A stretch of DNA of 64,000 nucleotides from a virus (Duplodnaviria > Heunggongvirae > Uroviricota > Caudoviricetes), in the IMG/VR virus record IMGVR_UViG_3300035698_009402, positions 51,659 to 115,658 of that record. The stretch is one strand, 5' to 3'. Each line of letters opens with the position of its first letter. Position 1 is the first letter of the stretch. This document shows positions 1-64,000 of the stretch, piece after piece. A program made the position numbers and the translations under genes. Under the pieces are notes generated by a model. It made no database searches and was not told the origin of the DNA. It saw nothing but the letters and a program-made list of their open reading frames with translations.

Positions 1-315
1 ATTAGCCTTAAAACTAGGTTTGTTACTTATTAATTCCAGAAGGTTTTTAACTCCTAATAGATTGCTATTAAAAAATTCATCACTACTAATAATACTATTA
101 TCTACATGACTTTCTGCAGCTAAATTGAATATAATATCACAATCAGGAAGATACTTTATATCTTTAATATCTTCATTAATATCGCTATTTCTATAAAAGT
201 TATTACTACAATAGCTTCCTTTGTCTATAGTAAATACATTATATATCATATTTAATCTATTAGTTAAGTGAGAACCTATAAACCCTCTATTACCTGTAAC
301 TATTACTTTTTTCAT
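1..315 (-). CDS. NAD-dependent sugar-nucleotide dehydratase/epimerase, N-terminal part (gene runs off the window start)
   Basis: Minus-strand ATG at 315 gives MKKVIVTGNRGFIGSHL...LAAESHVD; Rossmann GxxGxxG and dTDP-glucose-4,6-dehydratase-like motifs. Confidence 0.55.
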   Translation of the reverse strand, partial: MKKVIVTGNRGFIGSHLTNRLNMIYNVFTIDKGSYCSNNFYRNSDINEDIKDIKYLPDCDIIFNLAAESHVDNSIISSDEFFNSNLLGVKNLLELISNKPSFKAN

Positions 316-1306
316 TATTTTTTCTTTTTATACTTTCTATTATTTTCTCAATGTCAGAATATTCTAACTGATAATGCAGCGGATAGCATAACATTTTATT
401 ATATAATTTAGTAGTATTGGTCATAGCTACTATAGGTTTATAATATTTTTTAATTTCTATTAAAGAATCTTTTTCATCAATATGTTCTCTATTTTTAAAT
501 ATCAAAGGCAAACAACTAGATATTTTTGGATCATTAGTTCTACCTAAACATTCTACACCTAAGTATTCTACTTCATTTAAAATAATATCTTGATATATTT
601 TTAGTGTTTTAGATACTTTATCTAATTCAGGATATTGCATTACATATTGTAAATTACCTGCAGCAGCTAATTCGCTTTGTTTGTAATTTCCACCTCTAAT
701 ATACTCATCAGGTATATTAAAATTAACTAATTTTCTAGCTTTATCTTCATATTCTTTATCAACTATTAATAGTCCACCTTCGCCAAACCCTAAAGCCTTT
801 GTATGATGTAAACTAACTACAGACATTTTATGATTATTTATAATGTTGCTGCCACCAAAAAAGGTATAAGGAGCTGCTGCAGCGTCTAATAAATCAGAAG
901 GTTTTTCTACATTTATAAATGTATCTAAATAATATCCGAAATACGCAACTATTAAATCATGACTTCCAGATACTTCATCTTTTACAATTACATTGTTTAA
1001 TAATCCCGCACTTCTAAAATTAAAAGAAGAAGTAGTTAAGCTTCTACCTAATAATCTTTCTGCAATTAATAAAGCAGAGGTAGCACTATTAACCATAATT
1101 ACTGATTTTGAAGAAGATATTTTTAACTTGTCTTTAAAGTATTTCTCTGCTCTTTGTACTACCGGCCCATAGTTAGCATAATGATTAAGTTTATCACTGT
1201 CTGTAAGAATATACTCCAATAATTTATAATTTATGTGCTTTTTAGGTAAAAAACTTATTCTATATTGTTCCATACGAATTCCCAATCTATCCCCGGCGAT
1301 ATGCAA
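290..1306 (-). CDS. DegT/DnrJ/EryC1/StrS-family PLP-dependent sugar aminotransferase
   Basis: 338 aa ORF; family-typical motifs incl. SLHHTKALGFGEGG lysine region; true start may be the internal Met (MEQYRIS) at ~1273. Confidence 0.65.
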   Translation of the reverse strand: MHIAGDRLGIRMEQYRISFLPKKHINYKLLEYILTDSDKLNHYANYGPVVQRAEKYFKDKLKISSSKSVIMVNSATSALLIAERLLGRSLTTSSFNFRSAGLLNNVIVKDEVSGSHDLIVAYFGYYLDTFINVEKPSDLLDAAAAPYTFFGGSNIINNHKMSVVSLHHTKALGFGEGGLLIVDKEYEDKARKLVNFNIPDEYIRGGNYKQSELAAAGNLQYVMQYPELDKVSKTLKIYQDIILNEVEYLGVECLGRTNDPKISSCLPLIFKNREHIDEKDSLIEIKKYYKPIVAMTNTTKLYNKMLCYPLHYQLEYSDIEKIIESIKRKNNEKSNSYR

Positions 1307-2004
1307 TTATTTTGTAAGTGAGTAGTTGTTGAGGGGATAGGGCATACACAAATATTTTGTTTAAATACCTTCCAAGTCCAACTATCCTCTGCAAATACTC
1401 CCGCTCTTTGTAAATCTATTTTATACTGTTTAAATGTTTTGGCTTTAGCAATCATAGTTAAAGTACTACTAGGTACTGTTCTATAATGTTGTCCATCTAT
1501 ATTAAATAGTTCACATAATTTACTTCTATCTATAGTATACCTGTCTGGATAATCATATGGTAAGTAAAATCCATTATATCCTTTAGAAAATAAAGTAACT
1601 AAAGTTTTTCTCCAACCTGTGTTATGTAAGTAATCATCCTCACATATATAAACTAATTCATCTTCAAGAGTTTCTATAGTATCTAAAAAGTACTTAATAA
1701 AGTCTATACAATGATTTACAGCAGTATAGTGATACTCCTTGTAAGGATGATCGTATTCTGCTAATGCGGGAATATCTTTAATAACTAGGTTACAATGACT
1801 ATTATCTGTAAACCATTTTTTAGTTTCTTCAGTAACATTATCACAAACAATATGAACGGTATCATTATAAGATAACTCGTTAAGTAAACTTATCCAACAT
1901 TTTTTCATTATTTCCGGTTTTGTATATTCTAACCATCGTTTTTGTTTTCCACCCAAACTTCCTGGACTTAAATTAGTTTCACAAGCCCTAAAAAATACTA
2001 ACAA
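1255..2004 (-). CDS. hypothetical protein, possible glycosyltransferase of the sugar-modification cluster
   Basis: 249 aa ORF co-oriented inside the sugar-nucleotide gene cluster; acidic EDD motif; no firm family match by eye. Confidence 0.35.
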   Translation of the reverse strand: MLVFFRACETNLSPGSLGGKQKRWLEYTKPEIMKKCWISLLNELSYNDTVHIVCDNVTEETKKWFTDNSHCNLVIKDIPALAEYDHPYKEYHYTAVNHCIDFIKYFLDTIETLEDELVYICEDDYLHNTGWRKTLVTLFSKGYNGFYLPYDYPDRYTIDRSKLCELFNIDGQHYRTVPSSTLTMIAKAKTFKQYKIDLQRAGVFAEDSWTWKVFKQNICVCPIPSTTTHLQNNCISPGIDWEFVWNNIE

Positions 2005-2650
2005 CTTCTACTCCTTTATTTACTCGCACACGTTTATTATGAGGTATACTAGATCTTAAAGTTATCCCCGCAGTAACGCTATTATTATGTCCCAAAGTAA
2101 CCTTAGGCAATATCATTACGCCTGCTCCTATAAAATTATCATTTTTTATTTTTACATGACCTAAAGCACATACATAGGGACAAAATACATTAAAATCACC
2201 TACAACCACATCATGACATAAATCGCATCCTATATTAAATAGATTATAATTACCTATAACAACATCCGTACTAGCTACAAGAGTTTTAGGACAAAAAACA
2301 TTACCTCTACCAATAGTACTTTGAATAGTATTAGGTATAAAATTCGTGAAGTAAAAATTAGGAAATAGTAGATCTAATTCATAATCTTCAAAAAATTTTT
2401 CGAATATTCTAACTATTCCTTGTCTTAAAGGTACTTCTCCTACTGCTAATATTATTTTATCTTCTATACTATTAATATTAGATATATTATAAGTGTTACT
2501 TACATTATTAACATCAATTAACATTTTACTTTCTAAATCTATATCTACTACTATAGGAGTAATATACGTATTAGTTAATATAAAATCATCTAGATATGTT
2601 CTTATCTCCTTATAAAACCCGCCACTACCTATTATAAATAATCTGCTCAT
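1988..2650 (-). CDS. hexapeptide-repeat sugar N-acetyltransferase (NeuD/PglD-like)
   Basis: N-terminal IIGSGGFYKEI like NeuD IIGAGGHAK; left-handed beta-helix hexapeptide repeats in the C-terminal half. Confidence 0.6.
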   Translation of the reverse strand: MSRLFIIGSGGFYKEIRTYLDDFILTNTYITPIVVDIDLESKMLIDVNNVSNTYNISNINSIEDKIILAVGEVPLRQGIVRIFEKFFEDYELDLLFPNFYFTNFIPNTIQSTIGRGNVFCPKTLVASTDVVIGNYNLFNIGCDLCHDVVVGDFNVFCPYVCALGHVKIKNDNFIGAGVMILPKVTLGHNNSVTAGITLRSSIPHNKRVRVNKGVEVVSIF

Positions 2651-3384
2651 TAAACCCTCTCATCTATTGTTCTATATAATTCTGTATGTTCCCATAATTC
2701 TAATAATATTTTTAAGTTATGACTCCAATAATTATTATATTTACTATCACTTTTCATAATTTGTTTATTATCTTTACTTTCATGGTGAATTAAAGTTATT
2801 GGTGTTTGTAGTATATCCCATCCCTTGCTGCGAGCTTTTAAACAATAATCTACATCTCTGTTATAAGTCCATAAATATCTTCTATCAAAATTACCAACAT
2901 CATTTATAACTTGTCGTCTGATATAAATACCACCAAAGGTAGTCCAAGCTACTTTTCTGAGAAAATCATATTGTCCCACATCTTCTTCCGGTTCTTTGAA
3001 AAAAGATTGGCTATCAATATCTATGCCGCTTCCAAAATGGTCAGGACGATTATTAACAAATTTACCTCCTGCACTTTGCACATATGTTTTACCTTCTAAT
3101 TCTGGATACAATAATTTACATCCGAACATACCGTAATTCATATAATCATCTGATTTAGCTAAATCACATAAATCATAATACCATTGGTTATTAGAATCTA
3201 TAGGCATCATATCACTGTGTAAAATTATCACATCACTGTCACAATTATTCCACATCTTTTCAAACATTAAGTCACTACCTATTTTTTTAGTATCTTGCAT
3301 AAATAAACAAGGTATATTATATAATCTTTGTCGTAATTCAGATATTTCCAATTCATTTACATAAGGTATTATAACTAACGTCAT
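2650..3384 (-). CDS. family-2-like glycosyltransferase
   Basis: N-terminal LVIIPYVNE, DSDVIILHSD (DxD-like), DVDYCLKARSKGWDI typical of GT-A/GT2 folds; ATGA overlap with the upstream gene. Confidence 0.5.
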   Translation of the reverse strand: MTLVIIPYVNELEISELRQRLYNIPCLFMQDTKKIGSDLMFEKMWNNCDSDVIILHSDMMPIDSNNQWYYDLCDLAKSDDYMNYGMFGCKLLYPELEGKTYVQSAGGKFVNNRPDHFGSGIDIDSQSFFKEPEEDVGQYDFLRKVAWTTFGGIYIRRQVINDVGNFDRRYLWTYNRDVDYCLKARSKGWDILQTPITLIHHESKDNKQIMKSDSKYNNYWSHNLKILLELWEHTELYRTIDERV

Positions 3385-3385
3385 C

Positions 3386-4399
3386 TTATATTAACCGCTC
3401 TTTCCAAGTAGCAGGAGTTTTTTCTGTAATAAATTCTAAATCAAGATGATAGTCAAAAGGTTTAGCTCCTTGATTTCTAATCCATCCTACTAAAGATTTT
3501 ATAGTATCTTCAGTACTTATTTTTTGTTCATAATCTAATCTTACTTTAGCTTTACCGCTAGAACAATGAGCATGTTTTACTTCATTAGGTCTATGTTCGT
3601 AATATTCAAATTCAGGATAAATATCTAAACTTCTAGCTACAATAAATCCTAGTTCCTTTATAGTAATTGCATTCTTATCTGGTCCTATATTAAATATTTG
3701 ACCAGTTTCAAACTTTCCATCTACTAACTTCCTAATAGCTGCTACACAGTCTCTAACATCACTAAAACTTCTAGTTTGACTACCGTCACCATAAATAACT
3801 ATAGGCTTATTTTGTAATAATCTATTAGCCATAATACTTGCAACATTTCTATAAGGATCTGTGTATCTTTGTCCCGGCCCTACTATGTTGTGAGGTACTA
3901 CATGATTTACTCTAATACCATGAATACTGCTCAATAAATTTAATTGTTGTTCTGCGTGAAGTTTAGCTAATCCATAAGGGTCTGCAGGTTTGCATTTCAT
4001 ATTTTCTTTAAAAGGCGCTTCTATATCTCCATACCTAGCCATACTGCTACAGTTTATAAATAGTTCTACATTATTATGTATAGCTGCGCTAGCCACACTT
4101 ACAGTTCCTGTAAAAATACTTTCAGTTACTAATTTAGGGCTAAACACGCTTAGACCTTCATAAGGTAAACTAGCACAATGAATAACTACATCAATGTCAT
4201 TATTCATATGTTCTTTTAACTTATTTAATTGTAATATATCAAGATACTCAAAAGCTTTTAAATCTTTCAATGGTATGTTGGATTTATAACCTCCAATTAA
4301 ATTATCACAACCAGATACTGTATATCCGTTACTAATAAAATATTTTGCTAAGTTAGAACCCATTAATCCGGCTACCCCGGTAATATAAATATTTTTCAT
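3386..4399 (-). CDS. NAD-dependent epimerase/dehydratase (SDR family, UDP-sugar 4-epimerase-like)
   Basis: ITGVAGLMGSNL Rossmann motif; YGLAKLHAEQ (YxxxK catalytic motif); 337 aa. Confidence 0.7.
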   Translation of the reverse strand: MKNIYITGVAGLMGSNLAKYFISNGYTVSGCDNLIGGYKSNIPLKDLKAFEYLDILQLNKLKEHMNNDIDVVIHCASLPYEGLSVFSPKLVTESIFTGTVSVASAAIHNNVELFINCSSMARYGDIEAPFKENMKCKPADPYGLAKLHAEQQLNLLSSIHGIRVNHVVPHNIVGPGQRYTDPYRNVASIMANRLLQNKPIVIYGDGSQTRSFSDVRDCVAAIRKLVDGKFETGQIFNIGPDKNAITIKELGFIVARSLDIYPEFEYYEHRPNEVKHAHCSSGKAKVRLDYEQKISTEDTIKSLVGWIRNQGAKPFDYHLDLEFITEKTPATWKERLI

Positions 4400-4435
4400 T
4401 TAATCTTATTAAAAAAGGCGGGAGTAAATCCCACC

Positions 4436-5131
4436 TTAATCTACCTCCCTGCAATAACCTGCTTGTGCAGGAAATGCTGAAGAAACCTTATCTACATAAT
4501 TACTATGTATATTAATTCCCATTTTTTGTAGTGTTTTTCTAGTTCTGTAGTAAAGTTCAAAAATACTTACAGGATTCTCAGAATTTCTATAAAAATAAGT
4601 ACTAGTAACTTTACTATATTCAGGAACCCCCATATTAGTACCTACATCTGCAGTGTTTAATAACGTAGAATTAGGAGTTCTATAAACGGTTTTCTTAACA
4701 AGAGGTACAGTATAGGAATCAAATATCATATCAGAAAATACAGTATTCTTTTCTGGAAATATAGCTACTCCAATAACTCCTAAATTACTAGAACCTTCAC
4801 CCAGCTTTACAGCATAACTATTAGATACATTTTCATCAAATTGAAATCTTCTTTCAGTTTCACTATTTACTCTAAAACCTTTTACTATTATACTAGATTC
4901 TTTATTTATTATGTAACCTCTATTCGAAAATTTACCTGTAGATCCATTAACGACGTCTAACCCATCTACTGTTATTAAAGCTTCTATTCTAAAGTTATTT
5001 CTATTTTCTATTTTTATAGAATAATTAAATCCTTGTCTTGATTCTATATAAGTATTTCTATCTTTATTATATTCAGTAAAGGTATTATCATTATCAGTAA
5101 CAACACTAACTTTTACATTATTTTTATACAT
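4436..5131 (-). CDS. hypothetical protein
   Basis: 231 aa ORF, co-oriented, last gene of the leftward block; no recognisable motif. Confidence 0.45.
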   Translation of the reverse strand: MYKNNVKVSVVTDNDNTFTEYNKDRNTYIESRQGFNYSIKIENRNNFRIEALITVDGLDVVNGSTGKFSNRGYIINKESSIIVKGFRVNSETERRFQFDENVSNSYAVKLGEGSSNLGVIGVAIFPEKNTVFSDMIFDSYTVPLVKKTVYRTPNSTLLNTADVGTNMGVPEYSKVTSTYFYRNSENPVSIFELYYRTRKTLQKMGINIHSNYVDKVSSAFPAQAGYCREVD

Positions 5132-5225
5132 ATTTTCTCCTTTACTTCATATGTTTACTTGTATCTACATTGATACTATATTAAGTATATTTGTATTTTA
5201 ACCAGATTGCAAAATAAATTTTAAT

Positions 5226-5474
5226 TTATCTATCTTTTCGTATTTTTCTATAATGAGTCTGATCATCATTCTGCAACTTTTGTAGTCTTTCTTTACGTTC
5301 TTTAGCTACTCGTTTAGCACTTTGCAAATCTGCTAATCTTCTTTTTTGAGATTTACTAGTATAATACTTCTTATCCTTCATAGTTTGAAAGAAGTTTTCT
5401 TTTCCTAACTTTTTCATCAAAGATTTGTATGCTTTATTTACATTATTATTTCTTACTTTTACTTTCATATCCAT
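5226..5474 (-). CDS. rpsU: ribosomal protein bS21 homologue (phage-encoded)
   Basis: 82 aa very basic protein; KVKVRNNNVNKAYKSLMKKLGKE...KKYYTSKSQKRR aligns with the bS21 pattern (VxVRENE..AL.RFKR...EfYEKPS.rRKR). Confidence 0.5.
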   Translation of the reverse strand: MDMKVKVRNNNVNKAYKSLMKKLGKENFFQTMKDKKYYTSKSQKRRLADLQSAKRVAKERKERLQKLQNDDQTHYRKIRKDR

Positions 5475-5785
5475 CCAATTTCATATAAGGTCATTAGTAC
5501 TGTATCATTAGAAAATTTACCTTCTAGCTTAAATACTAGCTGTTCATTTTTTAAATATAAGAAAGTAGGGTATTTTGCTATAGAAAATTTATCGTCATAA
5601 ACTTTATTATTTACTTCAGTAGAAATTCCTAAACTTGCTAACTTATCCATTTCATATCTTACATATGTTTCTGTATTAGCATTGTAGTATCCTACTACTT
5701 TAGTTATATTTTTTTTTATTACTTTTATTTTAGACTTTTGCAAATCAGTTAAAGGTAATAGGTTTATTATAGAATCTTTATTCAT
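5465..5785 (-). CDS. hypothetical protein (thioredoxin-like fold? no CxxC)
   Basis: 106 aa ORF overlapping the bS21 gene start (ATGA); weak thioredoxin-like C-terminal pattern. Confidence 0.35.
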   Translation of the reverse strand: MNKDSIINLLPLTDLQKSKIKVIKKNITKVVGYYNANTETYVRYEMDKLASLGISTEVNNKVYDDKFSIAKYPTFLYLKNEQLVFKLEGKFSNDTVLMTLYEIGWI

Positions 5786-5834
5786 TATTTACTTTAAATA
5801 GTGTGGAAAACTATTTGTCTCCTTAAAATAAGAT

Positions 5835-5863
5835 TTGCTTACTTGCCAAAAATTTGTGATAAT
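5835..5863 (+). promoter_or_regulatory. sigma70-like promoter TTGCTT-N17-GATAAT at the divergence point between leftward and rightward gene blocks
   Basis: TTGCTT at 5835-5840, 17-nt spacer, GATAAT at 5858-5863; first rightward CDS at 5968. Confidence 0.4.
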
Positions 5864-5967
5864 TGTTTTATCGCAGTAATTTATACATTGTATAAAAAAA
5901 AGCTGCGTAAGGCAACCAGTTTTTTAAAAAATTTTTAAAACTGTTATTACAATTATCAGGAGAATAA

Positions 5968-6168
5968 ATGAATTATACTAAGCTATCAGAAGCTAAACAA
6001 TATTTTTACGCAGCTAGAGAACAAGAAATACCAATGGCTGTGGATATTCTAAATGACTATGAAGAATTACTTGACATGGGGCAAGATTTTGCGGCTAATC
6101 ATATGTTATTAGAAATTTATAAACAAGTATTACTAATTGAAAAGGATGATATTAATGTCAACACGTAA
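5968..6168 (+). CDS. hypothetical protein
   Basis: 66 aa; first rightward gene after the promoter at 5835; AGGAG-like RBS. Confidence 0.4.
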   Translation: MNYTKLSEAKQYFYAAREQEIPMAVDILNDYEELLDMGQDFAANHMLLEIYKQVLLIEKDDINVNT

Positions 6169-6451
6169 GAAAAAGAAAAGTGATTTCGTAAATTATGATT
6201 TTGGGTCTACACAAATAGCTATTAGAGAATCTAAGAATTTAGCTAGATGGAATCCTAAAATGTCGGTAGCAACAATGGAGAAAGCAAGAAACGTAATTTT
6301 TAGCGAAATAATGGAACAAGAGTATAACAAAGCAGTAAATCATATTAACACTACTTTTACTAGCATTGAGAATAAATTTTATTATAAATCAGAAAATTAT
6401 TGGGGAGATACTGTTCCTATTAGGCTAGCAAGGGAGAATAACTTTGAGTAA
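6137..6451 (+). CDS. hypothetical protein
   Basis: 104 aa ORF, overlapping-start arrangement with its neighbours. Confidence 0.4.
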   Translation: MKRMILMSTRKKKKSDFVNYDFGSTQIAIRESKNLARWNPKMSVATMEKARNVIFSEIMEQEYNKAVNHINTTFTSIENKFYYKSENYWGDTVPIRLARENNFE

Positions 6452-6656
6452 GTTTTTATTAATAGATGATAGTATTAATAATTTAATGGCTATTAAAAGA
6501 AAAATTAATGACTATGAATTAGAGGTAGAACTTGCTGCCTCTATTATGCTCAATAAAAATCTTAAAAACGATGAATTAATCGAAATGTTACATTTTCTGA
6601 TAAAAGCAGTAGAAAATAAAGAAGTTAAAAAAGTAGCAGAACTAACAAAGCACTAA
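6444..6656 (+). CDS. hypothetical protein
   Basis: 70 aa ORF, translationally coupled to the upstream ORF. Confidence 0.4.
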   Translation: MSKFLLIDDSINNLMAIKRKINDYELEVELAASIMLNKNLKNDELIEMLHFLIKAVENKEVKKVAELTKH

Positions 6657-6720
6657 ATTTTTTAAAAAACAATTTGCTATGATGTTAAAAAATTTCTATC
6701 TTATAAAGGAATAGGGAAAA

Positions 6721-7197
6721 ATGTTAGACAAAATTATAAGTGGAGGTCAATCAGGAGCTGATGTAGCTGGTCTTGATGCTGCTATAGAATTAGGCATACC
6801 TACTGGAGGTACTATGCCTAACAAATTCAAAACTGAAAATGGTAATAAACCAGAGTATGAAAAATTATATAATATGATTGAAGATGGTCATAGTAATTAT
6901 ATATTTAGAACAGAACAGAATGTTATAAATAGTTCTGGTACTTTACTATTAGGAAATATAAATAGTGCGGGTACTAAATTAACTATTAAATATTGTTCTT
7001 GGTTTAAGAAACCTTATTATATAGTACCTTTTCCTAATATTGAATTAAAGAAACTCAGTTTATCTGTTTGGATTTATCATAATAAAATTAATATATTAAA
7101 TGTAGCTGGTAATAGAGAATCTACTAATCCAGGTATATATAATTATACTAAATATTATTTACTTAAGGAGCTATATGAATTTAATAGAACATTTTAA
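6721..7197 (+). CDS. SLOG-family protein (PF12694 'putative molybdenum carrier'-like)
   Basis: N-terminal IISGGQSGADVAGLDAAIELGIPTGGTMP matches the GGQTGVDRAALDAAlelgIpcGG signature. Confidence 0.5.
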   Translation: MLDKIISGGQSGADVAGLDAAIELGIPTGGTMPNKFKTENGNKPEYEKLYNMIEDGHSNYIFRTEQNVINSSGTLLLGNINSAGTKLTIKYCSWFKKPYYIVPFPNIELKKLSLSVWIYHNKINILNVAGNRESTNPGIYNYTKYYLLKELYEFNRTF

Positions 7198-7543
7198 AGA
7201 TAAAACTATGGGATATTTAATAACTGATCCTGTAGACTATATGAATACTGATTTAGAAATCTTAATAAATGACGACTTTACTATTGCTGGACAGTATATA
7301 GGGACAGCTAATATAGTAATAGCTCAGCATTATATACATTATTATCTATATGATAATGAAGTATTTGGAGATAATTTTGCTGATTATTCTGATATTTCTA
7401 CTAAAGTATGGAATATAGTATTAAATGAATTAATTGAAGAACACTTAGTAGAAGAAACCCCTGACAGTAAAAGAAGGAATTTTATAGTAATAACCAATGA
7501 AGATTATACACCTAGTGAACCAATACAAGAATTGGTACAATAA
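7175..7543 (+). CDS. hypothetical protein
   Basis: 122 aa acidic ORF. Confidence 0.4.
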   Translation: MNLIEHFKDKTMGYLITDPVDYMNTDLEILINDDFTIAGQYIGTANIVIAQHYIHYYLYDNEVFGDNFADYSDISTKVWNIVLNELIEEHLVEETPDSKRRNFIVITNEDYTPSEPIQELVQ

Positions 7544-7913
7544 CTATAATAATAATTTTTATAACAACCTATTAGATATAGCTATTAAAGTATCTGTTGT
7601 AGATAATAAAATTCAAACCAGTAGTTGTAAATATAAAGATAAAATATTTTATATCCGTATAAATACTAGACAAGCTACTGAAGATATTCTAGAATACAGT
7701 TTATATAATACAGACTTTGAAATAGGAGACTACATAGGAACATATGAGGATAAGTTAACCATAATTATATGCCATGAGTTAGCTCATGTATATAGTTTTA
7801 TAGATGCAGGTATGTATAAACATATTGTAGAACAAAATCCTCATGGAGATAATTTTCAAAATCATTACAGAATATTACGAAACCATTTTGTAAATTATCG
7901 AGAAGCCGCCTAA
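7497..7913 (+). CDS. HExxH zinc-metallopeptidase-like (SprT-like) small protein
   Basis: IICHELAHVYSF motif; one of three small HExxH proteins in this window. Confidence 0.4.
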   Translation: MKIIHLVNQYKNWYNNYNNNFYNNLLDIAIKVSVVDNKIQTSSCKYKDKIFYIRINTRQATEDILEYSLYNTDFEIGDYIGTYEDKLTIIICHELAHVYSFIDAGMYKHIVEQNPHGDNFQNHYRILRNHFVNYREAA

Positions 7914-7959
7914 AATTAGGGGCTATAATTAATCTTGCTTATAAAAGGAGAATATAAAG

Positions 7960-8340
7960 ATGAATACAATATTACTAAATTTTGACCAACTTTTTAATGG
8001 ATGTGCTGATTGGCAGGACACTATTAGAAAAACTTTCGGACTACCTTTTAACGTAGTTAAACAAGGGAATGACTTAGTATATGAATTAAGTTTAGCTGGA
8101 TATGCTAAAGAAGATATTGAAGTTAATGCAGAAGCCGGCGTAGTTAGAATAAAAGCTTCTAAAGACGATGATGAAGTAGAATATAAACATAAAGGATTAA
8201 CTTATAGAGATATAATGTCTTCTATTCCTGTTCCTAATATGTATATAGTATCTAAAGTATCTTATAAAGACGGTTTACTGAGGATTCATTTTTCATTAAC
8301 CAATACACCTAACAAAACTAAGATTACCATTGAAGACTAA
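7960..8340 (+). CDS. small heat-shock protein (Hsp20/alpha-crystallin family)
   Basis: 126 aa; alpha-crystallin domain pattern (ELSLAGYAKEDIEVNAEAGVVRIKASK ... LLRIHF). Confidence 0.7.
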   Translation: MNTILLNFDQLFNGCADWQDTIRKTFGLPFNVVKQGNDLVYELSLAGYAKEDIEVNAEAGVVRIKASKDDDEVEYKHKGLTYRDIMSSIPVPNMYIVSKVSYKDGLLRIHFSLTNTPNKTKITIED

Positions 8341-8365
8341 GGTAGTAAATATAAAAAACCAATAA

Positions 8366-8590
8366 TACGAAGTCTATATAGGTAGACCTAGTATTTTTGG
8401 TAATCCTTATCCTGTAGGGAAAAACAGAACCAGAAGTATAGAATTATTTGAAAAGTATTTCCTAGAGAGAGTAAAAACCGATAAAATATTTGAATTAGAA
8501 GTAAAAAACTTAAAAGGTAAAATATTAGGATGTTTTTGTAGCCCTAATTTATGCCACGGAAATATAATCATTAACTATTTAGAGAAGTAA
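8366..8590 (+). CDS. DUF4326-like ORF lacking a canonical start codon
   Basis: Open frame after an in-frame TAA at 8363; YIGRPSIFGNPYPVGKN...LGCFCSPNLCHGNIIINYL matches the DUF4326 pattern; no ATG/GTG/TTG in frame. Confidence 0.3.
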   Translation, partial: YEVYIGRPSIFGNPYPVGKNRTRSIELFEKYFLERVKTDKIFELEVKNLKGKILGCFCSPNLCHGNIIINYLEK

Positions 8591-8591
8591 A

Positions 8592-9185
8592 ATGATCAGC
8601 ATTGACAGATACCATACATTAGTATTAAACGCGGACTATAGTCCTATCAACGTGTTAAAACTTGCTACTATTCCAGTGCAGGATGCTTTAACACGAGTAT
8701 TCAATGGTACCTGTCATGTAGTAGAAACTTATGATAGAACCATTAAAACTCCTAATATAGAGAATCAAATTCTTCTTCCTAGTGTTATTGCTAGGAATCA
8801 GTTCGAGCATTTACCAAAAGAAATTACTAGTAACCCAGTAGCTGAGTATCTTTATTATAGAGATCACGCGGTTTGTGCTTACACAGGTGAACCCCTTACT
8901 CTTAGAAAAGGTAGACATAATACTTTAACTATTGATCACGTAATCCCTAGAAGTAAGGGTGGTACCAATACTTGGGATAATGTAGTTGCTAGTTTAGGTA
9001 GTATAAACTTAGCTAAAGGCGATAGTATGCCTACAGGAATGTGGAAACCTAAAAAGAGAGCTTATAAACCTTCTTATTACGACCTAGTTAATGCTAGGAA
9101 AAAATTTCCTATTGTAGTATTTAATGAGAATTGGATTCCATACTTAGGTGATTGGGAAGGTGAAATTGAGGTTAGGAAACTATAA
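8592..9185 (+). CDS. HNH endonuclease
   Basis: TIDHVIPRSKGGTNTWDNVVASLGSINLAKG is an HNH motif (H-N-N/H with conserved Asp/Asn). Confidence 0.65.
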   Translation: MISIDRYHTLVLNADYSPINVLKLATIPVQDALTRVFNGTCHVVETYDRTIKTPNIENQILLPSVIARNQFEHLPKEITSNPVAEYLYYRDHAVCAYTGEPLTLRKGRHNTLTIDHVIPRSKGGTNTWDNVVASLGSINLAKGDSMPTGMWKPKKRAYKPSYYDLVNARKKFPIVVFNENWIPYLGDWEGEIEVRKL

Positions 9186-9661
9186 TGGCTATTTATAATG
9201 TAGGAAATATGTGGGATAGATTAAAAGAACCTCACAATGAAATATTTCTAGTTACTACTAATAATGTTTTAAAAACTAATGGTGAATTAGTAATGGGGGC
9301 TGGAGTAGCAAAACAAGCTACTCTACGATTCCCTAAAATAGCTTTTATTATGGGAGAAACTATCAGAAAACTACCTACTGATTATAACTTCTTTATTTTA
9401 GATGAAGTACCTTCATGGAATACTTTATATGGTCAGCATATTTATGTAGGAGCTATACAGACTAAAAGACATTATAGAGATAATAGTGATATTGAATTAG
9501 TAAGAAATAGTATTAAGAAACTAAATGAATTTGCTAATACTATTAATACTAATATCAATTGCCCTTTACCTGGAGTAGGGTTGGGGGGTTTAAAAGCTGA
9601 AGTAGTGAAAAAACTAACTAATAGTTCTCCTAATAATGTTAAATACTGGACTTTGCCCTAA
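9185..9661 (+). CDS. macro-domain protein (ADP-ribose binding/processing)
   Basis: LVTTNNVLKTNGELVMGAGVAKQA resembles NAANxxLxxGGGVxxAI; C-terminal CPLPGVGLGGL resembles FPxIGTGxxGxP. Confidence 0.5.
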   Translation: MAIYNVGNMWDRLKEPHNEIFLVTTNNVLKTNGELVMGAGVAKQATLRFPKIAFIMGETIRKLPTDYNFFILDEVPSWNTLYGQHIYVGAIQTKRHYRDNSDIELVRNSIKKLNEFANTINTNINCPLPGVGLGGLKAEVVKKLTNSSPNNVKYWTLP

Positions 9662-9759
9662 GGAGGTATATTATGAAACACAAAAAACCTATAACTAAGA
9701 AGAAAAAAGATAAAAAAAAGTCCTATAAGTAAATTATGTTATTTTATAGTTGCAGAAAA

Positions 9760-9793
9760 GGGTTAGTAGGGTTATACTCTACTAACCCTTTTT
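9760..9793 (+). terminator. rho-independent terminator
   Basis: 10-bp stem GGGTTAGTAG/CTACTAACCC with a 9-nt loop, followed by TTTTT. Confidence 0.6.
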
Positions 9794-9811
9794 GATTGGA
9801 GAAAGAAGAAA

Positions 9812-10279
9812 ATGAAAACATTACTAATAACATTACTAACCTTATTGTTATCAACAAACATATCATATAGTAAAGACACAGAAACAGAAATTCAAATGAC
9901 TAAAGTTCCTACTACTGCTAACTGTAGTATATTATTATCTGAAAAAGAACATATTAGTTTAAGCGCTAGATTACGTCAAAATTATAAAGAATTACCCTTA
10001 TTTAACTCTAATACTGTTTTTGCTTTTAATAAAGATAATACCCAGTCAATAACATATTCAATAGTTTTATATGTTAATCCCGTAAAAGAATCTTATACTT
10101 TATTAGAGTTTCAAACAATAACAAATTTAATTACTAAAAAGAAGAAAAAAAGAGAATGTATAAGACTTGTAGGTCTTTACTCTCATGAAAATTTTACTGA
10201 CAGCATTAATTTATTAACAGAATTATTAGAAGATAATAAATCTATATTTGATATACCTAATGACTCAGAGCTTAACTAA
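9812..10279 (+). CDS. secreted/envelope-targeted hypothetical protein
   Basis: N-terminal signal peptide MKTLLITLLTLLLSTNISYS. Confidence 0.45.
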   Translation: MKTLLITLLTLLLSTNISYSKDTETEIQMTKVPTTANCSILLSEKEHISLSARLRQNYKELPLFNSNTVFAFNKDNTQSITYSIVLYVNPVKESYTLLEFQTITNLITKKKKKRECIRLVGLYSHENFTDSINLLTELLEDNKSIFDIPNDSELN

Positions 10280-10299
10280 TTATTTAAATAATTTTTTAA

Positions 10300-10327
10300 T
10301 TGCATAATTATTATTTTCCTTTATAAT
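10300..10327 (+). promoter_or_regulatory. promoter-like TTGCAT-N16-TATAAT
   Basis: Upstream of the nuclease/AAA+ gene pair (CDS at 10352). Confidence 0.35.
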
Positions 10328-10351
10328 TGTATTATAATAGAAAGTAGATAT

Positions 10352-11038
10352 ATGCACGATTATTCAAAATTACAAAACATAAAGGCAACAACTTTAGAAA
10401 CTGGAAGAACTTATCATACTCCCGCAGGAGATTTTTCAAGTATTACAACTATACTCGGAGCTACTGCTGATAAAAGATGGATGGATAGGTGGAAACAAAG
10501 TTTAGTTAAGAAATTAGGTAGTGAAGAAGCTGCTATAGCCGAAATGAAATCTATTTCAAAATATGCTACAGATAGAGGTACTAAAGTTCACGAATATGCT
10601 GAAAGATATTTCAACGGAGAAAATATCTTACCTGAATTAACCAAAGATAATGAATACTATGATATTCAGAATATGACTAAATCTCTAATAAAAGAAACAG
10701 AGACTTATGTAGACGAAATTTGGGCACAAGAAATAGCAGTATACAGTGAAAAATTAGGATCTGCTGGAAGATTAGATATGGTAGGTATCTGGAAAGGTAA
10801 ACCTACTATTATAGATTTTAAAACAAGTAAAAAGAAAAAATATGAATCAGGTATAGGTGACTATAAAATACAATGTTGTTTTTACGCTGAATGCCATAAT
10901 GAGATATATAAAACCAATATTAAGAATTATGCTATAATTATAGCTGTTCAAGATTTAGGAGTACAGGTCTTTGAAGGAAGTACCATATATTCTAAAGGCT
11001 TGTTGTTAAATAGAATTAATACTTACCATAGTATGTAA
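10352..11038 (+). CDS. PD-(D/E)xK-family nuclease-like protein
   Basis: GRLDMVG ... IIDFKTSKK (D...(D/E)xK) plus C-terminal Cys cluster CCFYAECH (Cas4/RecB-like pattern). Confidence 0.45.
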   Translation: MHDYSKLQNIKATTLETGRTYHTPAGDFSSITTILGATADKRWMDRWKQSLVKKLGSEEAAIAEMKSISKYATDRGTKVHEYAERYFNGENILPELTKDNEYYDIQNMTKSLIKETETYVDEIWAQEIAVYSEKLGSAGRLDMVGIWKGKPTIIDFKTSKKKKYESGIGDYKIQCCFYAECHNEIYKTNIKNYAIIIAVQDLGVQVFEGSTIYSKGLLLNRINTYHSM

Positions 11039-11063
11039 CTAAGTGGTGAGCAAGGGAGATACT

Positions 11064-12116
11064 ATGGAAAATAAAGATTTTTATAACGTATTAGGAAAAG
11101 AATTTGTAGAACCTGAAATAGATGAAAAATCTATAAAAATAGGAAAGTCTGATAAACTAGATTTAGATGCAAGTGTATGGGCTGTATCAGGACATTATTG
11201 GTCTGGTACAGGGGCTACTGCTGAAACATTGCAGGAAGGGATTTATAGCTGTTATACTAAGATGGATGGAACTCCTTATTTAACAAAGCAAGAAATACAA
11301 GTCGATAAATTAATTGAGTTACCAGATGATCCTACTACTGAAGTATTAAGTCACGTATCAGATTTTTGGAAAAGAGAAGATAAATTCCAGGAATTAGGTT
11401 TTATCTTTAAAAGAGGTATACTATTACACGGACCACAGGGTTCAGGAAAATCTAGTACTATATATAGATTAATGAAGCAAATAGTTAAAGAAGATGGAAT
11501 AGCTTTAATAATCAATAGTCCTAGTAGTGCGGTTGCTTGTATATCTTTAATAAGATCTATAGAGCCTAATAGAAAAATAGTAGCTATTATGGAAGATATA
11601 GATGATTTAGTAAGATACTATGGAGACAGAACTTTAACTTCTTTATTAGATGGTAGCGAAAATGTAAATAGAGTAGTTTTCGTAGCAACAACTAATTATC
11701 CTGAAAGATTACCTCCTAGATTATTACAGCGTCCAAGTAGATTTGATGTAGTTAAATACATAGGAATGCCTACTCTGGCTGCTAGATTTAAGTATATTAA
11801 ATCTATATTATCTGCAAAAGTTACTCCTTCTGAGATAGAAAGAATAGCTGATAAAACAGATGAAATGAGTATTGCTCAAATTAAAGAAGTAATTTTACTA
11901 CTTTATGTATTTGATATAGAGTTAACAGAAGCTGTAAATAGAGTTAAAAACCTAGGAGTAATAGGTAAAGAAGATATCAATGATAATGTATATAGATCTT
12001 TAAAACAGCCTATGTTAGAAGAACAAATAAATATACCTGAAGGACAAACAGCTTTAGATGATAACGGACAAAGCTATAAGTTTGTGGATAGTAAATGGAT
12101 AAAATTAAAAAATTAA
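11064..12116 (+). CDS. AAA+ ATPase (classic AAA family)
   Basis: Walker A LLHGPQGSGKSS; second region of homology VVFVATTNYPERLPPRLLQRPSRFD; start moved to ATG 11064 with GGGAGA RBS. Confidence 0.6.
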   Translation: MENKDFYNVLGKEFVEPEIDEKSIKIGKSDKLDLDASVWAVSGHYWSGTGATAETLQEGIYSCYTKMDGTPYLTKQEIQVDKLIELPDDPTTEVLSHVSDFWKREDKFQELGFIFKRGILLHGPQGSGKSSTIYRLMKQIVKEDGIALIINSPSSAVACISLIRSIEPNRKIVAIMEDIDDLVRYYGDRTLTSLLDGSENVNRVVFVATTNYPERLPPRLLQRPSRFDVVKYIGMPTLAARFKYIKSILSAKVTPSEIERIADKTDEMSIAQIKEVILLLYVFDIELTEAVNRVKNLGVIGKEDINDNVYRSLKQPMLEEQINIPEGQTALDDNGQSYKFVDSKWIKLKN

Positions 12117-12253
12117 CTTTTATAGACATAATTGCAGAAACTAGGGGATAGATTTGAAATAATTGTTCAAGAAAATTTAAGTAGTTTACTATTATTTGAA
12201 ATACGAGCAGATACTAGACTAGGGACTTTCAATGATAGGGATAATAATATAAC

Positions 12254-12730
12254 ATGAAGAAAAAAATAAGTCAAAACTTTACACTAAATGAATTTACAAA
12301 AAGTCAAACAGCTTTACGAGAAGGAATAGATAATTCCCCTACACAAATACACTATAAAAATATAGTAGCATTAGTAGAAAATATACTACAGCCTTTGAGA
12401 AATGAGCCAGATGTAGGTCCTGTAATTATTACTAGTGGTTATAGAAGTGAATTACTAAATAAAAAAGTAAAAGGATCAGATAATAGTCAGCACTGTAAAG
12501 GTGAAGCAGCAGACATAGAATGTTTTGAACTAAGTACTTATGATTTAGCTAAGCATATTGAAATTTATTATGACTTTGATCAGTTAATTTTAGAATTTTA
12601 TATTCCCGGCGATAAAAATAGTGGATGGGTACATGTATCCTATAATAGAAGAAGCAATAGAAAACAAGTATTAACTGCTAGTAAAAATTCTAAAGGTAAA
12701 ACTGTATACACTCCCGGCCTTATTAAGTAA
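12254..12730 (+). CDS. peptidase M15 (zinc D-Ala-D-Ala carboxypeptidase-like) endolysin
   Basis: SGYRSELLNKKVKGSDNSQHCKGEAADIE = M15A H..D...H zinc-binding pattern. Confidence 0.65.
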   Translation: MKKKISQNFTLNEFTKSQTALREGIDNSPTQIHYKNIVALVENILQPLRNEPDVGPVIITSGYRSELLNKKVKGSDNSQHCKGEAADIECFELSTYDLAKHIEIYYDFDQLILEFYIPGDKNSGWVHVSYNRRSNRKQVLTASKNSKGKTVYTPGLIK

Positions 12731-13206
12731 TGTTAGCTCTATTTGGTAGTAAGATAATAATGTATCTTGTACTAGGAGGTATTTTAGTAAGCGTTTTAGT
12801 AGGTGGATATTTTTATTGGCAGCATATAATTCAAGAAAATGCTATATTAAAAAATAATCAAAAAGTACTAGAACAGGGAATACAAACTCAAAGAGATGCT
12901 ATAATTAATATGCAGGAAGAAGTAGCTGAGGTAAAATTACAAAATGAACAAGTAACTCAGAAAAACGAAGCAATATTTAATGATACTTTAAGATTACAAG
13001 AAAAATTAAATAAAAGGTTAGATCTTTTAGCAGTAAAAAAACCAGGATTAATAGAGAAAAGAATAAATAAAGGTACTTCTGATTCTAACAGATGTTTAGA
13101 AATAGCAAGTGGATCGCCTTTAACTGAGGTAGAAAAAAATGCAAATAGAAAATCTCAATTTAATACTATATGTCCCAGTATTGCTAACCCTCTTAGCATT
13201 AACTAA
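12730..13206 (+). CDS. i-spanin-like protein (N-terminal TM, periplasmic coiled coil)
   Basis: TM helix LVLGGILVSVLVGGYFYW then a charged coiled-coil; directly after the endolysin. Confidence 0.4.
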   Translation: MLALFGSKIIMYLVLGGILVSVLVGGYFYWQHIIQENAILKNNQKVLEQGIQTQRDAIINMQEEVAEVKLQNEQVTQKNEAIFNDTLRLQEKLNKRLDLLAVKKPGLIEKRINKGTSDSNRCLEIASGSPLTEVEKNANRKSQFNTICPSIANPLSIN

Positions 13207-13504
13207 TTGTACTCCTTCAACTAAGGTAATAGAAATACAATCCAAACCTATAGAAAAAATTAGATTAGAAATACCTAGTCCTAGACCTGCCAATTTGAAC
13301 GAAGTTCAATGGCGTGTTATCACTAATGAAACCGCAGAAGGCTTATTAGAAGAAAATATAGTTCTATTCGGTATTAGTGTAGAAGATTACAAAAACTTAG
13401 CAACTAATAACGGAGAGTTATTAAGAGTTTTAGAAGGACTATCCAACGTATTAATTGCTTATAGAAATTATTACGAACCAAAAGTACTGACGGAAGAAAA
13501 ATAA
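13139..13504 (+). CDS. o-spanin-like outer-membrane lipoprotein (overlapping reading frame)
   Basis: Lipobox LLALTNC after a signal peptide; starts inside the 3' end of the i-spanin ORF in another frame (Rz/Rz1-like). Confidence 0.4.
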   Translation: MQIENLNLILYVPVLLTLLALTNCTPSTKVIEIQSKPIEKIRLEIPSPRPANLNEVQWRVITNETAEGLLEENIVLFGISVEDYKNLATNNGELLRVLEGLSNVLIAYRNYYEPKVLTEEK

Positions 13505-13506
13505 TC

Positions 13507-13535
13507 TTGCTTGTTAGGCTTACTTATTCTATACT
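13507..13535 (+). promoter_or_regulatory. promoter-like TTGCTT-N17-TATACT
   Basis: Upstream of the CDS at 13569. Confidence 0.4.
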
Positions 13536-13568
13536 TATCAAACAGTTAAACAAAAAAGGAAAATAAAA

Positions 13569-13955
13569 ATGGCTAAAGCACGAAATAACAAGTCCAAATA
13601 TACCTCTAACGGAGAAATTCCCACAACTAATCAGAAACTTAAGAACTCTATTCGTAAGAATAGAGGGTTTAGTTTAGAGAGTTTATCTCAATCTCAAGCT
13701 ATGAAGAATAGTATTTTAGAACTTAAAAACCCTAATCCTGAAGAGAAAAGGCTTCAGGAAAAGTTTAAGCAGGAGCGAGCTATTAGTGTAGCAGTAACTC
13801 CCTACCTTAATAGATATAGGAATCTAGGAATCACTTTTGCTGAAGCTAAGCACTCATTTCTAAAGGATACACTACCTAAGCTTATTGATAAGTATAAGGC
13901 TAAGGGTAGAAAGCTTAGAGAAGCTGAAAGAAAGTTATCAATTAGAGTTACTTAA
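13569..13955 (+). CDS. hypothetical basic protein
   Basis: 128 aa, K/R-rich; promoter-like TTGCTT-N17-TATACT upstream. Confidence 0.45.
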   Translation: MAKARNNKSKYTSNGEIPTTNQKLKNSIRKNRGFSLESLSQSQAMKNSILELKNPNPEEKRLQEKFKQERAISVAVTPYLNRYRNLGITFAEAKHSFLKDTLPKLIDKYKAKGRKLREAERKLSIRVT

Positions 13956-14284
13956 TGACTGATGAAGTATTTACTGTAAGACCTATTAGTAAAAATAAGT
14001 TCAATATTTGTAAATTTGCAGATGATAAAAGAGTTACTGGAGATAAAGATGCTCACAGTAGTTTTACAGTAACTGTTTATAAGAATTATACACATTGTGA
14101 TTGCCCTGGATTTAGGCATCACAAAGATAAGCCAGAAGCGCATAAGCATTGCAGAATTGTGAATTTCGCTACGCGAAATCTAGAACAATATATAGGCTAT
14201 GCCTTCTGGTTTAATTCTTTTGACGATGTTGTATGCAACAATTTTATTAATTTTAAAGATATAGAAAGAGATTTTAATGTATGA
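13955..14284 (+). CDS. hypothetical Cys/His-rich (zinc-finger-like) protein
   Basis: HCDCPGFRHHKDKPEAHKHC cluster; ATGA overlap with the upstream gene. Confidence 0.4.
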   Translation: MTDEVFTVRPISKNKFNICKFADDKRVTGDKDAHSSFTVTVYKNYTHCDCPGFRHHKDKPEAHKHCRIVNFATRNLEQYIGYAFWFNSFDDVVCNNFINFKDIERDFNV

Positions 14285-14531
14285 AATGTTTACGACTAGT
14301 ATTCCTGAATTAAAGTTTTTAGAAGAAATCCATAAACAAGATAAAGAAGATTATTATAAATACGAAAACTCAGATGATTATTCTAATTATGATTTTATTG
14401 ATTATTTAAAAGATGAATATGAATTTGAAGCTTTAGTAAATGTTTATAATAAGGACCCTGATACTCTTACGTACCGAGACGGGTTTTTAGTAGGTAAATT
14501 CGTAAATTCGTGGAACTACTATAATGGATAA
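14277..14531 (+). CDS. hypothetical protein
   Basis: 84 aa acidic ORF; overlapping start/stop. Confidence 0.4.
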   Translation: MYEMFTTSIPELKFLEEIHKQDKEDYYKYENSDDYSNYDFIDYLKDEYEFEALVNVYNKDPDTLTYRDGFLVGKFVNSWNYYNG

Positions 14532-14760
14532 GAATGAGTTTGGAGAAGAGTATTCTAACTTTGTTAAGGATATTCTTCTTCAATATAGTGAAAAAAATAT
14601 AGATAGCAGCGATATTGATTTCGATCATTTAGATGTTTATGGAAAATATCTAGAAGGTAATTGGTTTCCGGTTGATTGTGGAAATTATGATGATGCTTTC
14701 GAGTTAGGGCTGGAATTAGGCACTTTGCTAAAAGAAATAAAAGTGGATTTAGGTAAATGA
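14524..14760 (+). CDS. hypothetical protein
   Basis: 78 aa acidic ORF. Confidence 0.4.
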   Translation: MDKNEFGEEYSNFVKDILLQYSEKNIDSSDIDFDHLDVYGKYLEGNWFPVDCGNYDDAFELGLELGTLLKEIKVDLGK

Positions 14761-14945
14761 GTGAACTAACACATATTTATGATGCTTTAAACTCTAAAGA
14801 TAGGCTTTTTCTAATGAATTATATTTCAGAACTTAAATGTGTTAATAAAGCTTTAACCGATAGAGTAGTGGAACTAAGTAAAGAAGTAAGCAATAATCAG
14901 TGGGAAATTGCTAGTAGATTAGGTCGTCTACAAGACGGAAGATAA
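14757..14945 (+). CDS. hypothetical protein
   Basis: 62 aa ORF; ATGA overlap. Confidence 0.4.
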   Translation: MSELTHIYDALNSKDRLFLMNYISELKCVNKALTDRVVELSKEVSNNQWEIASRLGRLQDGR

Positions 14946-14987
14946 ATAGTAATCGTATAGGTTAACTATTAGAAAAGGAGTAGTACT

Positions 14988-16598
14988 ATGAAAGTAGGTA
15001 TTGCACAATGCAATTTTGTTGTAGGGGATATCCCCGGCAACTATGAAAAAATAGTCAAAATTTGGGATGAGAAAGATAACGAAGATTTCGACGTTATTTT
15101 ATTTAGCGAGCTTTGCCTAACAGGTTATCCTGCACAGGATCTGCTGTTAGACAAGGCTTTTTTGTGTTTGGAGCGAGAATATCATTATAAATTACTTGCT
15201 AAACGTAATTATATGAAAACAAGCATTATTCTTGGATTATGCTTGTTGTCTCATACGTCTAAAATATATAATAGTGCTAATCTTATTTCTAATAAAGATT
15301 TAGGTAAAGCTATTGTAAAAACATATCTTCCTAACTATGATGTATTCGACGAAAAAAGATATTTCACTGGATATGGAATAAATGAGTACAATAATATCAT
15401 TGAAATAGTTGATAAAAAATTTGCAGTATTAATCTGTGAAGATGCTTGGGAAATAACTGACGAAGAATTACAAAAGTTATCTGGAGTATTTGGAATATTT
15501 ATCATTAATGCAAGTCCTTGGGATACTTCTAAAATCAACAATAGACTTAGATTAGCGAAGAAATTATCTAAGAAATTAGATTGTTTTGTGTTTTATGCAA
15601 ATCAAGTAGGTGGTCAAGATGAGTTAGTATTTGATGGTACTAGTTTCATTATGAATAACTTACAAGGTATTGAAGCTCAAGCTAAATCTTTTGAAGAAGA
15701 TTTTATTGAGTTAGATTTTAGTAAAACAAGCATTAAACATAATTACATGTTAGGGATAGGAAACTATTCTCAAATGCTAAGAAAAGCCTTAGTACTAGGT
15801 ACTCGCGATTATTTTAGAAAGAATAATTTTAATAAGGCAGTTATAGGTATTAGTGGTGGAGTTGATAGCGCCTTAGTTGCAGATATAGCTGTTGAAGCGT
15901 TGGGTGCAGAAAATGTTCTTGGAATTGGGATGATGACAAAATTTAATAGTCCTCTCACTTTAAAATTAGCTAGAGATTTATGCGTCCAACTAGGAATTAC
16001 TTATAAAGAAATGGATATTAGTAAAATCATTGACGTATTCAGTGATGAATTAGATTATTCCACAGTTGTTCCAAACTTAAAAATGAGCGGGGTACCTTAC
16101 GAGAACATCCAATCTCGAATTAGAGGAAACATTCTCATGGCGATTTCCAATTCACAAAATGCATTAGTATTAAGTACAGGTAATAAGTCAGAAGTGGCAA
16201 TGGGATATTCCACCCTGTATGGGGATATGGTAGGGGGATTTAATCCCTTAAAAGATGTATACAAAACAGATGTATTCAATTTATCTAGACTAAGCAATAA
16301 AATTCCTTCAGAGATTGTTACTAGACCTCCTACTGCGGAATTAGCAGAAAATCAATTAGATAGTGATAAATTACCTGAGTATAGTAAATTAGACGTTATA
16401 CTCAGTATGTATCTTGAAGGAAATAGTAATATTGAGCACGTTACCAGAAGTTATGGAAAAGAACTTGCAGAAAAAGTATATAAAAGCTTAATATTTAATG
16501 AGTATAAGAGACAACAGTCTTGTCCTGGTATTAGAGTTAGTACCAAACATTTGGGCAAAGACCGTCGTTTTCCAATCACTAATCAGTATAAAGGTTAA
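14988..16598 (+). CDS. nadE: glutamine-dependent NAD+ synthetase (N-terminal CN-hydrolase domain + C-terminal NAD synthase)
   Basis: 536 aa; PP-loop GISGGVDSALVA; N-terminal nitrilase-like domain; GGAG RBS. Confidence 0.8.
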   Translation: MKVGIAQCNFVVGDIPGNYEKIVKIWDEKDNEDFDVILFSELCLTGYPAQDLLLDKAFLCLEREYHYKLLAKRNYMKTSIILGLCLLSHTSKIYNSANLISNKDLGKAIVKTYLPNYDVFDEKRYFTGYGINEYNNIIEIVDKKFAVLICEDAWEITDEELQKLSGVFGIFIINASPWDTSKINNRLRLAKKLSKKLDCFVFYANQVGGQDELVFDGTSFIMNNLQGIEAQAKSFEEDFIELDFSKTSIKHNYMLGIGNYSQMLRKALVLGTRDYFRKNNFNKAVIGISGGVDSALVADIAVEALGAENVLGIGMMTKFNSPLTLKLARDLCVQLGITYKEMDISKIIDVFSDELDYSTVVPNLKMSGVPYENIQSRIRGNILMAISNSQNALVLSTGNKSEVAMGYSTLYGDMVGGFNPLKDVYKTDVFNLSRLSNKIPSEIVTRPPTAELAENQLDSDKLPEYSKLDVILSMYLEGNSNIEHVTRSYGKELAEKVYKSLIFNEYKRQQSCPGIRVSTKHLGKDRRFPITNQYKG

Positions 16599-16608
16599 GG
16601 AGATTAAA

Positions 16609-17796
16609 ATGAAATTAACAGAGCAAGAAATCGTAGAACGTACAGATAAATATTTTGTACGTACTAAAAAAGTAGTAGATCACTTCAATAAAGAAATTAT
16701 CGTAAAATATGCAGTATTTATGCGCACAGACGTTCTTGCTGCACTAAATCCTTGTATAGATTTTATTAAGGAACATTGTCCAGATGCTATTATTGAACGT
16801 AAGTTCAATGAGGGGGAGTTTGTTCCCAGTGAAAAGCCTATGATGCATATTACTGGAAAGTTTAGTGATCTAGTTATGTTAGAAACACTACTACTCCAGA
16901 AATTAGGTTTTACGTGTCTTTGTGCGTATAACGCTTATAATATGTCTAAAGCACTTCCACAAGTAGCGTTCATGGATATGCACGCACGTCATGGAACTGG
17001 TGAAGATATGAACCACCTTGCTACTTATGGATGTAGTGTTGGCAGTAAGGTAGCACAGCAAGAAGGTTCCGAAGGTTTTCTGGGAGGTGCGCAAGATATT
17101 ACTGCCAAATACTTCGATAAACTACACGGAATGGGTACTATGCCCCACGCTCTAGTAGGTCTTGCTAAAACTATGTTTCCAGAACGTAATAGTATGGTTG
17201 CAGCAGTTGAGATGTATCTAGAGGCTATGCCTGAAGAAACTAATATTGTAGCACTTGTAGATTATGATGGTAAAGAAATCACAGACGCTTTAGCAGTAGC
17301 CGACTATATGTTAAGTAATCATCCTGAAAAACAATTAAGCATTAGACTAGATACTCATGGTGGTAGATTCTGTGAAACATTAGATTATGCTTCAAGCGTA
17401 AATGTTGTTAGTCAACATATTAGTGATGGTAAAATGACTGAGTATGAAATTATCAGAACAGTTATGGGTGAGACTGCTTTTATGATGGATAGTAATAATA
17501 TTATTAAGGATAAGATCAGAAAGCTTATGTTTGGTACAGGAGTGTCTGCTGCAAACATTATTAATATGAGAAATTACTTGGATGGAGAGGGCTACAATGA
17601 TGTTAGTATTGTAGCGAGTAGTGGATTTGATGTAATCAAATGTGGAGTATTCCGTGAAGCAAACGTTCCAGTGAATATGATTGGTACAGGTAGTTTTCTG
17701 CCTAAGAAATATACTGAAACATATGCTACAGCAGATATTATCGAATATAATGGAATTAAGAGTGTTAAAGTTGGAAGGGAATTTTTAAATGACTAA
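16609..17796 (+). CDS. pncB: nicotinate/nicotinamide phosphoribosyltransferase-family enzyme (NAPRTase-like)
   Basis: 396 aa from ATG 16609 (AAGGAGA RBS); size and motifs consistent with type II PRTase of the NAPRT/NAMPT family; sits between nadE and Nudix/NMNAT. Confidence 0.6.
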   Translation: MKLTEQEIVERTDKYFVRTKKVVDHFNKEIIVKYAVFMRTDVLAALNPCIDFIKEHCPDAIIERKFNEGEFVPSEKPMMHITGKFSDLVMLETLLLQKLGFTCLCAYNAYNMSKALPQVAFMDMHARHGTGEDMNHLATYGCSVGSKVAQQEGSEGFLGGAQDITAKYFDKLHGMGTMPHALVGLAKTMFPERNSMVAAVEMYLEAMPEETNIVALVDYDGKEITDALAVADYMLSNHPEKQLSIRLDTHGGRFCETLDYASSVNVVSQHISDGKMTEYEIIRTVMGETAFMMDSNNIIKDKIRKLMFGTGVSAANIINMRNYLDGEGYNDVSIVASSGFDVIKCGVFREANVPVNMIGTGSFLPKKYTETYATADIIEYNGIKSVKVGREFLND

Positions 17797-18238
17797 ACCA
17801 TTCATGTGTATTAGTGCAAGTACTACGGTAGTAACTTGTTGGTTAAAGCCTACTGCTAAGCCGGGTAGAGAATTTGTACTTATTGGATATAGGAGTGATG
17901 AAGCAGACGCTTTTCCTGGAGCACCTTGTCTGCCCGGAGGTATGAAAGATAAGGGCGAAAACCTAAAACAGTGCGCTAAGAGAGAACTATTAGAAGAAAC
18001 AGGGTTAGATGTTCCTATTAATAAATTTAGTTTTATCGAACAGTATAGTGATCCAGGCATTGATCCAAGAGGTGAGGTAATTAGTACTACTTGGAGAGTA
18101 GATCTTGGAGAACTTCTTAGAGTTCCTAGAGTTGCAGGAGCTGATGATATTAAAGAAGCTAAGTGGGTTCTTTATAAAGAAGCTATGGAAATGGAACTAG
18201 CTTTTAATCATAATCAAATGCTAAAGGATAGTTATTAA
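17789..18238 (+). CDS. Nudix hydrolase (NAD+/ADP-ribose pyrophosphatase-like)
   Basis: Nudix box GGMKDKGENLKQCAKRELLEETGL (Gx5Ex7REUxEExGU). Confidence 0.65.
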   Translation: MTKPFMCISASTTVVTCWLKPTAKPGREFVLIGYRSDEADAFPGAPCLPGGMKDKGENLKQCAKRELLEETGLDVPINKFSFIEQYSDPGIDPRGEVISTTWRVDLGELLRVPRVAGADDIKEAKWVLYKEAMEMELAFNHNQMLKDSY

Positions 18239-18393
18239 TGGATAAAAGATTAAAAGATAGTAGAGATACTCAAAGAGAATTACTTGAATTAGCTGAATAC
18301 TTATATGAAGAAGTAGACAAAGACGGTTTTGTACGTATTTCAGCAACTGAAGTAGCTTTTAAAATCAATAGCTGTTTATATGAGAGGATCTAA
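18238..18393 (+). CDS. small hypothetical protein (51 aa)
   Basis: ATG overlaps the Nudix stop (TAATG); its stop overlaps the next ATG; fills the gap in the operon. Confidence 0.3.
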   Translation: MDKRLKDSRDTQRELLELAEYLYEEVDKDGFVRISATEVAFKINSCLYERI

Positions 18394-18896
18394 TGAAAGT
18401 AGGTTTAGCAATTATGCGTATGCAGCCTATGCATAAAGCGCATATCAATTTAATTAATCAAATGAATAGTTACTGTGAAACCAGTATCATAGGGTTAGGA
18501 AGCGCACAAGCTTTTGATGAATGGAATCCTTTCACAGTAGAACAACGAACAGATATGATACGAAACGTATTTGGAGATAGAGTAAAAATAGTACCTCTAG
18601 TTGATGTTGGTACTAATAAAGGTACTGATGAGTGGATTAAATATGTAATTGATAAGACAACAAAAATAGGATTACCTAACCCCACAGAGTATTTTAGCGG
18701 TAGTGAAGCTGATAGTGTTTGGTATAAATCTCATTTTGGTACTAAATTGCATATTATGCCTAGAGAAATGTTTGTACATCCAAGTGCTAGTGAAGTTAGA
18801 ACCTTACTAGCAGCAGGTGATACAGCTTGGAAAAAATATATTCCAAGAGTAAATTGGGAAATTGTAAACAATTACCCAGATGATTTCAAATTATAA
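18393..18896 (+). CDS. nicotinamide/nicotinate mononucleotide adenylyltransferase (archaeal-type NMNAT)
   Basis: MRMQPMHKAH matches the archaeal NMNAT (H/T)xGH-type motif GRFQPFHKGH; 167 aa cytidylyltransferase fold. Confidence 0.6.
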   Translation: MKVGLAIMRMQPMHKAHINLINQMNSYCETSIIGLGSAQAFDEWNPFTVEQRTDMIRNVFGDRVKIVPLVDVGTNKGTDEWIKYVIDKTTKIGLPNPTEYFSGSEADSVWYKSHFGTKLHIMPREMFVHPSASEVRTLLAAGDTAWKKYIPRVNWEIVNNYPDDFKL

Positions 18897-18908
18897 GGAG
18901 ACATAGTT

Positions 18909-19493
18909 ATGAAAAAATTATATGTATTGATTGACTGGCAAAATGATTTTGCCAAAAAAGACGGAGCATTGTATGTTCCTAATAATATTAAAGATAAAGA
19001 TATGCATACCTTTTTATGGCGAGGATGTATGTCTAGAGATAGTGTAGGAGTAATGTCTACCCTAGACACTCATTATGAAAATGTTTATCCTAGATTAGAG
19101 GAAAGTAAGCATTTTCCTATTCACTGTATTAAAAACACTTGGGGTTGGGAAAAAGCAGATTCCAAACAATGGGGACTACATAAGATGCATAATCATTGGT
19201 ACATGGAAAAAAATGTATTTAATATGTGGGAGCAACCTGATCTTCTTATACAAGATAATAATACTTTATTTGATATGGTAGATAGAGATATGTTTTTCTA
19301 CTTTTTACGAAAACACGCAGGAGTAAAGGAAATTCATATTGCAGGATTAGCAGCAGATTATTGTGTTAAGTGGGCTATTGAGGGGTTTGTTGAACGTAAG
19401 TTCAACGTGGTGGTACATAAAAATCTTACTGCACATATTAAAACACCTATTGAAGAAGTAGTTAAAAACATGAGAAACGTAAAATTAGTTTAG
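18909..19493 (+). CDS. pncA: nicotinamidase / isochorismatase-family hydrolase
   Basis: N-terminal LYVLIDWQNDF (isochorismatase family VIDMQNDF); catalytic Cys in AADYCVKWA. Confidence 0.6.
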   Translation: MKKLYVLIDWQNDFAKKDGALYVPNNIKDKDMHTFLWRGCMSRDSVGVMSTLDTHYENVYPRLEESKHFPIHCIKNTWGWEKADSKQWGLHKMHNHWYMEKNVFNMWEQPDLLIQDNNTLFDMVDRDMFFYFLRKHAGVKEIHIAGLAADYCVKWAIEGFVERKFNVVVHKNLTAHIKTPIEEVVKNMRNVKLV

Positions 19494-19506
19494 ATGGAGA
19501 AAACAA

Positions 19507-19779
19507 ATGAAAGAAGTAGTATTACTACTATTATTATCAGGTCCTTTACCTGCTAGTTTTAGTTTAGATAATTATGTAGAGCAATTCAGCCCACAAATGG
19601 ATGCCAGAATTGAGTATAAAATGAGACAAGCACCAAAAAAATCGCCTTTAGTAAGAGAGTTTCCAGATATGGAGATTTGTAGGGCTTATTTAAAAAAGCT
19701 TAGGGTATTTTATGATAAAGCTAAAGAACCTATCAGAGAAGATAGTTCTTGTTTAGAAGAAAATAAGAAAAGCTCTTAA
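19507..19779 (+). CDS. hypothetical protein with N-terminal hydrophobic segment
   Basis: 90 aa; VVLLLLLSGPLPASFS signal-like N-terminus. Confidence 0.4.
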   Translation: MKEVVLLLLLSGPLPASFSLDNYVEQFSPQMDARIEYKMRQAPKKSPLVREFPDMEICRAYLKKLRVFYDKAKEPIREDSSCLEENKKSS

Positions 19780-19795
19780 AATAAAAAATTTATGT

Positions 19796-19824
19796 TTGCC
19801 AAAAATACAAATTTCTTATAAAAT
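19796..19824 (+). promoter_or_regulatory. promoter-like TTGCCA-N17-TAAAAT
   Basis: Upstream of the small GC-rich ORF at 19831. Confidence 0.35.
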
Positions 19825-19830
19825 AACAAC

Positions 19831-20019
19831 ATGAATGAGAAAAGACGAAATGCTTTAAAAACATTAGGGCTTGCTGTAGGGGTTGTTTATGCAGCTCCTA
19901 CAGTAACTCGTCTTGATACAGCTAGAGCAGCGTTTCCCAGTCAATGTCCTGGTAGGTCGGGTGGACCTGGTAATGGGTGTTCTAACGGTCAAGGAAACGG
20001 TACAAATGGCGGACACTAG
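19831..20019 (+). CDS. small Tat-signal-like Gly/Cys-rich peptide (uncertain; GC-rich stretch could instead be RNA)
   Basis: KRRNALKTLGLAVGVVYAAP...ARAAF resembles a twin-arginine signal; Gly-rich tail with 2 Cys; promoter at 19796 and terminator at 20155 flank it. Confidence 0.3.
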   Translation: MNEKRRNALKTLGLAVGVVYAAPTVTRLDTARAAFPSQCPGRSGGPGNGCSNGQGNGTNGGH

Positions 20020-20154
20020 CATAACCCGAACAATAAGGGAAAAAATAATTACAATGACTATTAATTCGCATATTAATAAATATAAATTTAGTATTGAAAA
20101 AGATATGACTATCTAGCTATTAGTCGTAAACGCTTTATGTCGTTTATTGTTTTA

Positions 20155-20180
20155 GCTGGGTAGAAATACCCGGCTTTTTT
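20155..20180 (+). terminator. rho-independent terminator
   Basis: Stem GCTGGGTA-GAAA-TACCCGGC followed by TTTTTT. Confidence 0.6.
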
Positions 20181-20346
20181 ATTGGGAGAAATAAATGAAA
20201 ACAGTAAGCTTCTTAAGTGTGCACAGACCTGAATATATTATAGGATATACATGCAATGTATTACAGGGGAAGTTAATATCTTATAAAAAACTAACAAATG
20301 ATAAATTTTGTTATGTTATACAGATAGGAAAAGAAAAGAATATTGA

Positions 20347-20577
20347 ATGTTTGAAGAATTGAATCCTGAAGAGATAAACGTATTATTAACTGCTATAGAA
20401 TTAGAAAATTTACATGATAGATATCCCACCACTAAAGAGGTTTTAGAACAAGAAGGATATGATGTAGCAGATAAGACTAAAGAATTTTTAGATAAACAGT
20501 TTATTGTGAATGAGGAAACCCGAATGTGGCTTCTTCAACAAGGTTATTTGGAATTGAACCCGAAGCATCTACATTAA
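20347..20577 (+). CDS. hypothetical protein
   Basis: 76 aa acidic ORF. Confidence 0.4.
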   Translation: MFEELNPEEINVLLTAIELENLHDRYPTTKEVLEQEGYDVADKTKEFLDKQFIVNEETRMWLLQQGYLELNPKHLH

Positions 20578-20593
20578 AAATTTAAAATCAATA

Positions 20594-20622
20594 TTGCTTA
20601 TTAGTGTTTTATCTTATATAAT
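20594..20622 (+). promoter_or_regulatory. promoter TTGCTT-N17-TATAAT (full consensus)
   Basis: TTGCTT 20594-20599, 17-nt spacer, TATAAT 20617-20622; CDS at 20648. Confidence 0.5.
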
Positions 20623-20647
20623 ATAAAAAATCACATAAGGAATTGCA

Positions 20648-20956
20648 ATGAACGAGCAGCTAGTTTCTAAAGTCAATTTGACCTTGAATAACCTACGAGA
20701 AAAATATAACTGTGTAGAAGGCAAAAAATGGGTTACTGTAGATAAATATGAAAAACTATTTACTGAGCAAAATAAGTCCAACCACAGCGGAGTATTTTAT
20801 AAATTCTGGAAAACCAGATGGTTAGAAGAATGTAATTTTAATCTATACAATAATGTTTTTGATAGTCATTTTAAAGAAACTAAAGACGGTAGAAAATCCG
20901 AAACATTCGCAGTAAAAGCAGAACGTGAGTTCTTAAAACAAGTAAAGAATATTTAA
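20648..20956 (+). CDS. hypothetical protein
   Basis: 102 aa ORF; consensus TTGCTT-N17-TATAAT promoter immediately upstream. Confidence 0.45.
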   Translation: MNEQLVSKVNLTLNNLREKYNCVEGKKWVTVDKYEKLFTEQNKSNHSGVFYKFWKTRWLEECNFNLYNNVFDSHFKETKDGRKSETFAVKAEREFLKQVKNI

Positions 20957-20957
20957 T

Positions 20958-21215
20958 ATGTTATGGACAGCAGAGTTACTTATTGATAAGGAAGTTTCGC
21001 AGGAAGCTGCTACTCACCGTAAGAGCATGAATGAAACTATTGAGAACTGGTTAGTATCGAATAGTGAGTATACTTTAAAGCAGGCTAAGAAAAACGCTCC
21101 ACAGGATATTGAACAAGCTACTGAGTTTGCTATGGAAGTATTACAGATGGTAGCTGATGCTAAGAATAGACTTGGTAGAGTTTGTCCTGATAAGGATCGT
21201 AATAATAAGAATTAA
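20958..21215 (+). CDS. hypothetical protein
   Basis: 85 aa ORF. Confidence 0.4.
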   Translation: MLWTAELLIDKEVSQEAATHRKSMNETIENWLVSNSEYTLKQAKKNAPQDIEQATEFAMEVLQMVADAKNRLGRVCPDKDRNNKN

Positions 21216-21220
21216 TAATT

Positions 21221-21297
21221 GGACGAGTAGCCCTCTGGTGAAGGCAGCGGTCTTTTAAACCGACATAGGATGGGTTCGATTCCCTCCTCGTCTACCA
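21221..21297 (+). tRNA. tRNA, anticodon loop CUUUUAA -> UUU (Lys); T-stem has only 3 clean pairs
   Basis: 7-bp acceptor GGACGAG/CUCGUCU, GGTTCGATTCC T-loop, encoded CCA; hand-folded. Confidence 0.5.
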
Positions 21298-21309
21298 GTT
21301 TTGGGTATC

Positions 21310-21384
21310 GAATGTATAGTAGAATGGTTCTGCAACGGGCTTTTAATCCGCTCATAAGGGGTTCGATTCCTAGCGTGCCTGCCA
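21310..21384 (+). tRNA. tRNA-like element or pseudo-tRNA (Lys-UUU-like anticodon arm; acceptor stem does not pair)
   Basis: D-arm GTAG/CTGC, anticodon arm with CUUUUAA loop, GGTTCGATTCC T-loop and ...GCCA end, but 5'/3' acceptor strands are not complementary. Confidence 0.25.
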
Positions 21385-21453
21385 ATTTAAAGAGAGTTTA
21401 TAATGAAAAAATATGAAAGTCAGTTTTTCTAAGTATTAACTTAGGAGGACTAA

Positions 21454-21705
21454 ATGAGTAGAACATATAGAAGAAAAAACTTAAAAAAACTTAGACATTT
21501 TTATTGGGGTGATAGTAGCGATCCTACTTTTCACAGAGATAGTCATCATTACTCTAATAGATGGGCTAAAGCAGTAAAAAATCATTCTAATAGTGAAGAA
21601 AGAGCGTATATCAGAGCTAGTTTACATAAAGCTAAAAATGATTACAAATACGATATTCAAAATCGTAAAAAATATTTAAAAAGGTTAATTTGGTGTTATG
21701 ACTAG
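21454..21705 (+). CDS. hypothetical basic protein
   Basis: 83 aa, K/R/H-rich; GGAGGA RBS. Confidence 0.4.
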   Translation: MSRTYRRKNLKKLRHFYWGDSSDPTFHRDSHHYSNRWAKAVKNHSNSEERAYIRASLHKAKNDYKYDIQNRKKYLKRLIWCYD

Positions 21706-22459
21706 TATTCAAATCTATAGTGACTTACATTGCGAATTTGGTTATAAAGTTAAGCCCGAAGACTGTGAGGCAGATATTGTTATCTGTGCTGGAGACTTTA
21801 GTAATAACTTAGATCATATTAAGTTAATGAGAGAGTGGCATCCTAGTAGCAAGATTATTTATATTGCGGGAAATCATGAGTTTTATGGTACTGAACCTCT
21901 TGGAGATAGATACAATAATATCTGTCTAGAATGTATAAATCAAGATATATTTTTCCTACAAAATAACCAAGTTATAATAGATAATATACTATTTGTTGGA
22001 GCTACTTTGTGGACAGATTTTAATTTATACAATAATTATAAATTTGATAGATTAGGGTTTGCTTTATTAAACGATAGCAGACTTATTAGGTACTCCAAAA
22101 ATAGTATCATGAGAGATACTCATTGTACACAAGAATTTAATCATTCTATAAAATGTTTGGAGTATTCTTTAAAACAAAAAAAGTATGATAAAAAAGTAGT
22201 TATTTCACATCACGGTGTTAGTCTACAAAGCGTTCATCCAAAGTATACTCAAAAAGATGTAAACAGTTGTTTTAGTAGCGATTTAACTTCCTTTATTGAA
22301 AAACATCAACCTGATTTATGGGTTCATGGACATACTCATGATAGTCATGATTACCTTATTGGAAACACTAGAGTCTTAACTAATCCTAAAGGTTATGAAC
22401 GTTATACTGGAGAAATTGAGAATAAAGAGTGGAATAGGGGTTTAGTTGTTGAACTATAA
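21698..22459 (+). CDS. calcineurin-like metallophosphoesterase
   Basis: VICAGDFSNN, IAGNHE, HGHTHDSHD metallophosphoesterase motifs. Confidence 0.6.
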   Translation: MTSIQIYSDLHCEFGYKVKPEDCEADIVICAGDFSNNLDHIKLMREWHPSSKIIYIAGNHEFYGTEPLGDRYNNICLECINQDIFFLQNNQVIIDNILFVGATLWTDFNLYNNYKFDRLGFALLNDSRLIRYSKNSIMRDTHCTQEFNHSIKCLEYSLKQKKYDKKVVISHHGVSLQSVHPKYTQKDVNSCFSSDLTSFIEKHQPDLWVHGHTHDSHDYLIGNTRVLTNPKGYERYTGEIENKEWNRGLVVEL

Positions 22460-22710
22460 AATAGAGTTTAGTGAAATAACAAAAGTTTATAGTTTATATA
22501 CAACAACTAGCCCTTATTTTTGTTTACAAAGTAATTGTATAATTGATTTATTAGAAAAAAAAGATAGATTAATAGAATTTTATGAAAGAAGTTTACTTAA
22601 ATGACTCACTGGATTATAGAACAAAATGTGTTTTCAGAAGATTGTTTTAATAGTTCTGGATTTTATAAATGTAATGCACCAGATATTATGAGTTCAATTA
22701 ATAAACTAAT

Positions 22711-22801
22711 GGAGAGTAAATCAGTCAGGGACTGAGCCTGTTTGCTAAACAGTTCGTGCTACTAATACTAGCATGGGGATCGGGACCTCTGCTCTCCGCC
22801 A
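22711..22801 (+). tRNA. tRNA-Ser (anticodon GCU), type II, unusual T-loop AUCGGGA
   Basis: Acceptor GGAGAGU/GCUCUCC + G + CCA; anticodon stem CUGU/ACAG with loop UUGCUAA; long variable arm; 91 nt. Confidence 0.55.
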
Positions 22802-22806
22802 TTTTA

Positions 22807-22897
22807 GGAAAGGCAAGCCAATAGGCGGTGGCCGCTGTTTTGAAAACAGTTAGGACTAATCAGTGTCGTGAGAGTTCGATTCTCTCTCTTTCCGCCA
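22807..22897 (+). tRNA. tRNA-Ser (anticodon UGA), type II
   Basis: Acceptor GGAAAGG/UCUUUCC + G + CCA; anticodon stem GCUGU/ACAGU, loop UUUGAAA; T-arm GAGAG-UUCGAUU-CUCUC; 91 nt. Confidence 0.65.
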
Positions 22898-22914
22898 TTT
22901 TAAAGGATAATAAA

Positions 22915-23112
22915 ATGCATAGACAAACTTTTACAGGATATATGGACTTAACTACTTGGGACTGGGATATAGAAAGTGGTGCTGGAGGCGATATATATCC
23001 CAGTGAATCCAGTTGTCGTGAAAACAATAAAACACATATAGAAGAATGCGGCATAGTACAAGTTACTGTAACAATAAATAAAATAATTAAAGAAGCACAA
23101 GATGAATATTAA
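22915..23112 (+). CDS. hypothetical protein
   Basis: Start trimmed to the ATG at 22915 because the longer ORF overlaps tRNA-Ser (22807-22897). Confidence 0.3.
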   Translation: MHRQTFTGYMDLTTWDWDIESGAGGDIYPSESSCRENNKTHIEECGIVQVTVTINKIIKEAQDEY

Positions 23113-23224
23113 AGATATGGTTAAGGATAAGAAAGTGCGTTTTACTTTCTATAGAGCAGGGAATCTTTATTACGAAACTGATGATGGTTTTGAGTTTCCC
23201 GTACCTATTGAAGATATTGGATAA
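23102..23224 (+). CDS. small hypothetical protein (40 aa)
   Basis: ATG overlapping the upstream stop; MNIKDMVKDKKVRFTFYRAGNLYYETDDGFEFPVPIEDIG. Confidence 0.3.
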   Translation: MNIKDMVKDKKVRFTFYRAGNLYYETDDGFEFPVPIEDIG

Positions 23225-23865
23225 GCAACTTTCCCTTCAGAAGAAAAAGCTATTATGTTTATGAGATATATTAGAAAACATTTAAAGACTTTGGAAGAGG
23301 AATAATGAATAAAGAAGATTTAGTAGGAGTTGTATATTCTCCTAAGTATGGGGGAAATATAGATTCATCGGTAGATAGATTAGATACTAAACTGGTGGAG
23401 CTAGTTTTGTGAAAAAACTTTCCCGAAATACAAAAATATATAAAAACTAAGTATCCTAAGATTTATACATCTAATGTTTTAGATTTTAAGGTTGAGTGGT
23501 TGCCACAAAAAATACTAAATTTATTGTAAAAGAATATGATGGATGGGAATCTGTAGTAACTATGGATGAAATAGATTGGTTATCTACTTAATAAGATAAC
23601 CTATAATAAAATGTAGATAACTGAATATACTAGTTAACATTTTCAGTAAAACTCGTTTATTAATTTAGTAATATTATTTAGCTGAAATATTACAAACAAT
23701 ATAATGCTTGCAGCTATGAGCGTTATTAATGAAATTAATAAAAGGGGATCTACAACCAATTACCGGTTTGGGTCGTCCGGTCAGTAACAAGCAAGAAATA
23801 TAAGACACGATTAGGTTGCGTAAGTTGTATTTCTCTAGAGTTAGATACTGATAAAACCCTGCAAC

Positions 23866-23940
23866 GGTGGAGTAGCTCAATGGTAGAGCGATAGGTTGAA
23901 GCCCTGTGCGTAGTAAGTTCGATTCTTACCTCCATCACCA
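23866..23940 (+). tRNA. tRNA-Phe (anticodon GAA)
   Basis: GGTGGAGTAGCTCAATGGTAGAGC 5' end; anticodon loop UUGAAGC; T-arm GTAAG-TTCGATT-CTTAC; encoded CCA. Confidence 0.8.
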
Positions 23941-23959
23941 ATTATTAGGAAAAATAATT

Positions 23960-24313
23960 ATGCCTTGGATAAATAAAACAAGAAATGAAGTAGCAAGGTA
24001 TAAAGTAGAACATTATTCCGTAGGAGTAGGGGGTAGTTATACTAAGCATTTAAATAAAGCAAAATTTATTAGAAAAGATGCTACCAACTATATTAATGAA
24101 CTTAATAAAATAAGCAAACAAAATCGTGAAATAGCGCAAATATTAAAATTAATAATAAAAGATGAGCTAGAATTACAAAAAGCAGCAGATTTCGTAGTTA
24201 AGTGGATAGAGGGAGATCCTAAATATTATTGTCATAAACCTACATATGCTTCTAAAGAATTAAGTAATAGAATTGACAGTGTGTTTTCTATGGTAGAATT
24301 TGATAACAATTAA
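23960..24313 (+). CDS. hypothetical protein
   Basis: Start moved to ATG 23960 (the longer ORF overlaps tRNA-Phe); 117 aa. Confidence 0.4.
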   Translation: MPWINKTRNEVARYKVEHYSVGVGGSYTKHLNKAKFIRKDATNYINELNKISKQNREIAQILKLIIKDELELQKAADFVVKWIEGDPKYYCHKPTYASKELSNRIDSVFSMVEFDNN

Positions 24314-24374
24314 CTGTATTATTAATTCAAGCTCTTCTATACTGTTTTATAACATACAACAGTAAAAGGAATGA

Positions 24375-25559
24375 ATGAAACAATTATATAATCAAACATC
24401 AAAGATAATGGGAATTAGTGGAGAAACTTATTATACTGTTGACGGATCTATTAGTCATGTACTATTAGATCATATGATACCCGCTGGAGACCCTATTACA
24501 TTAATTACTAGAAATCATCCTAGTACAAAAATAATAGTTCATTTACCTCCCGGAGCTATATGGGATCAGACAGACGACCCTAATACTCCCGAAGATGAAA
24601 AAACTTCTGCACGACAGATAGGCCCTCAATCCTGTCAGAAAATATTTAGAAGAAGCACTGGATTATTCAATTTTATTGAAAATATTCCAGATGTTAGTTC
24701 TGAGCCAAAACCTGCTTTTGATAAAGTTATGATAGTAGCAGGGCAAAGTTTAGCAAAACCTTTTCACAATGATTATAGTTATAATGGGTTAGCAGAAAAT
24801 ACTAATTCTAAAATAAACATTATAAACGCCGCTTACGGTGGGAGTAGTGTTTTTCAAACAGGATCTAGTACTAATTACTGGTTAGAAAGTGATTTAAGTA
24901 ATGGTCCTAGACTTACAGAATCTATAGCAAATATACAAGGACATACTGCTGACTATATTTTTTGGTCTCAGGGAAACGGGGATACTCTTAATTTACGAAA
25001 TGAAGAATATACTGCTAGTAAGTATGCTGAGGGAGTATTAAAGATACTAACAGTGTTGGGTCATCCAAATATACCTGTTTATGTACAAAATGTAAGTTAT
25101 ACTAGAAATGTTTCATTAAGTTCTGGTTTTGAGAAATTAAGAGAAGCATATAGACAAGTTAAAGCAGTTAATAATATATTTATGTACGATAATTACGATA
25201 TTATTTCTACAGATGGTACTCATCCAGATATTAGCAGTAAAATAATAGCAGGAAAAAGATTAGCTAAAGTAATATCAGGTACGGACAGTCAACCTTATGT
25301 TACTAGTAAAGTTAACATAGCAGATAATATAACTAATTTAACTTTTAGTGAAATTCTTAAGCCTGTTAGTTTCAGGGGTTTACATTCTACTAGTAATATA
25401 GATAAATTAATTTGGCTAAATTATACTACTTTACAAATACATCACGCACCAGAAACGGTAGTTCCTGTATTTAGTTACCCATACGGTAGTGGGTGGGATT
25501 TAGATTTATCAGATATACCCAGTAATAATGATTTTTGTTTACAAAGCTTTAAGGTATAA
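24375..25559 (+). CDS. SGNH/GDSL-family hydrolase-like protein (possible virion-associated esterase)
   Basis: 394 aa; DGTHPD (SGNH block V DGxHP), FWSQGNGD and AGQSLA blocks. Confidence 0.45.
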   Translation: MKQLYNQTSKIMGISGETYYTVDGSISHVLLDHMIPAGDPITLITRNHPSTKIIVHLPPGAIWDQTDDPNTPEDEKTSARQIGPQSCQKIFRRSTGLFNFIENIPDVSSEPKPAFDKVMIVAGQSLAKPFHNDYSYNGLAENTNSKINIINAAYGGSSVFQTGSSTNYWLESDLSNGPRLTESIANIQGHTADYIFWSQGNGDTLNLRNEEYTASKYAEGVLKILTVLGHPNIPVYVQNVSYTRNVSLSSGFEKLREAYRQVKAVNNIFMYDNYDIISTDGTHPDISSKIIAGKRLAKVISGTDSQPYVTSKVNIADNITNLTFSEILKPVSFRGLHSTSNIDKLIWLNYTTLQIHHAPETVVPVFSYPYGSGWDLDLSDIPSNNDFCLQSFKV

Positions 25560-25574
25560 AAAATAAATTCACTA

Positions 25575-25603
25575 TTGCTTCTAATAGTAAAATAAAATAT
25601 TAT
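25575..25603 (+). promoter_or_regulatory. promoter TTGCTT-N17-TATTAT upstream of tRNA-Cys
   Basis: -10 ends ~21 nt before the tRNA 5' end at 25625. Confidence 0.45.
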
Positions 25604-25624
25604 AAGGAATAAGAAATTAATTTA

Positions 25625-25698
25625 AGCTTGGTGGCGGAGTGGTAACGCGGCGATCTGCAAAATCGTTTACAGGAGTTCGAATCTCCTCCAAGCTTCCA
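25625..25698 (+). tRNA. tRNA-Cys (anticodon GCA)
   Basis: Acceptor AGCTTGG/CCAAGCT; anticodon loop CUGCAAA; T-arm AGGAG-TTCGAAT-CTCCT; CCA; promoter at 25575. Confidence 0.8.
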
Positions 25699-25769
25699 AT
25701 TATTCTCGCGTGCGGAAACATACTATATCTAGAATAATGCAGAGGTTCAACTCCTAAGAGGATAGCTTA

Positions 25770-26027
25770 ATGACACGTTATTACACAATTTATGACACAG
25801 ATAATAGTCTAATAAATATTATTAATAATAGTTTAAATCCTAAAATTAGGAGAAAAGCTATATTAGAATATTTATCTATACACGAAATTTTATATATTAA
25901 TTCTAAATATTATTCTAACTATGTAAATGCTAGAGATATTAAGTATTTACTAAATAGAAAGTTAATATCTCTTAAAAGAGATACATACAAAATAGAAAGA
26001 AGAACTAGTTATATAGAGTTAAAATGA
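25770..26027 (+). CDS. hypothetical protein
   Basis: 85 aa ORF between tRNA-Cys and tRNA-His. Confidence 0.4.
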   Translation: MTRYYTIYDTDNSLINIINNSLNPKIRRKAILEYLSIHEILYINSKYYSNYVNARDIKYLLNRKLISLKRDTYKIERRTSYIELK

Positions 26028-26189
26028 ATGTCAGATATAAAATTCAATACAATAGAAGAAATAATCAAACATATTTCCTCAAAACATGCTGAACGTACTT
26101 GGGTAGGAATAGGCTACAGTAAACAAGATTTAATAAACGATTTAGCAAACATTAATAAATTACGTGGCAATGATGTAACGGTAGCATAG
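26028..26189 (+). CDS. small hypothetical protein (53 aa); 3' end overlaps tRNA-His
   Basis: ATG overlapping the upstream stop (TGAATG); overlaps tRNA 26164-26236 by 26 nt, so doubtful. Confidence 0.25.
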   Translation: MSDIKFNTIEEIIKHISSKHAERTWVGIGYSKQDLINDLANINKLRGNDVTVA

Positions 26190-26236
26190 TAGACTGTGAA
26201 TCTACTCGTCAGGGTTCAAATCCCGTTGTCACCCCA
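26164..26236 (+). tRNA. tRNA-His (anticodon GUG), no encoded G-1, C73
   Basis: Acceptor GTGGCAA/TTGTCAC + C + CCA; perfect anticodon arm GTAGA-CTGTGAA-TCTAC; short T-stem. Confidence 0.55.
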
Positions 26237-26241
26237 ATTAT

Positions 26242-26325
26242 CCAAGAGTTGAACAGGTGGTGAGTTCCAGTGTCTGTAAAACACTCGCTTAAGCTAAGTA
26301 GGTTCGATTCCTACCTCTTGGACCA
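26242..26325 (+). tRNA. tRNA-Tyr (anticodon GUA), type II
   Basis: Acceptor CCAAGAG/CTCTTGG + A + CCA; anticodon arm AGTGT-CTGTAAA-ACACT; long variable arm; T-arm GTAGG-TTCGATT-CCTAC. Confidence 0.7.
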
Positions 26326-26347
26326 ATTATAAAGAAAGAAAAATAAA

Positions 26348-26503
26348 ATGTACTTAGTATGGGCTTACTATGATTATTATCCTTCGGGACCTGATGATTT
26401 GCAAAAGATATGCTACTCTAGAGAGCAGGCAGAACGATATATAGAAGAAAACCTTTCTGATACTCATTATGATAACGTGGAGATAACAGAATATCATGAC
26501 TGA
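26348..26503 (+). CDS. small hypothetical protein (51 aa)
   Basis: ATG at 26348; its stop overlaps the start of the exonuclease gene. Confidence 0.3.
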   Translation: MYLVWAYYDYYPSGPDDLQKICYSREQAERYIEENLSDTHYDNVEITEYHD

Positions 26504-26993
26504 TATAGTAGTGGACGTAGAGGCGGACGGACCTTGTCCGGGTCTTTATAGCATGATTTCTTTTGGGGCTGTAGAACTTTCTACTATGAAGGGGTTTTAT
26601 GTAGAGTTAAAGCCTATCAGCGATCATTTTGATTCTGGAGCATTAAACGCTTGTAATTTTACTAGAGAACAGACTATGGAGTTTCCTAGTGCTGAACTAG
26701 CTATGACACAATTTGATAAGTGGTTGAAACAATTTAATAAGCCGTTAACTTTTTGGAGTGATAATAACGGTTTTGATTGGCAATTTATTAATTACTATTT
26801 TCATCTATGCAATAGTAATAATCCTTTTGGATTTAGTTCTAGACGTATTGGAGATTATTATTGTGGACAAGAAAATAATGTTAGAGCTAATAGACATTGG
26901 AAGAAACTTAGAAAGACTAAGCACACCCATAATGCTTTAGATGATGCTATGGGAAATGCAGAAGCTCTTAAGGTAATACTTAATAGGAAGTAA
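26496..26993 (+). CDS. DEDDh-family 3'-5' exonuclease (DnaQ/RNase T-like)
   Basis: VDVEADGP (Exo I DxE), C-terminal HNALDDAMGNAEA (Exo III H-x4-D). Confidence 0.6.
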   Translation: MTDIVVDVEADGPCPGLYSMISFGAVELSTMKGFYVELKPISDHFDSGALNACNFTREQTMEFPSAELAMTQFDKWLKQFNKPLTFWSDNNGFDWQFINYYFHLCNSNNPFGFSSRRIGDYYCGQENNVRANRHWKKLRKTKHTHNALDDAMGNAEALKVILNRK

Positions 26994-27133
26994 ATGACTA
27001 AATGACTGAGTTAGAGAACTTATTTAAGAGGTTAGAAGATAAAAATACTATAAGTTTTCATGCAACCGTAGAAAAAGGCGCAGATTTAGAAAAAGTGGCT
27101 AAAACTATAAATAAAGTATTAGACCATAGAGAT

Positions 27134-27206
27134 AGCTGAGAAGGTCGGTACCTAGTTAGTTTTCATAAGACTGATGTAGTGAGTTCAACTCTCACCTTAG
27201 CTACCA
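27134..27206 (+). tRNA. tRNA-Met (anticodon CAU; initiator, elongator or Ile2 not distinguished)
   Basis: Acceptor AGCTGAG/CTTAGCT + A + CCA; anticodon arm TAGTT-TTCATAA-GACTG; T-arm GTGAG-TTCAACT-CTCAC. Confidence 0.7.
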
Positions 27207-27225
27207 ATTAAGAAGAAAGATACAT

Positions 27226-27645
27226 ATGAAAGATAAAAAATTTTATAAAATATGCGCTTCTTTTTATATAAATATATTAATAGCTAAACTTAAGGAAGAA
27301 AATTTATCTCCATATGATAGTAAAAATCTTCCGGAAGATTTTTACGATCTTATGTGTATGGTATATTATGAGGCAGTAAACAAAGAAGCTGCTAAACTTA
27401 TACTAGAAGAAATGTGGAATACTAATAAAATTCCCGGGGTTATAGCCTATGAAAAAGATTTATATGTAGAGTTTATTGATACTTCTAATTTTATTACTGA
27501 ATTAATTAATAACAATCTTGATAAAATTGAGAAATATAATAACGGTAATGAAAAAATTCTAAAGTGGTTTCTAGGTCAAGTTATGCAAGAGTTTAGAGGT
27601 AAAATAAATCCCAAAGAAATAGAATTACAAACAAAAAACTACTAG
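27226..27645 (+). CDS. GatB/YqeY-domain protein
   Basis: C-terminal ILKWFLGQVMQEFRGKINPKEI resembles the YqeY/GatB C-terminal motif (gfLmGqvMk.tkGkAnp). Confidence 0.45.
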   Translation: MKDKKFYKICASFYINILIAKLKEENLSPYDSKNLPEDFYDLMCMVYYEAVNKEAAKLILEEMWNTNKIPGVIAYEKDLYVEFIDTSNFITELINNNLDKIEKYNNGNEKILKWFLGQVMQEFRGKINPKEIELQTKNY

Positions 27646-27657
27646 AAGGATAACAAA

Positions 27658-27837
27658 ATGATTAAGAGTTTGCAGTTAACATGTTTAGATGAAGGTAGTG
27701 ATACTTTTAGCATTTATAAAACCTATACGGATATTGTATTAGCAATAAGAATGGACGATAAGGTATCTGCAATTTTCTTAGATAGAGAAGATTTACCAAA
27801 ATTAATTGATTTTTTAGTAGAATTGCGTGATGAATAA
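27658..27837 (+). CDS. small hypothetical protein (59 aa)
   Basis: ATG 27658 preceded by an AGGA RBS. Confidence 0.3.
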   Translation: MIKSLQLTCLDEGSDTFSIYKTYTDIVLAIRMDDKVSAIFLDREDLPKLIDFLVELRDE

Positions 27838-28042
27838 TAAATACAAAGCATGTGAAATGGATCTAACTTCAACAGGATATTTTGCTTTTATTATTGAATA
27901 TTCTTACCAAAGAGGTTTAATACTGAAAAAATAAAAACATTTTTGAACATGCTTTGAAGTCTAAATTACTCAATTGTCATAATGATAAACAAAATTTCAT
28001 AATTATCATTCCTAATAAAGATACTGTAAACGTAGTCGTTAA

Positions 28043-28735
28043 ATGAATAAAGAACAATTAGAAAAAGATATCCTAGACGAACAACTATTAGAATACTTAC
28101 CAAATAAAAACGTAGTTTTTGCGGTTTTACACGGTAGCAGGGCTTACGGATTAAGTACTAAAGATAGTGATTATGATGTTAAATTCGTCTGGATTGAAGA
28201 TTATGAAACCTATACAGGAATATCAGAAGTAAAAAATACTGGATATAGCGAACAAAAGGATAATGTAGACGTAAGCGGTTGGGAATTGAAGCATTTTCTT
28301 AATTTAGTTAGAAAAAATAATATGACTACTATGGAAACTTTATTTTCTCCTATACTAAGTGTTGATATAGATAACTATTTAACCTTAATTTTAGAAGTTG
28401 CAGCAAACTTTAATAGAAAAAGTTTAGGTATTCAGTATCATAAAGCTAGTAAGAGTTATTACTACAAATACTTAGAAACAAGTAAACTTAAATATTTAAT
28501 TAACTCTTTTAGATGTTTTAATAACGCAGTATATATAAGAAAAAATTGTAAAATACCACCTATTACTGCTAAAGAATGTTATGATAATATCCTTCTTAAG
28601 GGGGTACATTATGATATAACTAACTTTAATACTTTATTAGATGATTTTAATTATGAGTGGTACTCTACAGATCATCAAATAGATACTAAAGTATTAAACG
28701 ATATATTTAGGGAAACAGCTCTTAGCAGTAAATAA
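28043..28735 (+). CDS. Pol-beta-superfamily nucleotidyltransferase-like protein
   Basis: VVFAVLHGSRAYGLSTKDSDYDVKFV = hG[GS]x9-13Dh[DE]h NTase signature. Confidence 0.5.
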   Translation: MNKEQLEKDILDEQLLEYLPNKNVVFAVLHGSRAYGLSTKDSDYDVKFVWIEDYETYTGISEVKNTGYSEQKDNVDVSGWELKHFLNLVRKNNMTTMETLFSPILSVDIDNYLTLILEVAANFNRKSLGIQYHKASKSYYYKYLETSKLKYLINSFRCFNNAVYIRKNCKIPPITAKECYDNILLKGVHYDITNFNTLLDDFNYEWYSTDHQIDTKVLNDIFRETALSSK

Positions 28736-28778
28736 GTATTGCTAAGAACTGTTTTTTCTTATAAAATTATAAATATGT

Positions 28779-28863
28779 TGGGAAGTGGCGGAACTGGTAG
28801 ACGCGCTAGACTGTTAATCTTGTGCCGTAAGGCTTGGGGGTTCGAGACCCTCCTTCTCAGCCA
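28779..28863 (+). tRNA. type-II (Leu-like body) tRNA with Asn-type anticodon loop CUGUUAA (GUU), anticodon assignment uncertain
   Basis: TGGGAAGTGGCGGAACTGGTAGACGCG closely resembles a bacterial tRNA-Leu 5' half; anticodon stem CTAGA/TCTTG (one mismatch), loop CTGTTAA; 12-nt variable hairpin GCC-GTAA-GGC; T-arm GGGGG-TTCGAGA-CCCTC; G + CCA. Confidence 0.5.
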
Positions 28864-28871
28864 AAAATTAT

Positions 28872-28958
28872 TCCTGGGTGGCAGAGCGGTAATGTTCCTC
28901 ACTGTTAATGAGTGGACTTCGTAAGAAGCGTAGGTTCGATCCCTACCCCTAGGAGCCA
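28872..28958 (+). tRNA. type-II tRNA, anticodon loop CUGUUAA (GUU) or alternative fold UAA (Leu); irregular acceptor/T junction
   Basis: Acceptor TCCTGGG/CCTAGGA + G + CCA with one extra nt after the T-stem; variable hairpin CTTC-GTAA-GAAG; T-arm GTAGG-TTCGATC-CCTAC. Confidence 0.4.
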
Positions 28959-28966
28959 AAATTTAT

Positions 28967-29041
28967 AGTAGAGAATCCGATTGGCGAGGAACGCGCCTGA
29001 TTAGCGTGTGGTAGAGGGTTCGATTCCCTCCTCTACGACCA
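28967..29041 (+). tRNA. tRNA, anticodon loop CUGAUUA -> GAU (Ile?), pyrimidine at 37
   Basis: Acceptor AGTAGAG/CTCTACG (A1-G72 mismatch) + A + CCA; anticodon stem CGCGC/GCGTG; T-arm GAGGG-TTCGATT-CCCTC. Confidence 0.5.
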
Positions 29042-29061
29042 AATATACTAAAGGAAAATAT

Positions 29062-29475
29062 ATGACTCGTATTAATATAGTTGATCCTATAGAATTAATG
29101 GATCAACATTTAGTAGCTGAATATAGAGAAATCTTGATGATAGGATCTTCATTACAACGGTCTTTAAGAGGTAAGAGTTGGAATAAGAATAAGATACCTG
29201 ACTCATTCAGATTAAATAAAGGTCATGTATTATTTTTCTACGATAAAGGTCTATATTTACAAAAACGGTATGAACAATTAAGAAATGAAATGATTAGGAG
29301 AGGAATGTCTCCTAATCCCGATAGAAAATTCAATGTAGAGTGTTTTCCTAATTTCATATATAGAAATGATTGGACTCCTTCCGACAAAGATAGAAACATT
29401 ATTAGAGAACGATTATCTTTTAGGATATCAGAAAAACCTAATTGGTATAGATATGAGGGTAAATTAGTTGAGTAG
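29062..29475 (+). CDS. denV: pyrimidine-dimer DNA glycosylase (T4 endonuclease V family)
   Basis: MTRINIVDPIELMDQHLVAEYREI closely matches T4 EndoV [24 protein letters not shown]; start trimmed to ATG 29062 to clear the tRNA at 28967-29041. Confidence 0.7.
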   Translation: MTRINIVDPIELMDQHLVAEYREILMIGSSLQRSLRGKSWNKNKIPDSFRLNKGHVLFFYDKGLYLQKRYEQLRNEMIRRGMSPNPDRKFNVECFPNFIYRNDWTPSDKDRNIIRERLSFRISEKPNWYRYEGKLVE

Positions 29476-29540
29476 CTCAATGATAGAGCAGGGTCCTGAT
29501 AAGACCAAGACTTAAGGTTCGATTCCTTTTTTAGCTACCA
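29466..29540 (+). tRNA. tRNA-Ile (anticodon GAU)
   Basis: TAGCTCAATGATAGAGC D-arm; anticodon arm GGGTC-CTGATAA-GACCA; T-loop TTCGATT; A + CCA; 5' end abuts the denV stop. Confidence 0.6.
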
Positions 29541-29563
29541 ATTTAAACGTAGTTTAATATACT

Positions 29564-29719
29564 ATGTGTTTATACTGTAAATCTAAAGAAAAATATAAAA
29601 GAAGTAAAAGAAGTAAATTAGTGCATTATGAATTTGTTTGTAATGATTGCTTTGATGCTGAAAATAAAATGTTACAGCTAACATATCAAAAATATAAAGA
29701 ATATTTAAACGGAGTTTAA
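29564..29719 (+). CDS. small zinc-ribbon-like hypothetical protein (51 aa)
   Basis: CLYC...CNDC paired Cys motifs. Confidence 0.35.
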   Translation: MCLYCKSKEKYKRSKRSKLVHYEFVCNDCFDAENKMLQLTYQKYKEYLNGV

Positions 29720-29862
29720 TAACGTGGAATATAATATAGACAAAGGTATAATTATAGAACAGTTAACTCAGGTTATAGAGTCTATGAGTGGTAAAGATTT
29801 AATAAAACTATATAACGAGCATTTTGATACAAATCATTATGCAGATGAATACGGATATATTT

Positions 29863-30336
29863 ATGAAAAACGATAATATTATATTTTTAGACATGGATGG
29901 AGTTTTAGCTAGTGCTAGAATCTTTCATGCAGCTAATGATTCGGGTATGTGGAGCAGTATTGATATTCATGCTGCTAAATTTTTGGACCGAATTTGTTAT
30001 AAGTGGCCAGCTAAAATTGTTATTAGTAGTACTTGGAGATATTTAACAGATCAAAAAAACTGGCCTTATATTTTTCAAGGAACTGATTTGTATAGTCATT
30101 TTCATAATCAGTGGAAAACTCCTAGAACTGACAAAGGATTTAGAGGCGATGATATTAATAAATGGATGGATTCAGTAAATTTCAAAGGAAACTATCTAAT
30201 TTTTGACGACAGTAGCGATTTTTACGACGATCAAAAGAAAAATATGATTCACACTGATGTAGATGATGGTATGCTTACTAAACATTATAGACAGACAATT
30301 GACTTATTATATGGAAGATATGGTGTTAAATTATGA
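29863..30336 (+). CDS. HAD-superfamily hydrolase-like protein
   Basis: Motif I IIFLDMDGVLAS (DxDG[VT]L) near the N-terminus. Confidence 0.4.
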   Translation: MKNDNIIFLDMDGVLASARIFHAANDSGMWSSIDIHAAKFLDRICYKWPAKIVISSTWRYLTDQKNWPYIFQGTDLYSHFHNQWKTPRTDKGFRGDDINKWMDSVNFKGNYLIFDDSSDFYDDQKKNMIHTDVDDGMLTKHYRQTIDLLYGRYGVKL

Positions 30337-30746
30337 GACGAGTAACTTTAAAAGAAAAAATAATGAACGCTACGATTGAAGAATGTAATTTATCTATAGA
30401 TGAAGGGTTTTTAACTTTATGGTTGACTCTAAAATTAGAAGATGGTTTTTCAAAAGCTTTTGGCGGATATAATTTAGGAAAAACATGTTCTTTCTTCACA
30501 GACGAAGTAAAACTTTTTAATAAACAAGATTTTTTATCAGATAATAAAGATAATTGTAATTTGGCTAATTGGTTTATTAACAGTTGTATGTATACTGTAG
30601 GAGTACATAATTTAAAAGATTTTAAAGGTAAAAATATTAGAATCAAGGTAGAAAATCCAGGATTTGGACGAACTATTGTAAGAATTGGTCATATTATCGA
30701 AGATAAATGGTTTTTCCCTAAAGAAGATAGAGAGTTATTACAATGA
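30333..30746 (+). CDS. hypothetical protein
   Basis: 137 aa ORF; ATGA overlap. Confidence 0.4.
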   Translation: MRRVTLKEKIMNATIEECNLSIDEGFLTLWLTLKLEDGFSKAFGGYNLGKTCSFFTDEVKLFNKQDFLSDNKDNCNLANWFINSCMYTVGVHNLKDFKGKNIRIKVENPGFGRTIVRIGHIIEDKWFFPKEDRELLQ

Positions 30747-30913
30747 TTTTAGTAATTCCAGATAATTTTGAATGTGATACAGAATTATTAATTAAATGTG
30801 ATGTAATTATAGAAATTACGAATAATAAATATATTATTACAAAAAACAGAAACGGCCTTTCAGGTGATTCTTTTGAATCATTGGAAAAGGTACTTGAATG
30901 TATAGGAAAATAA
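30743..30913 (+). CDS. small hypothetical protein (56 aa)
   Basis: ATG overlapping the upstream stop; fills the gap before rtcB. Confidence 0.3.
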   Translation: MILVIPDNFECDTELLIKCDVIIEITNNKYIITKNRNGLSGDSFESLEKVLECIGK

Positions 30914-30914
30914 A

Positions 30915-32135
30915 ATGTTACTTAGAGGAAAACACGCAGAAATTAAAACTTGGACAGAAGGTGTTCATTTGGACGGTAATACAGTAGGTCAGCTAATTAA
31001 GACCGCTAGTTTGCCTATAATTTATAAACATATTGCTGTGATGCCTGATGCTCATTTAGGTATTGGTAGTACTGTGGGTAGTGTTATTCCGACAATTAAA
31101 GCGATTATTCCTGCTGCTGTCGGGGTGGATATTGGTTGTGGCATGGTAGCTGTAAAAACTACTTTACATGCTGATGATTTACCTGATAGTTTAAAAGAAT
31201 TAAGAATGGAAATAGAAGCTAATATTCCTCATGGAGGTCCTGGCAAGAAGGGAAGTTGGGGAGATACTAGATATTCTAGTTGGGAACATCGTCCTACTAA
31301 TATTAGTGTTAAATCTAATAAATTTGCTAAGACTTTCTTAAATATTAGAAAGCATAATCAAATTGCTGAAGCAGATAAAAATAATGCTAGTACTCAATTA
31401 GGTACTTTAGGGAGTGGTAATCACTTCGTAGAAGTGTGTTTAGATGAAAAATCTAATGTATGGGTTATGCTACATAGCGGATCTAGGGGCATTGGTAATA
31501 GAATTGGAAGATACTTTATTCAGAAAGCTATTAGAGAATGTGAAAACTTAGATATTAAATTAGTTGATAGTAACTTAGCTTATTTAATAGAAGGTGGGAA
31601 GCATTTTGACGATTACATTGAAGGAGTTAATTGGGCACAGAACTATGCTGCTTTCAACAGAGAGATAATGATGGAGCAGGCTTTGTTATCTTTGAAAAAT
31701 ATCATAAAAGTACCTTTTACTTATGATGTTAAAGGAATTAATTGTCATCATAACTATGTAACTAAAGAGCGTCATTTTGGAGAAGATGTATATGTAACTA
31801 GAAAGGGAGCTGTTAACGCAGAATTCGGTAAGTTAGGTATTATTCCAGGAAGTATGGGTACTAAAAGTTATATTGTTAGAGGAAAAGGCAACGCTGATTC
31901 TTTTAATAGTTGCTCTCATGGGGCTGGTAGGGTATACTCTAGAAGTCATGCAAAGAAAAATTTCACTTTGGAAGATCATTTAAAAGCTACTGAAGGAGTA
32001 GAATGTCGTAAAGATATTGGAGTAATTGATGAAACTCCTGCTGCTTATAAGAATATAGATGAAGTAATGGCTGCGCAGACAGATTTAGTAGATATCGTAC
32101 ATACTTTAAAACAAGTTGTATGTGTGAAAGGATAA
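30915..32135 (+). CDS. rtcB: RtcB RNA 3'-phosphate/2',3'-cyclic phosphate ligase
   Basis: 406 aa; HSGSRGIGNRIG, CHHNYV, SCSHGAGR motifs typical of RtcB. Confidence 0.75.
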   Translation: MLLRGKHAEIKTWTEGVHLDGNTVGQLIKTASLPIIYKHIAVMPDAHLGIGSTVGSVIPTIKAIIPAAVGVDIGCGMVAVKTTLHADDLPDSLKELRMEIEANIPHGGPGKKGSWGDTRYSSWEHRPTNISVKSNKFAKTFLNIRKHNQIAEADKNNASTQLGTLGSGNHFVEVCLDEKSNVWVMLHSGSRGIGNRIGRYFIQKAIRECENLDIKLVDSNLAYLIEGGKHFDDYIEGVNWAQNYAAFNREIMMEQALLSLKNIIKVPFTYDVKGINCHHNYVTKERHFGEDVYVTRKGAVNAEFGKLGIIPGSMGTKSYIVRGKGNADSFNSCSHGAGRVYSRSHAKKNFTLEDHLKATEGVECRKDIGVIDETPAAYKNIDEVMAAQTDLVDIVHTLKQVVCVKG

Positions 32136-32136
32136 T

Positions 32137-32799
32137 ATGTTTAAATATAATTTACATCAGGAAGTAGAAACCAACGATAAAGGTCGAGATTTTATCGTTG
32201 GTGATCTTCATGGTTGTTATGATGCACTAATAACTCAAATGAAATTTGTTAATTTTAACCAGCAAATAGATAGACTTTTTTCAGTTGGAGACCTAGTAGA
32301 TAGAGGTACTCAAAATATAGAGTGTTTATCTTTATTAAATAAACCTTGGTTTTACGCAGTTATGGGTAACCATGATGAGTTTTTTTGGCAAGGCGTATTA
32401 GAGGATTATAGAATAAATCTTTGGGTGGCTAACGGAGGGGGTTGGGCGGCAGATATAGATATGTGTACGCTATCAGGGTATGCAGAAAAAGTAAAAAATC
32501 TCCCCTTAGCTATTACTATTGATAATAAAATTGGTATATGTCATGCTGAACCCGGTATTGCTTATAAACATAATAATAGTTGGAAACAGTATGTTATGGA
32601 CCCTACTACTCAACAAAATAAGATGTGGGGTAGATATGCAGTTACAAATAGTGTAAAAGCTGAATATACAGATATTATTCGTAGTTACCACGGACATACC
32701 CCTTTAAAAATAGTAAAAGATTTAGGACAAGCAAGATTTATTGATACAGGAGCTTGTTTTGGGTATCACCTAACCTTAGAGGAAATTGATTATACATGA
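32137..32799 (+). CDS. PPP-family serine/threonine phosphatase (lambda-phosphatase/ApaH-like)
   Basis: GDLHGCYD, GDLVDRG, GNHDE metallophosphatase signature. Confidence 0.65.
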   Translation: MFKYNLHQEVETNDKGRDFIVGDLHGCYDALITQMKFVNFNQQIDRLFSVGDLVDRGTQNIECLSLLNKPWFYAVMGNHDEFFWQGVLEDYRINLWVANGGGWAADIDMCTLSGYAEKVKNLPLAITIDNKIGICHAEPGIAYKHNNSWKQYVMDPTTQQNKMWGRYAVTNSVKAEYTDIIRSYHGHTPLKIVKDLGQARFIDTGACFGYHLTLEEIDYT

Positions 32800-33020
32800 G
32801 AGCATACAGCACAATTCATAGGAACTATGATGCGGATATTCAGCCAGCTGGTAATAGAGTATATTACAAAAGCGAGGCTGCATATACTGCTATTGAAGGT
32901 AGAAATAACTTTATAGTATGTGTTATTGAATTAGAAGAAGGACAAACGGAATTAAATTTTAAAAGAACCTTTGTATCTCTTAGAGTAGATGTTCCTATTA
33001 TTAGAAAGATGAGTGGATAA
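32796..33020 (+). CDS. hypothetical protein
   Basis: 74 aa; ATGA overlap. Confidence 0.35.
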   Translation: MRAYSTIHRNYDADIQPAGNRVYYKSEAAYTAIEGRNNFIVCVIELEEGQTELNFKRTFVSLRVDVPIIRKMSG

Positions 33021-33199
33021 TGATTTTCAATGAATGGCAAAATAAAGGTGTTTTAACGGTGTATGAATTACGAAAGATATTAAATCAATTACCAGAGAAC
33101 ATGCAAATTAGGATTTCTGACGATACAGAAAATAATGACATGGATGTACAAATAGTTGAAGTTTTAGAAGATTGTTTATATTTGGCAGGACAATCCTAA
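33020..33199 (+). CDS. small hypothetical protein (59 aa)
   Basis: ATG overlapping the upstream stop; ends just before the tmRNA promoter. Confidence 0.3.
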   Translation: MIFNEWQNKGVLTVYELRKILNQLPENMQIRISDDTENNDMDVQIVEVLEDCLYLAGQS

Positions 33200-33216
33200 A
33201 AATTAAAAATTTACAT

Positions 33217-33245
33217 TTGCTTTAAGCAGTAAATTTTAATATAAT
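33217..33245 (+). promoter_or_regulatory. promoter TTGCTT-N17-TATAAT driving the tmRNA
   Basis: Exact consensus; predicted TSS ~33252 at the start of the GC-rich tmRNA region. Confidence 0.55.
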
Positions 33246-33251
33246 AATGAA

Positions 33252-33665
33252 AGTGACGTTGAGGAAATATTTGTTGAAACAAATTGAACGATAGACAACA
33301 CCTCGGGGCAGTACCGAGCGCCTCCACCACGAACACACATTCGGGTCGTAATATCGGATAGATATACTTCGAGTGTTGCTCTGATAGGTCGCAGAATGTG
33401 TGTTTTTGATGGGGGCGAAATAGAATCGACTGATATTTATTAGGTAAGTTGAGAATATTTTTTAGTCACTACGATAAACGCAAATGATAATACTTCATAT
33501 GCAATGGCTGCGTAAGTAGTCAAGCGGGGTCAGTAGCCGTACCTAGCACCAGAAATCGGCTACATTTATAATAACTCATATGGCCAGTATTTAGCAATGC
33601 GCTATCGAAGGGGCCACTCTGTCTGACAGCAGGGAAGAAATATTTGTCAAAATATTTAGATATTG
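33252..33665 (+). ncRNA. ssrA: two-piece (circularly permuted) tmRNA precursor: acceptor piece ending CCA at 33329, intervening segment 33330-33410, coding piece from 33411 with tag ORF 33480-33515 (A)NDNTSYAMAA*
   Basis: Consensus promoter 33217-33245; T-arm CTCGG-GGCAGTA-CCGAG + CGCCTCC + A + CCA at 33302-33329; downstream GGGGGCGAAATAGAATCGAC (tmRNA 5' acceptor motif, complementary to CGCCTCC); GCA AAT GAT AAT ACT TCA TAT GCA ATG GCT GCG TAA tag frame; intervening ACACACATTC/GAATGTGTGT helix; GC-rich, ORF-free; 3' boundary approximate. Confidence 0.6.
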
Positions 33666-33832
33666 TGTTATTTTAAATTCAAATTTTCAGTTTGTTTCCG
33701 CTTATGCCCTTTTCTCTTAAGGCATTATACTTACTTATCTCAGCAAGAGTAGCTACTTAGTGGAGATATAGATTTAGTATTAAAGAGATAAAAACTCTAA
33801 GCAAGTTTTTAGGCAAATTGAAATACTTATAT

Positions 33833-33910
33833 GCTGTGGTCGTCTAAATGGAGTAGGATACTTGGTTTTCACCCAGGTTAATGCGAGTTCGAGTCTCGTT
33901 CGCAGCCCCA
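33833..33910 (+). tRNA. tRNA-Glu (anticodon UUC)
   Basis: Acceptor GCTGTGG/TCGCAGC + C + CCA; anticodon arm CTTGG-TTTTCAC-CCAGG; T-arm GCGAG-TTCGAGT-CTCGT. Confidence 0.65.
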
Positions 33911-34016
33911 ATTTATGTTACGCTCAAACAAGTAATTTATTGAAAAAGCTAGAAGTAAATAAATGAAAGTGTGGTCAGAGATCCTAATATACGATAAGGA
34001 TAGAAAATAATAAACT

Positions 34017-34098
34017 GAAAACTAGCCAGTAGGTTAAGTATTAGTATATTCTTAAAGAATATTAAGAAGTGGAAGTTCGAATCTTCTTCCGTAACACC
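34017..34098 (+). tRNA. tRNA-like fragment or pseudo-tRNA (T-arm + UAA-type anticodon hairpin, no pairing acceptor stem)
   Basis: GGAAG-TTCGAAT-CTTCT T-arm followed by ...ACACCA; hairpin ATATT-CTTAAAG-AATAT; no complementary 5' acceptor strand found. Confidence 0.2.
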
Positions 34099-34126
34099 AA
34101 TTTATGTTATACTGTGATAACTCGTT

Positions 34127-34390
34127 ATGTCCGATGAAGTGCACTTCTATACGCTAAAGGATGAACTCAGTATAACAATAATGACAAAAAGAGCAGAAAG
34201 ACGTAATCATAAACGTAGGATTTGGAAAAAATTATACACAAAAGCTAAATTAGTGTATAACGACAGAGAAGAGTGGGCCATTCACTATACAAATAAAGGA
34301 TTAAGAACTCCTTGTAGTTGTCATATGTGCGGAAATCCTCGTAAGTATTATAAACAAAAAACTATACAGGAACAAATAAATGGCTTATAG
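34127..34390 (+). CDS. hypothetical basic Cys-containing protein
   Basis: 87 aa; CSCHMCGNPRK zinc-binding-like motif. Confidence 0.4.
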   Translation: MSDEVHFYTLKDELSITIMTKRAERRNHKRRIWKKLYTKAKLVYNDREEWAIHYTNKGLRTPCSCHMCGNPRKYYKQKTIQEQINGL

Positions 34391-34556
34391 AAAAATTGTG
34401 GTAAATGATATTACTTATGAATATGTCATAGGTAAACAATATACCAAAATAAAAGATTTTGATATTATTCGTAATGAAGATATAGGTACTCAAATAAGGT
34501 ATTCTGACAAATATTTAATCGGCCCTAGACATGTTGCTTTTTACATAAAAAATTAG
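34380..34556 (+). CDS. small hypothetical protein (58 aa)
   Basis: ATG overlapping the upstream stop region. Confidence 0.3.
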   Translation: MAYRKIVVNDITYEYVIGKQYTKIKDFDIIRNEDIGTQIRYSDKYLIGPRHVAFYIKN

Positions 34557-34711
34557 AAGAACATAATGTAACTTGTAAGTGTGGCTATTCAGGATGTAAT
34601 CAAAAAAATGTTATGCTCTTAGCAGACCCTTTTCAAATAGAAATACATAATAAAAAAGAGTATTATTATTTTTGTGAAAATTGTTACAAAGAACGTTCTT
34701 ACGAAATATAA

Positions 34712-34788
34712 CTGGGTATAGCTCAATCTGGCAGAGTGCCGCACTAGGACTGCGGAAGTTGTAGGTTCGAATCCTACTACTCAGACCA
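34712..34788 (+). tRNA. tRNA-Pro-like (C1-G72, A73) with anticodon AGG (A34, unusual for bacteria/phage)
   Basis: Acceptor CTGGGTA/TACTCAG + A + CCA; D-arm GCTC/GAGT; clean anticodon arm CCGCA-CTAGGAC-TGCGG; T-arm GTAGG-TTCGAAT-CCTAC. Confidence 0.55.
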
Positions 34789-34800
34789 ATTAGAAAGTAG

Positions 34801-35277
34801 ATGATGAATATAATTACCGCACCTGAATCCATTTATAATACCCTCGGTCCTAAGCTATTCTTAGCAGGTAGCATCGAAATGGATAAAGCAGAGAAATGGC
34901 AAAAGAAAGTAATCGAACATATCTCTACTTATACAGGTACTGTATATAATCCTAGACGTGAAAAATGGGATAGTACTTGGGAGCAGAAATTAGGCGATAA
35001 TGAATTTACTAAACAGGTAAATTGGGAATTAGATGCTCTTGCAAATAGTGACGTAATTTTTATTTATTTTGACCCTAACACTATCAGCCCTATTACTTTG
35101 ATGGAATTTGGTATTCATATTGAATATAAATATACAATAGTATGTTGTCCAGATGGATATTTTAGAAAAGGTAATGTAGAAGTAGTTTGTAACAGATTTG
35201 GATTACCTGTATACAATACTTTGGAAGATGCTCTAACGAAGTTAGATGCAGTATTAGAACAGTGGCAACGAGACTGA
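34801..35277 (+). CDS. nucleoside 2-deoxyribosyltransferase-like protein
   Basis: PF05014-like pattern: LAGSIEMD ... DPNTISPITLMEFGIHI (conserved Glu in the xxExGxx motif). Confidence 0.45.
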   Translation: MMNIITAPESIYNTLGPKLFLAGSIEMDKAEKWQKKVIEHISTYTGTVYNPRREKWDSTWEQKLGDNEFTKQVNWELDALANSDVIFIYFDPNTISPITLMEFGIHIEYKYTIVCCPDGYFRKGNVEVVCNRFGLPVYNTLEDALTKLDAVLEQWQRD

Positions 35278-35335
35278 GACATCACGGGAGGCTTGGACCC
35301 CTCGGAGCTGGGTTTGATTCCCAGGTCACTGACCA
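35260..35335 (+). tRNA. tRNA-Pro (anticodon UGG)
   Basis: Acceptor CAGTGGC/GTCACTG (C1-G72) + A + CCA; anticodon loop CTTGGAC; T-arm CTGGG-TTTGATT-CCCAG; 5' end overlaps the stop of the preceding CDS. Confidence 0.65.
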
Positions 35336-35431
35336 ATTGGAAACGCTCCTCCTTCCTAGAAGTAGAGTATGCTTGGTTCTTAGCCCACCAAGTAAGAGCG
35401 TTTCCAGTAATATTTTATAATAAGGAAAAAT

Positions 35432-35896
35432 ATGATAAAATTGATACTTATAGTAATAATTTTTTTCATTAGTACAACTGCTTTAGCTAAGGTATATGAT
35501 TGTAATTTAGCGAAAACAGATCAAAAATGTTTAGCATGTAATATATATCACGAGGCTAGGGGAGAATCTGTACACGGTAAATTAGCTGTAGCCTTAGTAA
35601 CTAGAAATAGAGTTATTAGCGATAAGTACCCAGAAAACTATTGTAAGGTAGTATATCAAAAAAAGCAATTTAGTTGGACACATGATGGAGCATCAGACAA
35701 AACTTACGAAAAAGATGTTTGGCTAAATGCACAAAATATTGCTAAAATAGTTTTACAAGATCAAGAAATGGAATTAATAGGATTACCAGAAAATACTCTA
35801 TGGTATCATACAGATACCGTAAACCCTTATTGGGCTAATAAGTTTAAAAGAGTATTACAAATAGGAAGGCATATTTTTTATGTTGACAATAGATGA
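35432..35896 (+). CDS. SleB-like cell-wall hydrolase (Hydrolase_2 family)
   Basis: Signal peptide; CLACNIYHEARGESVHGKLAVALVTRNRV and YCKVVYQKKQFSW match the SleB domain. Confidence 0.6.
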   Translation: MIKLILIVIIFFISTTALAKVYDCNLAKTDQKCLACNIYHEARGESVHGKLAVALVTRNRVISDKYPENYCKVVYQKKQFSWTHDGASDKTYEKDVWLNAQNIAKIVLQDQEMELIGLPENTLWYHTDTVNPYWANKFKRVLQIGRHIFYVDNR

Positions 35897-36314
35897 TACA
35901 ATAGGGTTAGTTACTTTAGCTCATGACGGGCAGACTTATGACGGTAAAGGGTACGAATATCACTTAATTAAAGTGTATGAAAAATGTAAAGAATTATTCT
36001 TCGTAGATGATGAGTTAGCTAAAGCTTGTCTATTACACGATATTTTAGAAGATACATACTACAAAAGAGTAGATTTGTATAATCTTGGGTTTACTAACAG
36101 AACACTAGATATTATTGATCTAGTAACTAAAGATAAAGATTTAACTTATTACGATAACATTACTAGAATTATCCTTGCAGATAATAAAGAAGCAGCTATT
36201 GTAAAATATTGTGATAATTTAGTAAACTTAGATCATTCAGAAAAAATGAATCAAAAACTTAAAGATAGGTGGACTATTTCGGCTATTAGATTAAAGGATC
36301 ACTATAAATTATGA
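35880..36314 (+). CDS. HD-domain phosphohydrolase (RelA/SpoT-like (p)ppGpp hydrolase-type HD domain)
   Basis: LAHDGQTYDGKGYEYHLIKV ... LLHDILEDT = H..HD...D HD-domain metal-binding pattern. Confidence 0.5.
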   Translation: MLTIDDTIGLVTLAHDGQTYDGKGYEYHLIKVYEKCKELFFVDDELAKACLLHDILEDTYYKRVDLYNLGFTNRTLDIIDLVTKDKDLTYYDNITRIILADNKEAAIVKYCDNLVNLDHSEKMNQKLKDRWTISAIRLKDHYKL

Positions 36315-36523
36315 TAGTATATCTATCCTTAAGTTTTGTGGTAGCTTTTTGTTTAAGTATTTATTACCCCAAAAACATTGATAAAATTCGTAATAATCGT
36401 TTTACTTACTGGTCTATAATGCTAATACTAATATTAAGTATCCCAGGACTTTTAGTATTACTATTTTTTATATGTTTGGTCATAGGTATTAAACAATTTA
36501 TAAAACAAGTAAAAGAAAAGTAA
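36311..36523 (+). CDS. small membrane protein
   Basis: 70 aa with two hydrophobic helices. Confidence 0.35.
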   Translation: MIVYLSLSFVVAFCLSIYYPKNIDKIRNNRFTYWSIMLILILSIPGLLVLLFFICLVIGIKQFIKQVKEK

Positions 36524-36524
36524 A

Positions 36525-36602
36525 GCGTGAGTGGGCAAATTGGTAAAGTCACTGGTTTTAGACGCCAGGGTTCTGAGGGTTCGAGTCCCTCCTTACGCAC
36601 CA
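36525..36602 (+). tRNA. tRNA with anticodon UAG (Leu-decoding) but type-I body (6-nt variable loop)
   Basis: Acceptor GCGTGAG/CTTACGC + A + CCA; anticodon arm CTGGT-TTTAGAC-GCCAG; T-arm GAGGG-TTCGAGT-CCCTC. Confidence 0.55.
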
Positions 36603-36697
36603 ATATATGAAAAGATAGAAATATCCTTCCCAGATGATGGCGCCAAATAATATCTAAAAAAGATCGCTTATGTTTGTGATAGTGATTTTTCATATAA

Positions 36698-36783
36698 CCT
36701 AGTGTGGCGGAACGGCATACGCAGCAGACTTAAAATCTGTGGTCAGAGATGGCATAAGAGTTCGATTCTCTTCACTAGGACCA
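36698..36783 (+). tRNA. tRNA-Leu (anticodon UAA), type II
   Basis: Acceptor CCTAGTG/CACTAGG + A + CCA; anticodon arm GCAGA-CTTAAAA-TCTGT; 15-nt variable arm; T-arm AAGAG-TTCGATT-CTCTT; 86 nt. Confidence 0.7.
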
Positions 36784-36806
36784 ATTTTTAGGAAAGAAAA
36801 AACATA

Positions 36807-37106
36807 ATGATAACTTTATTTGTAATTTTCGCAGTACTAATAGTGGCTTGGATTGTTATAACTACCGGAGATTTATTATTTAATTCGTATAATGAAGTAT
36901 TAGATAATTTACTAGATTTAGATTTTAGACCTAGTTATATAGTAGAATATATTCTGTATTTTCCAGGTATTATTTTATTGTTAATTTTTTCCCTTATATA
37001 TGCATTAGCAAGGGGGGTAGTTTTTGTAATCGAAAAAGTTAGTAATTATTGTGAATCTAAGTTGAAAGAAGCAGATAACAAGTATTTAGAAAATAGAAAC
37101 AAGTAA
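36807..37106 (+). CDS. membrane protein
   Basis: 99 aa, two predicted TM helices. Confidence 0.4.
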   Translation: MITLFVIFAVLIVAWIVITTGDLLFNSYNEVLDNLLDLDFRPSYIVEYILYFPGIILLLIFSLIYALARGVVFVIEKVSNYCESKLKEADNKYLENRNK

Positions 37107-37109
37107 AAA

Positions 37110-37184
37110 GTCTTTGTAGCATTATGGTAATGCGTCCGCCTCTAAAACGGAAGAAAACGGGTTCAATTCCTGTCAAAGACACCA
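37110..37184 (+). tRNA. tRNA with anticodon loop CUCUAAA -> CUA (candidate amber suppressor); alternative fold has a 9-nt loop
   Basis: Acceptor GTCTTTG/CAAAGAC + A + CCA; D-arm GCAT/ATGC; anticodon stem TCCG/CGGA with a C-A closing mismatch; T-arm ACGGG-TTCAATT-CCTGT. Confidence 0.5.
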
Positions 37185-37293
37185 AATAAGGAGAGTAATT
37201 ATGGAATACGATATCTAGACTTATATACCGCCTTAACTAATTTATTATGTAATGGCTAAAAATATTAAATAAATTAGAAAAGGAAATTATATA

Positions 37294-37692
37294 ATGAGTT
37301 ATAAATTAAAAATAAAAGCAAAACATTTAGCTGAAGAAGCTAAAATAATTAAGCATGAAGAAAGAAAAACTAAACTTTATGCTAGAAAACTAAGAGAACT
37401 ACAAAAACCAGTAACTATATTAGAAAAGAAATTACAAGACTTACATTACCATAGAATATGGGATGTTAGACGAGAAGTAAGAGCTACTAATTTAGCTAGA
37501 GCATATATTTCAGGTAAAAATTACTCTCAAGTAGAAAGTAATAATCACTATCATGTGTGGAATACTACTGGAGTAAGTAATAAAGTTTACTACCAGCCAG
37601 ATATTCAGTTATTGAACAGAGTTCGTAATATGGTATCTAAATATAGTGAAAAAACTGATATAAAAGTTATTATAGACTGGTTACAAACTTAA
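37294..37692 (+). CDS. hypothetical basic protein
   Basis: 132 aa; followed by a GC-rich hairpin (37696-37716). Confidence 0.45.
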   Translation: MSYKLKIKAKHLAEEAKIIKHEERKTKLYARKLRELQKPVTILEKKLQDLHYHRIWDVRREVRATNLARAYISGKNYSQVESNNHYHVWNTTGVSNKVYYQPDIQLLNRVRNMVSKYSEKTDIKVIIDWLQT

Positions 37693-37695
37693 AAA

Positions 37696-37716
37696 GCGGG
37701 GAGTTTAACTCCCCGC
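37696..37716 (+). terminator. GC-rich hairpin (terminator or RNA-processing structure) between the CDS at 37294 and the tRNA at 37722
   Basis: GCGGGGAG-TTTAA-CTCCCCGC; no T-run on the plus strand (the A-run upstream would give a T-run on the minus strand). Confidence 0.3.
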
Positions 37717-37721
37717 TACAT

Positions 37722-37798
37722 GCCCAAGTAGGCCAATTGGCAGAGTCGCTAGATTCAAAACCTAGATGTTGCGGGTTCGAGTCCCGCTTTGGGTACCA
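37722..37798 (+). tRNA. tRNA (Trp-like D-arm); anticodon ambiguous: CAA with an A-C closing mismatch, or UCA-containing 9-nt loop
   Basis: Acceptor GCCCAAG/TTTGGGT + A + CCA; D-loop CAATTGGCAGAG like tRNA-Trp; anticodon stem CTAG/CTAG with loop ATTCAAAAC; T-arm GCGGG-TTCGAGT-CCCGC. Confidence 0.5.
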
Positions 37799-37949
37799 TT
37801 TTATAGAAAGAAAGTTAATGATTCAATTTTTAGCGGATAAGCATGTACAATTATTTATTGATCCTAAATCTCATAATATATTTGATTTAGCTAAATCTAT
37901 ACAGAAGTTGTCTTTTGAACAAACAAATGAATACTATATCACTTTATAT

Positions 37950-38025
37950 GCTCGCCTAGTGAAACTGTATATAACATGAGTCTACGAAACTCAAGATAGG
38001 GGTTCGATTCCTCTGGCGAGTACCA
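37950..38025 (+). tRNA. tRNA-Arg (anticodon ACG)
   Basis: Acceptor GCTCGCC/GGCGAGT + A + CCA; perfect anticodon arm TGAGT-CTACGAA-ACTCA; T-loop TTCGATT. Confidence 0.7.
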
Positions 38026-38102
38026 TTTTATAAAAAATCAGAGATTGCTTAAAACCCAAAAATCAATTATTATAACTTTAATGAAATTAAATAAGGAATG
38101 AA

Positions 38103-38429
38103 TTGTTGGAATTTATTGTCGCGTTAGATGTTAATTCGATTGATAATGTTAAATTTAGAGAATGGATAACTACTATAGTACAGGAAGATCCTTGTTCTAA
38201 CAATTCTCTTATAACAATTTGGGCAGAGCAGTTAAAAGATTTATTCCCTAATGATAAAGATGTAGATCAAAAAATCGACTTATTTTACGATAATAATTAC
38301 AATATTAATTTTTTGAGAATTATTGATCCAGAACATGAAATCTTACAAGGATTTTGTGATGCTTTAGAAATTCTTAATAAAATTAAAATTAAACCTAACG
38401 ATACTTTAACTATATATTATTGGTGGTAA
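38103..38429 (+). CDS. hypothetical protein
   Basis: 108 aa (TTG start in the ORF track). Confidence 0.35.
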   Translation: MLEFIVALDVNSIDNVKFREWITTIVQEDPCSNNSLITIWAEQLKDLFPNDKDVDQKIDLFYDNNYNINFLRIIDPEHEILQGFCDALEILNKIKIKPNDTLTIYYWW

Positions 38430-38677
38430 TGATGATTAAAGTTCAAAAGTTTGTAGACGTTCAAGATATTGAAAACACAATGCTGCACGATTTAATTATG
38501 CAGAAATTAATGGTAGATTACGAACTTAACCAAAATAGTTTAATGTTGTTAACTTTATCCAACTTAGAATTTCATAGTGATAAAACAGAAACTTTTACAA
38601 AGTGTTTATCATATTTTAAACAGTTATGTAAATTATGCGATGAAACAGAAGAATGTTATATTCATGTATGGTGGTAG
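38420..38677 (+). CDS. hypothetical protein
   Basis: 85 aa ORF; overlapping start. Confidence 0.4.
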   Translation: MVVMMIKVQKFVDVQDIENTMLHDLIMQKLMVDYELNQNSLMLLTLSNLEFHSDKTETFTKCLSYFKQLCKLCDETEECYIHVWW

Positions 38678-38684
38678 AATCAAT

Positions 38685-38760
38685 GCCAAATTAGTGTTAA
38701 CGGTTAGCACAACTGTTTTGTAATCAGTAAGTGGGGGTTCGACTCCTCTATTCGGCACCA
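38685..38760 (+). tRNA. tRNA-Thr (anticodon UGU)
   Basis: Acceptor GCCAAAT/ATTCGGC + A + CCA; D-arm GTGT/GCAC; anticodon loop TTTGTAA; T-arm GGGGG-TTCGACT-CCTCT. Confidence 0.65.
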
Positions 38761-38773
38761 ATAAAGAGGTAAT

Positions 38774-39049
38774 ATGGTACATCCAAGAGTTTGGGCATTT
38801 TTAATGCTAATAGCTATCACATTAATCATTGTAGCTCCAGTTAAAAGCGCACAACCAGATATTTACAAATTAAAACAGTTTATTAACTATTGCAGCTATC
38901 AAGCAAGTGTAAGAGTACTAAACGCTAAAACTATAGAAAGATGCGATACTGCTTCGGAAACATTAAAGTCTATGTTAGGAAGTATTCATAATTGTAAGAG
39001 AAATAGAAACTGCAATTATGATAAGTACAGAGAATTTATGAATAAATGA
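38774..39049 (+). CDS. secreted Cys-rich small protein
   Basis: Signal peptide MVHPRVWAFLMLIAITLIIVAPVKSA; 6 Cys. Confidence 0.4.
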   Translation: MVHPRVWAFLMLIAITLIIVAPVKSAQPDIYKLKQFINYCSYQASVRVLNAKTIERCDTASETLKSMLGSIHNCKRNRNCNYDKYREFMNK

Positions 39050-39486
39050 ATCAATTAGAAGATGCAGTAGATCTTGTACTGTTCCATACTCAAGGTAAAA
39101 GACAAGGTAAAGGTAAATTTTGTAGTCATATGGGCTTATATATCTACCGTACTTTATTAGAAAAGTATAAAACTTTACCAGACTCCATTTCTAATGCTTG
39201 TATATTAGTAAATTTTTACAACGATACAGATAAACCTAAAGGTATATTTTTAGCTAGACAAGGGTTTAGTTTAAAAACTGAATTTTTAGTAAGTATGTTG
39301 CACCGTAATGAAGATGAAATTTTAGAGACTAGATACATAAACAGAGTAATTAAATTACACGACATTTGGGCTTGTCGTATTCTGTGGGCTAAATACTTGT
39401 ATCTAAAAAATAAATATAGTATAGTAAAACCAGATTTATCTGAAAAATATAGTAATCACCACATTAGTTTATTAAGTCAGATATAA
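39046..39486 (+). CDS. hypothetical protein
   Basis: 146 aa; ATGA overlap. Confidence 0.45.
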   Translation: MNQLEDAVDLVLFHTQGKRQGKGKFCSHMGLYIYRTLLEKYKTLPDSISNACILVNFYNDTDKPKGIFLARQGFSLKTEFLVSMLHRNEDEILETRYINRVIKLHDIWACRILWAKYLYLKNKYSIVKPDLSEKYSNHHISLLSQI

Positions 39487-39492
39487 AAATAT

Positions 39493-39586
39493 GCTCCTAT
39501 AGTTTAAAAGTAAAACAGCAAGCTTATACCTTGTATTAGCGGTAGATGACCGCATGATGTTGGTTCAAATCCAGCTGGGAGTACCA
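39493..39586 (+). tRNA. unusually long (94 nt) tRNA; anticodon arm GCAAG-CUUAUAC-CUUGU gives UAU (Ile/AUA?) with a 24-nt variable region containing hairpin GCGG-UAGAUGA-CCGC
   Basis: Acceptor GCTCCTA/TGGGAGT + A + CCA; D-arm GTTT-AAAAGTA-AAAC; T-arm GTTGG-TTCAAAT-CCAGC. Confidence 0.4.
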
Positions 39587-39593
39587 AATTTAC

Positions 39594-39671
39594 GGTCTAG
39601 TATCATAATTGGAGTAATGAATTTCCCTGTCACGGAAAGGTATGTGGGTTCAAGTCCCATCTAGATCGCCA
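39594..39671 (+). tRNA. tRNA-Asp (anticodon GUC)
   Basis: Acceptor GGTCTAG/CTAGATC + G + CCA; anticodon arm TTTCC-CTGTCAC-GGAAA; T-arm GTGGG-TTCAAGT-CCCAT. Confidence 0.75.
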
Positions 39672-39685
39672 TATAGAGAGAAGCT

Positions 39686-39904
39686 ATGATTATTTATGAT
39701 TTCGATGAATTACCTGAGTTTGCTAAACAAGCGGTAGAGAAAAGATTTAGTATACCTGAAGAAGGAATTTATCTACAAAGAAATTGTGAATATGAATGGT
39801 TTATAGAATATCCCTGCATGTTTGATATAGAATTAGATATGAACGATTGGATATTAGAAGATAATGAAGATGATTACTTAATATCTGTAATCATAGATAC
39901 TTAA
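39686..39904 (+). CDS. hypothetical acidic protein
   Basis: 72 aa between tRNA-Asp and tRNA-Arg. Confidence 0.4.
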   Translation: MIIYDFDELPEFAKQAVEKRFSIPEEGIYLQRNCEYEWFIEYPCMFDIELDMNDWILEDNEDDYLISVIIDT

Positions 39905-39981
39905 CGGTTTCGTAGCATAACTGGATAATGCCTCTGGCTTCTAACCAGACGATTGAGGGTTCGAATCCTTCCGAAACCACC
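39905..39981 (+). tRNA. tRNA-Arg (anticodon UCU)
   Basis: Acceptor GGTTTCG/CGAAACC + A + CCA; anticodon arm TCTGG-CTTCTAA-CCAGA; T-arm GAGGG-TTCGAAT-CCTTC. Confidence 0.75.
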
Positions 39982-40235
39982 AATATAGGAAAAAAGAAAA
40001 TGGAATTATTAGCTATAATTGCGGCAGCCGTATTTGTCGTTTCTATCACCTCTTTTATTTCTTATAATATATAATGATAAACTGTTTCTTATATAAAACA
40101 GTAGCAAAACAACATTATTTAATAGCAAAGTTTGATAAAATAACTCCTAATCATTACCATAAGATTTTATTTGTAGTGAAAAAAGAAAACAAATACGGAA
40201 AAGATTGTTATTATTTAACAAATAACAAATTATAA

Positions 40236-40309
40236 GTTGGTCTAGTGTAATGGCAACACGACTGCTTCCAAACCAGTAGATGTGGGTTCGATTCCTACGA
40301 CCTTCGCCA
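40236..40309 (+). tRNA. tRNA-Trp (anticodon CCA)
   Basis: Anticodon arm ACTGC-TTCCAAA-CCAGT like E. coli tRNA-Trp; T-arm GTGGG-TTCGATT-CCTAC; G + CCA; acceptor has two U-U mismatches. Confidence 0.6.
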
Positions 40310-40325
40310 ACAAGAAAGGGCTAAA

Positions 40326-40475
40326 ATGGATTATTATATTTACAGGAAACAAGATGGAAAATTAGTTTCATTTATTGAACGTAAGAATAAATCTAAAAAA
40401 GAATATATAGCTTTAAGGGAAAAACTAAGAGACAATGAAGAAGATTTTTATTTCTTCACTAAAGGAATTTAAGGG
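40326..40475 (+). CDS. small hypothetical protein (49 aa)
   Basis: ATG 40326 with an AAGGG RBS after tRNA-Trp. Confidence 0.3.
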
Positions 40476-40517
40476 TTTGTTGTGGGTTGTTTTATATAAA
40501 CCAATCCTCATTATTTT

Positions 40518-41177
40518 ATGACATATAGATTATTAGATTTATTTTCAGGACCAGGAGGTTCGGCAGTAGGATATAATAATGCAGGATTTTCTGAAATAGT
40601 GGGAGTAGACACAGAAAATATATCTAAATATCCTTTTGAGTTTATTAATAAGGACGTATTTTGCTTAGATATAGATTTTATGAAATCTTTCGATTTTATA
40701 CACGCTAGCCCACCTTGCCAAGCATATAGTAGCGGAAGTATATCGGCTAGAAAAAAGGGAAAAGAATATCCAGATTTAGTAGCGCCTACCAGAGAATTAT
40801 TAAACAGTTTAAATATTCCTTATATTATAGAAAATGTACCTAATGCTCCTTTAATTAACCCCACGGTATTGTGTGGAACTCAATTTGATTTACGAGTTTT
40901 TAGGCATAGATTGTTTGAAAGTAACATAAGAATTTATGGCAAGGGGAAATGCAGTCATAAAGGGCTAAAAGTTAGTTACAGGGAAAACGATGGCGGTAAT
41001 ATGTTTGGAGTTGCTGGCCATCAGTACGGTAATAAAGAACAATGGAATCAAGCTATGGGCGGACAATTATCTTTTATTGCTAGTAAAAGATTAATGGCTC
41101 AGGTAATACCTCCTGCATATACCGAATTTTTAGGTATGCAGGTTATTAAGTATTTGGAGAGTAAACCTGTAGGGTGA
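40518..41177 (+). CDS. DNA (cytosine-5)-methyltransferase (compact)
   Basis: Motif I LDLFSGPGG, motif IV PPCQAYS (PCQ catalytic Cys), motif VI ENV (YIIENVPN); 3' end overlaps tRNA-Ser(GGA) by ~22 nt. Confidence 0.6.
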   Translation: MTYRLLDLFSGPGGSAVGYNNAGFSEIVGVDTENISKYPFEFINKDVFCLDIDFMKSFDFIHASPPCQAYSSGSISARKKGKEYPDLVAPTRELLNSLNIPYIIENVPNAPLINPTVLCGTQFDLRVFRHRLFESNIRIYGKGKCSHKGLKVSYRENDGGNMFGVAGHQYGNKEQWNQAMGGQLSFIASKRLMAQVIPPAYTEFLGMQVIKYLESKPVG

Positions 41178-41242
41178 CAGGCGCGTCTTGGAAAGGCGTA
41201 GGGCGTTAAGTCGCTGGGGATCGAGACCTCTGCTCTCCGCCA
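41156..41242 (+). tRNA. tRNA-Ser (anticodon GGA), type II, unusual T-loop AUCGAGA
   Basis: Same acceptor (GGAGAGU/GCUCUCC) and T-arm as tRNA-Ser at 22711; anticodon arm GCGTC-TTGGAAA-GGCGT; 5' end overlaps the methyltransferase stop. Confidence 0.6.
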
Positions 41243-41247
41243 ATAAC

Positions 41248-41322
41248 GCTTTTGTAGTATAATGGATATTACACGGTCTTGGTAAGACTGAAATCAGAGT
41301 TCGATTCTCTGCTGGAGCACCA
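41248..41322 (+). tRNA. tRNA-Thr (anticodon GGU)
   Basis: Anticodon arm CGGTC-TTGGTAA-GACTG; T-arm CAGAG-TTCGATT-CTCTG; acceptor GCTTTTG/CTGGAGC + A + CCA. Confidence 0.65.
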
Positions 41323-41342
41323 TTTAAAAGAAAGGCTAAAAA

Positions 41343-41612
41343 ATGTCTATTATGTACTTAGAACAAGAGATACTCATATTTTCTAATATTCTAGAAGATA
41401 TACAGTTGATTGAAGATAAAGAAGATGCTAAAGCAGTTAATAGAATTTATCGGAAGAGATTTGATAATTTATGGACAATATTTAATTCTCACTGTGGTGA
41501 AATGAATAATTTAAGAAAAGCTAATGAAATATTAATAGATGAAATAACTAAAGAAAAGTTAAAAGTTACAGAACAAGAATTGTGGGTAGACCCACTAAAT
41601 AAAATAGAATAG
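41343..41612 (+). CDS. hypothetical protein
   Basis: 89 aa ORF. Confidence 0.4.
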   Translation: MSIMYLEQEILIFSNILEDIQLIEDKEDAKAVNRIYRKRFDNLWTIFNSHCGEMNNLRKANEILIDEITKEKLKVTEQELWVDPLNKIE

Positions 41613-41777
41613 TTACCGTATTAGGAAGTAGCGTCAACTGCTCCTATGTAGTTCTAGAAACTAAAGTTTGACGACTTGAAAGCACACAGGACTCATACTC
41701 CTGCAGAGAGGAAGGTAGTTTCCCCTCACCTGCTGTAAAGCGGGGAAGTGTAACTGAGCAAGGTAATAACTAAATTA

Positions 41778-41853
41778 GGGGGCAGGGCATGTGTACCCGG
41801 AGGTTCCTTGCAAGAACCTAGCCTGGAGGGTTAGAGTCCCTCTGTCTCCACCA
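41778..41853 (+). tRNA. tRNA-Ala (anticodon UGC) with G3-U70
   Basis: Acceptor GGGGGCA/TGTCTCC (G3-U70 identity pair) + A + CCA; anticodon arm GGTTC-CTTGCAA-GAACC; T-arm GAGGG-TTAGAGT-CCCTC. Confidence 0.7.
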
Positions 41854-41859
41854 TATTAA

Positions 41860-41934
41860 TGAAGGATCTTCTAACGGTAGGAAACCTGGCCTTGAACCAG
41901 GATAATGTGGGTTCGAATCCTACTCCTTCATCCA
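41860..41934 (+). tRNA. tRNA-Gln (anticodon UUG), U1-A72
   Basis: Acceptor TGAAGGA/TCCTTCA + T + CCA; anticodon arm CCTGG-CCTTGAA-CCAGG; T-arm GTGGG-TTCGAAT-CCTAC. Confidence 0.6.
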
Positions 41935-41940
41935 ATTAGC

Positions 41941-42014
41941 TGCTCTGTAGTGTAATGGTAGCACGCAATACTCTGAATGTTGTAATTCTGGTTCGATCCC
42001 AGAGAGAGCATCCA
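41941..42014 (+). tRNA. tRNA-Gln (anticodon CUG), U1
   Basis: Acceptor TGCTCTG/GAGAGCA + T + CCA; D-arm GTGT/GCAC; anticodon arm CAATA-CTCTGAA-TGTTG; T-arm TCTGG-TTCGATC-CCAGA. Confidence 0.65.
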
Positions 42015-42224
42015 ATTAGGTAATTAAATATTACCAAAGGAGAACATGGCCAAACGATATATACCCTCTCAAGTTAAGTTAACTAATACTTTAACGTATG
42101 ACCATCAAACTAGTCATGAAGGTAAGTTCTTCTTTATTAGTAGTAAATGGGATAGCATAGCTAATTCTCACGGCATAACTGCTGGAGATTTAAATTTAGT
42201 AATAACATACTATAATATAAATTA

Positions 42225-42782
42225 ATGATAATCAATATTGTAATATGGTCAATACTTACTTTAGTACCTTTAATACCTACTATAATTCTTTTTAAAATGT
42301 TTGAGAGTAGTGCTAGTTTTCAAGATATGAAAAAAGGCATCAAATTAGGTGGAGCGGCTGCTGCTTATTTTATATTAGTAGGTTTTGCGTTCACTAGTTG
42401 GTATGGGCTACAAGAACCTATAATAGATCAACAATCCATTATAAAAGAAGATTTATCAGGTATTTGGACTTGTGAGTATACTTTTAAGATAAAAGAAGAA
42501 TTAGTAACAGGTACTGGTACTATGTATATTTTATTGGATGAAAATAATAATATAGTAATTCACGGTCAAGATAGCAGTGGAATTAATTGGGAATCTAGTC
42601 AAGTATTATTAAACTCTAACAAGATGATTTTTATATTCAATAGTAATTTAACTAACAATTTAGGAATTACTTGGATAAATTTTGTAGTTAAAGAAGATAA
42701 AATAACTGATTTCATAGGTAATTGGGTTATTGTTAGTGATAATAATTTAAAAGGAAGTATAGTCTGCCATAGTTCCTTATAA
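42225..42782 (+). CDS. membrane-anchored hypothetical protein
   Basis: Two N-terminal TM helices then a beta-rich domain. Confidence 0.45.
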   Translation: MIINIVIWSILTLVPLIPTIILFKMFESSASFQDMKKGIKLGGAAAAYFILVGFAFTSWYGLQEPIIDQQSIIKEDLSGIWTCEYTFKIKEELVTGTGTMYILLDENNNIVIHGQDSSGINWESSQVLLNSNKMIFIFNSNLTNNLGITWINFVVKEDKITDFIGNWVIVSDNNLKGSIVCHSSL

Positions 42783-42783
42783 T

Positions 42784-42857
42784 GCGGGTATAGCGTAAAG
42801 ATAACGTGATTGGTTGCCAGCCAGTAGTTCTGAGTTTGAGTCTCAGTGTCCGCGCCA
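42784..42857 (+). tRNA. tRNA-Gly (anticodon GCC); its 3' 18 nt are part of the 109-bp direct repeat
   Basis: Acceptor GCGGGTA/TGTCCGC + G + CCA; anticodon arm ATTGG-TTGCCAG-CCAGT; T-arm CTGAG-TTTGAGT-CTCAG. Confidence 0.75.
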
Positions 42858-42948
42858 TTTGAGTAAAAGTAAAAAAAAATAAAGATTGCTATAAAGGGTT
42901 AATTATAGTATTATATCTTTAGAAATTAAAAAAAGGAAGAAATTTTTG
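42840..42948 (+). repeat. 109-bp direct repeat, copy 1 (includes the 3' 18 nt of tRNA-Gly-GCC)
   Basis: GTCTCAGTGTCCGCGCCATTTGAGTAAAAGTAAAAAAAAATAAAGATTGCTATAAAGGGTTAATTATAGTATTATATCTTTAGAAATTAAAAAAAGGAAGAAATTTTTG; identical to 43542-43650 by eye. Confidence 0.7.
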
Positions 42949-43019
42949 GGACCTATATACGTAGCTAGCCATGTAGCAATTTGTGCTTAGGGCGCGTATA
43001 TAGTGGGTAGGAGGCTAAA

Positions 43020-43490
43020 ATGTCAGCGCAAACGGTTGCCGACGATATTCTGAAAATCGCAAAGCGGCGTGGGATGAAATTGACACCCATGCAACTGATG
43101 AAGCTCGTCTACATATCTTACGGTTGGTATCTCGCGATGCACAACGCAAAGCTGTTCAATGATCGCATTGAAGCTTGGAAGTATGGCCCCGTGATTCCAA
43201 ATCTTTATCAAGCAACTAAACGGTTTGGAAAAAATGAAATCCCCTCGGAGATGGTCGCGGATAGCCCTATCAACAACCAGAGCATGGAGCCATTTTACGA
43301 AAGTATCGTTGAGAATTACGGGAAATATTCTGGGATTGCCCTTTCAAACCTGACACACAGGCAAGGGACACCTTGGCATAAAGTATTCCAGCCCCCCGTG
43401 ATGGGTATTGAGATTCCTGACCCATTAATCCTTGAACATTATCAGCAGGGCCTCGATGCAAGACAAGCCACCACCACCGCCACCATCTGA
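43020..43490 (+). CDS. Panacea-domain (DUF4065, GepA/SocA-like) protein in a GC-rich insertion
   Basis: DILKIAKRRGMKLTPMQLMKLVYISYGWYLAMHNAKLFNDRIEAWKYGPVIPNLY matches DUF4065 (KLQKLLYyaqgw...LF.e.ieAWk.GPVvp.vY); GC ~50% vs ~30% around it. Confidence 0.5.
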   Translation: MSAQTVADDILKIAKRRGMKLTPMQLMKLVYISYGWYLAMHNAKLFNDRIEAWKYGPVIPNLYQATKRFGKNEIPSEMVADSPINNQSMEPFYESIVENYGKYSGIALSNLTHRQGTPWHKVFQPPVMGIEIPDPLILEHYQQGLDARQATTTATI

Positions 43491-43541
43491 ATGGGCCGAG
43501 GGCGAAGAGTGGAAACAGGATGCCGAAGCCAAGGCTGAAAG

Positions 43542-43650
43542 GTCTCAGTGTCCGCGCCATTTGAGTAAAAGTAAAAAAAAATAAAGATTGCTATAAAGGG
43601 TTAATTATAGTATTATATCTTTAGAAATTAAAAAAAGGAAGAAATTTTTG
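43542..43650 (+). repeat. 109-bp direct repeat, copy 2 (carries a duplicated tRNA-Gly 3' fragment)
   Basis: Perfect copy of 42840-42948 located 702 bp downstream. Confidence 0.7.
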
Positions 43651-43700
43651 TGGATTGAATATTGGTCTTATGTAGGCTTTATGTATTTAGTAAGTTTTGA

Positions 43701-43775
43701 ACAACTAATCGCGGGTATGGTATAAAGGTAGTGCCTCAGCCTTCCAAGCTGATGAAGACCGGTTCGAGTCCGGCT
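43701..43775 (+). tRNA. tRNA-Gly (anticodon UCC)
   Basis: Acceptor GCGGGTA/TACCCGC + T + CCA; anticodon arm TCAGC-CTTCCAA-GCTGA; T-loop TTCGAGT. Confidence 0.7.
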
Positions 43776-43804
43776 ACCCGCTCCAATTAATAAAGGGTTA
43801 AAAT

Positions 43805-44209
43805 ATGCTAACAAGGTTAGATTTTTTAGAAATGGAAGAAGTAAACGTTTCTAAACTAAGTAGTTATGAAGGATATTGGTATTTAGCAAGTCCTTTTGCA
43901 GGGTTAGATAGAAAACAAGCATTAAATCTAGTAGCAGAAGCTACTTTTCATCTATTAAAAGAGAGAATTTTTGTTTGGTCGCCAATTTTGCATACTTCAT
44001 CAATTGACGATAATTATAGTGAAAGTAATGAAGAATTAGGCTGGAATCATTCAGATTTTTTAAAGTATGATGCTAGTTTGATGAAACATGCGCAAGGATG
44101 TATATTAATTAATAACGAACAATCATTAAATTCTAAAGGTATGTTTAGTGAATATTGTTATTTTAAAAATACTATGAAACCTTGCTTTAAGTATACAATG
44201 CTCGCTTAG
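43805..44209 (+). CDS. hypothetical protein
   Basis: 134 aa; its TAG stop overlaps the first nt of tRNA-Val. Confidence 0.45.
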   Translation: MLTRLDFLEMEEVNVSKLSSYEGYWYLASPFAGLDRKQALNLVAEATFHLLKERIFVWSPILHTSSIDDNYSESNEELGWNHSDFLKYDASLMKHAQGCILINNEQSLNSKGMFSEYCYFKNTMKPCFKYTMLA

Positions 44210-44273
44210 TTTAATGGCAGAACGACGTCTTTACACGGCGTATACGATGGTTCGATTCCTTCAGTGAGTACCA
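44200..44273 (+). tRNA. tRNA-Val (anticodon UAC)
   Basis: Acceptor GCTCGCT/AGTGAGT + A + CCA; anticodon arm ACGTC-TTTACAC-GGCGT; T-arm GATGG-TTCGATT-CCTTC. Confidence 0.7.
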
Positions 44274-44289
44274 ATTTAAGAGGCTAATT

Positions 44290-44690
44290 TTGAAAAATAA
44301 GCATAAGAAGATAGTTAAGGATTTGGTCGGGTACATAAGTGCTCGACCTTTTTGTGTCGGAAATGCAAGAGTTGCTGCCTGTATAATCTATAAAAACAGA
44401 GTTTTTATGGGGAAAACAGGAGAAAAACAGGTACTACTACTCTTAAGTATTTTAAAGAGTATAGCATTTTTCTCCATGCAGAGGTAGACGCTATTAAAAG
44501 AGCAAGTAAAGTTTTGACTGATGAAGAACTTCAAAAAGCTACTTTGTACATAATAAGGGTTCACAAGAACGGTAAATTGGCTCTAGCCCGGCCATGCAAA
44601 AAAGGGTGTCAACAGTTGATTAATGCCTATGGTATTAAAACTGTAATTTATACAACAGATACGGGATTACAAAAGTTGACAAATATGTGA
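44290..44690 (+). pseudogene. cytidine/dCMP deaminase-like gene split by a -1 frame change (pseudogene, sequencing error or programmed frameshift)
   Basis: Frame A gives the N-terminus (VGNARVAACIIYKNRVFMG); frame A-1 (open from 44394) continues with HAEVDAIKRA ... PCKKGC zinc-binding deaminase motifs; the shift lies in the A-rich run GGGGAAAACAGGAGAAAAACAGG (~44405-44435). Confidence 0.4.
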
Positions 44691-44718
44691 CTAACAATTC
44701 CGTAGTCAGGAGATAAAA

Positions 44719-44856
44719 ATGTTTAGTAAGTTAATCAAAAGATTTCAAGAAAATAGAACTATGTCAGCATTGAATAGTTTAGACGACGCTACCTTAAAAG
44801 ATATAGGTATTCACAGAAGTGAAATCCCTTCTTTGGCAAGAAATCTGAATAAATAA
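44719..44856 (+). CDS. DUF1127-family small protein (45 aa)
   Basis: C-terminal LNSLDDATLKDIGIHRSEIPSLAR matches the DUF1127 signature (L.D..L.DIGL.R.dI), a family abundant in alphaproteobacteria. Confidence 0.4.
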   Translation: MFSKLIKRFQENRTMSALNSLDDATLKDIGIHRSEIPSLARNLNK

Positions 44857-44914
44857 GTAGGATAAGCCCTAGGTAGCTATGCTCCTAGGGTTTTCCATTT
44901 GTGTAAATAAAAAT

Positions 44915-44943
44915 AAATTCTATTTGCTTTGAAGAGTTTTTTA
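44915..44943 (+). promoter_or_regulatory. promoter TTGCTT-N17-TATTAT
   Basis: Upstream of the CDS at 44999. Confidence 0.45.
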
Positions 44944-44998
44944 AACTATTATACAAGTAATCCAAGGAAAACCTTTATTAGAGAGAGAGAAGTTTTAT

Positions 44999-45466
44999 AT
45001 GACTAAAGAAGAATTTAACAAATATATGACAGAAATTCATAATGAAATTGAGTTATATATTAAAAATAATATGTTAATAGGATATTCCTGTGAGTTAAGA
45101 TTAGATTGGTCTGTACGCAGACGTAGAAGTAACGGCGGTAAGGCAGTTAAATCTGGTAAAATTGGTGTTAGTTATGCTATGGTTGTTTTAAATTCTAGAA
45201 TAAACTCACTACAGTTTAATGAGTATCCTAGCTTTAGCAAGGATATCCATATAGGAAGTATTACTACTACTGATTGGAAAGATATTTGTCTGTTAATTAG
45301 CTGCCATGAACAGGCTCACGCATTTAGAGCCGCTAAAGTAGGTGGTAATATCGACGGTCACAATAAAGAATGGAAAGCAGCTTATAAACAGTTGAGAGAG
45401 AAGTTTTTAAACAGTAATGATACTATAACCAGTAAAGGTCAAGTATCTGATAAAATATCTAATTAA
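44999..45466 (+). CDS. HExxH zinc-metallopeptidase-like small protein
   Basis: LISCHEQAHAF motif; TTGCTT-N17-TATTAT promoter at 44915. Confidence 0.45.
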   Translation: MTKEEFNKYMTEIHNEIELYIKNNMLIGYSCELRLDWSVRRRRSNGGKAVKSGKIGVSYAMVVLNSRINSLQFNEYPSFSKDIHIGSITTTDWKDICLLISCHEQAHAFRAAKVGGNIDGHNKEWKAAYKQLREKFLNSNDTITSKGQVSDKISN

Positions 45467-45686
45467 GATCATTATGTAGAAAGTTTTAATAAACATGCTT
45501 ACACCAAGGGAGTAAATAGAAATTTTGCTGTGGGAGATACAGTTTGTTACACTCCTGAAAAAGCTGAATTTACATTGATAGGGTTTAATAAAAGAGGCTA
45601 CAAATATCCTATTATACTAAAAAATGAATCTATAAATAGATTGTTTAAAGTAGCTATAGGAGATTTAAATATGATGGTGAAAATAA

Positions 45687-45896
45687 ATGACAGCAGATAA
45701 TGTAGGTAAAATACTAGGATCGGTGTTTTTAATAGGAGTAGTTTTATTCGCTGTTTTTAATTTTAAAGCTTTTATGGCTACTGTTATAGTAATTATAGGT
45801 GTAGTTAGTTTAATAGCTATCTATAGCGGAGTAAGTAACGTAACTAAAGGCGTTATTAATAGAAACACACGATACAATGATCGTCATGATGACTAA
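45687..45896 (+). CDS. small membrane protein
   Basis: 69 aa, two TM helices. Confidence 0.4.
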   Translation: MTADNVGKILGSVFLIGVVLFAVFNFKAFMATVIVIIGVVSLIAIYSGVSNVTKGVINRNTRYNDRHDD

Positions 45897-45922
45897 AACA
45901 ACTTATAAAGATAGGAAAACAA

Positions 45923-47302
45923 ATGATTCAACAGAAAACAATTAAAAAATTAGGTATTTGGGGTGGTGTAGGGTTAATTTCTTTAATCGCTCTAAATAGC
46001 GCTTATTTTAGCACTAGTGAGGGTTATTTATACTATGTACAAAATAAGTTAACAGGAACTACTGAAGTATATAGTGAACCCGGAGTTCATCTTAAGATGC
46101 CTCTTTTTACAAATGTATACGAATATAAGAGAGTAGCGACTATTGATGCTACTACTAATCCGGGAGATTTTACACGTAAACTGCCTGCTATTAGTGTTAC
46201 TTTTGCTGATACTTATACAGGCGAAGTTCCAGCTACTTTTAGGTATAGATTACCTACTGATCCTGAAAACTTCAAGAAACTTCATCAAGAGTTTAGAAGT
46301 TTCTCTAATTTAGTGGATGCTTTATTAGTACCTAATAGTAAGAATGTTGCTGTAGTAACCGCTACACAATACACTGGTGAAGAATTTATTCAAGGCGGAG
46401 TAAATAGATTCAAAGCTCAGATGGAAGATCAATTAAATGAAGGTCTATATGTAACTAAAAGAGAGCAGGTGTCTGTTACAGATTCAGGTTATGCCCCTGT
46501 ATCTAGTACTAATTCTAATGCTAATCTAGTAGAAACACAGACTAGACTAGTATGGAAAAATGTAGTAAAATTAGAAGTTAAAACAGGTCAGCCTAAGAGA
46601 TTAGAAAATCCTATTACTGAATATGGTATTACTTTAGCCCAAGTTACTATTGGTAAGCCTATTCCTGACGAACAACTTAATTCTCTATTACAAAATAAAA
46701 GAATCCAAGTTGGTGAGAAAATTACTGCTCAACAGGAAATTGAAACCAATGCTACAAAAGCAGAAGCAGCTAAACAAGAACGTGAAATTGTAAAGCAAAA
46801 AGCTATCCAGGATGCTCAAAAAGATAAAGAGTTAGCGATTATTGCAGAACAACTACTTGTAGATGTTGAAAGACAAAGAGCTATTAAAGAACTTGTTGCA
46901 CAACAAAAAGAAAAAGACGTAGCAGTAATTCAGAAAGAAAAAGAGCAAGCAATTGCTGTAGCTAACCGAGGTATTCAGCAAGCTAACGCAGAAGCAGCTA
47001 AGTTTGAAGCACAGGCTATTCTAGAAAAAGGTTTAGCAGAGGCAAGGGTAGCAGATGCTCAATTACAGGCTAAGCAAAATAACAAAGATATTTATATGGC
47101 TGAAATAGAGAGAGATATTGCTAGATCTCTATATGGTAATCTAGCTAATTTTAAGGTAGAAATGCCTTATAATGTTATTATGAACGGTTCTGCAAAAGGA
47201 ACTTCTTTACCTAGTAACCTAGATGTATTAACTCAATTTGGTACTTTAGGGATTATGAAGAACCTAGAAGAAAGAAGTAAGAAAGTAGAGGTATCTGAAT
47301 AA
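45923..47302 (+). CDS. SPFH/Band-7 (flotillin/HflKC-like) membrane protein with long coiled coil
   Basis: N-terminal TM LGIWGGVGLISLIAL, SPFH-like core, then ~150 aa of Q/E/A/K-rich heptads (EAAKQEREIVKQKAIQDAQKDKELA...). Confidence 0.6.
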   Translation: MIQQKTIKKLGIWGGVGLISLIALNSAYFSTSEGYLYYVQNKLTGTTEVYSEPGVHLKMPLFTNVYEYKRVATIDATTNPGDFTRKLPAISVTFADTYTGEVPATFRYRLPTDPENFKKLHQEFRSFSNLVDALLVPNSKNVAVVTATQYTGEEFIQGGVNRFKAQMEDQLNEGLYVTKREQVSVTDSGYAPVSSTNSNANLVETQTRLVWKNVVKLEVKTGQPKRLENPITEYGITLAQVTIGKPIPDEQLNSLLQNKRIQVGEKITAQQEIETNATKAEAAKQEREIVKQKAIQDAQKDKELAIIAEQLLVDVERQRAIKELVAQQKEKDVAVIQKEKEQAIAVANRGIQQANAEAAKFEAQAILEKGLAEARVADAQLQAKQNNKDIYMAEIERDIARSLYGNLANFKVEMPYNVIMNGSAKGTSLPSNLDVLTQFGTLGIMKNLEERSKKVEVSE

Positions 47303-47523
47303 TGTCTCTATTTATTATATGGTATATGTCAGGATTAATATTATCTGTATTATCGGTTAGACTAAGTTTCGGATATTTTAGTATGAACTTATTTGGTTTT
47401 AGTTTACTATTCGCATTTTTTGGGCCTATTGTGTTACCTATTCTACTAATAGATAGTGGAAAAAAGTTTATGCGATTACTAAAGGGTAACGATAATGAAG
47501 CCTTATATTCACGCAAGAATTAG
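47302..47523 (+). CDS. small membrane protein
   Basis: 73 aa, two TM helices; ATGTCT start overlapping the SPFH stop. Confidence 0.4.
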   Translation: MSLFIIWYMSGLILSVLSVRLSFGYFSMNLFGFSLLFAFFGPIVLPILLIDSGKKFMRLLKGNDNEALYSRKN

Positions 47524-47710
47524 TGCTAAGAAGTTTGGTGGATTGCCGAAAGATTATTTGGCAATCCACGACTTCATTGATAGTAGTAAAGTCTGTTATC
47601 CCGATATGAAACATAGAGCTATTCTACATTCTAGTTTTGGGTGTTTTTTAGTAGAACAAATGTTCGGTACTACGATTATAAATAGTGACGGCAAAGAAAT
47701 CAGCAGTTAG
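47495..47710 (+). CDS. hypothetical protein
   Basis: 71 aa ORF. Confidence 0.3.
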   Translation: MKPYIHARISAKKFGGLPKDYLAIHDFIDSSKVCYPDMKHRAILHSSFGCFLVEQMFGTTIINSDGKEISS

Positions 47711-47767
47711 AGACGTAGCCGAAGAACATATTATGGAAGATTTAGGTTTTATTCCAACTGTGGAAAA

Positions 47768-47989
47768 ATGGTTGAAAAATTTACCGACAGAAAGATGGAT
47801 GTACGGTGGAGCGAAAGGAAAAGTAGATTGACTGTAAAAGGTATTAAAGAAGTTATTTGTACTAATTGTAGTAGTACGTTAGAATATGAAGAAACAGATG
47901 TTTACTCTACCCGTGATTACTTAGGAGATAGTAATAATGATAAATGTTTAGAGTGTCCCGTGTGTAATAAAGGATTTGTATTAAAATGA
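47768..47989 (+). CDS. zinc-ribbon hypothetical protein
   Basis: CTNCSS ... CLECPVC paired CxxC motifs. Confidence 0.4.
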   Translation: MVEKFTDRKMDVRWSERKSRLTVKGIKEVICTNCSSTLEYEETDVYSTRDYLGDSNNDKCLECPVCNKGFVLK

Positions 47990-48651
47990 AATTAGAAAAA
48001 GTAGTATTTACCGGCGTAGATACGTCTACTGATTTAGATGCTTTAATAGAAATTTGTCAAAAATCAGTAATTCCTGTAGAAATAGCTTTGTTATTTAGCT
48101 ATACCAGATCAGGTAAAGATAATAGATATATGACACAAGAAGAAATTGGAAACACGGTTAGAAAGTTAAAAAATTCCGTAAAGTTAGCTATTCATTTATG
48201 TGGAAAAGCTAGTACTGAATTTATGACAAACTGTTTAGACGCTGATTTATCTATGTTCGATACGGTACAATGTAATAACATTAGAGTACTGGAAAATGAA
48301 TTAGATATGCAATTTGTAGATAATGTGCACATTCCTTATAATCAAAAAGGTTACAAAGAATGTGCAAGAGTAGTTACTAAATACCCTAAGATTAGTGTAT
48401 TACAGGATAGAAGTGGTGGTAGAGGTGTAGCCAGTACTTTCTTAGTTCCTGTTATGGGCGTACAAAACGGTTATGCCGGAGGATTAGGGCCTAGTAATAT
48501 TTTTTCTAAATTACAAGAAATTGATACATTAGTTGATGAAAATTACGTCACTTGGATTGATATGGAGGGTAATGTTAGAGATAGTAAAGATTTATTTGAT
48601 TTAACTAAAGTAGGTCAAGTAGTAGAAAAGGTAAATGAATACCATGATTAA
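47986..48651 (+). CDS. hypothetical protein
   Basis: 221 aa; ATGA overlap. Confidence 0.45.
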   Translation: MKLEKVVFTGVDTSTDLDALIEICQKSVIPVEIALLFSYTRSGKDNRYMTQEEIGNTVRKLKNSVKLAIHLCGKASTEFMTNCLDADLSMFDTVQCNNIRVLENELDMQFVDNVHIPYNQKGYKECARVVTKYPKISVLQDRSGGRGVASTFLVPVMGVQNGYAGGLGPSNIFSKLQEIDTLVDENYVTWIDMEGNVRDSKDLFDLTKVGQVVEKVNEYHD

Positions 48652-49183
48652 ATTTGAAAATGCACTTAAATCTATAGAAGCAAAGCCTAAGTCTTTTAGT
48701 GATAGAAAAGCTGAGTTAGATGCAGAACTCGGTAGCTTTGCTAAAAACAAGTTACAGCCTTTATTTGATAGTTTTTTCGAAGAAGTAACAGATATTCAGG
48801 CGATCCATTGGACACAATATACTCCTTGGTTTAATGATGGAGAGCCTTGTACATTTTCTGTAATGGGTGTTAGTGGTTATACCAGAGTTACAGGACTATT
48901 TAGAGAATATACCGGACTGACTGACCCAGAAGGCAATGATATCTACGATACAGTAAATGCTTCAGAAGAAAATATTTTTAGCAATCCTTACCCTGCGGAA
49001 AGTTTTGATGATGTATTCGGTACATATGAAAAATCTGAAGAAATTAGTCAAGAATCTTTTGATAAATTTAAAGAACTTGCCTCTTTTATCGAAAGTAACG
49101 CAGACTTTATAAAATGTTTAGGAGAAGGTATTGTTGTAGTCACTCTGGGTAAAATAGAAATATTAGAGTATGAACACGAATAA
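48635..49183 (+). CDS. hypothetical acidic protein
   Basis: 182 aa ORF. Confidence 0.45.
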   Translation: MNTMIKFENALKSIEAKPKSFSDRKAELDAELGSFAKNKLQPLFDSFFEEVTDIQAIHWTQYTPWFNDGEPCTFSVMGVSGYTRVTGLFREYTGLTDPEGNDIYDTVNASEENIFSNPYPAESFDDVFGTYEKSEEISQESFDKFKELASFIESNADFIKCLGEGIVVVTLGKIEILEYEHE

Positions 49184-49430
49184 ACATATTGATATGTTAA
49201 AAAATAGTAAAGATATAGAAAAAGATTTTACTGATATATATTACGAAATAATTAAGCAAGAAAGATTAATTGTATACAGTTTGATAGTAGCTTTAAAAAC
49301 TGATTTCCTAAAAAATTCTTTAAAGAATAAGAGTATAGAAGATCATATGACTACTGAAGAAATATTAAACGTATACTTAAGTTTTGAAAATTTATTTTCA
49401 GAACATTATAAAGAGTATAAGAATGATTGA
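49170..49430 (+). CDS. hypothetical protein
   Basis: 86 aa ORF. Confidence 0.4.
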   Translation: MNTNKHIDMLKNSKDIEKDFTDIYYEIIKQERLIVYSLIVALKTDFLKNSLKNKSIEDHMTTEEILNVYLSFENLFSEHYKEYKND

Positions 49431-49626
49431 ATTAGTGTTATTTACTATTTTAGGAACTGTTGTATTAGTGTTACCTATCATAATTTCAAAAAGTATAATA
49501 AATATATTAACAGGTATTTTTATAATAGTATTAATTTATATGTTTGGTAATATGTATGCTACCACACAAAACATTACTTTAGAAGAGATTAAAAATGAAT
49601 TATCACGCAATTACCAACAAAATTGA
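49384..49626 (+). CDS. small membrane protein
   Basis: 80 aa with two TM helices. Confidence 0.35.
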   Translation: MKIYFQNIIKSIRMIELVLFTILGTVVLVLPIIISKSIINILTGIFIIVLIYMFGNMYATTQNITLEEIKNELSRNYQQN

Positions 49627-49810
49627 GGGTGAAGAAGCTACGTGGCATGTAAGCGGCCCTAGCATTAGTAATTATTCATCTCAAACATTTTCTAAAGAGC
49701 AGGCTGAACAAGTAGCTGTCTGGTTAAATGGAGCTTATATTAACGGTAATAGAAAAGCTAAAGAGAAGATAGCCCGAGCATTAGGGCTACCAGGAGGACT
49801 AGCGCAGTGA
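49595..49810 (+). CDS. hypothetical protein
   Basis: 71 aa ORF. Confidence 0.35.
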   Translation: MNYHAITNKIEGEEATWHVSGPSISNYSSQTFSKEQAEQVAVWLNGAYINGNRKAKEKIARALGLPGGLAQ

Positions 49811-50115
49811 CTTATAGACCGTTACCAGATTATCTAACAATTAAATCAAGTGATATTGAAGGATTAGGGTTATTCGCTATTGAAGATATTCCTGCAAAAA
49901 CTCTATTAGGAGTATCTCATCATAATATTATGGGAAAATTTATTAGAACTCCTTTAGGGGGTTTTTATAATCACAGCAAGACTCCCAACTGTTTTAAAGT
50001 TAGACAAGAGAAATTTTCCGGAGGAGATATTATCTGGTATGATTTATACACTTTGACGCAGGTCAAACAAGGGGAAGAACTAACTGTGGAGTATTCATTC
50101 TATGAATTGGAATAA
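49807..50115 (+). CDS. SET-domain protein (putative lysine methyltransferase)
   Basis: NHSKTPNC (SET NHSCxPN motif) and C-terminal EELTVEYSFY (ELTxDY motif); 102 aa minimal SET like viral vSET. Confidence 0.5.
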   Translation: MTYRPLPDYLTIKSSDIEGLGLFAIEDIPAKTLLGVSHHNIMGKFIRTPLGGFYNHSKTPNCFKVRQEKFSGGDIIWYDLYTLTQVKQGEELTVEYSFYELE

Positions 50116-50387
50116 CTTTTGGTGTTTCTTCGAGGTACATAAGCTTACTATAATTAATGAAAATAACTATTACGGAAATAAAACCCAGTATAATTTACAA
50201 TGTACTACTTGTGGTACTGTTAAAATGAAAAGACTGTAAATGATTTGGTGCTTATTCGGTATACACCGATTTAAGAAAGATTTTTTACGAAAAGATCTTT
50301 ATTTTGAAAAACAGTATTATGAACACTATATAGAATGTTACAGATGTACTAACTGTAGGATTCTAAAAGATTAAAAAGGTAAAAATA

Positions 50388-50915
50388 ATGAAAAATCAAT
50401 TTGTAATTAGCGATACCCATTTCGGTCACGCTAATATACTGACATTTAAGAATTTTGACGGAACTATGACTCGTCCAGAATTTTCTTCTGTAGAAGAAAT
50501 GGATGAAACTATGATTGACAATTGGAATAAGGTTGTTAAAGAAAATGACCGAGTTTACCATCTGGGAGACGTAGTGATTAATAAGAAGTATTTTCATCTA
50601 CTACATCGACTAAATGGTAAGAAGGTACTAATTAAGGGAAATCACGATATTTTTAAGCTAAAGGATTACCTAGAGCATTTTGAAGATATTAGGGCATACA
50701 AGATGACTTCAGAAAGAATTATGCTAAGTCATATTCCTCTACACCCTGAAAGTCTGTCTAGGTGGAACGGTAACATCCACGGTCATCTACATGGAAATAG
50801 AGTGCGTCTATCAAATAAGCAAATCGACCCTAGGTACTTTTGTGTTAGTGTCGAACAAATCAACTATACTCCTATGGAACTATCTGAAGCTACAGAAAGG
50901 CTGCTAAATCAATGA
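50388..50915 (+). CDS. calcineurin-like metallophosphoesterase
   Basis: ISDTHFGH, GDVV, GNHD, GHLHGN motifs. Confidence 0.6.
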   Translation: MKNQFVISDTHFGHANILTFKNFDGTMTRPEFSSVEEMDETMIDNWNKVVKENDRVYHLGDVVINKKYFHLLHRLNGKKVLIKGNHDIFKLKDYLEHFEDIRAYKMTSERIMLSHIPLHPESLSRWNGNIHGHLHGNRVRLSNKQIDPRYFCVSVEQINYTPMELSEATERLLNQ

Positions 50916-51103
50916 CATATATTCTAGTTATATTCGTATATTTTAACTCACTTAATACCGATATAGGTGGAATTAGTATCACCACTGAAAAATTTGATAC
51001 TATGAAACAATGTCACACAGTTGAAAATACTATAAAGGATAGTTTAAATATTGTAAATTATCTGCATAGTTTTAAAACTGCCTGCATTGCAGCACAGAAA
51101 TGA
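50912..51103 (+). CDS. hypothetical protein
   Basis: 63 aa ORF. Confidence 0.3.
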   Translation: MTYILVIFVYFNSLNTDIGGISITTEKFDTMKQCHTVENTIKDSLNIVNYLHSFKTACIAAQK

Positions 51104-51372
51104 AGTTATCTGAAGCACAAAAAATGGAAGCATTAGGAATACTTCAATAAGAATGTGCTGAAGTTATTAAAGCTATTTCAAAAATAAGAAGAACAGGATT
51201 TGATTTTAAGCCTTATAACGGAGACGTTAGTAACGAAGACAATTTAAATACTGAAATACAAGACGTATTGACCTTACTTCAAATATTAGATAATAATAAA
51301 TTATGTGAAACACATTTTAAAAATAAGTGTGAAAAACTACAAAAACGGTCTAATCTGAAACCAAAACTCTAA
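51100..51372 (+). pseudogene. MazG-like NTP pyrophosphohydrolase-type ORF interrupted by an in-frame TAA at codon 17
   Basis: MKLSEAQKMEALGILQ-TAA-ECAEVIKAISKIRRTGFDF...: the EALGxLxEExxEV pattern spans the stop at 51148-51150; no start codon downstream of the stop. Confidence 0.35.
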
Positions 51373-51389
51373 GTTAAAAAAATTAGTTA

Positions 51390-51418
51390 TTGCTTCTTAC
51401 TGCTTTTTGTCGTATAAT
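51390..51418 (+). promoter_or_regulatory. promoter TTGCTT-N17-TATAAT (full consensus)
   Basis: Followed by GGAGAAG RBS and a GTG start at 51450. Confidence 0.5.
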
Positions 51419-51449
51419 TAGTTATAAATTAAAAACATGGAGAAGATCG

Positions 51450-51806
51450 GTGATTAACATTAGGGAAATTAGTTCAGTAACTATCTTTACTAAAGTTGCT
51501 AAAATCACCCTTAACGATCTTATCACTTTTGTAACGGGCCACGGTTATGTTCCCGGTATGGAAATAACAGTAAATTATTCTACAGTATATGAATATAATA
51601 GACCAGATGACCAAGAAGAAATAATTAGATATGGCGAAATTGACTATACTTATCAAACTTTAAAAGGCACTATGGACATTGAGACAGTATTAGAAAACTA
51701 TGTCGTCAGATATGCTCAAGGTTCTAAAGTATTTACTATTTCACATATTGATTATGAAAACGAAGTTTTCTCGGTGGAATACACAACACAAAAAAGGAAC
51801 TACTAA
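51450..51806 (+). CDS. hypothetical protein
   Basis: GTG start at 51450 with a GGAGAAG RBS, downstream of the consensus promoter 51390-51418 (the longer ORF in the track would include the promoter). Confidence 0.4.
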   Translation: MINIREISSVTIFTKVAKITLNDLITFVTGHGYVPGMEITVNYSTVYEYNRPDDQEEIIRYGEIDYTYQTLKGTMDIETVLENYVVRYAQGSKVFTISHIDYENEVFSVEYTTQKRNY

Positions 51807-52105
51807 TGACAATCGAACCTATTTCTCCAGAAGGGGCTAGACAAGCACATATTAAAAGCATCCCAGACGTAGTTATTGAAATAGTTAATAAGCTATTAAT
51901 TAAACAATCAATATCTGATACTATTTATATTAATCAAATAGATTTGGTTAGAAGTATTGTAAGCCACAGCGATATTACTGCAAATGAATTATTTGACAAT
52001 CATTGGTTGGACTTTGAAGATATTTATAAGGAAAAAAATTGGGAAGTAACTTACAGCAATGAAAATCGCTCTTCCGGTTGGAAATTTAGTAGGAAAAAAA
52101 CTTAA
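51806..52105 (+). CDS. hypothetical protein
   Basis: 99 aa; ATGA overlap; last CDS before the ORF-poor block. Confidence 0.4.
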   Translation: MTIEPISPEGARQAHIKSIPDVVIEIVNKLLIKQSISDTIYINQIDLVRSIVSHSDITANELFDNHWLDFEDIYKEKNWEVTYSNENRSSGWKFSRKKT

Positions 52106-52160
52106 CAATGATTATTGATCTGTATCAGTAAGGGAAACTCAAAATTTTTAAAATTTCATT

Positions 52161-52189
52161 TTGCTTAAAATGGTAAAATTTAGTAAAAT
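52161..52189 (+). promoter_or_regulatory. promoter P1 TTGCTT-N17-TAAAAT (first of three tandem promoters)
   Basis: Spacer AAAATGGTAAAATTTAG shares AAAATTTAGTAAAAT with the promoter at 56190. Confidence 0.45.
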
Positions 52190-52195
52190 ATAAAA

Positions 52196-52257
52196 ACTGA
52201 GAAAAACAAGGAAATCAAAACTTTCAAGGGAAATGACAAAAAAATAAAAATTCACAG
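52196..52257 (+). ncRNA. predicted short transcript T1 (~60 nt) from promoter P1
   Basis: Between the P1 -10 and the P2 -35; no ORF; A-rich with terminal CTGAG.../...TCACAG. Confidence 0.25.
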
Positions 52258-52286
52258 TTGCTTGAAGGTCAAAAATTTCTTATAAT
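52258..52286 (+). promoter_or_regulatory. promoter P2 TTGCTT-N17-TATAAT
   Basis: Full consensus 97 nt after P1. Confidence 0.5.
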
Positions 52287-52292
52287 ATAAAA

Positions 52293-52368
52293 ACAGTGAA
52301 CGGAAGAATGAAAAATAGCTTGAGGGCTTTTAGTAATCACCGAAAGACAAAAAACAAGAATTTCACTG
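52293..52368 (+). ncRNA. predicted short transcript T2 (~75 nt) from promoter P2
   Basis: Terminal 7-bp pairing CAGTGAA/TTCACTG; no ORF; ends at the P3 -35. Confidence 0.25.
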
Positions 52369-52397
52369 TTGCTTCAAACTATAAAATCTTATATAAT
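52369..52397 (+). promoter_or_regulatory. promoter P3 TTGCTT-N17-TATAAT heading the long GC-rich non-coding block
   Basis: Full consensus 111 nt after P2. Confidence 0.5.
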
Positions 52398-54378
52398 GTT
52401 TAAATGATGAGCAGAAACGAAAAACTACTCTGCGGAGAGTGAGTACCACCAAGTTCATAACGGCAAGATACTTAATATTATGCAAATAAATTAGATCAGT
52501 TGTCTGTGATATCAGATGGATGGAGCAAGTATCGGAATATCGGCGGGACCATGAGGGGCCAGGTGTTCAAAGAATTACTAAGTCTAGTGTTGTTAATACA
52601 GACTATAAAGGTTATGATTAACGTAGGTGAATGACGGGTTCGATTCCCGCCAACTAACGATGGTACAAACATCGCTAGTGCCGGAGCAAAAAACTGCAAA
52701 AATTCAAAAATGCGGCAGCATAAATCAGTGAAAAGGGCTAGAATAAGCCTGCGCTAGTACTTAGTAGCTGTTAAAGTGTTTACATGCAAGGTTAGCACTT
52801 TATTAAAAAAAGACGAACAATCGAACTTGTCTGCCTTTCTATAGAAGGTTATAAGTATCCTGCAATAAACGTAGCAGCAATCTTTATTATAAGCCTTTCT
52901 CCGACTAAGGGAAAGCGAATAAAAGTTTACCTCAGAGTCCGAAGAAACTGGGGCACAGATTACAAATGTTGAGCAGCAATTGCGCTCCATTTAAAGAGCG
53001 CGGGTAGGACAAGTTAGATAAGTCAGAAGTCTCATAAACTTCAGGAGTCAGGAGCAGAACCGGCACCCGCAACCAATTACGGAGAGGTAGTTTAAGAAAA
53101 AACATGCGTAAAAATCCAGTATCGAATCTGGTCTTTCCACCAAAATTGTATAGTAAAATTAATGGTAAAACTTTGACTTAATTGTTACGGTATGCTGCTT
53201 CAAGACCAGCCTATACGATGCTATAAAATATGCGTCAGGAATTAGTTTAAAGGAAGAATGCTCTGCCGTATTAGGAGAGATGATATATCGAAAATGTCAT
53301 TCCTGGCTGTATTAACAAATTAATAGTCGTTAGCGTAAACAGGCAAGAGGAAAGGTCTCGAAATCGGGCAAGATAGTATTTATATTATTTTCGGGTAAAG
53401 TAGGATCATACGCCCAAAGCTACACACAGTTGCAAATGTGACCTTTGTAGAACGGAATACTCCGGTTATTAATATTTTTATGTTAGGGTAGTTTAAAGGT
53501 AAAAACGTATTTATTGGGTCGGACCGATAAATAAAATGACAGTGCCATAGCTGTCCCCAAACACCAATTAACGCTTAGTAGCTTAATGAAAAGCTCTCTT
53601 AACAGAGAGATGATGGCTCACACCCATCCTTCGCGGCCAAATACTGTTATTGGTAGTTACAATTACCAGTAATGAAGCAAGGTGTAACCCTTGCGAGAGA
53701 TAGGTTGGCAGTTGAACCTCAACTAACTGCAAGGTAATACTGTTGCCTACTCAACAGTAGTTTTTAACTTTAACCAACTCGCCTTGGGAATAGCATCCCA
53801 CTTCTCACGAAGTGAGACAAGGTGGTAACATATATAAAATAAGCGGCGCACGCTTTATCAGTTAGACGTGTTTAATGTTCTGGAATACGCCGTTCTCCTT
53901 AAATAGTTATCCGTTTTCGTGTGGCCCGATAATCACACCACTAATTTTGCATTCTTTATCTGCAATAAAAATAAAGATAAGGCGTAGCATATCACGAAAG
54001 AACATCGAAGCTAGTTTTGTATGCGATACTAACTTCAAGAGTTTATGTTCATAGCACTAGGGGTGCATAGTATTCTCGCCCTAAGAATAGCGAACACCAG
54101 TTAGGTAAACAGGGACGCAATATATAGCGATTAGTTCTTAATGTTGGTTGAAAGAAAAAGCCTCTATCAACGCCTAAACCAATTAAAATTACTAGATTTA
54201 TCGGTCTAGTAAGAGTATGACTGAACAACAGATGTTAGAGTCTGTAAGGTATAATCGAGGTTAACTACCTGCCTAGTAAGTAAACGATTAGTTTGAGCGA
54301 AATGACAGAAAATATCTAATAGCTCGATAAAAGTGAAACCAAATCTTTTTATTCACCCCCATTTAACAAGGTTAAAAA

Positions 54379-54621
54379 ATGAAATATATTATTGTATTAC
54401 TACTTTTATTAGGATTATCGGCATGTAAAGATAAAGCTATTCCTATATATTCAGTAAGTGAAATAGTTTTTACTGTTTTAGATAATAATAAAGCACAAAT
54501 ACAACGTATTTTTTGTAAAAGCGATTATTGTCATTATACTGTTAGAATAATAACTAAAGACAAGTATAACAATGTAACATATAAAATGTTAACATTTTAT
54601 GAACATGAATTAAAAAATTAA
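54379..54621 (+). CDS. small lipoprotein-like ORF inside the non-coding block
   Basis: MKYIIVLLLLLGLSACKD lipobox; AT-rich island within the GC-rich block. Confidence 0.35.
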   Translation: MKYIIVLLLLLGLSACKDKAIPIYSVSEIVFTVLDNNKAQIQRIFCKSDYCHYTVRIITKDKYNNVTYKMLTFYEHELKN

Positions 54622-55095
54622 AAAAAGAAATGGCGCGTGTGCCAGAAGATTATGGTGACATAATTCAAAGGGATAAGTCCTTCCCGTGTTACTGCAAAGT
54701 AGCATAAAGCACGCAAGTCCCAATTTGTCGATGAACCAATCATCGAAGTATCGGTTAAAACGGTACTAGGGGCAGACAGTTAAGTAGATAGTTCTTTGGT
54801 AAGAATGTGGTGTAGGTAATACTGGCATCTAATAGGAGGTGGAACTCCGGCTAACAATCCAACTTAACAAAAGCTGACTTAATAAGGGATAGATACGGCG
54901 ACAGTCCTTGATTGTCTCAATAATGTGCGAGTGATAATAAACGAGTGCGAGTATCAATATTAGAGGTATACGTTAGAAGCGCAATCTTAAAATATAGTTG
55001 AGTAGGTGGATAACTGAAAAGCATGAGGTGTGTAGTATTTTGTACCTAACAAGGTATGAAGCGACAGAGGTAGCACATCTTTCGGCACATAACCC

Positions 55096-55171
55096 TTGCG
55101 GGTAGGCTAACGGTATAGCCATTTGTCTTTGAAACAAACGTATGCGGGTTCGATCCCCGTTTCGCAAACCA
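55096..55171 (+). tRNA. tRNA-Gln (anticodon UUG), U1; isolated inside the ORF-poor block
   Basis: Acceptor TTGCGGG/TTCGCAA + A + CCA; D-arm GGCT/AGCC; perfect anticodon arm TTTGT-CTTTGAA-ACAAA; T-arm GCGGG-TTCGATC-CCCGT. Confidence 0.65.
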
Positions 55172-55501
55172 TAAAAAACGCAAAGACTACCTCGATAAAT
55201 AACGAAAGTGCTTTAATGCAACACCGTAAGGAATGTTGTCGCTCAAAGATCGCAAGTTGGAGAGTGTTATTAGTACGAAAATCATAAGAGTTAGCGACTC
55301 CTAACAGCTGTAAAAGGTTGATGAAAATAGGACTAATGAGTAGTTATTTATGACAGTGCGCAAGCGATGCACTTTAAAAAACGAAAGCATAGAAGATAGA
55401 TAGTCAGCGGAAGCGGTTATCTGGATAAGCAAGGAACCTCGTAAGGGATAATCTTGTTAAGACTTCTACTAAAAGGTATAATCTCAGCCTTTATTAAAAG
55501 A

Positions 55502-55528
55502 CCTTCTGATTCGTCGGAGGGTTTTTTT
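55502..55528 (+). terminator. rho-independent terminator closing the GC-rich non-coding block
   Basis: Stem CCTTC/GGAGG, 9-nt loop, then GTTTTTTT; CDS at 55542 follows. Confidence 0.5.
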
Positions 55529-55541
55529 GTACCTAAAATAA

Positions 55542-55799
55542 ATGAAGGAGAAAAATATAATGAATTTTGCAGAAGCAACACTAACAGCTATTAGAAATAT
55601 GTTTAAAAGCAAATCATCTTTGAATAAAATAATGTTATGGTTTTTTGGCGGAAGTATTCTTACATTATTAATAGCAATACCTATATGCATAATAGAAATA
55701 AGTATATTCCCAATGTTATTTTTACTAGCAGCTTTTTTCGTAGTAAGTATGTTTTCACTAGTGGTTTTTTTAATGTTAGAAATAAAGGAACTACTATAA
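55542..55799 (+). CDS. membrane protein
   Basis: 85 aa, two TM helices; first CDS after terminator 55502-55528; GGAG RBS. Confidence 0.4.
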   Translation: MKEKNIMNFAEATLTAIRNMFKSKSSLNKIMLWFFGGSILTLLIAIPICIIEISIFPMLFLLAAFFVVSMFSLVVFLMLEIKELL

Positions 55800-55997
55800 A
55801 TGCTAGATAAATGGACTTATAATGATAATGTATGGGAAGACACTTACTACTCTAAAACAGTAAAAGGTTGGTTAATTCATATTAATAGTATTACCAGTAG
55901 TAGAAAAGGTTGTTTATTGCCTCTAGAAAACGGTATGACTTACTACGATAACGGTGTAATAGAATTGACACCTTTATACCATGAACATTTTGTATAG
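55800..55997 (+). CDS. hypothetical protein
   Basis: 65 aa; ATG abuts the upstream stop. Confidence 0.35.
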   Translation: MLDKWTYNDNVWEDTYYSKTVKGWLIHINSITSSRKGCLLPLENGMTYYDNGVIELTPLYHEHFV

Positions 55998-56189
55998 GAG
56001 AGATTAATTGCATATCAGCATGGACGGAAAAATAATATATTTAACACTTAAATATTTAGATGAGGAAGTATTGCTAGAAATGAATATAGACGATGTTTCT
56101 GTAAAAGAAAAGAGAATAGCATACTTATTAGCTGAGAGATTAGAGTCAAAATTTAACCAGCCATAACTCAAATTTATATTTATTCATCA

Positions 56190-56218
56190 TTGCTCGAAAC
56201 TATAAAATTTAGTAAAAT
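56190..56218 (+). promoter_or_regulatory. promoter TTGCTC-N17-TAAAAT
   Basis: Upstream of the CDS at 56246. Confidence 0.4.
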
Positions 56219-56245
56219 AATACAAATGACATAAGGAAATTGAAA

Positions 56246-56680
56246 ATGTTAAAAAATGTGGAATTTACAGATTACACTAAAAGAATAGAGTATACCAGTA
56301 ATTTCTGGAGTGAGTCAGTGCGAAAATATGTGGACACAATGTATGATTCGGTTTATAGCGTATTCGAAGGTGTTTATGTATCTGATAATTTAAATCTTAA
56401 CCACAGCATAGAACAAGAGTTAGATAATTCTACCGAAGCCTATAGCGTTGCAGATGATATTGACCAGATTCTAAAATACCACAAAGACTTAATAGATAGT
56501 GATCGTAAGTTTGTGTTACTTTGCGTTATTATCTTTAAAGAACATCAAAGTCCTACAGGTGATTGGCGATGGCATAAATGGGGTGAATATATCGGCACTC
56601 AAGAACCTACTTCAGAGTATCTGTATGATGAACCTGACATTGATCACGTATATATTTATGAATTTATAGAGATTAAATAA
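56246..56680 (+). CDS. hypothetical acidic protein
   Basis: ATG 56246 with an AAGGAAA RBS; promoter TTGCTC-N17-TAAAAT at 56190. Confidence 0.45.
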   Translation: MLKNVEFTDYTKRIEYTSNFWSESVRKYVDTMYDSVYSVFEGVYVSDNLNLNHSIEQELDNSTEAYSVADDIDQILKYHKDLIDSDRKFVLLCVIIFKEHQSPTGDWRWHKWGEYIGTQEPTSEYLYDEPDIDHVYIYEFIEIK

Positions 56681-56883
56681 TGCTATATAATAAAAATCTA
56701 GCTTTAGTAGGTTATGATACTGCTTCATTACCTTTTAATTATAGATTAACAGATTTAGGCCCAGATTATGAATTAGGTAGATTTGGGAAGTTAGAATATA
56801 ATATTGATCGTGATAATTTAGGAAATTATATAGTTACAAGAAAATTAGGAATGGTTTTGGAGTCGTTACGTTATGCTGAGTAA
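56680..56883 (+). CDS. hypothetical protein
   Basis: 67 aa; ATAATG overlap. Confidence 0.4.
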   Translation: MLYNKNLALVGYDTASLPFNYRLTDLGPDYELGRFGKLEYNIDRDNLGNYIVTRKLGMVLESLRYAE

Positions 56884-57181
56884 AATACTAAATAAACTAT
56901 TCAATAAACAAGAAGATACTTATGTAGAACCTCATTATTTTAAGTATTTAAGTGCTTCTGTTAGAGCTTTCTTAATGGATTCACAAGATGTTAACAAATA
57001 CTATGTCGATGATTATTACTGGATTCATACTAGAACAAGCTTAGGCGTATGGATACATGGAGAATTATCTGAAAATATCTCTCTACATTCTAATAAAGGC
57101 GTAGAATTAATTATTACAGAAGCAGACAAAGAGTGTTTAATATATTACTATGAAACATATAAAGAAGCGATAAAGTGTTAG
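56873..57181 (+). CDS. hypothetical protein
   Basis: 102 aa ORF. Confidence 0.4.
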   Translation: MLSKILNKLFNKQEDTYVEPHYFKYLSASVRAFLMDSQDVNKYYVDDYYWIHTRTSLGVWIHGELSENISLHSNKGVELIITEADKECLIYYYETYKEAIKC

Positions 57182-57292
57182 AAGTAGACGATGAATGGTA
57201 TATAGTAATGTATGCAGAAGATTTAGTTAGTCAGAAATTCAGCACTAAGCATCAAGCAATGAATTTCTATAAAGAAAAAGTAAAAGAAGGGT

Positions 57293-57490
57293 TTGAAAAT
57301 GTTAAAATCTACTATAATGCAGAAATTAGTATCCAAGTGGTGTAGTATCCCTAAAACTAATTGGGATATTGTTACATTTTTAGGAATATTTAGTGTTCTA
57401 ACTGTTATTCTTTTGCCTATTACTTGGCTTACTTTGTTTTGTTGGGCATTATCTGTATTGCTAGGCGTATTTATTATGAAAGTACTTTAA
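57293..57490 (+). CDS. small membrane protein
   Basis: 65 aa, two TM helices. Confidence 0.35.
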   Translation: MKMLKSTIMQKLVSKWCSIPKTNWDIVTFLGIFSVLTVILLPITWLTLFCWALSVLLGVFIMKVL

Positions 57491-57723
57491 TGACTTTAAA
57501 TGAATATGTTAAAAAATATAAATTAAAAGTTGATGTATATCAATGGGTTTGTTGTATAACAAATTGGGATAACTTAATAAGATGCAAGAATTTTTATAGT
57601 AAACAATATGGTCGAAAACAGTATATAGATGCTATCTGGGTTATAAGACAAGAAGAGCAAGAAGATAGAAATAAACAAAGATTAGAAAGTTTTAATGCTA
57701 AAGTGAGGTTATATAGTCAATGA
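57424..57723 (+). CDS. hypothetical protein
   Basis: 99 aa ORF overlapping the previous one in another frame. Confidence 0.35.
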   Translation: MAYFVLLGIICIARRIYYESTLMTLNEYVKKYKLKVDVYQWVCCITNWDNLIRCKNFYSKQYGRKQYIDAIWVIRQEEQEDRNKQRLESFNAKVRLYSQ

Positions 57724-57974
57724 TTTTAAATGAATATCTAGAAAAAAGCAATGAACACCTTAATTATGGTAGCATTCTAAAAGATAGCTGGTGGAATAAA
57801 GGGCTGTGCGTATATACTAATACTGCAGATTTAATTATCCACGAAAAAACCTTAGAAGTTTTACAGATTATCACTGATGAGGATGATAATTACGTGAAAG
57901 ATGAATATGTAGATAAATATAAAAAAACATATCCAAATGTTAAAGTATTTAAAATGAGTAAATATGACTTATAG
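57720..57974 (+). CDS. hypothetical protein
   Basis: 84 aa; ATGA overlap. Confidence 0.4.
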   Translation: MILNEYLEKSNEHLNYGSILKDSWWNKGLCVYTNTADLIIHEKTLEVLQIITDEDDNYVKDEYVDKYKKTYPNVKVFKMSKYDL

Positions 57975-58218
57975 GGAATACTTAAGTTTAATAGATAATA
58001 GTAAACTAAAAGATTTTGATAAAGTTAGAAACAGTATTAATATGGATTTTAGTTACCGCCGTATTAATAAAAAAAATAGTATAGAATTTCATCAAAAATT
58101 AAATGATAGATTTATTACTGAGACACATGCTTGTTTAGATACATATTATAGAGATACTAGAAAGCATAGTTGGATTAATATTATTACGGAGAGTTTTAAA
58201 AGTGCAAGCAATTATTAA
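57964..58218 (+). CDS. hypothetical protein
   Basis: 84 aa ORF. Confidence 0.4.
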   Translation: MTYREYLSLIDNSKLKDFDKVRNSINMDFSYRRINKKNSIEFHQKLNDRFITETHACLDTYYRDTRKHSWINIITESFKSASNY

Positions 58219-58384
58219 TAATTTAAAGTATTTAAATAACGAGAATCTTCGAGGTCTTAGGCTTACTAGAAGTTATTTTATGGATAAAGATGATCCTATT
58301 AGCATAGGACATATAGAAGATCTTAATAACAGAATTAAGGAATTAGAAGAATTAAACGATAGTTTAATAGGAGTAGTACATTGA
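58202..58384 (+). CDS. hypothetical protein
   Basis: 60 aa ORF. Confidence 0.35.
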   Translation: MQAIINNLKYLNNENLRGLRLTRSYFMDKDDPISIGHIEDLNNRIKELEELNDSLIGVVH

Positions 58385-58661
58385 ATGATCGGTACTTAAT
58401 TATTTTAATACTTATAGTATTCTCCCCTTTAATTCTTGCTATTGCTCTTAACGAAAATACTTCGGAAATAATTAGACAATGTGAGACTACTTTTAAATCG
58501 TCTGAAGATATTTTAGAATGTATTGAGGTGTCCGTTGAAGAAAATAACAAATGAGATAACAGAACTTAGACAAAATATTACTTTAGCAGCCACAGAAGAA
58601 GAGAAGATTAAGGCTACTAAAGAGTGGTTAAACTTTTTAGCAAAATGGTATAGGGAAAATT

Positions 58662-58868
58662 ATGATTAACGATAATGCGCTATGGGCAATTTTTTGGGTA
58701 TGTTTATTTACTGCATTGACAGCTAGAGCGATATTTGTATCAGAACCTCCACATCAAGTTAGTGTGGAAAGTTCTATTATTAAAAGATGTAGCATAGCTT
58801 TTGCAGATAGAGAAGATGTTTTCAAATGTATAGATAAATTTGTAGAAAGGAAAACACTAGATGATTAA
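58662..58868 (+). CDS. small membrane protein
   Basis: 68 aa with an N-terminal TM helix. Confidence 0.35.
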   Translation: MINDNALWAIFWVCLFTALTARAIFVSEPPHQVSVESSIIKRCSIAFADREDVFKCIDKFVERKTLDD

Positions 58869-59304
58869 AGAAGTAATCGCAGCTATGATGTTACATTTAA
58901 GTCTAGACTATGCTAATATTTCTTATGTAGATGAACAGTCTATGTGTAGGCAGTTTACTAACCCAGATAAAATTAGTTACGAAGATTGCGATAAAACAGA
59001 AGAAGAAAGAGGTTGGGGGATATCTGGATTAACTATAGGTCAAAATATTTGGTTGGATAAAGATATAGATTATACTAAATTAGTTAATCAAAGCGTAATT
59101 TATCACGAGTTAGTTCACGTAAAACAATCAGAAGAGTCTACAATATTTCCTTGTGGAGGGTATAGAGAAAAAGATGCTTATACCCGACAATACAAATGGC
59201 TAAAAGAGCAAGGCTATGAGGGAACTTTTGAAAATATGCTTAATGAATTAGGATTGAATATGTTAATGTATATATTTAACACAGAATGCGGAATGGGAAT
59301 GTAA
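58861..59304 (+). CDS. HExxH zinc-metallopeptidase-like small protein
   Basis: VIYHELVHVKQ motif (third HExxH protein in the window). Confidence 0.45.
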   Translation: MIKEVIAAMMLHLSLDYANISYVDEQSMCRQFTNPDKISYEDCDKTEEERGWGISGLTIGQNIWLDKDIDYTKLVNQSVIYHELVHVKQSEESTIFPCGGYREKDAYTRQYKWLKEQGYEGTFENMLNELGLNMLMYIFNTECGMGM

Positions 59305-59368
59305 TATGGTACAAGAAGTTCTTATGATGTTAGATCAGAACAGTTACTTTGTGTAGATAGGTTTAAAA

Positions 59369-60244
59369 ATGAAAAAAGAGATTGATAAGTTAAATATTTT
59401 ATCTAGTAAGTTTATTTTTTGGGATACAGATCATACAGGTTTTTACTATAAAGGACCTGAAGGTGTTTATTATTACAATAAAGAGCATAATTTTAAAGCT
59501 AAACTTCATTACGGAGATAGAGTTGAATTTTACTACGATATTTTAGTTGCTGCCAGATATGTCTATAAGTTAAACACTAATTTTGAATATAAGGAACTAG
59601 AAGAGAAACTAATTACAATAGCAAAAACTAAGACATCTTCATATAAGTTTGGAAAAGATATTGTAGCAGATACTATAGTAGAAGAAAATACTGGTATTAA
59701 GGAAAATACTGGTATTAAGGAAAATACAGTATATATAATAAATAAAAGAGATTTATACTACGATATTTGGACAATATACCCTACTATATTTATGTATATA
59801 CGTGATAATATCTACTATTACTTACAAGGAGAAAATTTTGTAAGAAAAAATAGAGATATTAGAGAAATTGATTCTGCGTATATGGATCAGGAGCATATAG
59901 AGTATCCTTATAATAAGTACGATACTTTATTTGAAAAGTTTGTAAAATTAGATGTTCAAATAATTCCTAAGTATTGTTTGGTTAACAACGTAACTCAAGA
60001 GGAATATGATGAAAAAGTAGATTGTTTTACATATTCTTTCGATTCTATTACATACTGTAGTGATCAAGATATTCCAACAGAAAATTTAAAAAATGTAAAT
60101 ATAAAATATGTAAATATAAAATATGGTACTGCGCAGGATATTACTTTATTTGACGTTAAAAGAGTGAATAAAGAATCTACTACAAGACGAAAAATAGTAG
60201 AGTTAAATAGCATAATTCTCAGTACCATAAAGGAGATTAAATGA
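59369..60244 (+). CDS. hypothetical protein with short in-frame tandem repeats
   Basis: 291 aa; ENTGIK x2.5 (18-bp tandem repeat at ~59683-59730) and NVNIKY x2 (~60093-60128). Confidence 0.5.
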   Translation: MKKEIDKLNILSSKFIFWDTDHTGFYYKGPEGVYYYNKEHNFKAKLHYGDRVEFYYDILVAARYVYKLNTNFEYKELEEKLITIAKTKTSSYKFGKDIVADTIVEENTGIKENTGIKENTVYIINKRDLYYDIWTIYPTIFMYIRDNIYYYLQGENFVRKNRDIREIDSAYMDQEHIEYPYNKYDTLFEKFVKLDVQIIPKYCLVNNVTQEEYDEKVDCFTYSFDSITYCSDQDIPTENLKNVNIKYVNIKYGTAQDITLFDVKRVNKESTTRRKIVELNSIILSTIKEIK

Positions 60245-60588
60245 ATAATTACACGCAACAAATGGAAAAAGATTTAGTAGATAGATATGCTAACAAAACA
60301 GAAGAGTTGACAAACAATGCTTTTATAGATAACCTACTGAGGGAAAAAGATTTTCAACACTTATCTATTAAAAGTATACGAAGTAAATTAGTCAGCTTAA
60401 AAATATATAAGGCGGAAGATAAAAGATCTTCCCGAGCTGACTTAGATAAGAAAACATTAATATCTAGAGTTACTGAGTTAGTAGATGGTGATCCCGATAT
60501 TATGGATGGGTTAAAAAACGCGAGTAAACCAAGTATTAAGAGTATTTTAGATTATTTAGAAAGAAATATTAACAATGACAATTTATAA
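60241..60588 (+). CDS. hypothetical protein
   Basis: 115 aa; ATGA overlap. Confidence 0.45.
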   Translation: MNNYTQQMEKDLVDRYANKTEELTNNAFIDNLLREKDFQHLSIKSIRSKLVSLKIYKAEDKRSSRADLDKKTLISRVTELVDGDPDIMDGLKNASKPSIKSILDYLERNINNDNL

Positions 60589-60717
60589 AAATGGACAATA
60601 TACTGAAATTTAACTTTTTTAGTATATAAGAACAAGGTAGTAAGATATTTATGGCAAGAAAAATGCTTTATACTAGCCGATGAGTCGGTAAATTTATTTG
60701 GTTTTCGTAGAGAAATA

Positions 60718-60966
60718 ATGTCTGAAGATTACAAGACAGCCTTAGCATACTTTATTAAGTCAGACGAAGCATCTATGGATACTAGACAAGCCTTTCTAAA
60801 ATTATCCAATAAAGAATACGAGACAAGAGTAAAAGTACAGATGATTGAGATAGGTAAACATTTTTGGTATTCTAACACGGTTACAAAAAGAAGAAGTATT
60901 GATTCTAAAAATATAGAAGTTGTTGATACTGAAAGGAAACAAATTGTTAACACAAACGCAGTTTGA
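60718..60966 (+). CDS. hypothetical protein
   Basis: 82 aa ORF. Confidence 0.4.
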   Translation: MSEDYKTALAYFIKSDEASMDTRQAFLKLSNKEYETRVKVQMIEIGKHFWYSNTVTKRRSIDSKNIEVVDTERKQIVNTNAV

Positions 60967-61267
60967 TAAATAGGTAACGAAGTTACGTTCCGGGGAGTAC
61001 AAACAAGGAATAGAATATCTTAATAGGGATAACAGGTATTGTTATTTGGGGGTTTTAGCTGAAACACTAGAATTACCTAAGAAAAATGTAGGTTATATAA
61101 CTTATTATAAAATATCTGAAGAAAAAGAAGTAGTGGTGGATTTAGAAAGTAAGTGGCTTACAGAAAGTATGGAGAGAGAATTAGTAGGATTAAACGACAG
61201 AGATAGAAAATCTTTTAACTATATAACAGATTGGCTAGAAAGGAATAAGAGTGAGATAGTAAGATGA
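60944..61267 (+). pseudogene. paralog of the 63224-63544 gene with an in-frame TAG replacing the conserved Trp codon (pseudogene or amber-readthrough gene)
   Basis: TTG-LTQTQFDK-TAG-VTKLRSGEYKQG...YCYLGVLAETL vs the paralog MLTQTQFNKWVTKLRSGEYKQG...YCSLGVLAETL; TAG at 60971-60973 aligns with TGG; the ORF track only calls 61046-61267. Confidence 0.35.
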
Positions 61268-61494
61268 GTTTAAAAAATTATATATTAGCAATTGAAGATT
61301 TAATGGAGGAAAGAGATGACTTAGGTCAGCAAATTAGAGACGTTTTCAAGGAAGCTAAAGACGAAGGTTTTGACGTTAAGACAATGCGTCAAGTTATCAA
61401 ACTAAGAAAAATGGATGAAGAAGATAGGTTAGAAGAGCAACTTCTAATTGAAACTTATCTAAGAGAGGTAGTGCAAGATGTACGAGATAGTTAA
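61264..61494 (+). CDS. hypothetical acidic protein
   Basis: 76 aa; ATGA overlap. Confidence 0.4.
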   Translation: MSLKNYILAIEDLMEERDDLGQQIRDVFKEAKDEGFDVKTMRQVIKLRKMDEEDRLEEQLLIETYLREVVQDVRDS

Positions 61495-61828
61495 AAGAGA
61501 GACACATAAAGATGTACGTTATGTATTAACAGCAAATACTGTACAAATACATACAGGAGATATTTTGTTAATGATTATTCCTGTTGTGGTTATTGAACCA
61601 AATAAATTTATGTGGTGGAGTTTAAAAGATTATTTTGGCGAATTTACTCTAAAGGTTAAAAAGAAAACTATTACATATTACGAAGTAATATTTATTAATG
61701 GACAGCGAAGTTATAACGTATCAAAACTTACTGTTAGTAAAGAGCCTTTTGATAAAGTACTTAGCGTTACTAAAGTTACTGGAGAAGTACCTGATCAACT
61801 TTTTGATAGTATGGGGATATCTTTTTAA
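61478..61828 (+). CDS. hypothetical protein
   Basis: 116 aa ORF. Confidence 0.4.
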   Translation: MYEIVKRETHKDVRYVLTANTVQIHTGDILLMIIPVVVIEPNKFMWWSLKDYFGEFTLKVKKKTITYYEVIFINGQRSYNVSKLTVSKEPFDKVLSVTKVTGEVPDQLFDSMGISF

Positions 61829-62160
61829 TGCAGATAATGGATAAAGATAGTGTTTATGAATATTCATATAATGCATCCCATAAATGTATATCAGTTAGGC
61901 TAAACAATGTAAGAATTTGTACTTTATACCAAATAGAACCTAATGTACATACTTGTTGGGAAGTAAATAATGGACACAGAGGAGAATTTACTTTATATAA
62001 GAAAATTACTCCAGGCTATAAAGTAACAACAGAGAACTCTATATATTATGCAAGACAAATAAAGCTAACTACATTCGCCTGCGCAGACACTTTTGTTAGT
62101 ATAGAAGCAGTAGAGGATATCCCTAATTACTGTAGATCAGTAATGCAGTTAAAGGTATGA
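61828..62160 (+). CDS. hypothetical protein
   Basis: 110 aa; TAATG overlap. Confidence 0.4.
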   Translation: MQIMDKDSVYEYSYNASHKCISVRLNNVRICTLYQIEPNVHTCWEVNNGHRGEFTLYKKITPGYKVTTENSIYYARQIKLTTFACADTFVSIEAVEDIPNYCRSVMQLKV

Positions 62161-62332
62161 AAATAACATCTGATGATAATTATAGTTATACTATCAAGGT
62201 AAGTATGGTGTACTTATATCTACTAAAGAAGGAATTGACTTAGGGATTTTTCCTAATTTACCTATTAGTAAAAAAATGTCTTGGAAAGTAAGTAATAATG
62301 AGGGTTGGGTAAGAATGGATAAAATATCATAA

Positions 62333-62584
62333 ATGTGGTTTATAATTTTAACATCTGCTTTAGTTATTGTAATTGCATTATATTTAATTAGAAGTTATAA
62401 AGTAGATTGTTTCATTGACGATATATTAACTGATGTTATATTAGCTAAAAAAGAAATCTACTGGGAATATTTTAATAACATAAATAGAAATAGATTACTA
62501 TACTATAGATTTGGGTTAGGAAACTTCCGAAAAATAGAATACGAAAACGAAACATATAAGCAATTACAGAAGGATAAGAGATAA
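62333..62584 (+). CDS. small membrane protein
   Basis: 83 aa, N-terminal TM helix. Confidence 0.35.
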   Translation: MWFIILTSALVIVIALYLIRSYKVDCFIDDILTDVILAKKEIYWEYFNNINRNRLLYYRFGLGNFRKIEYENETYKQLQKDKR

Positions 62585-62781
62585 TGTTTGATAAATTCAG
62601 TGAAATATATAATAAGTATAGACGAAGGTATTTCTGGTTACTACTTATTGTTACTGGATTACTCTTATTTACTACTGGAGCAGGTATTTTAGGGTATTCA
62701 ACTATAACTTCAGTACATATATTTATTAATGTATTCTTACTTATGGCTAATACCTATTTACTATCTAGATGGGATGATTAA
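62584..62781 (+). CDS. small membrane protein
   Basis: 65 aa, two TM helices. Confidence 0.35.
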   Translation: MFDKFSEIYNKYRRRYFWLLLIVTGLLLFTTGAGILGYSTITSVHIFINVFLLMANTYLLSRWDD

Positions 62782-63015
62782 ATGACTGATAAAGAAGAAA
62801 TCGCTAAACTACGAGCCGAAAACGAGAAAATGAGGACGACATTAAGCCTCCTAGGAAATATTAAAAGTGACCAGATACAGAAAGGAGCAACTGTCCACAC
62901 TATGCTGTCTCTGATGGACTTAATGAGTGCTGCCGCCCTGAGAATCCTTAGTAGAGAAGGGGTAGAAATGATTGACAAAACCACTAACGAATACACTGGA
63001 ACAGGAAAAATATAA
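62782..63015 (+). CDS. hypothetical coiled-coil protein
   Basis: 77 aa ORF. Confidence 0.35.
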   Translation: MTDKEEIAKLRAENEKMRTTLSLLGNIKSDQIQKGATVHTMLSLMDLMSAAALRILSREGVEMIDKTTNEYTGTGKI

Positions 63016-63224
63016 TGACGTTTTTAATAAAATTTCTACAAAATTTTATCGGTTTTACCCTAATCATAGGATTGTTAGTTGGAGGTATTTTGTTATTTAT
63101 ATTTGTAATAGCTGATATAGCTTCAATTATAGGAGGATATACTGTTCTTATTATTCCGTTTATTATAATATCTGCGGGCGCATATCATGCAATAGTAACA
63201 GAACTTGAAAAAGAAGGTAGATAA
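63015..63224 (+). CDS. small membrane protein
   Basis: 69 aa, two TM helices. Confidence 0.35.
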   Translation: MTFLIKFLQNFIGFTLIIGLLVGGILLFIFVIADIASIIGGYTVLIIPFIIISAGAYHAIVTELEKEGR

Positions 63225-63544
63225 TGTTAACACAAACGCAGTTTAATAAATGGGTAACGAAGTTACGTTCCGGGGAATACAAACAGGGACGAACAAGATT
63301 ATTGAATGATAATTGTTATTGCAGTTTAGGAGTATTAGCTGAAACTCTTAATTTATCTAAAAGAAGAAGTATTATTTTTACAGAAACCTACTTATTCGAA
63401 AATGATGCTATTAGTTTAAGTATAAGATATGTACCTAAATCTTGGCAAGAAATATTAATTCGTATGAATGATAAACAAGGTAAGTCTTTTTCAGAAATCG
63501 CAGATTTTTTAGAGGAAAATAAAAAAGAATATGTACAAAATTGA
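63224..63544 (+). CDS. hypothetical protein (intact paralog of 60944-61267)
   Basis: 106 aa; N-terminal 40 aa about 80% identical to the upstream paralog. Confidence 0.45.
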   Translation: MLTQTQFNKWVTKLRSGEYKQGRTRLLNDNCYCSLGVLAETLNLSKRRSIIFTETYLFENDAISLSIRYVPKSWQEILIRMNDKQGKSFSEIADFLEENKKEYVQN

Positions 63545-63716
63545 TTGTTATAAAAATTATGAAGTAGTTAGAACTATTTATGCTAAAGTAGTAAAGACTA
63601 AGTTATGGAAAGATAAAGATAGTTGCGATTATTGTATTTCTTTACTAATAGATGAAGCACCTAAAGGAATCCCTGTTTACGATGAAACCACTATCTTAAT
63701 AAGGAAATTACGATGA
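63531..63716 (+). CDS. hypothetical protein
   Basis: 61 aa ORF. Confidence 0.35.
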   Translation: MYKIDCYKNYEVVRTIYAKVVKTKLWKDKDSCDYCISLLIDEAPKGIPVYDETTILIRKLR

Positions 63717-63922
63717 GGTTTAGATATAAAAATAAAGCATTTATAGTAGTCGATGATTTTATATGTGTTTCAGAGGGAATGTACGTTAATATAGAAGACA
63801 TACTTTTAGCAGCGCAGCGTTGTATTGATAACGAAACAGTAGAAACTGCTATAGAGCATAGATCAGGAAAACTATATTCAGAAGATAAAAGTGCTTCCTC
63901 TGAACCATTTAATCCGTTATAA
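63713..63922 (+). CDS. hypothetical protein
   Basis: 69 aa; ATGA overlap. Confidence 0.35.
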   Translation: MRFRYKNKAFIVVDDFICVSEGMYVNIEDILLAAQRCIDNETVETAIEHRSGKLYSEDKSASSEPFNPL

Positions 63923-64000
63923 TAAGGAATCGAATAGTGAGAGAGTTTAAAAAAACAGTTTTGTTAGTAGCTTTGATGCTGCTTATAATCTCAGGAAGTG

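Follow-up and report, generated by a model that had tools for sequence, protein, structure and literature searches.

What has carried a GC-rich gene of the Panacea (DUF4065) family into a tRNA spacer of an AT-rich phage, and why does the 3' end of a tRNA gene stand on both sides of it? The window analysed here is a 64-kb stretch of phage DNA with 31.2% GC, in which a 593-bp insert with 48.4% GC is the sole island above 42% apart from the tRNA clusters. The initial annotation placed this insert between perfect 109-bp direct repeats 702 bp apart, the first copy starting inside tRNA-Gly(GCC) and consisting of its last 18 nt and the 91 nt that follow. All of this is borne out by a repeat search, in which the two copies are 100% identical and form the only long perfect direct repeat of the window, and by ARAGORN and Rfam. 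The same annotation took the repeats for attL/attR-like products of tRNA-targeted integration and offered, as one further option, a remnant of a larger element. The second idea has held and the first has not: the left edge of the insert is the exact tip of a cassette inverted repeat, and the right edge lies inside a putative toxin gene, panT, at codon 29. The insert very likely represents the left arm of a passenger transposon of the IS1595 family that moves panA and panT among marine Rhodobacterales and their phages, and its junctions very likely formed in the way proposed below. On this view the repeat arose as a side effect of transposition together with microhomology recombination, and the membrane segment of the toxin, the transposase and the right end were removed in the process; the tRNA is involved through microhomology and not as the target of a recombinase. 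Without the insert, the site would read tRNA-R-GTGGATTG (R being one repeat copy), with tRNA-Gly(UCC) 151 nt after tRNA-Gly(GCC). The features are collected in Table 1.

Table 1. Features at the insertion site, in window coordinates.
Feature	Position	Strand	Basis or remark
tRNA-Gly(GCC), intact	42784..42857	+	ARAGORN; Rfam tRNA 51.7 bits
Direct repeat copy 1 (R1)	42840..42948		109 nt; last 18 nt of tRNA-Gly(GCC) and 91 nt of downstream phage spacer
Sigma-70-like promoter motif TTGCTA-N17-TATTAT	42886..42914	+	In R1, now upstream of panA; putative function
A/T-only 8-mer AAATTTTT	42940..42947		Candidate transposition target site; directly adjoins the transposon end
Left terminal inverted repeat (IRL) GGGACCTATATACGTAGCTAGCC of IS1595-family cassette	42948..42970	+	Comparison with relatives
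Foreign insert, 593 bp, 48.4% GC	42949..43541	+	Colinear with panAT cassettes of Rhodobacterales (left arm)
Ribosome-binding site AGGAGG	43009..43014	+	5 nt ahead of the panA start codon
panA, intact 156-aa Panacea/DUF4065 antitoxin-type gene	43020..43490	+	Pfam PF13274
panT' stump, putative toxin gene, 42 codons	43456..43584	+	tblastn; comparison with native panT
Direct repeat copy 2 (R2)	43542..43650		109 nt; holds 18-nt tRNA 3' pseudo-fragment and second promoter-like motif (43588-43616)
Right junction microhomology GTCTCAGTGTCCG	43542..43554	+	Equals tRNA positions 42840-42852; native panT in L009 reads GTCTCAGTGGCCG
tRNA-Gly(UCC), next phage gene	43711..43785	+	ARAGORN

The only complete gene of the insert is panA, and the Panacea assignment made earlier is confirmed, since its product matches PF13274 (SocA_Panacea) over the full profile (1-113 of 113; E 2.5e-17) with 64.2 bits against a Pfam gathering score of 25.7. 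It also matches phrog_1281 (E 7e-38). Amino acid identity to Rhodobacterales and metagenomic proteins is 92-79%, dN/dS against relatives is 0.04-0.28, and the GGAG of the ribosome-binding site is conserved in the alignment. A domain search of the insert and the neighbouring ORFs found no integrase, in agreement with the initial annotation, and tblastn with the proteins of the relatives found neither a DDE_Tnp_IS1595 transposase nor RhuM in the window.

The BLAST comparison of insert and protein that the initial annotation had suggested was only partly rewarding: relatives were found, the best at 91% nucleotide identity, but blastn of the insert gave no match among phages or PLSDB plasmids, and the true donor is not in the databases searched. 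In Phaeobacter inhibens (CP010745; L008) the cassette has perfect 23-nt inverted repeats (GGGGCCTATATACTTAACTAGCC) and an 8-bp duplication (TAAAATTT), and its cargo comprises panA, an ORF of 116 aa, RhuM and a DDE_Tnp_IS1595 transposase (PF12760/PF12762). A 65% GC viral contig of temperate type from IMG/VR (L012) holds a 1141-bp IRL-panA-panT-IRR cassette with the duplication TTTCGCAA and the pair intact. The closest relative is a toxin-less panA mini-element of 658 bp (IRL-panA-panT'-IRR, duplication CAAAAAAA), which occupies the space between the head and scaffold-like genes in a contig of podovirus type and was seen in four samples (L002-L005). The insert is 91.4% identical to L002 over 42948-43507, and 76% identical to L008 and L006 up to 43553. 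In Rhodobacterales and Sulfitobacter MAGs (L009 and L010), panA is preceded at a distance of about 50 nt by the IRL. Across four genomic contexts outside the window, the cassette is framed by inverted repeats and by target duplications of 8 bp, and not by tRNA sequence; in L002, L008 and L012 the 23-nt repeats and 8-bp duplications are found at three unrelated non-tRNA sites.

IS1595-family transposons with passenger genes have been described (Siguier, Gagnevin & Chandler 2009, as cited in PMC4611040; ISApl4, PMC12561309), and elements of the family produce A/T-rich 8-bp duplications (PMC12561309). The relatives of the insert agree with this in the transposase of L008, in inverted repeats starting GGG(G), in their passenger genes and in target duplications that are mostly A/T-rich; the IRL of the window, too, adjoins an A/T 8-mer. 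Unlike such elements, the window copy is one-ended, has no transposase and is accompanied by a duplication of 108/109 nt, and is thus an immobile fragment. The short cassettes of L002-L005 (solo panA) and L012 (panAT), both inside viral contigs, can also be compared to MITEs and mobile insertion cassettes, whereas the window copy, lacking a right inverted repeat, could not be mobilised in trans.

In L006-L009 and L012, panA is overlapped by 32 nt by its downstream partner, and the two genes occur together on many contigs; the arrangement in the window is panA followed by a partner stump of 28 codons. The partner of 116 aa belongs to a conserved family (35 clusters) on the same contigs as the panA matches, for which Pfam has no model; PADLOC has none for either PanA or the partner. 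Hydropathy analysis gives it a charged N-terminus and C-terminal hydrophobic segments, a profile that matches the validated PanT clusters, which are membrane-disrupting and come from PanAT loci that are often found near transposases (PMC8832971). The likeness to the PanAT type II modules of Kurata et al. (2022, PMC8832971) further includes the full Panacea domain in the window and, in the relatives, a bicistronic operon with an overlapping small protein gene and an association with transposases and prophages. The difference is that the 116-aa partner is a putative toxin, and that its gene is cut in the window after about 28 codons, leaving the antitoxin alone.

At the left end, homology to native cassettes begins at 42945-42948, exactly at the border between repeat and insert, and it then continues in the same order through the leader and panA into the first 28 codons of panT. 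The IRL of the window is identical to that of L002-L005 at 22 of 22 positions and to those of L008, L009 and L010 at 19 of 22. The G that closes each repeat copy (42948/43650) probably matches by chance, the transposon inverted repeat starting with the same base that comes next in the phage's own sequence; it is therefore likely that the event proper duplicated 108 nt. A search of the window that tolerated up to 3 mismatches gave neither a second IRL copy nor a matching right inverted repeat, and an 8-bp target-site duplication is likewise absent from it, the 108/109-nt duplication standing in its place. The 8-mer AAATTTTT at the left border is also the end of R2. For the donor, the model predicts a left end beginning GGGACCTATATAC and an IRL starting GGGACCTATATACG.

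At the right end, about 28 codons of panT' (1-28) are native, and the remaining codons come from the tRNA fragment and spacer of the second repeat copy, so that both hydrophobic segments of the 116-aa protein are missing. The claim that no toxin partner is present needs to be amended accordingly: there is no complete toxin gene, but a 5' stump encoding some 28 residues remains. The L008 partner matches the window by tblastn at 43489-43554 (73% identity, E 4.6e-6), and colinearity with native panT extends to 43553; because of the microhomology, the right border of the insert is ambiguous within 43541-43554. The junction 13-mer is matched by L009 panT at 12 of 13 positions, and no exact match between this gene and the 1 kb preceding the insertion point is longer than AGTCTCAGTG. 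In L006 and L008 the agreement is only about 10 of 13, and the donor sequence at this point is reconstructed from relatives of which the best is 91% identical to the insert; donor panT codons 29-33 are predicted to read (A/G)GTCTCAGTG(G/T)CC. Derivation of the window insert from the L002 mini-element was considered and rejected, as the window keeps 28 native panT codons against about 15, and the two truncations are therefore independent.

The junctions can be accounted for in three steps. While the phage was infecting a cell that carried the element, a panAT cassette would have inserted itself by transposition at AAATTTTT, 91 nt beyond tRNA-Gly(GCC). Microhomology-mediated illegitimate recombination would then have joined panT to the 3' end of the tRNA in another genome copy, one without the insertion, whereby everything from about panT codon 29 rightwards would be lost and a duplication of 108(+1) nt left behind. 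An aberrant one-ended transposition with a template switch at the same microhomology would give the same product in a single step; both routes fit, and the transposition chemistry of the IS1595 family is poorly characterised. Other routes were rejected. To our knowledge, no transposase makes 108-bp target duplications, which speaks against a long staggered cut. Use of a surrogate right end in the manner of ISEcp1 should give matching 8-bp flanks, but the flanks AAATTTTT and GTCTCAGT differ. A backward template switch within a single genome, and an unequal exchange between two insert-bearing sisters, would each retain the complete element and the toxin.

Taken together, a transposon-derived panA fragment in which solo PanA has an anti-toxin role is probably the best overall explanation, though its functional half is less secure than its origin. 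The phage would probably express PanA from the duplicated promoter-like site and the ribosome-binding site of the cassette; sigma-70-like sites in the region are no more numerous than in shuffled sequence, which makes the motif weak evidence for a promoter. By binding to the cognate PanT in hosts that carry panAT, PanA would neutralise it and so stop the abortive infection that the toxin mediates. An orphan Panacea antitoxin gene is indeed present, as the initial annotation had it, and the anti-defence action proposed there may follow; a counter-defence role for the putative antitoxin is plausible, and an actual anti-toxin function of this PanA falls just short of an even chance in our judgement. 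Precedents exist for phage antitoxins acting against toxin-antitoxin defence, such as AdfB of ICP1, which defeats DarTG (PMC11481870), a DarG2-like antitoxin of a chimallivirus (PMC13309987), and Dmd of T4 (as cited in PMC8832971). In all of these, as in the window, a virulent-type phage has an antitoxin-type gene and no toxin, and the predicted logic is the neutralisation of a host toxin released on infection. The window PanA differs in belonging to the Panacea family and in having a capture route that can still be read from the transposon end, the toxin stump and the microhomology junction.

The strongest rival is that panA is of no use to the phage, being recent transposon debris in a permissive tRNA spacer, destined to disappear when the two 109-nt repeats recombine. 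We regard this as unlikely, but it has points in its favour. An unameliorated GC content (48% against 31%) and identity of the two repeats are what one would expect of an insertion of very recent date, which may be transient and selectively neutral; no related phage showing retention appeared in the searches made, and phages tolerate IS insertions poorly (PMC3429520). On the other hand, what has been lost is exactly the harmful or useless part (the toxin membrane segment, the transposase and the other cargo), while the ORF of the antitoxin has survived intact together with leader and ribosome-binding site. An independent toxin-less panA cassette with another truncation point exists in another phage-type contig in four samples, a viral contig of temperate type retains the intact pair, and the insert-bearing form itself is found in at least two assemblies.

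An assembly artefact is a good deal less probable. In this case the phage would have a single R, and the insert would come from a chimera or from a 702-bp circle (R plus insert) threaded into the assembly as a graph loop. A loop on a shared 109-nt node would give the same graph as true integration, and the left junction, as well as the linkage of both junctions on one molecule, rests on one assembly. A separate MEGAHIT assembly from another sample (ENA contig L001, ERZ27315400) also contains the junction between insert and R2, with 100% identity, but that contig ends exactly at the end of R2, as it would at a graph branch, and the contig of the same phage from a second sample (L011) also breaks inside tRNAs. 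The exact ends of L001 are not taken here as evidence of a circular form, since low-coverage graph branching at the repeat explains them. Against an artefact stands, besides this recovery of the right junction elsewhere, the fact that both junctions carry biological signatures not expected of random chimeras, namely the exact inverted-repeat tip beside an A/T 8-mer and an in-frame 12/13 microhomology. The sequence shared at the junctions is moreover far shorter than any assembler k-mer, so that reads with the junction k-mers must exist, and a circle including 109 nt of phage spacer could arise only by excision from an integrated copy.

The phage itself is novel: AT-rich, tRNA-rich, marine and of virulent type, with a GC content of 31% that is far from that of typical Rhodobacterales. 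It encodes a two-piece tmRNA of alphaproteobacterial type, consistent with an alphaproteobacterial host. Its NadE and prohibitin-like proteins are only 30-38% identical to their matches, which are spread over Vibrio, Ralstonia, Acinetobacter and other phages and are uninformative for the host. The initial annotation had also proposed a search of related phages for the empty site, but none turned up in INPHARED or IMG/VR. Megablast of 41000-46000 against INPHARED phages gave no match, and neither did scans for exact patterns (the repeat and panA in IMG/VR, the repeat and the IRL in JGI metagenomes) or IMG/VR scans seeded with two neighbouring phage proteins. In exact-protein look-ups only the C5-methylase was found, nine window proteins being not on record, and these look-ups retrieved no contig covering the left junction or the empty site.

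The T-arm region of tRNA genes is a classic integrase target. A miniature integrative element aimed at the 3' end of tRNA-Gly, with the repeats as attL and attR and a recombinase supplied in trans, would suit a duplicated segment that starts in the T-arm and leaves a partial tRNA 3' end beyond an insert of differing composition, but it is very improbable, given that neither the insert nor its neighbourhood contains an integrase, that 91 of the 109 repeat bases are phage-specific AT-rich spacer not expected in an element-borne att site, that the cassette elsewhere has transposon ends and the duplications TAAAATTT, CAAAAAAA and TTTCGCAA at non-tRNA sites, that the right border cuts a gene which is intact in native copies, and that the similarity between cassette and tRNA is limited to 13 nt inside panT. 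When the 3' end of a tRNA is found duplicated next to foreign DNA, this does not suffice as evidence of integrase-mediated, tRNA-targeted integration.

Phage antitoxins against toxin-antitoxin defences are known, but the route by which they are acquired is rarely visible. Here it can be read base by base, from the transposon end through the toxin stump to the microhomology crossover into the tRNA gene. Seen together with the truncated panA of the podovirus-type contig and the intact pair of the temperate-type contig, the window suggests that transposon-borne toxin-antitoxin cassettes may be a recurrent source of counter-defence genes, and that Panacea antitoxins may act as stand-alone anti-toxins. 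A wider and more speculative reading, to which we give slightly less credence than to the debris explanation, is that IS1595-type panAT cassettes are mobile anti-phage modules of marine Alphaproteobacteria, working by abortive infection or addiction, and that phages repeatedly disarm them in a stereotyped manner. Transposition into a phage would be followed by deletion of the toxin, leaving antitoxin-only units, some of which (the 658-bp IRL-panA-IRR form) would be mobilisable in trans and could spread between phages as anti-defence cassettes; the window would then be an independent, fresh example in a virulent-type, tRNA-rich phage.

The perfect 109-nt direct repeat described in the initial annotation was recovered with both copies (R1 and R2) at a spacing of 702 nt; no other long perfect repeat occurs in the 64 kb. 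R1 does overlap tRNA-Gly(GCC) as reported, starting 18 nt before its CCA end and running through 91 nt of the spacer that follows. The 593-bp insert has 48.4% GC compared with 31.2% for the window, so the annotated compositional shift stands, and it is the only GC island other than the tRNA clusters. Its gene panA was likewise rightly called as Panacea (DUF4065): the 156-aa product aligns with Pfam SocA_Panacea over the full domain (E 2.5e-17) and was placed in that family by a domain membership test. The proposal that the repeats are att-like ends of a tRNA-targeting integrative element failed its membership tests. A complete IS1595 element or MITE was also rejected in this way, the window copy having one end only.

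The closest PanA relatives are Rhodobacterales proteins (Phaeobacter inhibens 84%, Pseudooceanicola 79%, Roseobacter 66% identity), and unnamed marine metagenomic proteins reach up to 92% identity. Their genomic contexts lead to a family of cassettes with common ends. In P. inhibens (L008) these are perfect 23-nt inverted repeats, GGGGCCTATATACTTAACTAGCC, with an 8-bp duplication, TAAAATTT; a 116-aa ORF (panT, the putative toxin gene) overlaps panA by 32 nt, and the RhuM-family gene matches the PADLOC candidate defence system PDC-S05 (E 2.5e-104). This full IS1595-type element with panAT and RhuM amounts to a small, transposable defence island. The 116-aa partner belongs to a conserved family (35 clusters of 114–118 aa, on the same contigs as panA matches); its N-terminus is charged and rich in proline, and two hydrophobic segments span residues ~55–80 and ~93–111. 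A charged N-terminus with hydrophobic segments is the architecture of validated membrane-disrupting PanT toxins, and transposases are often found near PanAT loci (Kurata et al., PMC8832971). Shorter cassettes are found in viral contigs. One (L012) has both inverted repeats and a perfect 8-bp duplication, TTTCGCAA, and adjoins an S24-type repressor gene on a contig that also carries a RecT-like gene. Another (L002–L005, in samples SRR15322234/240/243/246) is inserted between the genes for the major head and a scaffold-like protein, in a contig of 60% GC whose structural module is of podovirus type and includes tail tubular proteins.

Features of the window and of the related cassette loci
Feature	Record	Coordinates	Description
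NadE region	window	14988-17796	NAD synthase and adjoining weakly matching ORF
ORF	window	16498-17796	weak, below-threshold match to N-terminal domain of quinolinate phosphoribosyltransferase
tRNA array	window	21221-44273	dense; 29 of the 30 tRNA genes, small ORFs interleaved
tRNA-like 3' end	window	21357-21389	without called gene
Extra tRNA	window	28967-29038	called by Rfam, missed by ARAGORN
RtcB	window	30915-32135	tRNA ligase
tmRNA	window	33213-33564 (+)	two-piece (permuted), alphaproteobacterial type; RF01849, 85 bits, E 1e-21; also RF04321
tRNA (CUA)	window	37110-37184	amber-suppressor anticodon; labelled Pyl by ARAGORN
tRNA-Gly(GCC)	window	42784-42857	
R1	window	42840-42948	
A/T-only 8-mer	window	42940-42947	AAATTTTT; IRL directly after
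IRL (left inverted repeat)	window	42948-42970	23 nt, GGGACCTATATACGTAGCTAGCC; 22/22 match to L002
Insert	window	42949-43541	
panA	window	43020-43490	
panT' (panT stump)	window	43456-43584	42 codons; both hydrophobic segments lost
R2	window	43542-43650	
GOLLD RNA	window	55023-55490 (+)	RF02032, 169.7 bits, full-length model match
tRNA-Gln(UUG)	window	55096-55171	
65-nt repeat	window	60945-61009 / 63225-63289	
L002 (also L003-L005)		3171-3828	658 bp, non-autonomous; IRL-panA-toxin stump-IRR; 8-bp duplication CAAAAAAA
L008	P. inhibens CP010745	7927-10890	panA (155 aa), 116-aa ORF, RhuM-family gene, DDE_Tnp_IS1595 transposase
L009/L010	Rhodobacterales and Sulfitobacter MAGs		IRL ~50 nt upstream of panA
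L012	65% GC IMG/VR viral contig	4923-6063	1141 bp; IRL-panA-panT-IRR; intact 116-aa gene

In the window, homology to these cassettes begins at 42945-42948, the exact border between repeat and insert. IS1595-family elements duplicate A/T-rich 8-mers such as the one preceding IRL (PMC12561309), and a junction exactly at the inverted-repeat tip points to an end made by a transposase. The right inverted repeat (IRR), the transposase and RhuM are all absent from the window. On the right side, the insert is colinear with native panAT across panA and codons 1–28 of panT; past codon 28 the native sequence (L009) reads GAGAAGTCTCAGTGGCCGGAC, the window GAAAGGTCTCAGTGTCCGCGC and the tRNA TTTGAGTCTCAGTGTCCGCGC. 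When L009 panT is compared with the 1 kb that precedes the insertion point, the longest exact match is AGTCTCAGTG, with 12/13 positions matching over a 13-mer. R2 starts inside the tRNA because of this microhomology, common to panT and the tRNA T-arm/acceptor, and the junction is best read as microhomology-mediated illegitimate recombination. The T-arm of tRNA-Gly(GCC) is itself unusual (CTGAG-TTTGAGT-CTCAG, giving a UUUGAGU loop where this phage's other tRNAs have the usual UUCGAAU), and this atypical arm supplies the microhomology.

The most economical history, judged from these junctions, has two steps. A panAT cassette would first have transposed into AAATTTTT, within the 151-nt spacer between two tRNA-Gly genes. 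Phage DNA replicates as many copies, and recombination of panT in the interrupted genome with the 3' end of tRNA-Gly(GCC) in an intact copy would then have given A-R-IRL-panA-panT'-R-B (A and B being the phage DNA on either side, R the repeat). Such a model would account for every observed base, down to the 8-mer with which R2 ends and a coincidental extra G. Aberrant one-ended transposition, resolved by template switching at that microhomology, would yield an identical product. Other schemes were rejected, the structures they predict being absent from the window.

The panA gene is intact, and a ribosome-binding site (AGGAGG) precedes it by 5 nt. A promoter-like TTGCTA-N17-TATTAT in R1 now lies upstream of panA, and its R2 copy precedes the downstream tRNA; both are weak evidence for a promoter. 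The panA family is under purifying selection (dN/dS 0.04–0.28). The toxin has been truncated with the antitoxin kept in two cases, at codon ~29 in the window and at codon ~15 in L002, and the sequences downstream differ; the two truncations are independent, both in lytic-type phage contexts. In L012, a temperate-type contig, the pair is intact. These observations agree with a PanA that acts alone and neutralises PanT of panAT-carrying hosts, a predicted role similar to those of T4 Dmd, ICP1 AdfB and a chimallivirus DarG2-like antitoxin. A less likely alternative is neutral debris from a recent insertion, a reading favoured by its unameliorated GC, the identical repeat copies and the absence of related phages.

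A 632-bp MEGAHIT contig (L001, ENA sample ERZ27315400) is 100% identical to window positions 43019-43650, spanning panA, the toxin stump, the right junction and the entire R2, and in a sister sample (ERZ27315435) contig L011 matches 40266-41317 at 100% identity. The phage is thus present in several samples, with its right junction independently assembled. The end of contig L001 coincides with that of R2, and L011 stops inside tRNAs, as fits de Bruijn graph branching at repeats, so these ends are uninformative on coexisting empty-site or circular forms. An assembly artefact is very improbable: the left junction is seen in the window assembly alone, but its precision (inverted-repeat tip plus A/T 8-mer) is not chimera-like, and the right junction has the independent contig.

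The phage region in the window is novel and AT-rich. No DNA match to it was found in INPHARED, PLSDB, IMG/VR or JGI metagenomes, and similarity to isolated phages is distant, at the protein level only (≤38% identity). The tmRNA, for which ARAGORN makes no call, has a tag reading frame encoding ANDNTSYAMAA and a stop, and its type suggests an alphaproteobacterial host. A C5 methylase and sugar-modification genes are also encoded. NadE, the weakly matching quinolinate-phosphoribosyltransferase-like ORF and RtcB lie in one accessory region and are candidate counter-defence genes (NAD+ restoration, tRNA repair). The tRNA-Gln(UUG) gene is embedded in the GOLLD RNA, and a 65-nt direct repeat (94% identical, copies 2.3 kb apart) lies at ORF boundaries among small genes.

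Panacea genes are common in phages, and it is already known that phages carry antitoxins against TA defence and that some IS1595 elements have passenger genes. Panacea homologues occur in 157 INPHARED records, mostly of temperate phages, at ≤54% identity to the window PanA, which is also matched by phrog_1281. What is new is the combination of three features: a virulent-type, tRNA-rich phage that holds a piece of a transposon-borne PanAT module with only the antitoxin left, a capture route of panA still legible in the sequence, and, in another phage, a parallel mini-element that likewise has only the antitoxin.

Follow-up and report, generated by a model that had tools for sequence, protein, structure and literature searches.

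We analyzed positions 52106 to 55530 of a 64,000-nucleotide stretch of phage DNA (the window), a block that we found to be ORF-poor, GC-elevated, and noncoding, as an earlier note on this sequence had observed. In the list of its features below, tRNA-like elements were scored with R1, a covariance model constructed from the tRNAs of the window itself and run with filters off over the 64 kb on both strands, and comparisons were made with L135 and L136, two related uncultivated phage contigs whose coding DNA is ~70% identical to that of the window.

52135..52416, plus strand: three tandem sigma-70-type promoter repeats in ~100-nt units (direct-repeat family D1)
52467..52568, plus strand: M1, a conserved structured RNA module (RNAalifold on the window, L135, and L136)
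52496-52699, minus strand: ORF of at least 60 amino acids
52620..52660, plus strand: isolated tRNA T-arm-like hairpin, CGGG-UUCGAUU-CCCG at 52635-52649
52754-52990, minus strand: ORF of at least 60 amino acids
52999..53075, plus strand: psiA, an initiator-like tRNA(CAU) derivative (R1, 21.3 bits, E of 2e-4)
53081..53142, plus strand: psiB, a tRNA-like RNA (R1, 24.4 bits, E of 2.5e-5)
53236..53309, plus strand: psiC, a cloverleaf with 20/21 stem pairs (R1, 11.3 bits)
53482..53566, plus strand: psiD, a tRNA-like RNA (R1, 31.1 bits, E of 2.5e-7)
53572..53639, plus strand: psiE, a tRNA-like RNA (R1, 18.8 bits; Rfam tRNA, 28.2 bits; gathering score, 29)
53781..53911, plus strand: M2, a conserved structured RNA module (RNAalifold on the three sequences)
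54190..54354, plus strand: divergent manA-type RNA motif (RF01745-like), 5' leader of a small ORF
54379..54621, plus strand: small ORF of 80 amino acids with a lipoprotein-type signal, MKYIIVLLLLLGLSAC
54625..55492, plus strand: GOLLD RNA, ~870 nt (Rfam RF02032)
54973-55167, minus strand: ORF of at least 60 amino acids
55096..55171, plus strand: canonical tRNA-Gln(UUG) in the GOLLD linker (ARAGORN; Rfam, 55.1 bits; R1, 65.5 bits)
55496-55528, plus strand: intrinsic terminator, AAAAGACCUUCUGA-UUCG-UCGGAGGGUUUU, with a U run extending to U7

The four ORFs of at least 60 amino acids match the number in the earlier note, but three are on the minus strand and one is on the plus strand, which corrects the split given there. 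The claim of raised GC content also stood, with values of 0.37 to 0.41 in the block compared to 0.27 to 0.32 in the flanks, but the increase is not uniform: GC content falls to 0.27 to 0.31 at 54200 to 54600, the site of the real-looking small ORF, and this dip indicates that the block does not form a single continuous unit.

The block could be degraded coding sequence, the alternative named earlier, or coding sequence with a reassigned stop codon, and a suppressor-type CUA-anticodon tRNA at 37110-37184 and several open stretches of 60 to 85 amino acids in the block are consistent with such an origin. However, the block lacks 3-base periodicity (signal-to-noise of 0.3 to 0.8, compared to values as high as 27 in nearby windows that are clearly coding), and reading any single stop codon (TAG, TGA, or TAA) as sense opened no long ORFs and had no more effect here than in the bona fide GOLLD RNA. 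The ten longest stop-to-stop segments gave nothing past threshold against Pfam and PHROG (best E of ~0.05), tblastn gave no match better than an E of ~0.01, and a concatenated six-frame query against 5.8 billion proteins gave no match at an E of ≤0.01. Periodicity, stop reassignment, and these searches refute decayed coding sequence, and we regard a coding explanation of either kind as exceedingly improbable.

The main feature flagged in the block, which the earlier note had likened to the GOLLD and ROOL RNAs, is a member of a known family. A GOLLD RNA occupies the last 0.9 kb, and its identification at 54625-55492 is secure: 55023-55490 matches model positions 1 to 416 of 416 with 169.7 bits (gathering score, 150; E of 7e-46). 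The ROOL part of that proposal did not stand, since ROOL, HEARO, OLE, RNase P, group I and II introns, and rRNA had no Rfam match at gathering score in the whole window and nothing at an E of ≤10 in 51800-55800, 52400-53000, or 53640-54400. The sequence GAGGAAAGGUC near 53350, previously compared to the P4 strand of RNase P, gave no RNase P match even at an E of ≤10.

GOLLD RNA was reportedly described by Weinberg et al. in 2009. The window copy has a variable 5' domain (~54625-55022) and a conserved 3' domain (55023-55490); the 5' domain contains no ORF, is strongly structured (local fold z of −3 to −6), and can be aligned to its counterparts in six other GOLLDs. L136 contains a GOLLD orthologue (5363-6237, 160.3 bits) whose 5' domain aligns to that of the window over its full length and which holds the orthologous tRNA. 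Both ARAGORN and Rfam confirmed the previously noted tRNA-Gln at 55096-55171. A phage location near tRNA genes, with a tRNA in the linker, was also seen for the GOLLDs of L027, L125, L127, L128, L131, and L136, and related GOLLDs have tRNA-Arg(UCU) or a tRNA called Ser(GCU) at the position of the tRNA-Gln. A tRNA in the linker is a known feature of GOLLD (PMC12286853), and the GOLLD env-38 forms a homo-14-mer cage by cryo-EM, with cage assembly known for env-38 only (PMC12286853). Thus, the window copy resembles known GOLLDs in its two-domain layout, its occurrence in a phage beside tRNA genes, and the tRNA within its variable linker. It differs in that the embedded tRNA is Gln(UUG), while the nearest GOLLDs that we found carry Arg(UCU), in that we recognized no strong private promoter for it, and in its position at the 3' end of a conserved structured-RNA island, an arrangement for which we found no description in the papers that we consulted. 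By analogy to the family member resolved by cryo-EM, this RNA may also fold into a multimeric cage.

For the remaining 2.3 kb, the prediction of a structured-noncoding-RNA cluster is borne out: the structured RNAs there form a conserved set, and covariation supports them. We found homologous islands in L135 and L136 with module order unchanged, in a comparison of three genomes (n = 3) in which L135 ends at approximately window position 53930. Noncoding patches are 70 to 81% identical, compared to ~70% for coding DNA and ~65 to 67% for an adjacent protein, a distance at which neutral sequence would not be expected to remain alignable. Compensatory base pair changes preserve the stems of M1, M2, the tRNA-like RNAs, and the manA-like leader, so the conservation and covariation check suggested earlier came out positive; together with the kept order, these changes are a strong argument against both decayed coding sequence and decaying pseudo-tRNAs. 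Less conserved, unexplained sequence amounts to ~1 kb (52660-52998, 53143-53235, 53310-53481, and 53915-54189). The folding energy (MFE) z-scores of the two halves of block A, the part upstream of GOLLD, were modest at −1.3 and −2.3, and that of the confirmed GOLLD 3' domain was no better.

The modules M1 and M2 and the non-decoding tRNA-like RNAs fit no Rfam family, and these new parts of the island rest on three genomes. M1 contains a hairpin within a long-range helix (52467-52473 with 52527-52533) and, downstream of it, a second hairpin of 9 to 10 bp (52535-52544 with 52558-52568) with a conserved loop, GGGACCAUGAGGG. Across the three sequences, 96.6% of M1 cells are paired, with 13 double-sided pair changes compared to 5.0 ± 1.7 in shuffles (0/500) and 0 to 2 when the partners were slid. 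A covariance model of M1 (R3) found it in the window, L135, and L136 only, with three tandem copies in L136; the stems of the M1 hairpin covary among its five instances. M2 consists of a helix, GCCUUG/CAAGGU, around a 9-bp hairpin, and then a second domain closed by GGUAAC/GUUAUC, with 92.6% of cells paired in the same sequences and 11 double-sided pair changes compared to 4.0 ± 1.6 in shuffles (0/500) and 1 to 3 when slid. Its model (R2), searched over 1.11 Mb, also found only the window, L135, and L136. The covariation of both modules is significant for structures that were predicted from those same three sequences. At an E of ≤10, M1 had no Rfam match in 52400-53000, and M2 had none in 53640-54400.

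Between M1 and the tRNA-like RNAs lies the isolated T-arm-like hairpin (R1, 14.9 bits), which is preceded by a conserved GUAGGUGAA. The earlier note had recognized this T-arm but placed it at 52612-52640. Its counterpart in L135 is GUAGGUGAAGUAAGGUUCGAGUCCUU, and the stem covaries (CGGG/CCCG versus AAGG/CCUU). We rejected a second tmRNA copy at this site, since tmRNA and permuted-tmRNA models match the 15-nt T-arm only, with 9.7 to 13.6 bits. The permuted tmRNA of the window is located at 33213-33564 (Rfam).

The window contains 30 tRNAs and one tmRNA, with a tRNA island at 21 to 45 kb. Matches to R1 of 11 to 31 bits cluster on the plus strand at 52631-53639, and outside block A and the tRNA island, nothing exceeds 15 bits. 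The tRNA-like nature of psiA to psiE, at 52999-53639, is established; four of the five end in CCA, and three have no usable anticodon loop. None reaches the gathering score of the Rfam tRNA model (RF00005), to which psiE comes closest and the others have no match. A 7-nt anticodon loop with U33 is present in psiA only.

In psiA, there is a 1:72 mismatch, an anticodon loop of CUCAUAA, and an encoded ACCA; the D loop without GG and the T loop AGCAGAA are noncanonical. Its orthologues (L135 13590-13666 and L136 3827-3896) have compensatory changes in the acceptor stem and in the anticodon stem (GAAGU:ACUUC, AAAGU:ACUUU, and GGAGU:ACUCC), and T loops of this lineage are canonical in L136 and L153 to L155. 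After a gap of 5 nt, the spacing of true tandem tRNAs, psiB has an intact acceptor stem (7/7), D stem (4/4), and T arm. Its T loop (AUCGAAU) is nearly canonical and it ends in CCACCA, but its anticodon arm is almost deleted. The single match of a strict cloverleaf scan, compared to 0.03 expected in shuffles, is psiC, which has a T loop of AUCGAAA, an anticodon loop of CCGUAUU without U33, no CCA, and a possible counterpart at L135 13826-13893. The anticodon arm of psiD consists of a helix of 10 bp closed by a loop of 6 nt, and this RNA has an 8-nt T loop and an ACCA end; its L135 counterpart (13672-13754) has an identical architecture, with a 10/10-bp helix of different distal sequence (UUGG..CCGA versus AUAC..GUAU) and a covarying acceptor stem. 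In psiE, the anticodon arm is a short hairpin of 4 to 5 bp with a 4- to 5-nt loop, and the T loop is NUCRCAC. In its orthologues (L135 13904-13974 and L136 3976-4044), the acceptor, anticodon, and T stems have undergone compensatory changes, while the D stem is identical in the window and L136, and the CCA end is kept in all three phages. The psiD helix and the psiE hairpin are thus conserved non-tRNA features. With no 7-nt anticodon loop and a retained acceptor/T top half and CCA, psiB, psiD, and psiE may be tRNA mimics rather than decoders.

These elements might instead be pseudogenes in a decaying tRNA array, with the rest of block A as junk carried along with GOLLD. Their scores are far below those of true tRNAs, canonical T, D, or anticodon loops are missing, and they recur at approximately tRNA-sized intervals. 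The tRNA(CAU) lineage of which psiA is a degenerate copy has canonical members elsewhere, and relatives of the neighboring gene are found within dense tRNA arrays, some of which also contain GOLLD. In contrast, the aberrant features are conserved, with compensated stems, at ~70% coding DNA identity, which would not be the pattern of pseudogenes, and the lesions fall mainly in the anticodon arm, leaving the acceptor and T arms and CCA in place. The significant covariation of M1 and M2 and the invariant hexamers of the three promoters (see below) also argue against decay, which we consider very unlikely. Phages and bacteria are known to have tRNA array units, of which some include pseudogenes and others a GOLLD RNA (PMC4758250 and PMC5966550; Morgado 2020 as cited in PMC12286853). 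The psi elements are like such arrays in being tandem, on the same strand, tRNA-sized, ~5 nt apart, and next to GOLLD, in a genome with ~30 tRNAs. They differ in that none of the five is canonical and in that three cannot decode and have an aberrant architecture conserved with compensatory changes. Non-decoding tRNA mimics include the tRNA-like domain of tmRNA, the Y-RNA-like YrlA, and stable RNAs of the phage T4 tRNA cluster, which are encoded among the phage tRNAs; in such mimics, the acceptor/T top half and mostly the CCA are kept, and another helix replaces the anticodon arm. The psi elements share this layout, a resemblance that is architectural only, and Rfam gave no match to YrlA or tmRNA beyond the 15-nt T-arm.

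Downstream of M2, the region at 54190-54354 contains the P1 helix, pseudoknot, P2, internal hairpins, GAGC/GCUC helix, and terminal hairpin of the manA RNA motif, as well as its UGACUGAAUAA and UAAGGU blocks and the conserved blocks UGACUGAA, UAAGGUAUAA, and GUGAAACCAAAUC. Its helices show compensatory changes between the window and L136, whose orthologue (4921-5091) scores 59.1 bits with RF01745 against a gathering score of 55.2. The motif ends 24 nt ahead of the ATG of the small ORF, and L136 is arranged alike, with a non-homologous 74-amino-acid ORF in the equivalent slot. The small ORF is AT-rich, as are the phage's genes, and has AAGG 9 nt upstream of its ATG; it has no homologue among 5.8 billion proteins, and its sole PHROG match is weak (family 1119, Cor-like, E of 0.03). 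The manA RNA motif (RF01745) is a riboswitch candidate (PMC2864571). The window copy is like it in its helices, pseudoknot, single-stranded blocks, and location in the 5' untranslated region of a phage gene. It is unlike it in that its stems are AU-rich and it lies below any Rfam threshold, with no RF01745 match in 53640-54400 even at an E of ≤10, and in that it precedes a tiny ORF that is not conserved instead of a sugar, nucleotide, or photosynthesis gene.

The promoter claimed earlier at 52369-52397 proved to be one of three tandem copies. The −35/−10 pairs (52161-52189, 52258-52286, and 52369-52397) read TTGCTT-N17-TAAAAT/TATAAT, each with an A-rich stretch upstream, and the hexamers are invariant among the three diverged repeats (alignment A1). 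TTGCTT-N17-TAWAAT occurs 7 times in the window compared to 0.54 expected, once upstream of the tmRNA, and the repeats are kept in L135 and present in four copies in L136. At the other end, the intrinsic terminator predicted at the block end was confirmed (−15.6 kcal/mol, z = −4.5), with a fold of 14 pairs, comprising a 9-bp G/C-containing core and an A-U pair extension, and a UUCG loop. A terminator-like hairpin at 53738-53768 is weak (z of −1.1).

From these data, the block is most likely a conserved, plus-strand, modular stable-RNA island of a large, AT-rich, tRNA-rich phage. The modules follow the order of three promoters, M1, the T-arm hairpin, five tRNA-like RNAs, M2, the manA-type leader and its ORF, GOLLD with tRNA-Gln, and the terminator. 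The 3.1-kb stretch from promoters to terminator could also function as a single giant structured RNA that represents a new class and has GOLLD for its 3' domain. Every element lies on one strand, promoters were recognized mostly at the 5' end, no strong terminator other than that at the 3' end is present, module order is common to three phages, and there is an 18-nt complementarity between 53746-53763 and 54989-55006. However, the modules are individually recognizable families (tRNA-like, manA-type, and GOLLD), a small ORF with a signal peptide interrupts them, and we found no long-range helices between them. Each of the other GOLLDs begins at a promoter of its own, located just before the 5' domain. 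L136 has a triplicated M1, one promoter repeat more, and M2 and manA separated by insertions of >300 nt, a pattern that suggests independent modules. We therefore consider a single giant RNA unlikely.

For the modular island, we propose that one or a few long precursor transcripts would arise from the promoters and that host tRNA-processing enzymes would excise the tRNA-like cloverleafs and tRNA-Gln, with RNase P acting at the 5' ends and 3' trimming to the encoded CCA. Such excision would turn M1, M2, and the tRNA-sized RNAs into separate, stable products, and the small ORF would be controlled in cis by the manA-type leader.

GOLLD is among the largest bacterial and phage RNAs without a known function, and its cage structure was solved recently. 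Its neighbors in this island, which is strongly promoted and has GOLLD at its end, are conserved structured RNAs that include tRNA look-alikes in which the acceptor end is kept and decoding is lost; if made together, they would be natural candidates for GOLLD partners and a concrete, testable set. More tentatively, and with considerable doubt, the island might be a co-expressed toolkit of new RNA classes (M1, M2, and CCA-ended non-decoding mimics) that works with a GOLLD cage. The cage could hold these RNAs as cargo or have them as partners in assembly; alternatively, they could be decoys for host enzymes or defense nucleases that act on the tRNA acceptor/T half, and either role, if true, would give a first functional handle on GOLLD. 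We found no Rfam match to YrlA in the window and no TROVE domain among the larger window ORFs scanned. The architectures of M1, M2, psiD, and psiE are candidate new RNA families for Rfam-type curation. In a more distant relative, L150, a Ro60/TROVE gene is located beside the tRNA region.

The ORF-poor stretch at 52106-55530 of the window (the block) is best read as a conserved island of stable RNAs. As the earlier note had claimed, it contains no more than four ORFs of ≥60 aa. Its GC content is also elevated, at 0.37 to 0.41 compared to 0.27 to 0.32 in the surroundings, except across 54200-54600, where it falls to 0.27 to 0.31. The promoter reported at 52369-52397 was recovered as one of three tandem repeats of ~100 nt that precede block A, the 2.3 kb upstream of an 80-aa ORF (54379-54621) that separates it from a GOLLD RNA. 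Each repeat carries TTGCTT-N17-TAWAAT, a motif present 7 times in the window versus 0.54 expected, with one copy upstream of the tmRNA. At the other end, the predicted intrinsic terminator was confirmed at 55496-55528 (z = -4.5). Its fold has 14 pairs, with A-U pairs extending a 9-bp core that contains G/C; the loop is UUCG, and the tail is U7.

Decayed coding sequence had been proposed as the alternative explanation of the block. We found that three-base periodicity in the block is at background (0.3 to 0.8, compared to values of up to 27 in clearly coding windows nearby), that none of its ten longest stop-to-stop segments passed the threshold against Pfam or PHROG (best E values, ~0.05), and that tblastn gave only chance-level matches to related loci (1 Mb). 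A concatenated six-frame query likewise had no match at an E value of ≤0.01 among 5.8 billion proteins. Since the window contains a tRNA with a CUA anticodon, stop codon reassignment was also tested; with TAG, TGA, or TAA read as sense, the block opens no more than the true GOLLD does, which rules out recoding as an explanation of block A. Thus, the block is non-coding, and these results argue strongly against its origin as a decayed gene.

No relative of the island emerged when the block was compared to GenBank phages by blastn, when the flanking ORFs (51390-51806, 51806-52105, and 59369-60244) were searched in IMG/VR, or in exact-pattern scans with 19- and 21-mers from block A. Similarity to block A was also absent from 21 GOLLD loci retrieved with a pattern for the 3' end and from 113 loci encoding a Metallophos protein (IMG/VR and JGI metagenomes; ≤63% identity), in which the ORF-free gaps were plain tRNA arrays. 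When the Metallophos protein at 50388-50915 was compared to a large protein database, two closer relatives were found (67% and 65% identity), and their contigs, L135 and L136, are syntenic with the window; four other contigs fetched with this protein (L139 and L150 to L152) were not homologous in this region. The layout of L136 is like that of the window: a small ORF stands between gene-free gaps of 2.4 kb and 1.2 kb. Block A aligned with L135 up to the contig end (nhmmer, 231.6 bits) and with L136 in four collinear nhmmer pieces. Among these phages, coding DNA is ~70% identical and conserved non-coding patches are 70 to 81% identical. These patches are probably under selection, because neutral DNA is not expected to be alignable where the adjacent protein is only 65 to 67% identical. 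At the level of sequence comparison, the island proved to be conserved, with covariation, in L135 and L136, which also argues against decay. About 1 kb is less conserved and has no assigned element (52660-52998, 53143-53235, 53310-53481, and 53915-54189).

The suspicion that the block resembles GOLLD was correct for its last quarter. The Rfam GOLLD model (RF02032), which represents the conserved 3' domain only, matched 55023-55490 across the whole model with 169.7 bits (gathering score, 150). The 400 nt at ~54625-55022 can be aligned to 5' domains from other GOLLDs and have a strong fold (z scores of -3 to -6), so that the 3' domain and this upstream part reproduce the division into two domains published for GOLLD RNAs, of which many are longer than 800 nt (PMC12286853). 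The 3' part of the block is therefore a GOLLD, a new representative of an established family, and it probably assembles into a cage. ARAGORN and Rfam both confirmed the tRNA-Gln(UUG) noted at 55096-55171; it lies inside the variable GOLLD linker, an established location for a tRNA in this family (PMC12286853). The linker of this clade nearly always bears a tRNA, the identity of which varies: Gln(UUG) in the window and in L136, the GOLLDs of which match with 296.7 bits (nhmmer); Arg(UCU) in seven loci (L123, L125, L127, L128, L131, L132, and L133); and, in a single contig that was represented by two loci (L027/L119), a tRNA called Ser(GCU). Minimum free energy z scores and counts of GNRA/UNCG tetraloops did not distinguish even the true GOLLD from background and were therefore set aside as uninformative. 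An 18-nt pair with 83% complementarity (53746-53763 and 54989-55006), which may be due to chance, joins a hairpin following the psiE element of block A to the GOLLD domain junction.

In block A, Rfam gave only a subthreshold tRNA match at 53572-53636 and a 15-nt T-arm, and it did not support the RNase P-like motif suggested earlier. We also searched the whole window, with filters off, with a covariance model (R1) for which 24 of the tRNAs in the window, each with an encoded CCA, served as the input. With the tRNA island at 21 to 45 kb set aside, matches of 11 to 31 bits concentrated on the + strand of block A, compared to ≤15 bits in the remaining search space. The elements of block A, including two structured modules (M1 and M2), are as follows.

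Elements of block A
52467-52568, + strand: M1, 96.6% of cells paired, 13 pairs changed on both sides
52631-52650, + strand: T-arm, R1 14.9 bits
52999-53075, + strand: tRNA-like psiA, R1 21.3 bits
53081-53142, + strand: tRNA-like psiB, R1 24.4 bits
53236-53309, + strand: tRNA-like psiC, R1 11.3 bits
53482-53566, + strand: tRNA-like psiD, R1 31.1 bits
53572-53639, + strand: tRNA-like psiE, R1 18.8 bits
53781-53911, + strand: M2, 92.6% of cells paired, 11 pairs changed on both sides

These data show that psiA to psiE are tRNA-like. Four of the five end in CCA, two pairs of them are spaced by 5 nt, as between true tandem tRNAs, and a strict cloverleaf scan gave psiC as its single match (0.03 expected); relaxed ARAGORN and a relaxed cloverleaf scan were too noisy. 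A normal anticodon loop (CUCAUAA) is confined to psiA; this loop is invariant, while the anticodon stem around it is paired in all three forms (GAAGU:ACUUC, AAAGU:ACUUU, and GGAGU:ACUCC). In the acceptor stem of psiA, a G-C pair is replaced by A-U, and there is an initiator-like 1:72 mismatch. In L136 and three other viral contigs, the D and T loops of the psiA lineage, tRNA(CAU), are canonical, and the loss of both elbow partners is common to the window and L135. The 10-bp anticodon helix of psiD differs in its distal base pairs between the window and L135, with 10 of 10 pairs formed in each. In psiE, covariation across the three phages is seen in the acceptor, anticodon, and T stems, and the D stem is the same in the window and L136; a short anticodon hairpin, the CCA end, and an NUCRCAC T loop are retained. 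The T-arm hairpin that the earlier note had reported is present, at 52635-52649 rather than at the position given there, and it covaries with its L135 counterpart (CGGG/CCCG versus AAGG/CCUU). An interpretation of block A as a tRNA array in decay was dropped on the basis of this conservation and the compensatory changes in L135 and L136; judged from these alignments, psiA, psiD, psiE, and the T-arm hairpin are not pseudogenes drifting apart, and the psi elements without an anticodon may act as tRNA mimics. L136 has several hundred extra bases between M2 and its manA RNA (4347-4835) that are not found in the window and that include a further tRNA-like RNA at 4701-4772 (Rfam tRNA, 38.4 bits; 5-nt anticodon loop; CCA end).

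Neither M1 nor M2 matched Rfam. Their consensus structures were predicted with RNAalifold from the same three sequences used for the covariation counts, and the double-sided changes compare to 5.0 ± 1.7 in shuffles (0/500) and 0 to 2 in slid controls for M1 and to 4.0 ± 1.6 (0/500) and 1 to 3, respectively, for M2. In 1.11 Mb of related loci, covariance models of the two modules matched only the window, L135, and L136. M1 is present as three tandem copies in L136, and across five instances of its 3' hairpin, the stem covaries and the GGGACNNNGAGGG loop is conserved. A pattern for M2 found nothing in viral contigs; ten matches in genome contigs were rejected as chance, since all lie in GC-rich genomes (0.49 to 0.72) and lack similarity to block A.

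The 80-aa ORF is AT rich, with AAGG 9 nt 5' of the ATG, and encodes a textbook lipoprotein signal, MKYIIVLLLLLGLSAC; no homologue of it was found. Directly 5' of the small ORF in L136, Rfam identified a manA RNA (RF01745; 59.1 bits; gathering score, 55.2), a riboswitch candidate from 5' untranslated regions of marine bacteria and cyanophages (PMC2864571). Its orthologue in the window, 54190-54354, is below any Rfam threshold, which may be because its stems are AU rich. This leader keeps P1, the pseudoknot, P2, the GAGC/GCUC helix, the terminal hairpin, and the conserved single-stranded blocks, with several compensatory changes relative to L136, which shows that the manA relationship holds. The ORFs that follow in the window and L136 are non-homologous, suggesting that a variable small gene sits under a conserved leader. 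A second manA RNA (60.7 bits), at 10044-10212 of contig L005, borders a dense array of phage tRNAs, and such motifs may be frequent companions of tRNA islands in phages.

The earlier description of the block as a cluster of structured RNAs was right overall, and the data do not support a single giant RNA of an unknown class. From 5' to 3', the order is tandem promoters, M1, the T-arm hairpin, five tRNA-like RNAs, and M2, then the manA-type leader with its small ORF, GOLLD with tRNA-Gln, and the terminator. The island would be transcribed from the tandem promoters and cut at the cloverleafs by tRNA-processing enzymes. The conserved RNA company of this GOLLD, known from three metagenomic genomes, is not described in the cited literature and is worth following up.

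Several other features of the window and its relatives were recorded. A permuted (two-piece, alpha-type) phage tmRNA lies at 33213-33564 (alpha_tmRNA, 85.1 bits; tmRNA_permuted, 74.3 bits), and a promoter of the block A class, TTGCTT-N17-TATAAT (33217-33245), overlaps its annotated start. The tRNA with anticodon CUA, of the amber suppressor type, is at 37110-37184 (ARAGORN label, Pyl; 74.8 bits with the window's tRNA model), and TAG terminates just 5 of 57 long + strand ORFs in the window. Default ARAGORN found no tRNA-Met in the window and missed three tRNA-like matches of 29 to 36 bits in the tRNA island (21310-21384, 27134-27206, with anticodon CAU, and 35260-35335). RNA repair and NAD genes interleave with this island (14988-17796, 21698-22459, 30915-32799, and 50388-50915), encoding NAD synthase, a phosphoribosyltransferase-like protein, RtcB RNA ligase, and three calcineurin-like phosphoesterases. 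In L150 (4574-9662), a more distant relative, a Ro60/TROVE protein is encoded beside a gene-free, tRNA-containing stretch of 3 kb without homology to block A; this is a known setting of Y-RNA-like tRNA mimics. Two further stretches of ~790 nt each in the window (23113-23905 and 44210-44998) lack ORFs of at least 70 aa and have a GC content close to the genome mean.

Follow-up and report, generated by a model that had tools for sequence, protein, structure and literature searches.

The 64,000-nt stretch of phage DNA analysed here (the window) contains three tandem boxes of the type TTGCTT-N17-TAAAAT or TATAAT, which are copies of a phage-wide promoter consensus and no local oddity. The boxes probably form a working promoter stack that was generated by tandem duplication and drives a high output of non-coding RNA, rather than an array of small RNA genes. 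The approximately 3.3 kb downstream of the array consist almost entirely of RNA genes and end with a GOLLD RNA. This stretch is conserved, GC-enriched and without an Rfam match over most of its length.

Promoter array and phage-wide promoter class

The boxes lie on the + strand at 52161-52189, 52258-52286 and 52369-52397, with start-to-start distances of 97 and 111 nt. This placement, given in a preliminary description of the DNA, was borne out by reading the sequence, by a pattern search and, independently of that search, by a repeat finder, which returned three 74-nt copies with 64-70% identity and the same spacing. Tandem Repeats Finder did not detect the array copies because they are too diverged. 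The promoter features are listed below with their weight-matrix scores, which are high but partly circular for P1-P3, since the three are among the 13 training sites of the matrix.

52136-52160, + strand: A/T-tract (UP-element-like) region before P1; ACAAAA..AAAATTT tracts kept in the 10-unit alignment of three genomes
52161-52189, + strand: promoter P1, TTGCTT-N17-TAAAAT; predicted start ~52196; score 45.5
52258-52286, + strand: promoter P2, TTGCTT-N17-TATAAT; predicted start ~52293; score 50.2, the window maximum
52369-52397, + strand: promoter P3, TTGCTT-N17-TATAAT; predicted start ~52404; score 47.6

The boxes had been called consensus promoters, which is correct for the -10 element and not for the -35. 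The -10 hexamers (TAAAAT, TATAAT and TATAAT at 52184, 52281 and 52392) match TATAAT at six or five of six positions, whereas TTGCTT matches TTGACA at three of six; the consensus used is that of E. coli, and the spacer has the optimal 17 bp. Because of this low -35 match, a generic sigma-70 scan listed none of the three boxes. Throughout the phage, the -35 takes the form TTGCT.

In the 64 kb, the TTGCTT-N17-TAWAAT-type motif has seven exact matches against 0.12 expected, six of them on the gene strand, and 19 matches with one mismatch against 5.0 expected. The weight matrix, trained on 13 window sites with P1-P3 included, detected 17 sites on the + strand, four of them outside the training set, and none on the - strand; shuffles gave 0-1. 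The -10 boxes end 12-50 nt 5' of tRNA-Cys (site 25575), tRNA-Asn (28739) and tmRNA (33217), and likewise 12-50 nt 5' of the ORF starts 13569, 20648, 38103, 44999 and ~56246. Tracts of the ACAAAA..AAAATTT type were also found at other promoter sites of the window. Additionally, the weight matrix found no further consensus promoter in 52369-56190, the next one lying 3.8 kb downstream.

We take the class to be of the host sigma-70 type: its -35 is TTGCTT and its -10 TAWAAT, the two are 17 bp apart, and an A-tract, UP-like region precedes them. That host sigma-70 recognises these promoters is an assumption, because the -35 agrees with the E. coli consensus at half of its positions. The MotA-dependent middle promoters of phage T4 have their MotA box, with its TGCTT core, centred at -30 and separated from the -10 by 11-13 bp. 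The window boxes do contain a TGCTT core, but its distance from the -10 is 17 bp, as for an ordinary -35, and the MotA-box reading was rejected because of this spacing.

Terminator scans of 52100-52500 found no intrinsic terminator or other 3'-end signal, and hence none between the promoters. The segments had been said to end exactly at the next -35; the units do abut, but no terminator or 3'-end signal marks the junction. The absence of ORFs from the segments essentially holds, as they are touched only by two 35-codon GTG ORFs, at 52148-52255 (- strand) and 52296-52403 (+ strand). The second of these, in T2, was rejected as a gene: indels break its frame in a related phage (L053, below).

Array conservation and initial transcribed segments

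Two related metagenomic phages, L053 and L054, carry the array at the syntenic site, with three units in L053 and four in L054. The orthologues of P1 lie at 12789 in L053 and 2749 in L054, those of P2 at 12909 and 2844, and those of P3 at 13018 and 3050. Across the 10 units of the three genomes, conservation amounts to 1.75 bits per position in the -35, 1.78 in the -10 and 0.91 in the spacer, with a mean of 1.20 bits per position in the upstream 30 nt. Despite approximately 30% overall divergence, every one of the 10 units has both hexamers intact and 17 bp apart; the sequences of the spacers have diverged. The array locus is the only place with a promoter cluster in each of the three genomes, and none of the other retrieved loci has one.

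The locus is known from these three independent genomes only. The array region with 24 kb around it had no DNA match among the INPHARED phages, and the 99-aa protein encoded just upstream (51806-52105) had no homologue in IMG/VR or in a set of 5.8 billion proteins, and no exact record. None of the 33 IMG/VR loci retrieved through the phosphoesterase (at most 53% identity) shares 52100-54900, and one of them shares only the 3' half of GOLLD, which is also all that 19 GOLLD-bearing IMG/VR loci have in common with the window. The locus was absent from the contigs with the next-best phosphoesterase/Band_7 homologues (L100-L111 and L116), and the promoter motif was absent too from those that were scanned (L103-L111). 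The scan of one metagenome returned only L098, identical to L054 over their 8.5-kb overlap, and one chance match. The patterns CAGCANAAATCNGTGAAA and GGCGGGACNANGAGGGGCNA gave chance matches only in IMG/VR. The pattern TAAGTC...AGTCTCATAAAC was rejected as a signature of the long RNA, being that of the D and anticodon arms of tRNA(CAU).

Three segments follow the promoters:

52190-52257, + strand: T1, initial transcribed segment of P1, rich in A; the UP-like region of P2 forms its 3' part
52293-52368, + strand: T2, a paralogous copy of the leader module (52293-52352, module profile match) followed by the P3 A-tract
52404-52460, + strand: 5' leader stem-loop of the long RNA; predicted helix AUGAGC (52407-52412)/GUUCAU (52453-52458) and hairpin CUCU-GCGG-AGAG

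The leader is a stem-loop of approximately 57 nt at the start of the P3 RNA, 2-4 nt from the predicted 5' end. Its closing helix is CAGUC/GACUG in the fourth unit of L054, where four of five pairs are altered on both sides (by eye), and its inner stems vary with pairing retained (CUCU/AGAG, AGCU/GGCU, UCC/GGA). The stem-loop would most likely protect the 5' end or act in cis on the transcript. A profile of the leader module has exactly two matches per genome, both within the array (52293-52352 and 52405-52460 in the window). T2 is therefore a duplicate of the long RNA's leader and no separate gene family, and this accounts for its complementary ends, which had been noted before and exist at 52294-52300 (CAGTGAA) and 52362-52368 (TTCACTG).

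The preliminary description had offered, as one of two options, an array of independent RNA genes, in which each promoter makes its own RNA of at most 80 nt (T1, T2), terminated or processed, as an sRNA, a decoy or a processing substrate. Every segment does have its own promoter, and all three genomes have retained T2 as a recognisable module, which hints at a role beyond spacing; its ends pair in the window and in L053, where it folds with z = -2.9, and its inner hairpin varies with pairing retained. However, no hairpin with a T-run follows T1 or T2. T1 is unstructured (-0.7 kcal/mol, z = +1.26), and its equivalents in L053 and L054 have other sequences and lengths, with nothing kept beyond promoter parts; T1 is not a separate gene. 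The fold of T2 in the window does not surpass that of shuffled sequences (z = -0.97), and the pairing of the T2 ends is missing in the second unit of L054. T2 duplicates the leader, and the 3' half of its 'stem' shares positions with the P3 UP-like region. With these properties, separate small RNA genes are unlikely, and the data fit instead the other option of the same description, a stack of promoters with nested 5' ends: the class is strand-specific and genome-wide, two relatives have the array, terminators are absent and the next promoter is 3.8 kb away.

We give little credence to the view that only the proximal P3 counts and that P1 and P2 are decaying relics of duplication without a selected function. 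The copy number of three, three and four among the relatives, which indicates ongoing duplication, and the free evolution of T1-type segments would agree with it, but relics would not be expected to keep hexamers and spacing in 10 of 10 units at this divergence. The junction ...CCGAAAGACAAAAAAC..., common to the second unit of the window, L053 and L054, argues for long retention, and the partly circular weight-matrix scores were listed as P1/P2 equal to or above P3 (45.5 and 50.2 against 47.6). It is very improbable that the repeats are not promoters at all, being either DNA repeats in a bent, AT-rich stretch, such as iterons of a replication origin or for protein binding, or RNA motifs in a transcript started upstream. 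The very low GC content of the array region (23%), its phased A-tracts and its three direct repeats of approximately 100 nt would agree with such a reading, but the same motif with its fixed spacing stands singly before tRNAs, tmRNA and ORFs, the weight-matrix sites are on the + strand only, and it is the two hexamers, rather than the repeat as a whole, that are best conserved. The replication origin was rejected because the cumulative GC skew is monotonic, without a turn at the array.

Structured RNA region downstream of the array

The features between the leader and the end of the proposed unit are as follows:

52461-52990, + strand: conserved structured RNA domain without an Rfam family; ~70% nucleotide identity to L053 and L054
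53000-53075, + strand: tRNA(CAU)-like gene with a non-canonical T-arm; cloverleaf alignment with seven relatives
53572-53636, + strand: tRNA-like element whose 'anticodon' loop has 4 nt; 28.2 bits with the Rfam tRNA model, slightly under the gathering score of 29
53738-53768, + strand: candidate internal intrinsic terminator, a hairpin followed by TTTTTAAC (T5 run); dG -7.5
53769-53930, + strand: conserved structured block, CCUUGG...CAAGG around CACUUC/GAAGUG; 74-77% identity to L053 and L054
54101-54345, + strand: segment homologous to the manA RNA of L054; 72% identical to L054 4835-5077
54379-54621, + strand: 80-codon ORF inside the RNA cluster (ORF list), with a lipoprotein-type signal (MKYIIVLLLLLGLSAC; lipobox by eye)
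54630-55490, + strand: GOLLD RNA, Rfam part 55023-55490 (RF02032, 169.7 bits), 5' domain from ~54630
55502-55529, + strand: intrinsic terminator closing the unit, CCTTCTGATTCGTCGGAGGG then TTTTTTTG; dG -8.8

The domain at 52461-52990 has a GC content of 36-44% versus approximately 30% in the coding flanks, and neither strand has an ORF of at least 80 codons, only short unconserved ones. RNAalifold gave 29 pairs, 12 of them changed on both sides; for example, the helix GATACTT/AAGTATC is replaced by GGTGGTC/GACCATC in L054. A search of this domain against Rfam returned no match at E up to 10. The tRNA(CAU)-like gene has a covarying anticodon stem with the loop CUCAUAA. Its orthologue at L054 3826-3899 was called tRNA-Met; the window copy was not called, and Met is absent from the 30 tRNA calls of the window. 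When ARAGORN was run with introns allowed and thresholds relaxed, no convincing further tRNAs emerged. The orthologue of the tRNA-like element at L054 3976-4041 scored 32.6 bits.

The sequence TTTTTAAC of the candidate internal terminator is invariant in L053 and L054 and is preceded by a different hairpin in each. In the block that follows, CACUUC/GAAGUG of the window corresponds to AACUUC/GAAGUU in L054 (by eye). The manA assignment comes from L054, where 4835-5077 overlaps an RF01745 match at 4921-5091 (59.1 bits, gathering score 55.2); the Rfam search did not call the window copy. The 80-codon ORF and the 74-aa ORF that takes its place in L054 are not homologous. The GOLLD match lies above the gathering score of 150, its L054 orthologue scored 160.3 bits, and 54630-55490 is 71% identical to L054 5341-6229. 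A tRNA-Gln is embedded in the GOLLD RNA at 55096-55171, and 54625-54774 forms a strong local fold (z = -6.0). Sliding-window fold z-scores were uninformative, the genuine GOLLD 3' half itself scoring approximately 0.

For the promoter stack, we propose that a cassette of approximately 100 nt, comprising the promoter and the first part of the transcript, was duplicated in tandem to give three copies. Transcription would initiate at each box, and since P1-P3 are co-directional and without a terminator between them, the transcripts would have nested 5' ends at ~52196, ~52293 and ~52404. We infer that the three promoters feed one downstream unit because the array has no terminators and no other consensus promoter occurs before 56190; polymerases would then read through from the array to GOLLD. 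The RNA would carry, in order, the leader, the structured domain, the tRNA(CAU)-like and tRNA-like elements, the manA-like segment with the small ORF, and GOLLD, and would stop at the terminator at 55502-55529. The hairpin and T5 run at 53738-53768, a weaker internal stop, may end many transcripts before GOLLD, and the 3.3 kb may thus be divided into more than one unit. Stacked promoters, like those at T7 A1-A3 and rrn P1/P2, would multiply polymerase loading, so that more stable RNA is made.

More tentatively, the locus could be a non-coding 'super-operon' of a kind not described before, in which a new class of structured RNA of ~0.6-1.5 kb with tRNA mimics (52404 to ~53770, without an Rfam match) is made together with GOLLD and the cassettes are a selected dosage device. 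The leader stem-loops could then act alone, for example in cis, by antitermination or by stabilising the transcript, or as small RNAs after release.

Comparison with known loci and significance

A tandem stack consists of at least two promoters that point the same way, lie within a few hundred bp and are separated by neither a gene nor a terminator, and this is the arrangement found here. The earlier view that it is undescribed for phages was too strong, as the early promoters A1, A2 and A3 of phage T7 are strong and stand in tandem (bioRxiv 10.1101/262279). As in T7, three promoters, assumed here to serve the host polymerase, stand in tandem and co-directionally, with no gene between them, and they may likewise feed one downstream unit. 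The T7 promoters reportedly lie ~100 nt apart, according to Dunn and Studier in 1983. T7 uses them to express its early protein genes and as an aid in drawing its genome into the cell, whereas the window array precedes approximately 3.3 kb of mostly RNA genes; unlike in T7, the array units are clear duplicates with a leader copy, and their number varies among relatives.

Bacterial rrn P1/P2 are stacked promoters with UP elements that give a very high output of structured untranslated RNAs, and rRNA operons have embedded tRNAs and a conserved leader after the promoters. The window locus likewise combines stacked UP-type promoters, a leader and structured RNA cargo with tRNAs. It differs in having three to four promoters, not two, and in its cargo of GOLLD, tRNA-like elements and unassigned RNAs; no boxA-like antitermination sequence was seen in the leader by eye.

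In phages, GOLLD occurs near tRNA islands, sometimes with a tRNA in the linker and in one example downstream of a Met-tRNA, and the same source mentions no promoter architecture or co-transcribed partner RNAs (PMC12286853). Similarly, GOLLD in the window contains a tRNA-Gln, and the tRNA(CAU)-like gene is found 2 kb upstream of GOLLD; the triple promoter and the conserved upstream RNA domain go beyond the GOLLD family definition. The phage T4 tRNA region, in which tRNAs and two stable RNAs of unknown function, C and D, are co-transcribed before processing, resembles the locus by description as a phage cluster of tRNAs and RNAs of unknown function. Unlike the window locus, the T4 cluster is small and has neither GOLLD nor a triplicated promoter.

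As a pure promoter finding the array is ordinary, because tandem strong promoters are already textbook material. The large phage RNAs of the GOLLD type have, to our knowledge, no assigned function, and their expression and partner RNAs are poorly documented; the locus offers a promoter-defined, testable transcription unit that would contain GOLLD. The strongest promoter cluster of the window is aimed at structured RNA, tRNA mimics and GOLLD, which suggests that these RNAs are needed in large amounts, possibly together. The array, with three copies in two phages and four in the third, would also be a clean natural case of promoter strength tuned by duplication of a promoter-leader cassette.

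The promoter array and its motif

The three boxes were located again at the positions first described, 97 and 111 nt apart, and a repeat finder independently returned three 74-nt copies at the array (64-70% identity).

Predicted tandem promoters
52161-52189, + strand, P1, TTGCTT-N17-TAAAAT
52258-52286, + strand, P2, TTGCTT-N17-TATAAT
52369-52397, + strand, P3, TTGCTT-N17-TATAAT

The preliminary description called the boxes consensus, which holds for the -10 elements (consensus or one base off) and not for the -35, as TTGCTT has only TTG in common with TTGACA. Due to this -35, a generic sigma-70 scan detected none of P1-P3. The segments were essentially ORF-free, as proposed, touched only by two unconserved ORFs of 35 codons each.

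The window is AT-rich (GC about 30%) and belongs to a large phage-like genome; beyond about 6 kb, nearly all ORFs of at least 100 codons are on the + strand. Across the window, 7 exact matches to the motif were counted where 0.12 would be expected by chance (6/7 on the gene strand), and 19 where 5.0 would be expected if one mismatch is allowed. On the + strand, every site has, 5' of TTGCTT, an A-tract region that resembles an UP element. A weight matrix trained on 13 sites found 17 sites on the + strand, four of them outside the training set; the - strand yielded none and shuffled sequences 0-1. P1-P3 were among the window's best scores, although the matrix had been trained on them too. From the end of the -10 box it is 12-50 nt to tRNA-Cys (site 25575), tRNA-Asn (28739), the tmRNA (33217, a top-scoring copy) and several ORF starts. 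The tmRNA, at 33213-33564, is permuted (two-piece, alphaproteobacterial-type). Such placement and strand bias are the behaviour of real promoters, and on this sequence evidence the TTGCTT-N17-TAWAAT-type motif is taken as the phage's general promoter. A T4 MotA-box reading was ruled out on spacing.

Thirty tRNA genes were called in the window, Met being absent among them, and RtcB, NAD synthase and other auxiliary genes are encoded. An amber-suppressor tRNA lies at 37110-37184 (anticodon CUA, 61.4 bits; ARAGORN label 'Pyl') and may hint that this phage reads through or recodes TAG. Identical promoter 29-mers (+ strand) and identical 29-mers (- strand) lie 702 nt apart (42886-42938 and 43588-43640), an arrangement that indicates a recent direct repeat around two tRNA-Gly genes.

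Conservation and the leader module

No DNA match to the window was found among deposited phage genomes, and searches for related loci were mostly unsuccessful. The phosphoesterase gene 1.2 kb upstream of the array had its two best homologues (67% and 65% identity) on two syntenic metagenomic contigs, L053 (Logan SRR18337858) and L054 (ENA ERZ27275036, identical to JGI contig L098 over an 8.5-kb overlap). The whole ORF-free region is common to the three genomes at about 70% nucleotide identity, starting at the array; in L054 it extends through the large phage RNA GOLLD, and in L053 as far as the end of the contig. At the syntenic place, L053 carries three promoter units and L054 four. Across these ten units, information was 1.75 (-35) and 1.78 (-10) bits per position, against 0.91 in the spacer and 1.20 in the upstream 30 nt. 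In each genome such sites cluster at this locus only. Distant relatives reached via the Band_7 gene, with T4-like genes, lacked both locus and motif.

A same-class promoter at L053 11552 and L054 1988 has a built-in terminator, a compact overlap in which the -35 lies in the hairpin loop, between the two arms, and the T-run occupies the spacer. In L116 (4574-9663), an unrelated phage contig, a TROVE/Ro60 gene adjoins a 3-kb ORF-free tRNA island with its own promoter consensus, TTGACTT-N15-GCGTATAAT.

Comparison of the three genomes resolved two kinds of transcribed part. The first is short, A-rich and variable (T1, downstream of P1; L053 unit 1; L054 units 1 and 3), and T1 had no fold better than chance (z = +1.26). 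The second is a module of about 57 nt, CAGUS-GACGGAA-GAAAAA-hairpin-UUAGUA-CYGAAAGAC, for which a profile search gave exactly two matches per genome, in the second unit (T2, downstream of P2, in the window) and in the last, where it forms the 5' end of the RNA continuing downstream. Therefore, T2 is, on sequence comparison, a duplicated leader and no separate gene family. The leader's closing helix, AUGAGC/GUUCAU in the window (52407-52412 with 52453-52458), is CAGUC/GACUG in L054, where 4/5 pairs have both partners replaced; sequence also varies in the inner hairpin, with pairing retained. The complementary ends first noticed in T2 are real (CAGTGAA, 52294-52300; TTCACTG, 52362-52368) and arise because, in T2 of the window and of L053, the 3' strand of this helix is shifted about 20 nt downstream, past the next promoter's A-tract; the displaced strand is absent from L054 unit 2. 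Pairwise identities did not cleanly separate orthologous from paralogous units. All three genomes have the junction CCGAAAGACAAAAAAC in their second unit, which suggests one old duplication, with a further one in L054.

The downstream RNA region

No ORF of at least 80 codons was found on either strand in 52400-54378, only short unconserved ones, and GC was 35-46% against about 30% in flanking genes. Rfam matches were fragments only, even at E up to 10.

Features downstream of the array
From the predicted start near 52404, leader stem-loop, first element of the stretch
52461-52990, domain with conserved blocks; RNAalifold on three sequences proposed 29 pairs, 12 changed on both sides
53000-53075, tRNA(CAU)-like cloverleaf with non-canonical T-arm; L054 orthologue called tRNA-Met
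53572-53636, tRNA-like element with a 4-nt loop at the anticodon-loop place; 28.2 bits, just below the Rfam cut-off
53738-53768, + strand, candidate terminator, hairpin then TTTTTAAC (hairpin/T-run scan)
53769-53930, conserved structured block
54101-54345, segment 72% identical to the L054 manA RNA; window copy uncalled
54379-54621, lipoprotein-like ORF, 80 codons, between the manA-like segment and GOLLD
55023-55490, GOLLD RNA (RF02032), 169.7 bits against a gathering score of 150; tRNA-Gln inside
55502-55529, + strand, candidate terminator, dG -8.8, seven T, directly 3' of GOLLD

In 52461-52990, for example, the helix GATACTT/AAGTATC becomes GGTGGTC/GACCATC in L054. ARAGORN and Rfam miss the cloverleaf because a T-arm GUCAG-GAGCAGAA-CCGGC replaces the T-psi-C loop; this unusual T-loop (GGCAGAA) recurs in IMG/VR contigs that are otherwise unrelated and have a higher GC content (L058, L066, L067). 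By eye, 53084-53143 forms a 60-nt mini tRNA-like element with a 7-bp acceptor stem, D-arm-like and T-arm-like hairpins and 3' ACCA, without an anticodon arm and poorly conserved in L053 and L054. The L054 counterpart of the 53572-53636 element (3976-4041) scored 32.6 bits. The L054 manA RNA (4921-5091, RF01745, 59.1 bits) lies directly 5' of a small ORF, and the ORF at 54379-54621 had no homology to the same-position L054 ORF. The strongest local fold of the 6 kb scanned (54625-54774, z = -6.0), outside the Rfam model, is presumed to start GOLLD's variable 5' domain. A cryo-EM study describes GOLLD genes as neighbours of tRNA islands, in some cases with a tRNA in the linker, and one studied example is 3' of a Met-tRNA (PMC12286853); the window locus matches this pattern.

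A probable promoter stack and its alternatives

The T-run at 53738-53768 is invariant in L053 and L054, the preceding hairpin differing in each, and the weight matrix found no other promoter-class site between 52369 and 56190. Neither a tool scan nor our own scan for a hairpin followed by a T-run found a terminator in 52100-52500. The preliminary description offered small RNA genes or a promoter stack with nested 5' ends. The former found no positive support, given the lack of terminators, the unfolded T1 and the leader copy in T2; an independent small RNA is possible for T2 alone, via processing. Decay relics are unlikely with hexamers intact in 10/10 units, as is a non-promoter repeat for a motif used genome-wide with strand bias.

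The promoter stack is the best-supported reading, on sequence from three genomes (window, L053, L054). A promoter-plus-leader cassette would have duplicated in tandem, leaving the phage's strongest type of promoter in three co-directional copies that would load polymerase onto one non-coding unit, with nested 5' ends predicted near 52196, 52293 and 52404. Transcripts may extend into GOLLD, or most of them may end at 53768. Since the leader begins within a few nt of the predicted 5' end, a role as 5' stabiliser or cis-acting element on elongating polymerase would suit it. Stacked promoters for high stable-RNA output have a parallel in rrn P1/P2. The three strong early promoters of phage T7, A1, A2 and A3, also parallel the stack (bioRxiv 10.1101/262279). 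The feature is real and was correctly observed; tandem strong promoters are already known, and the cargo adds interest. The stack would most likely serve high output of stable RNAs.
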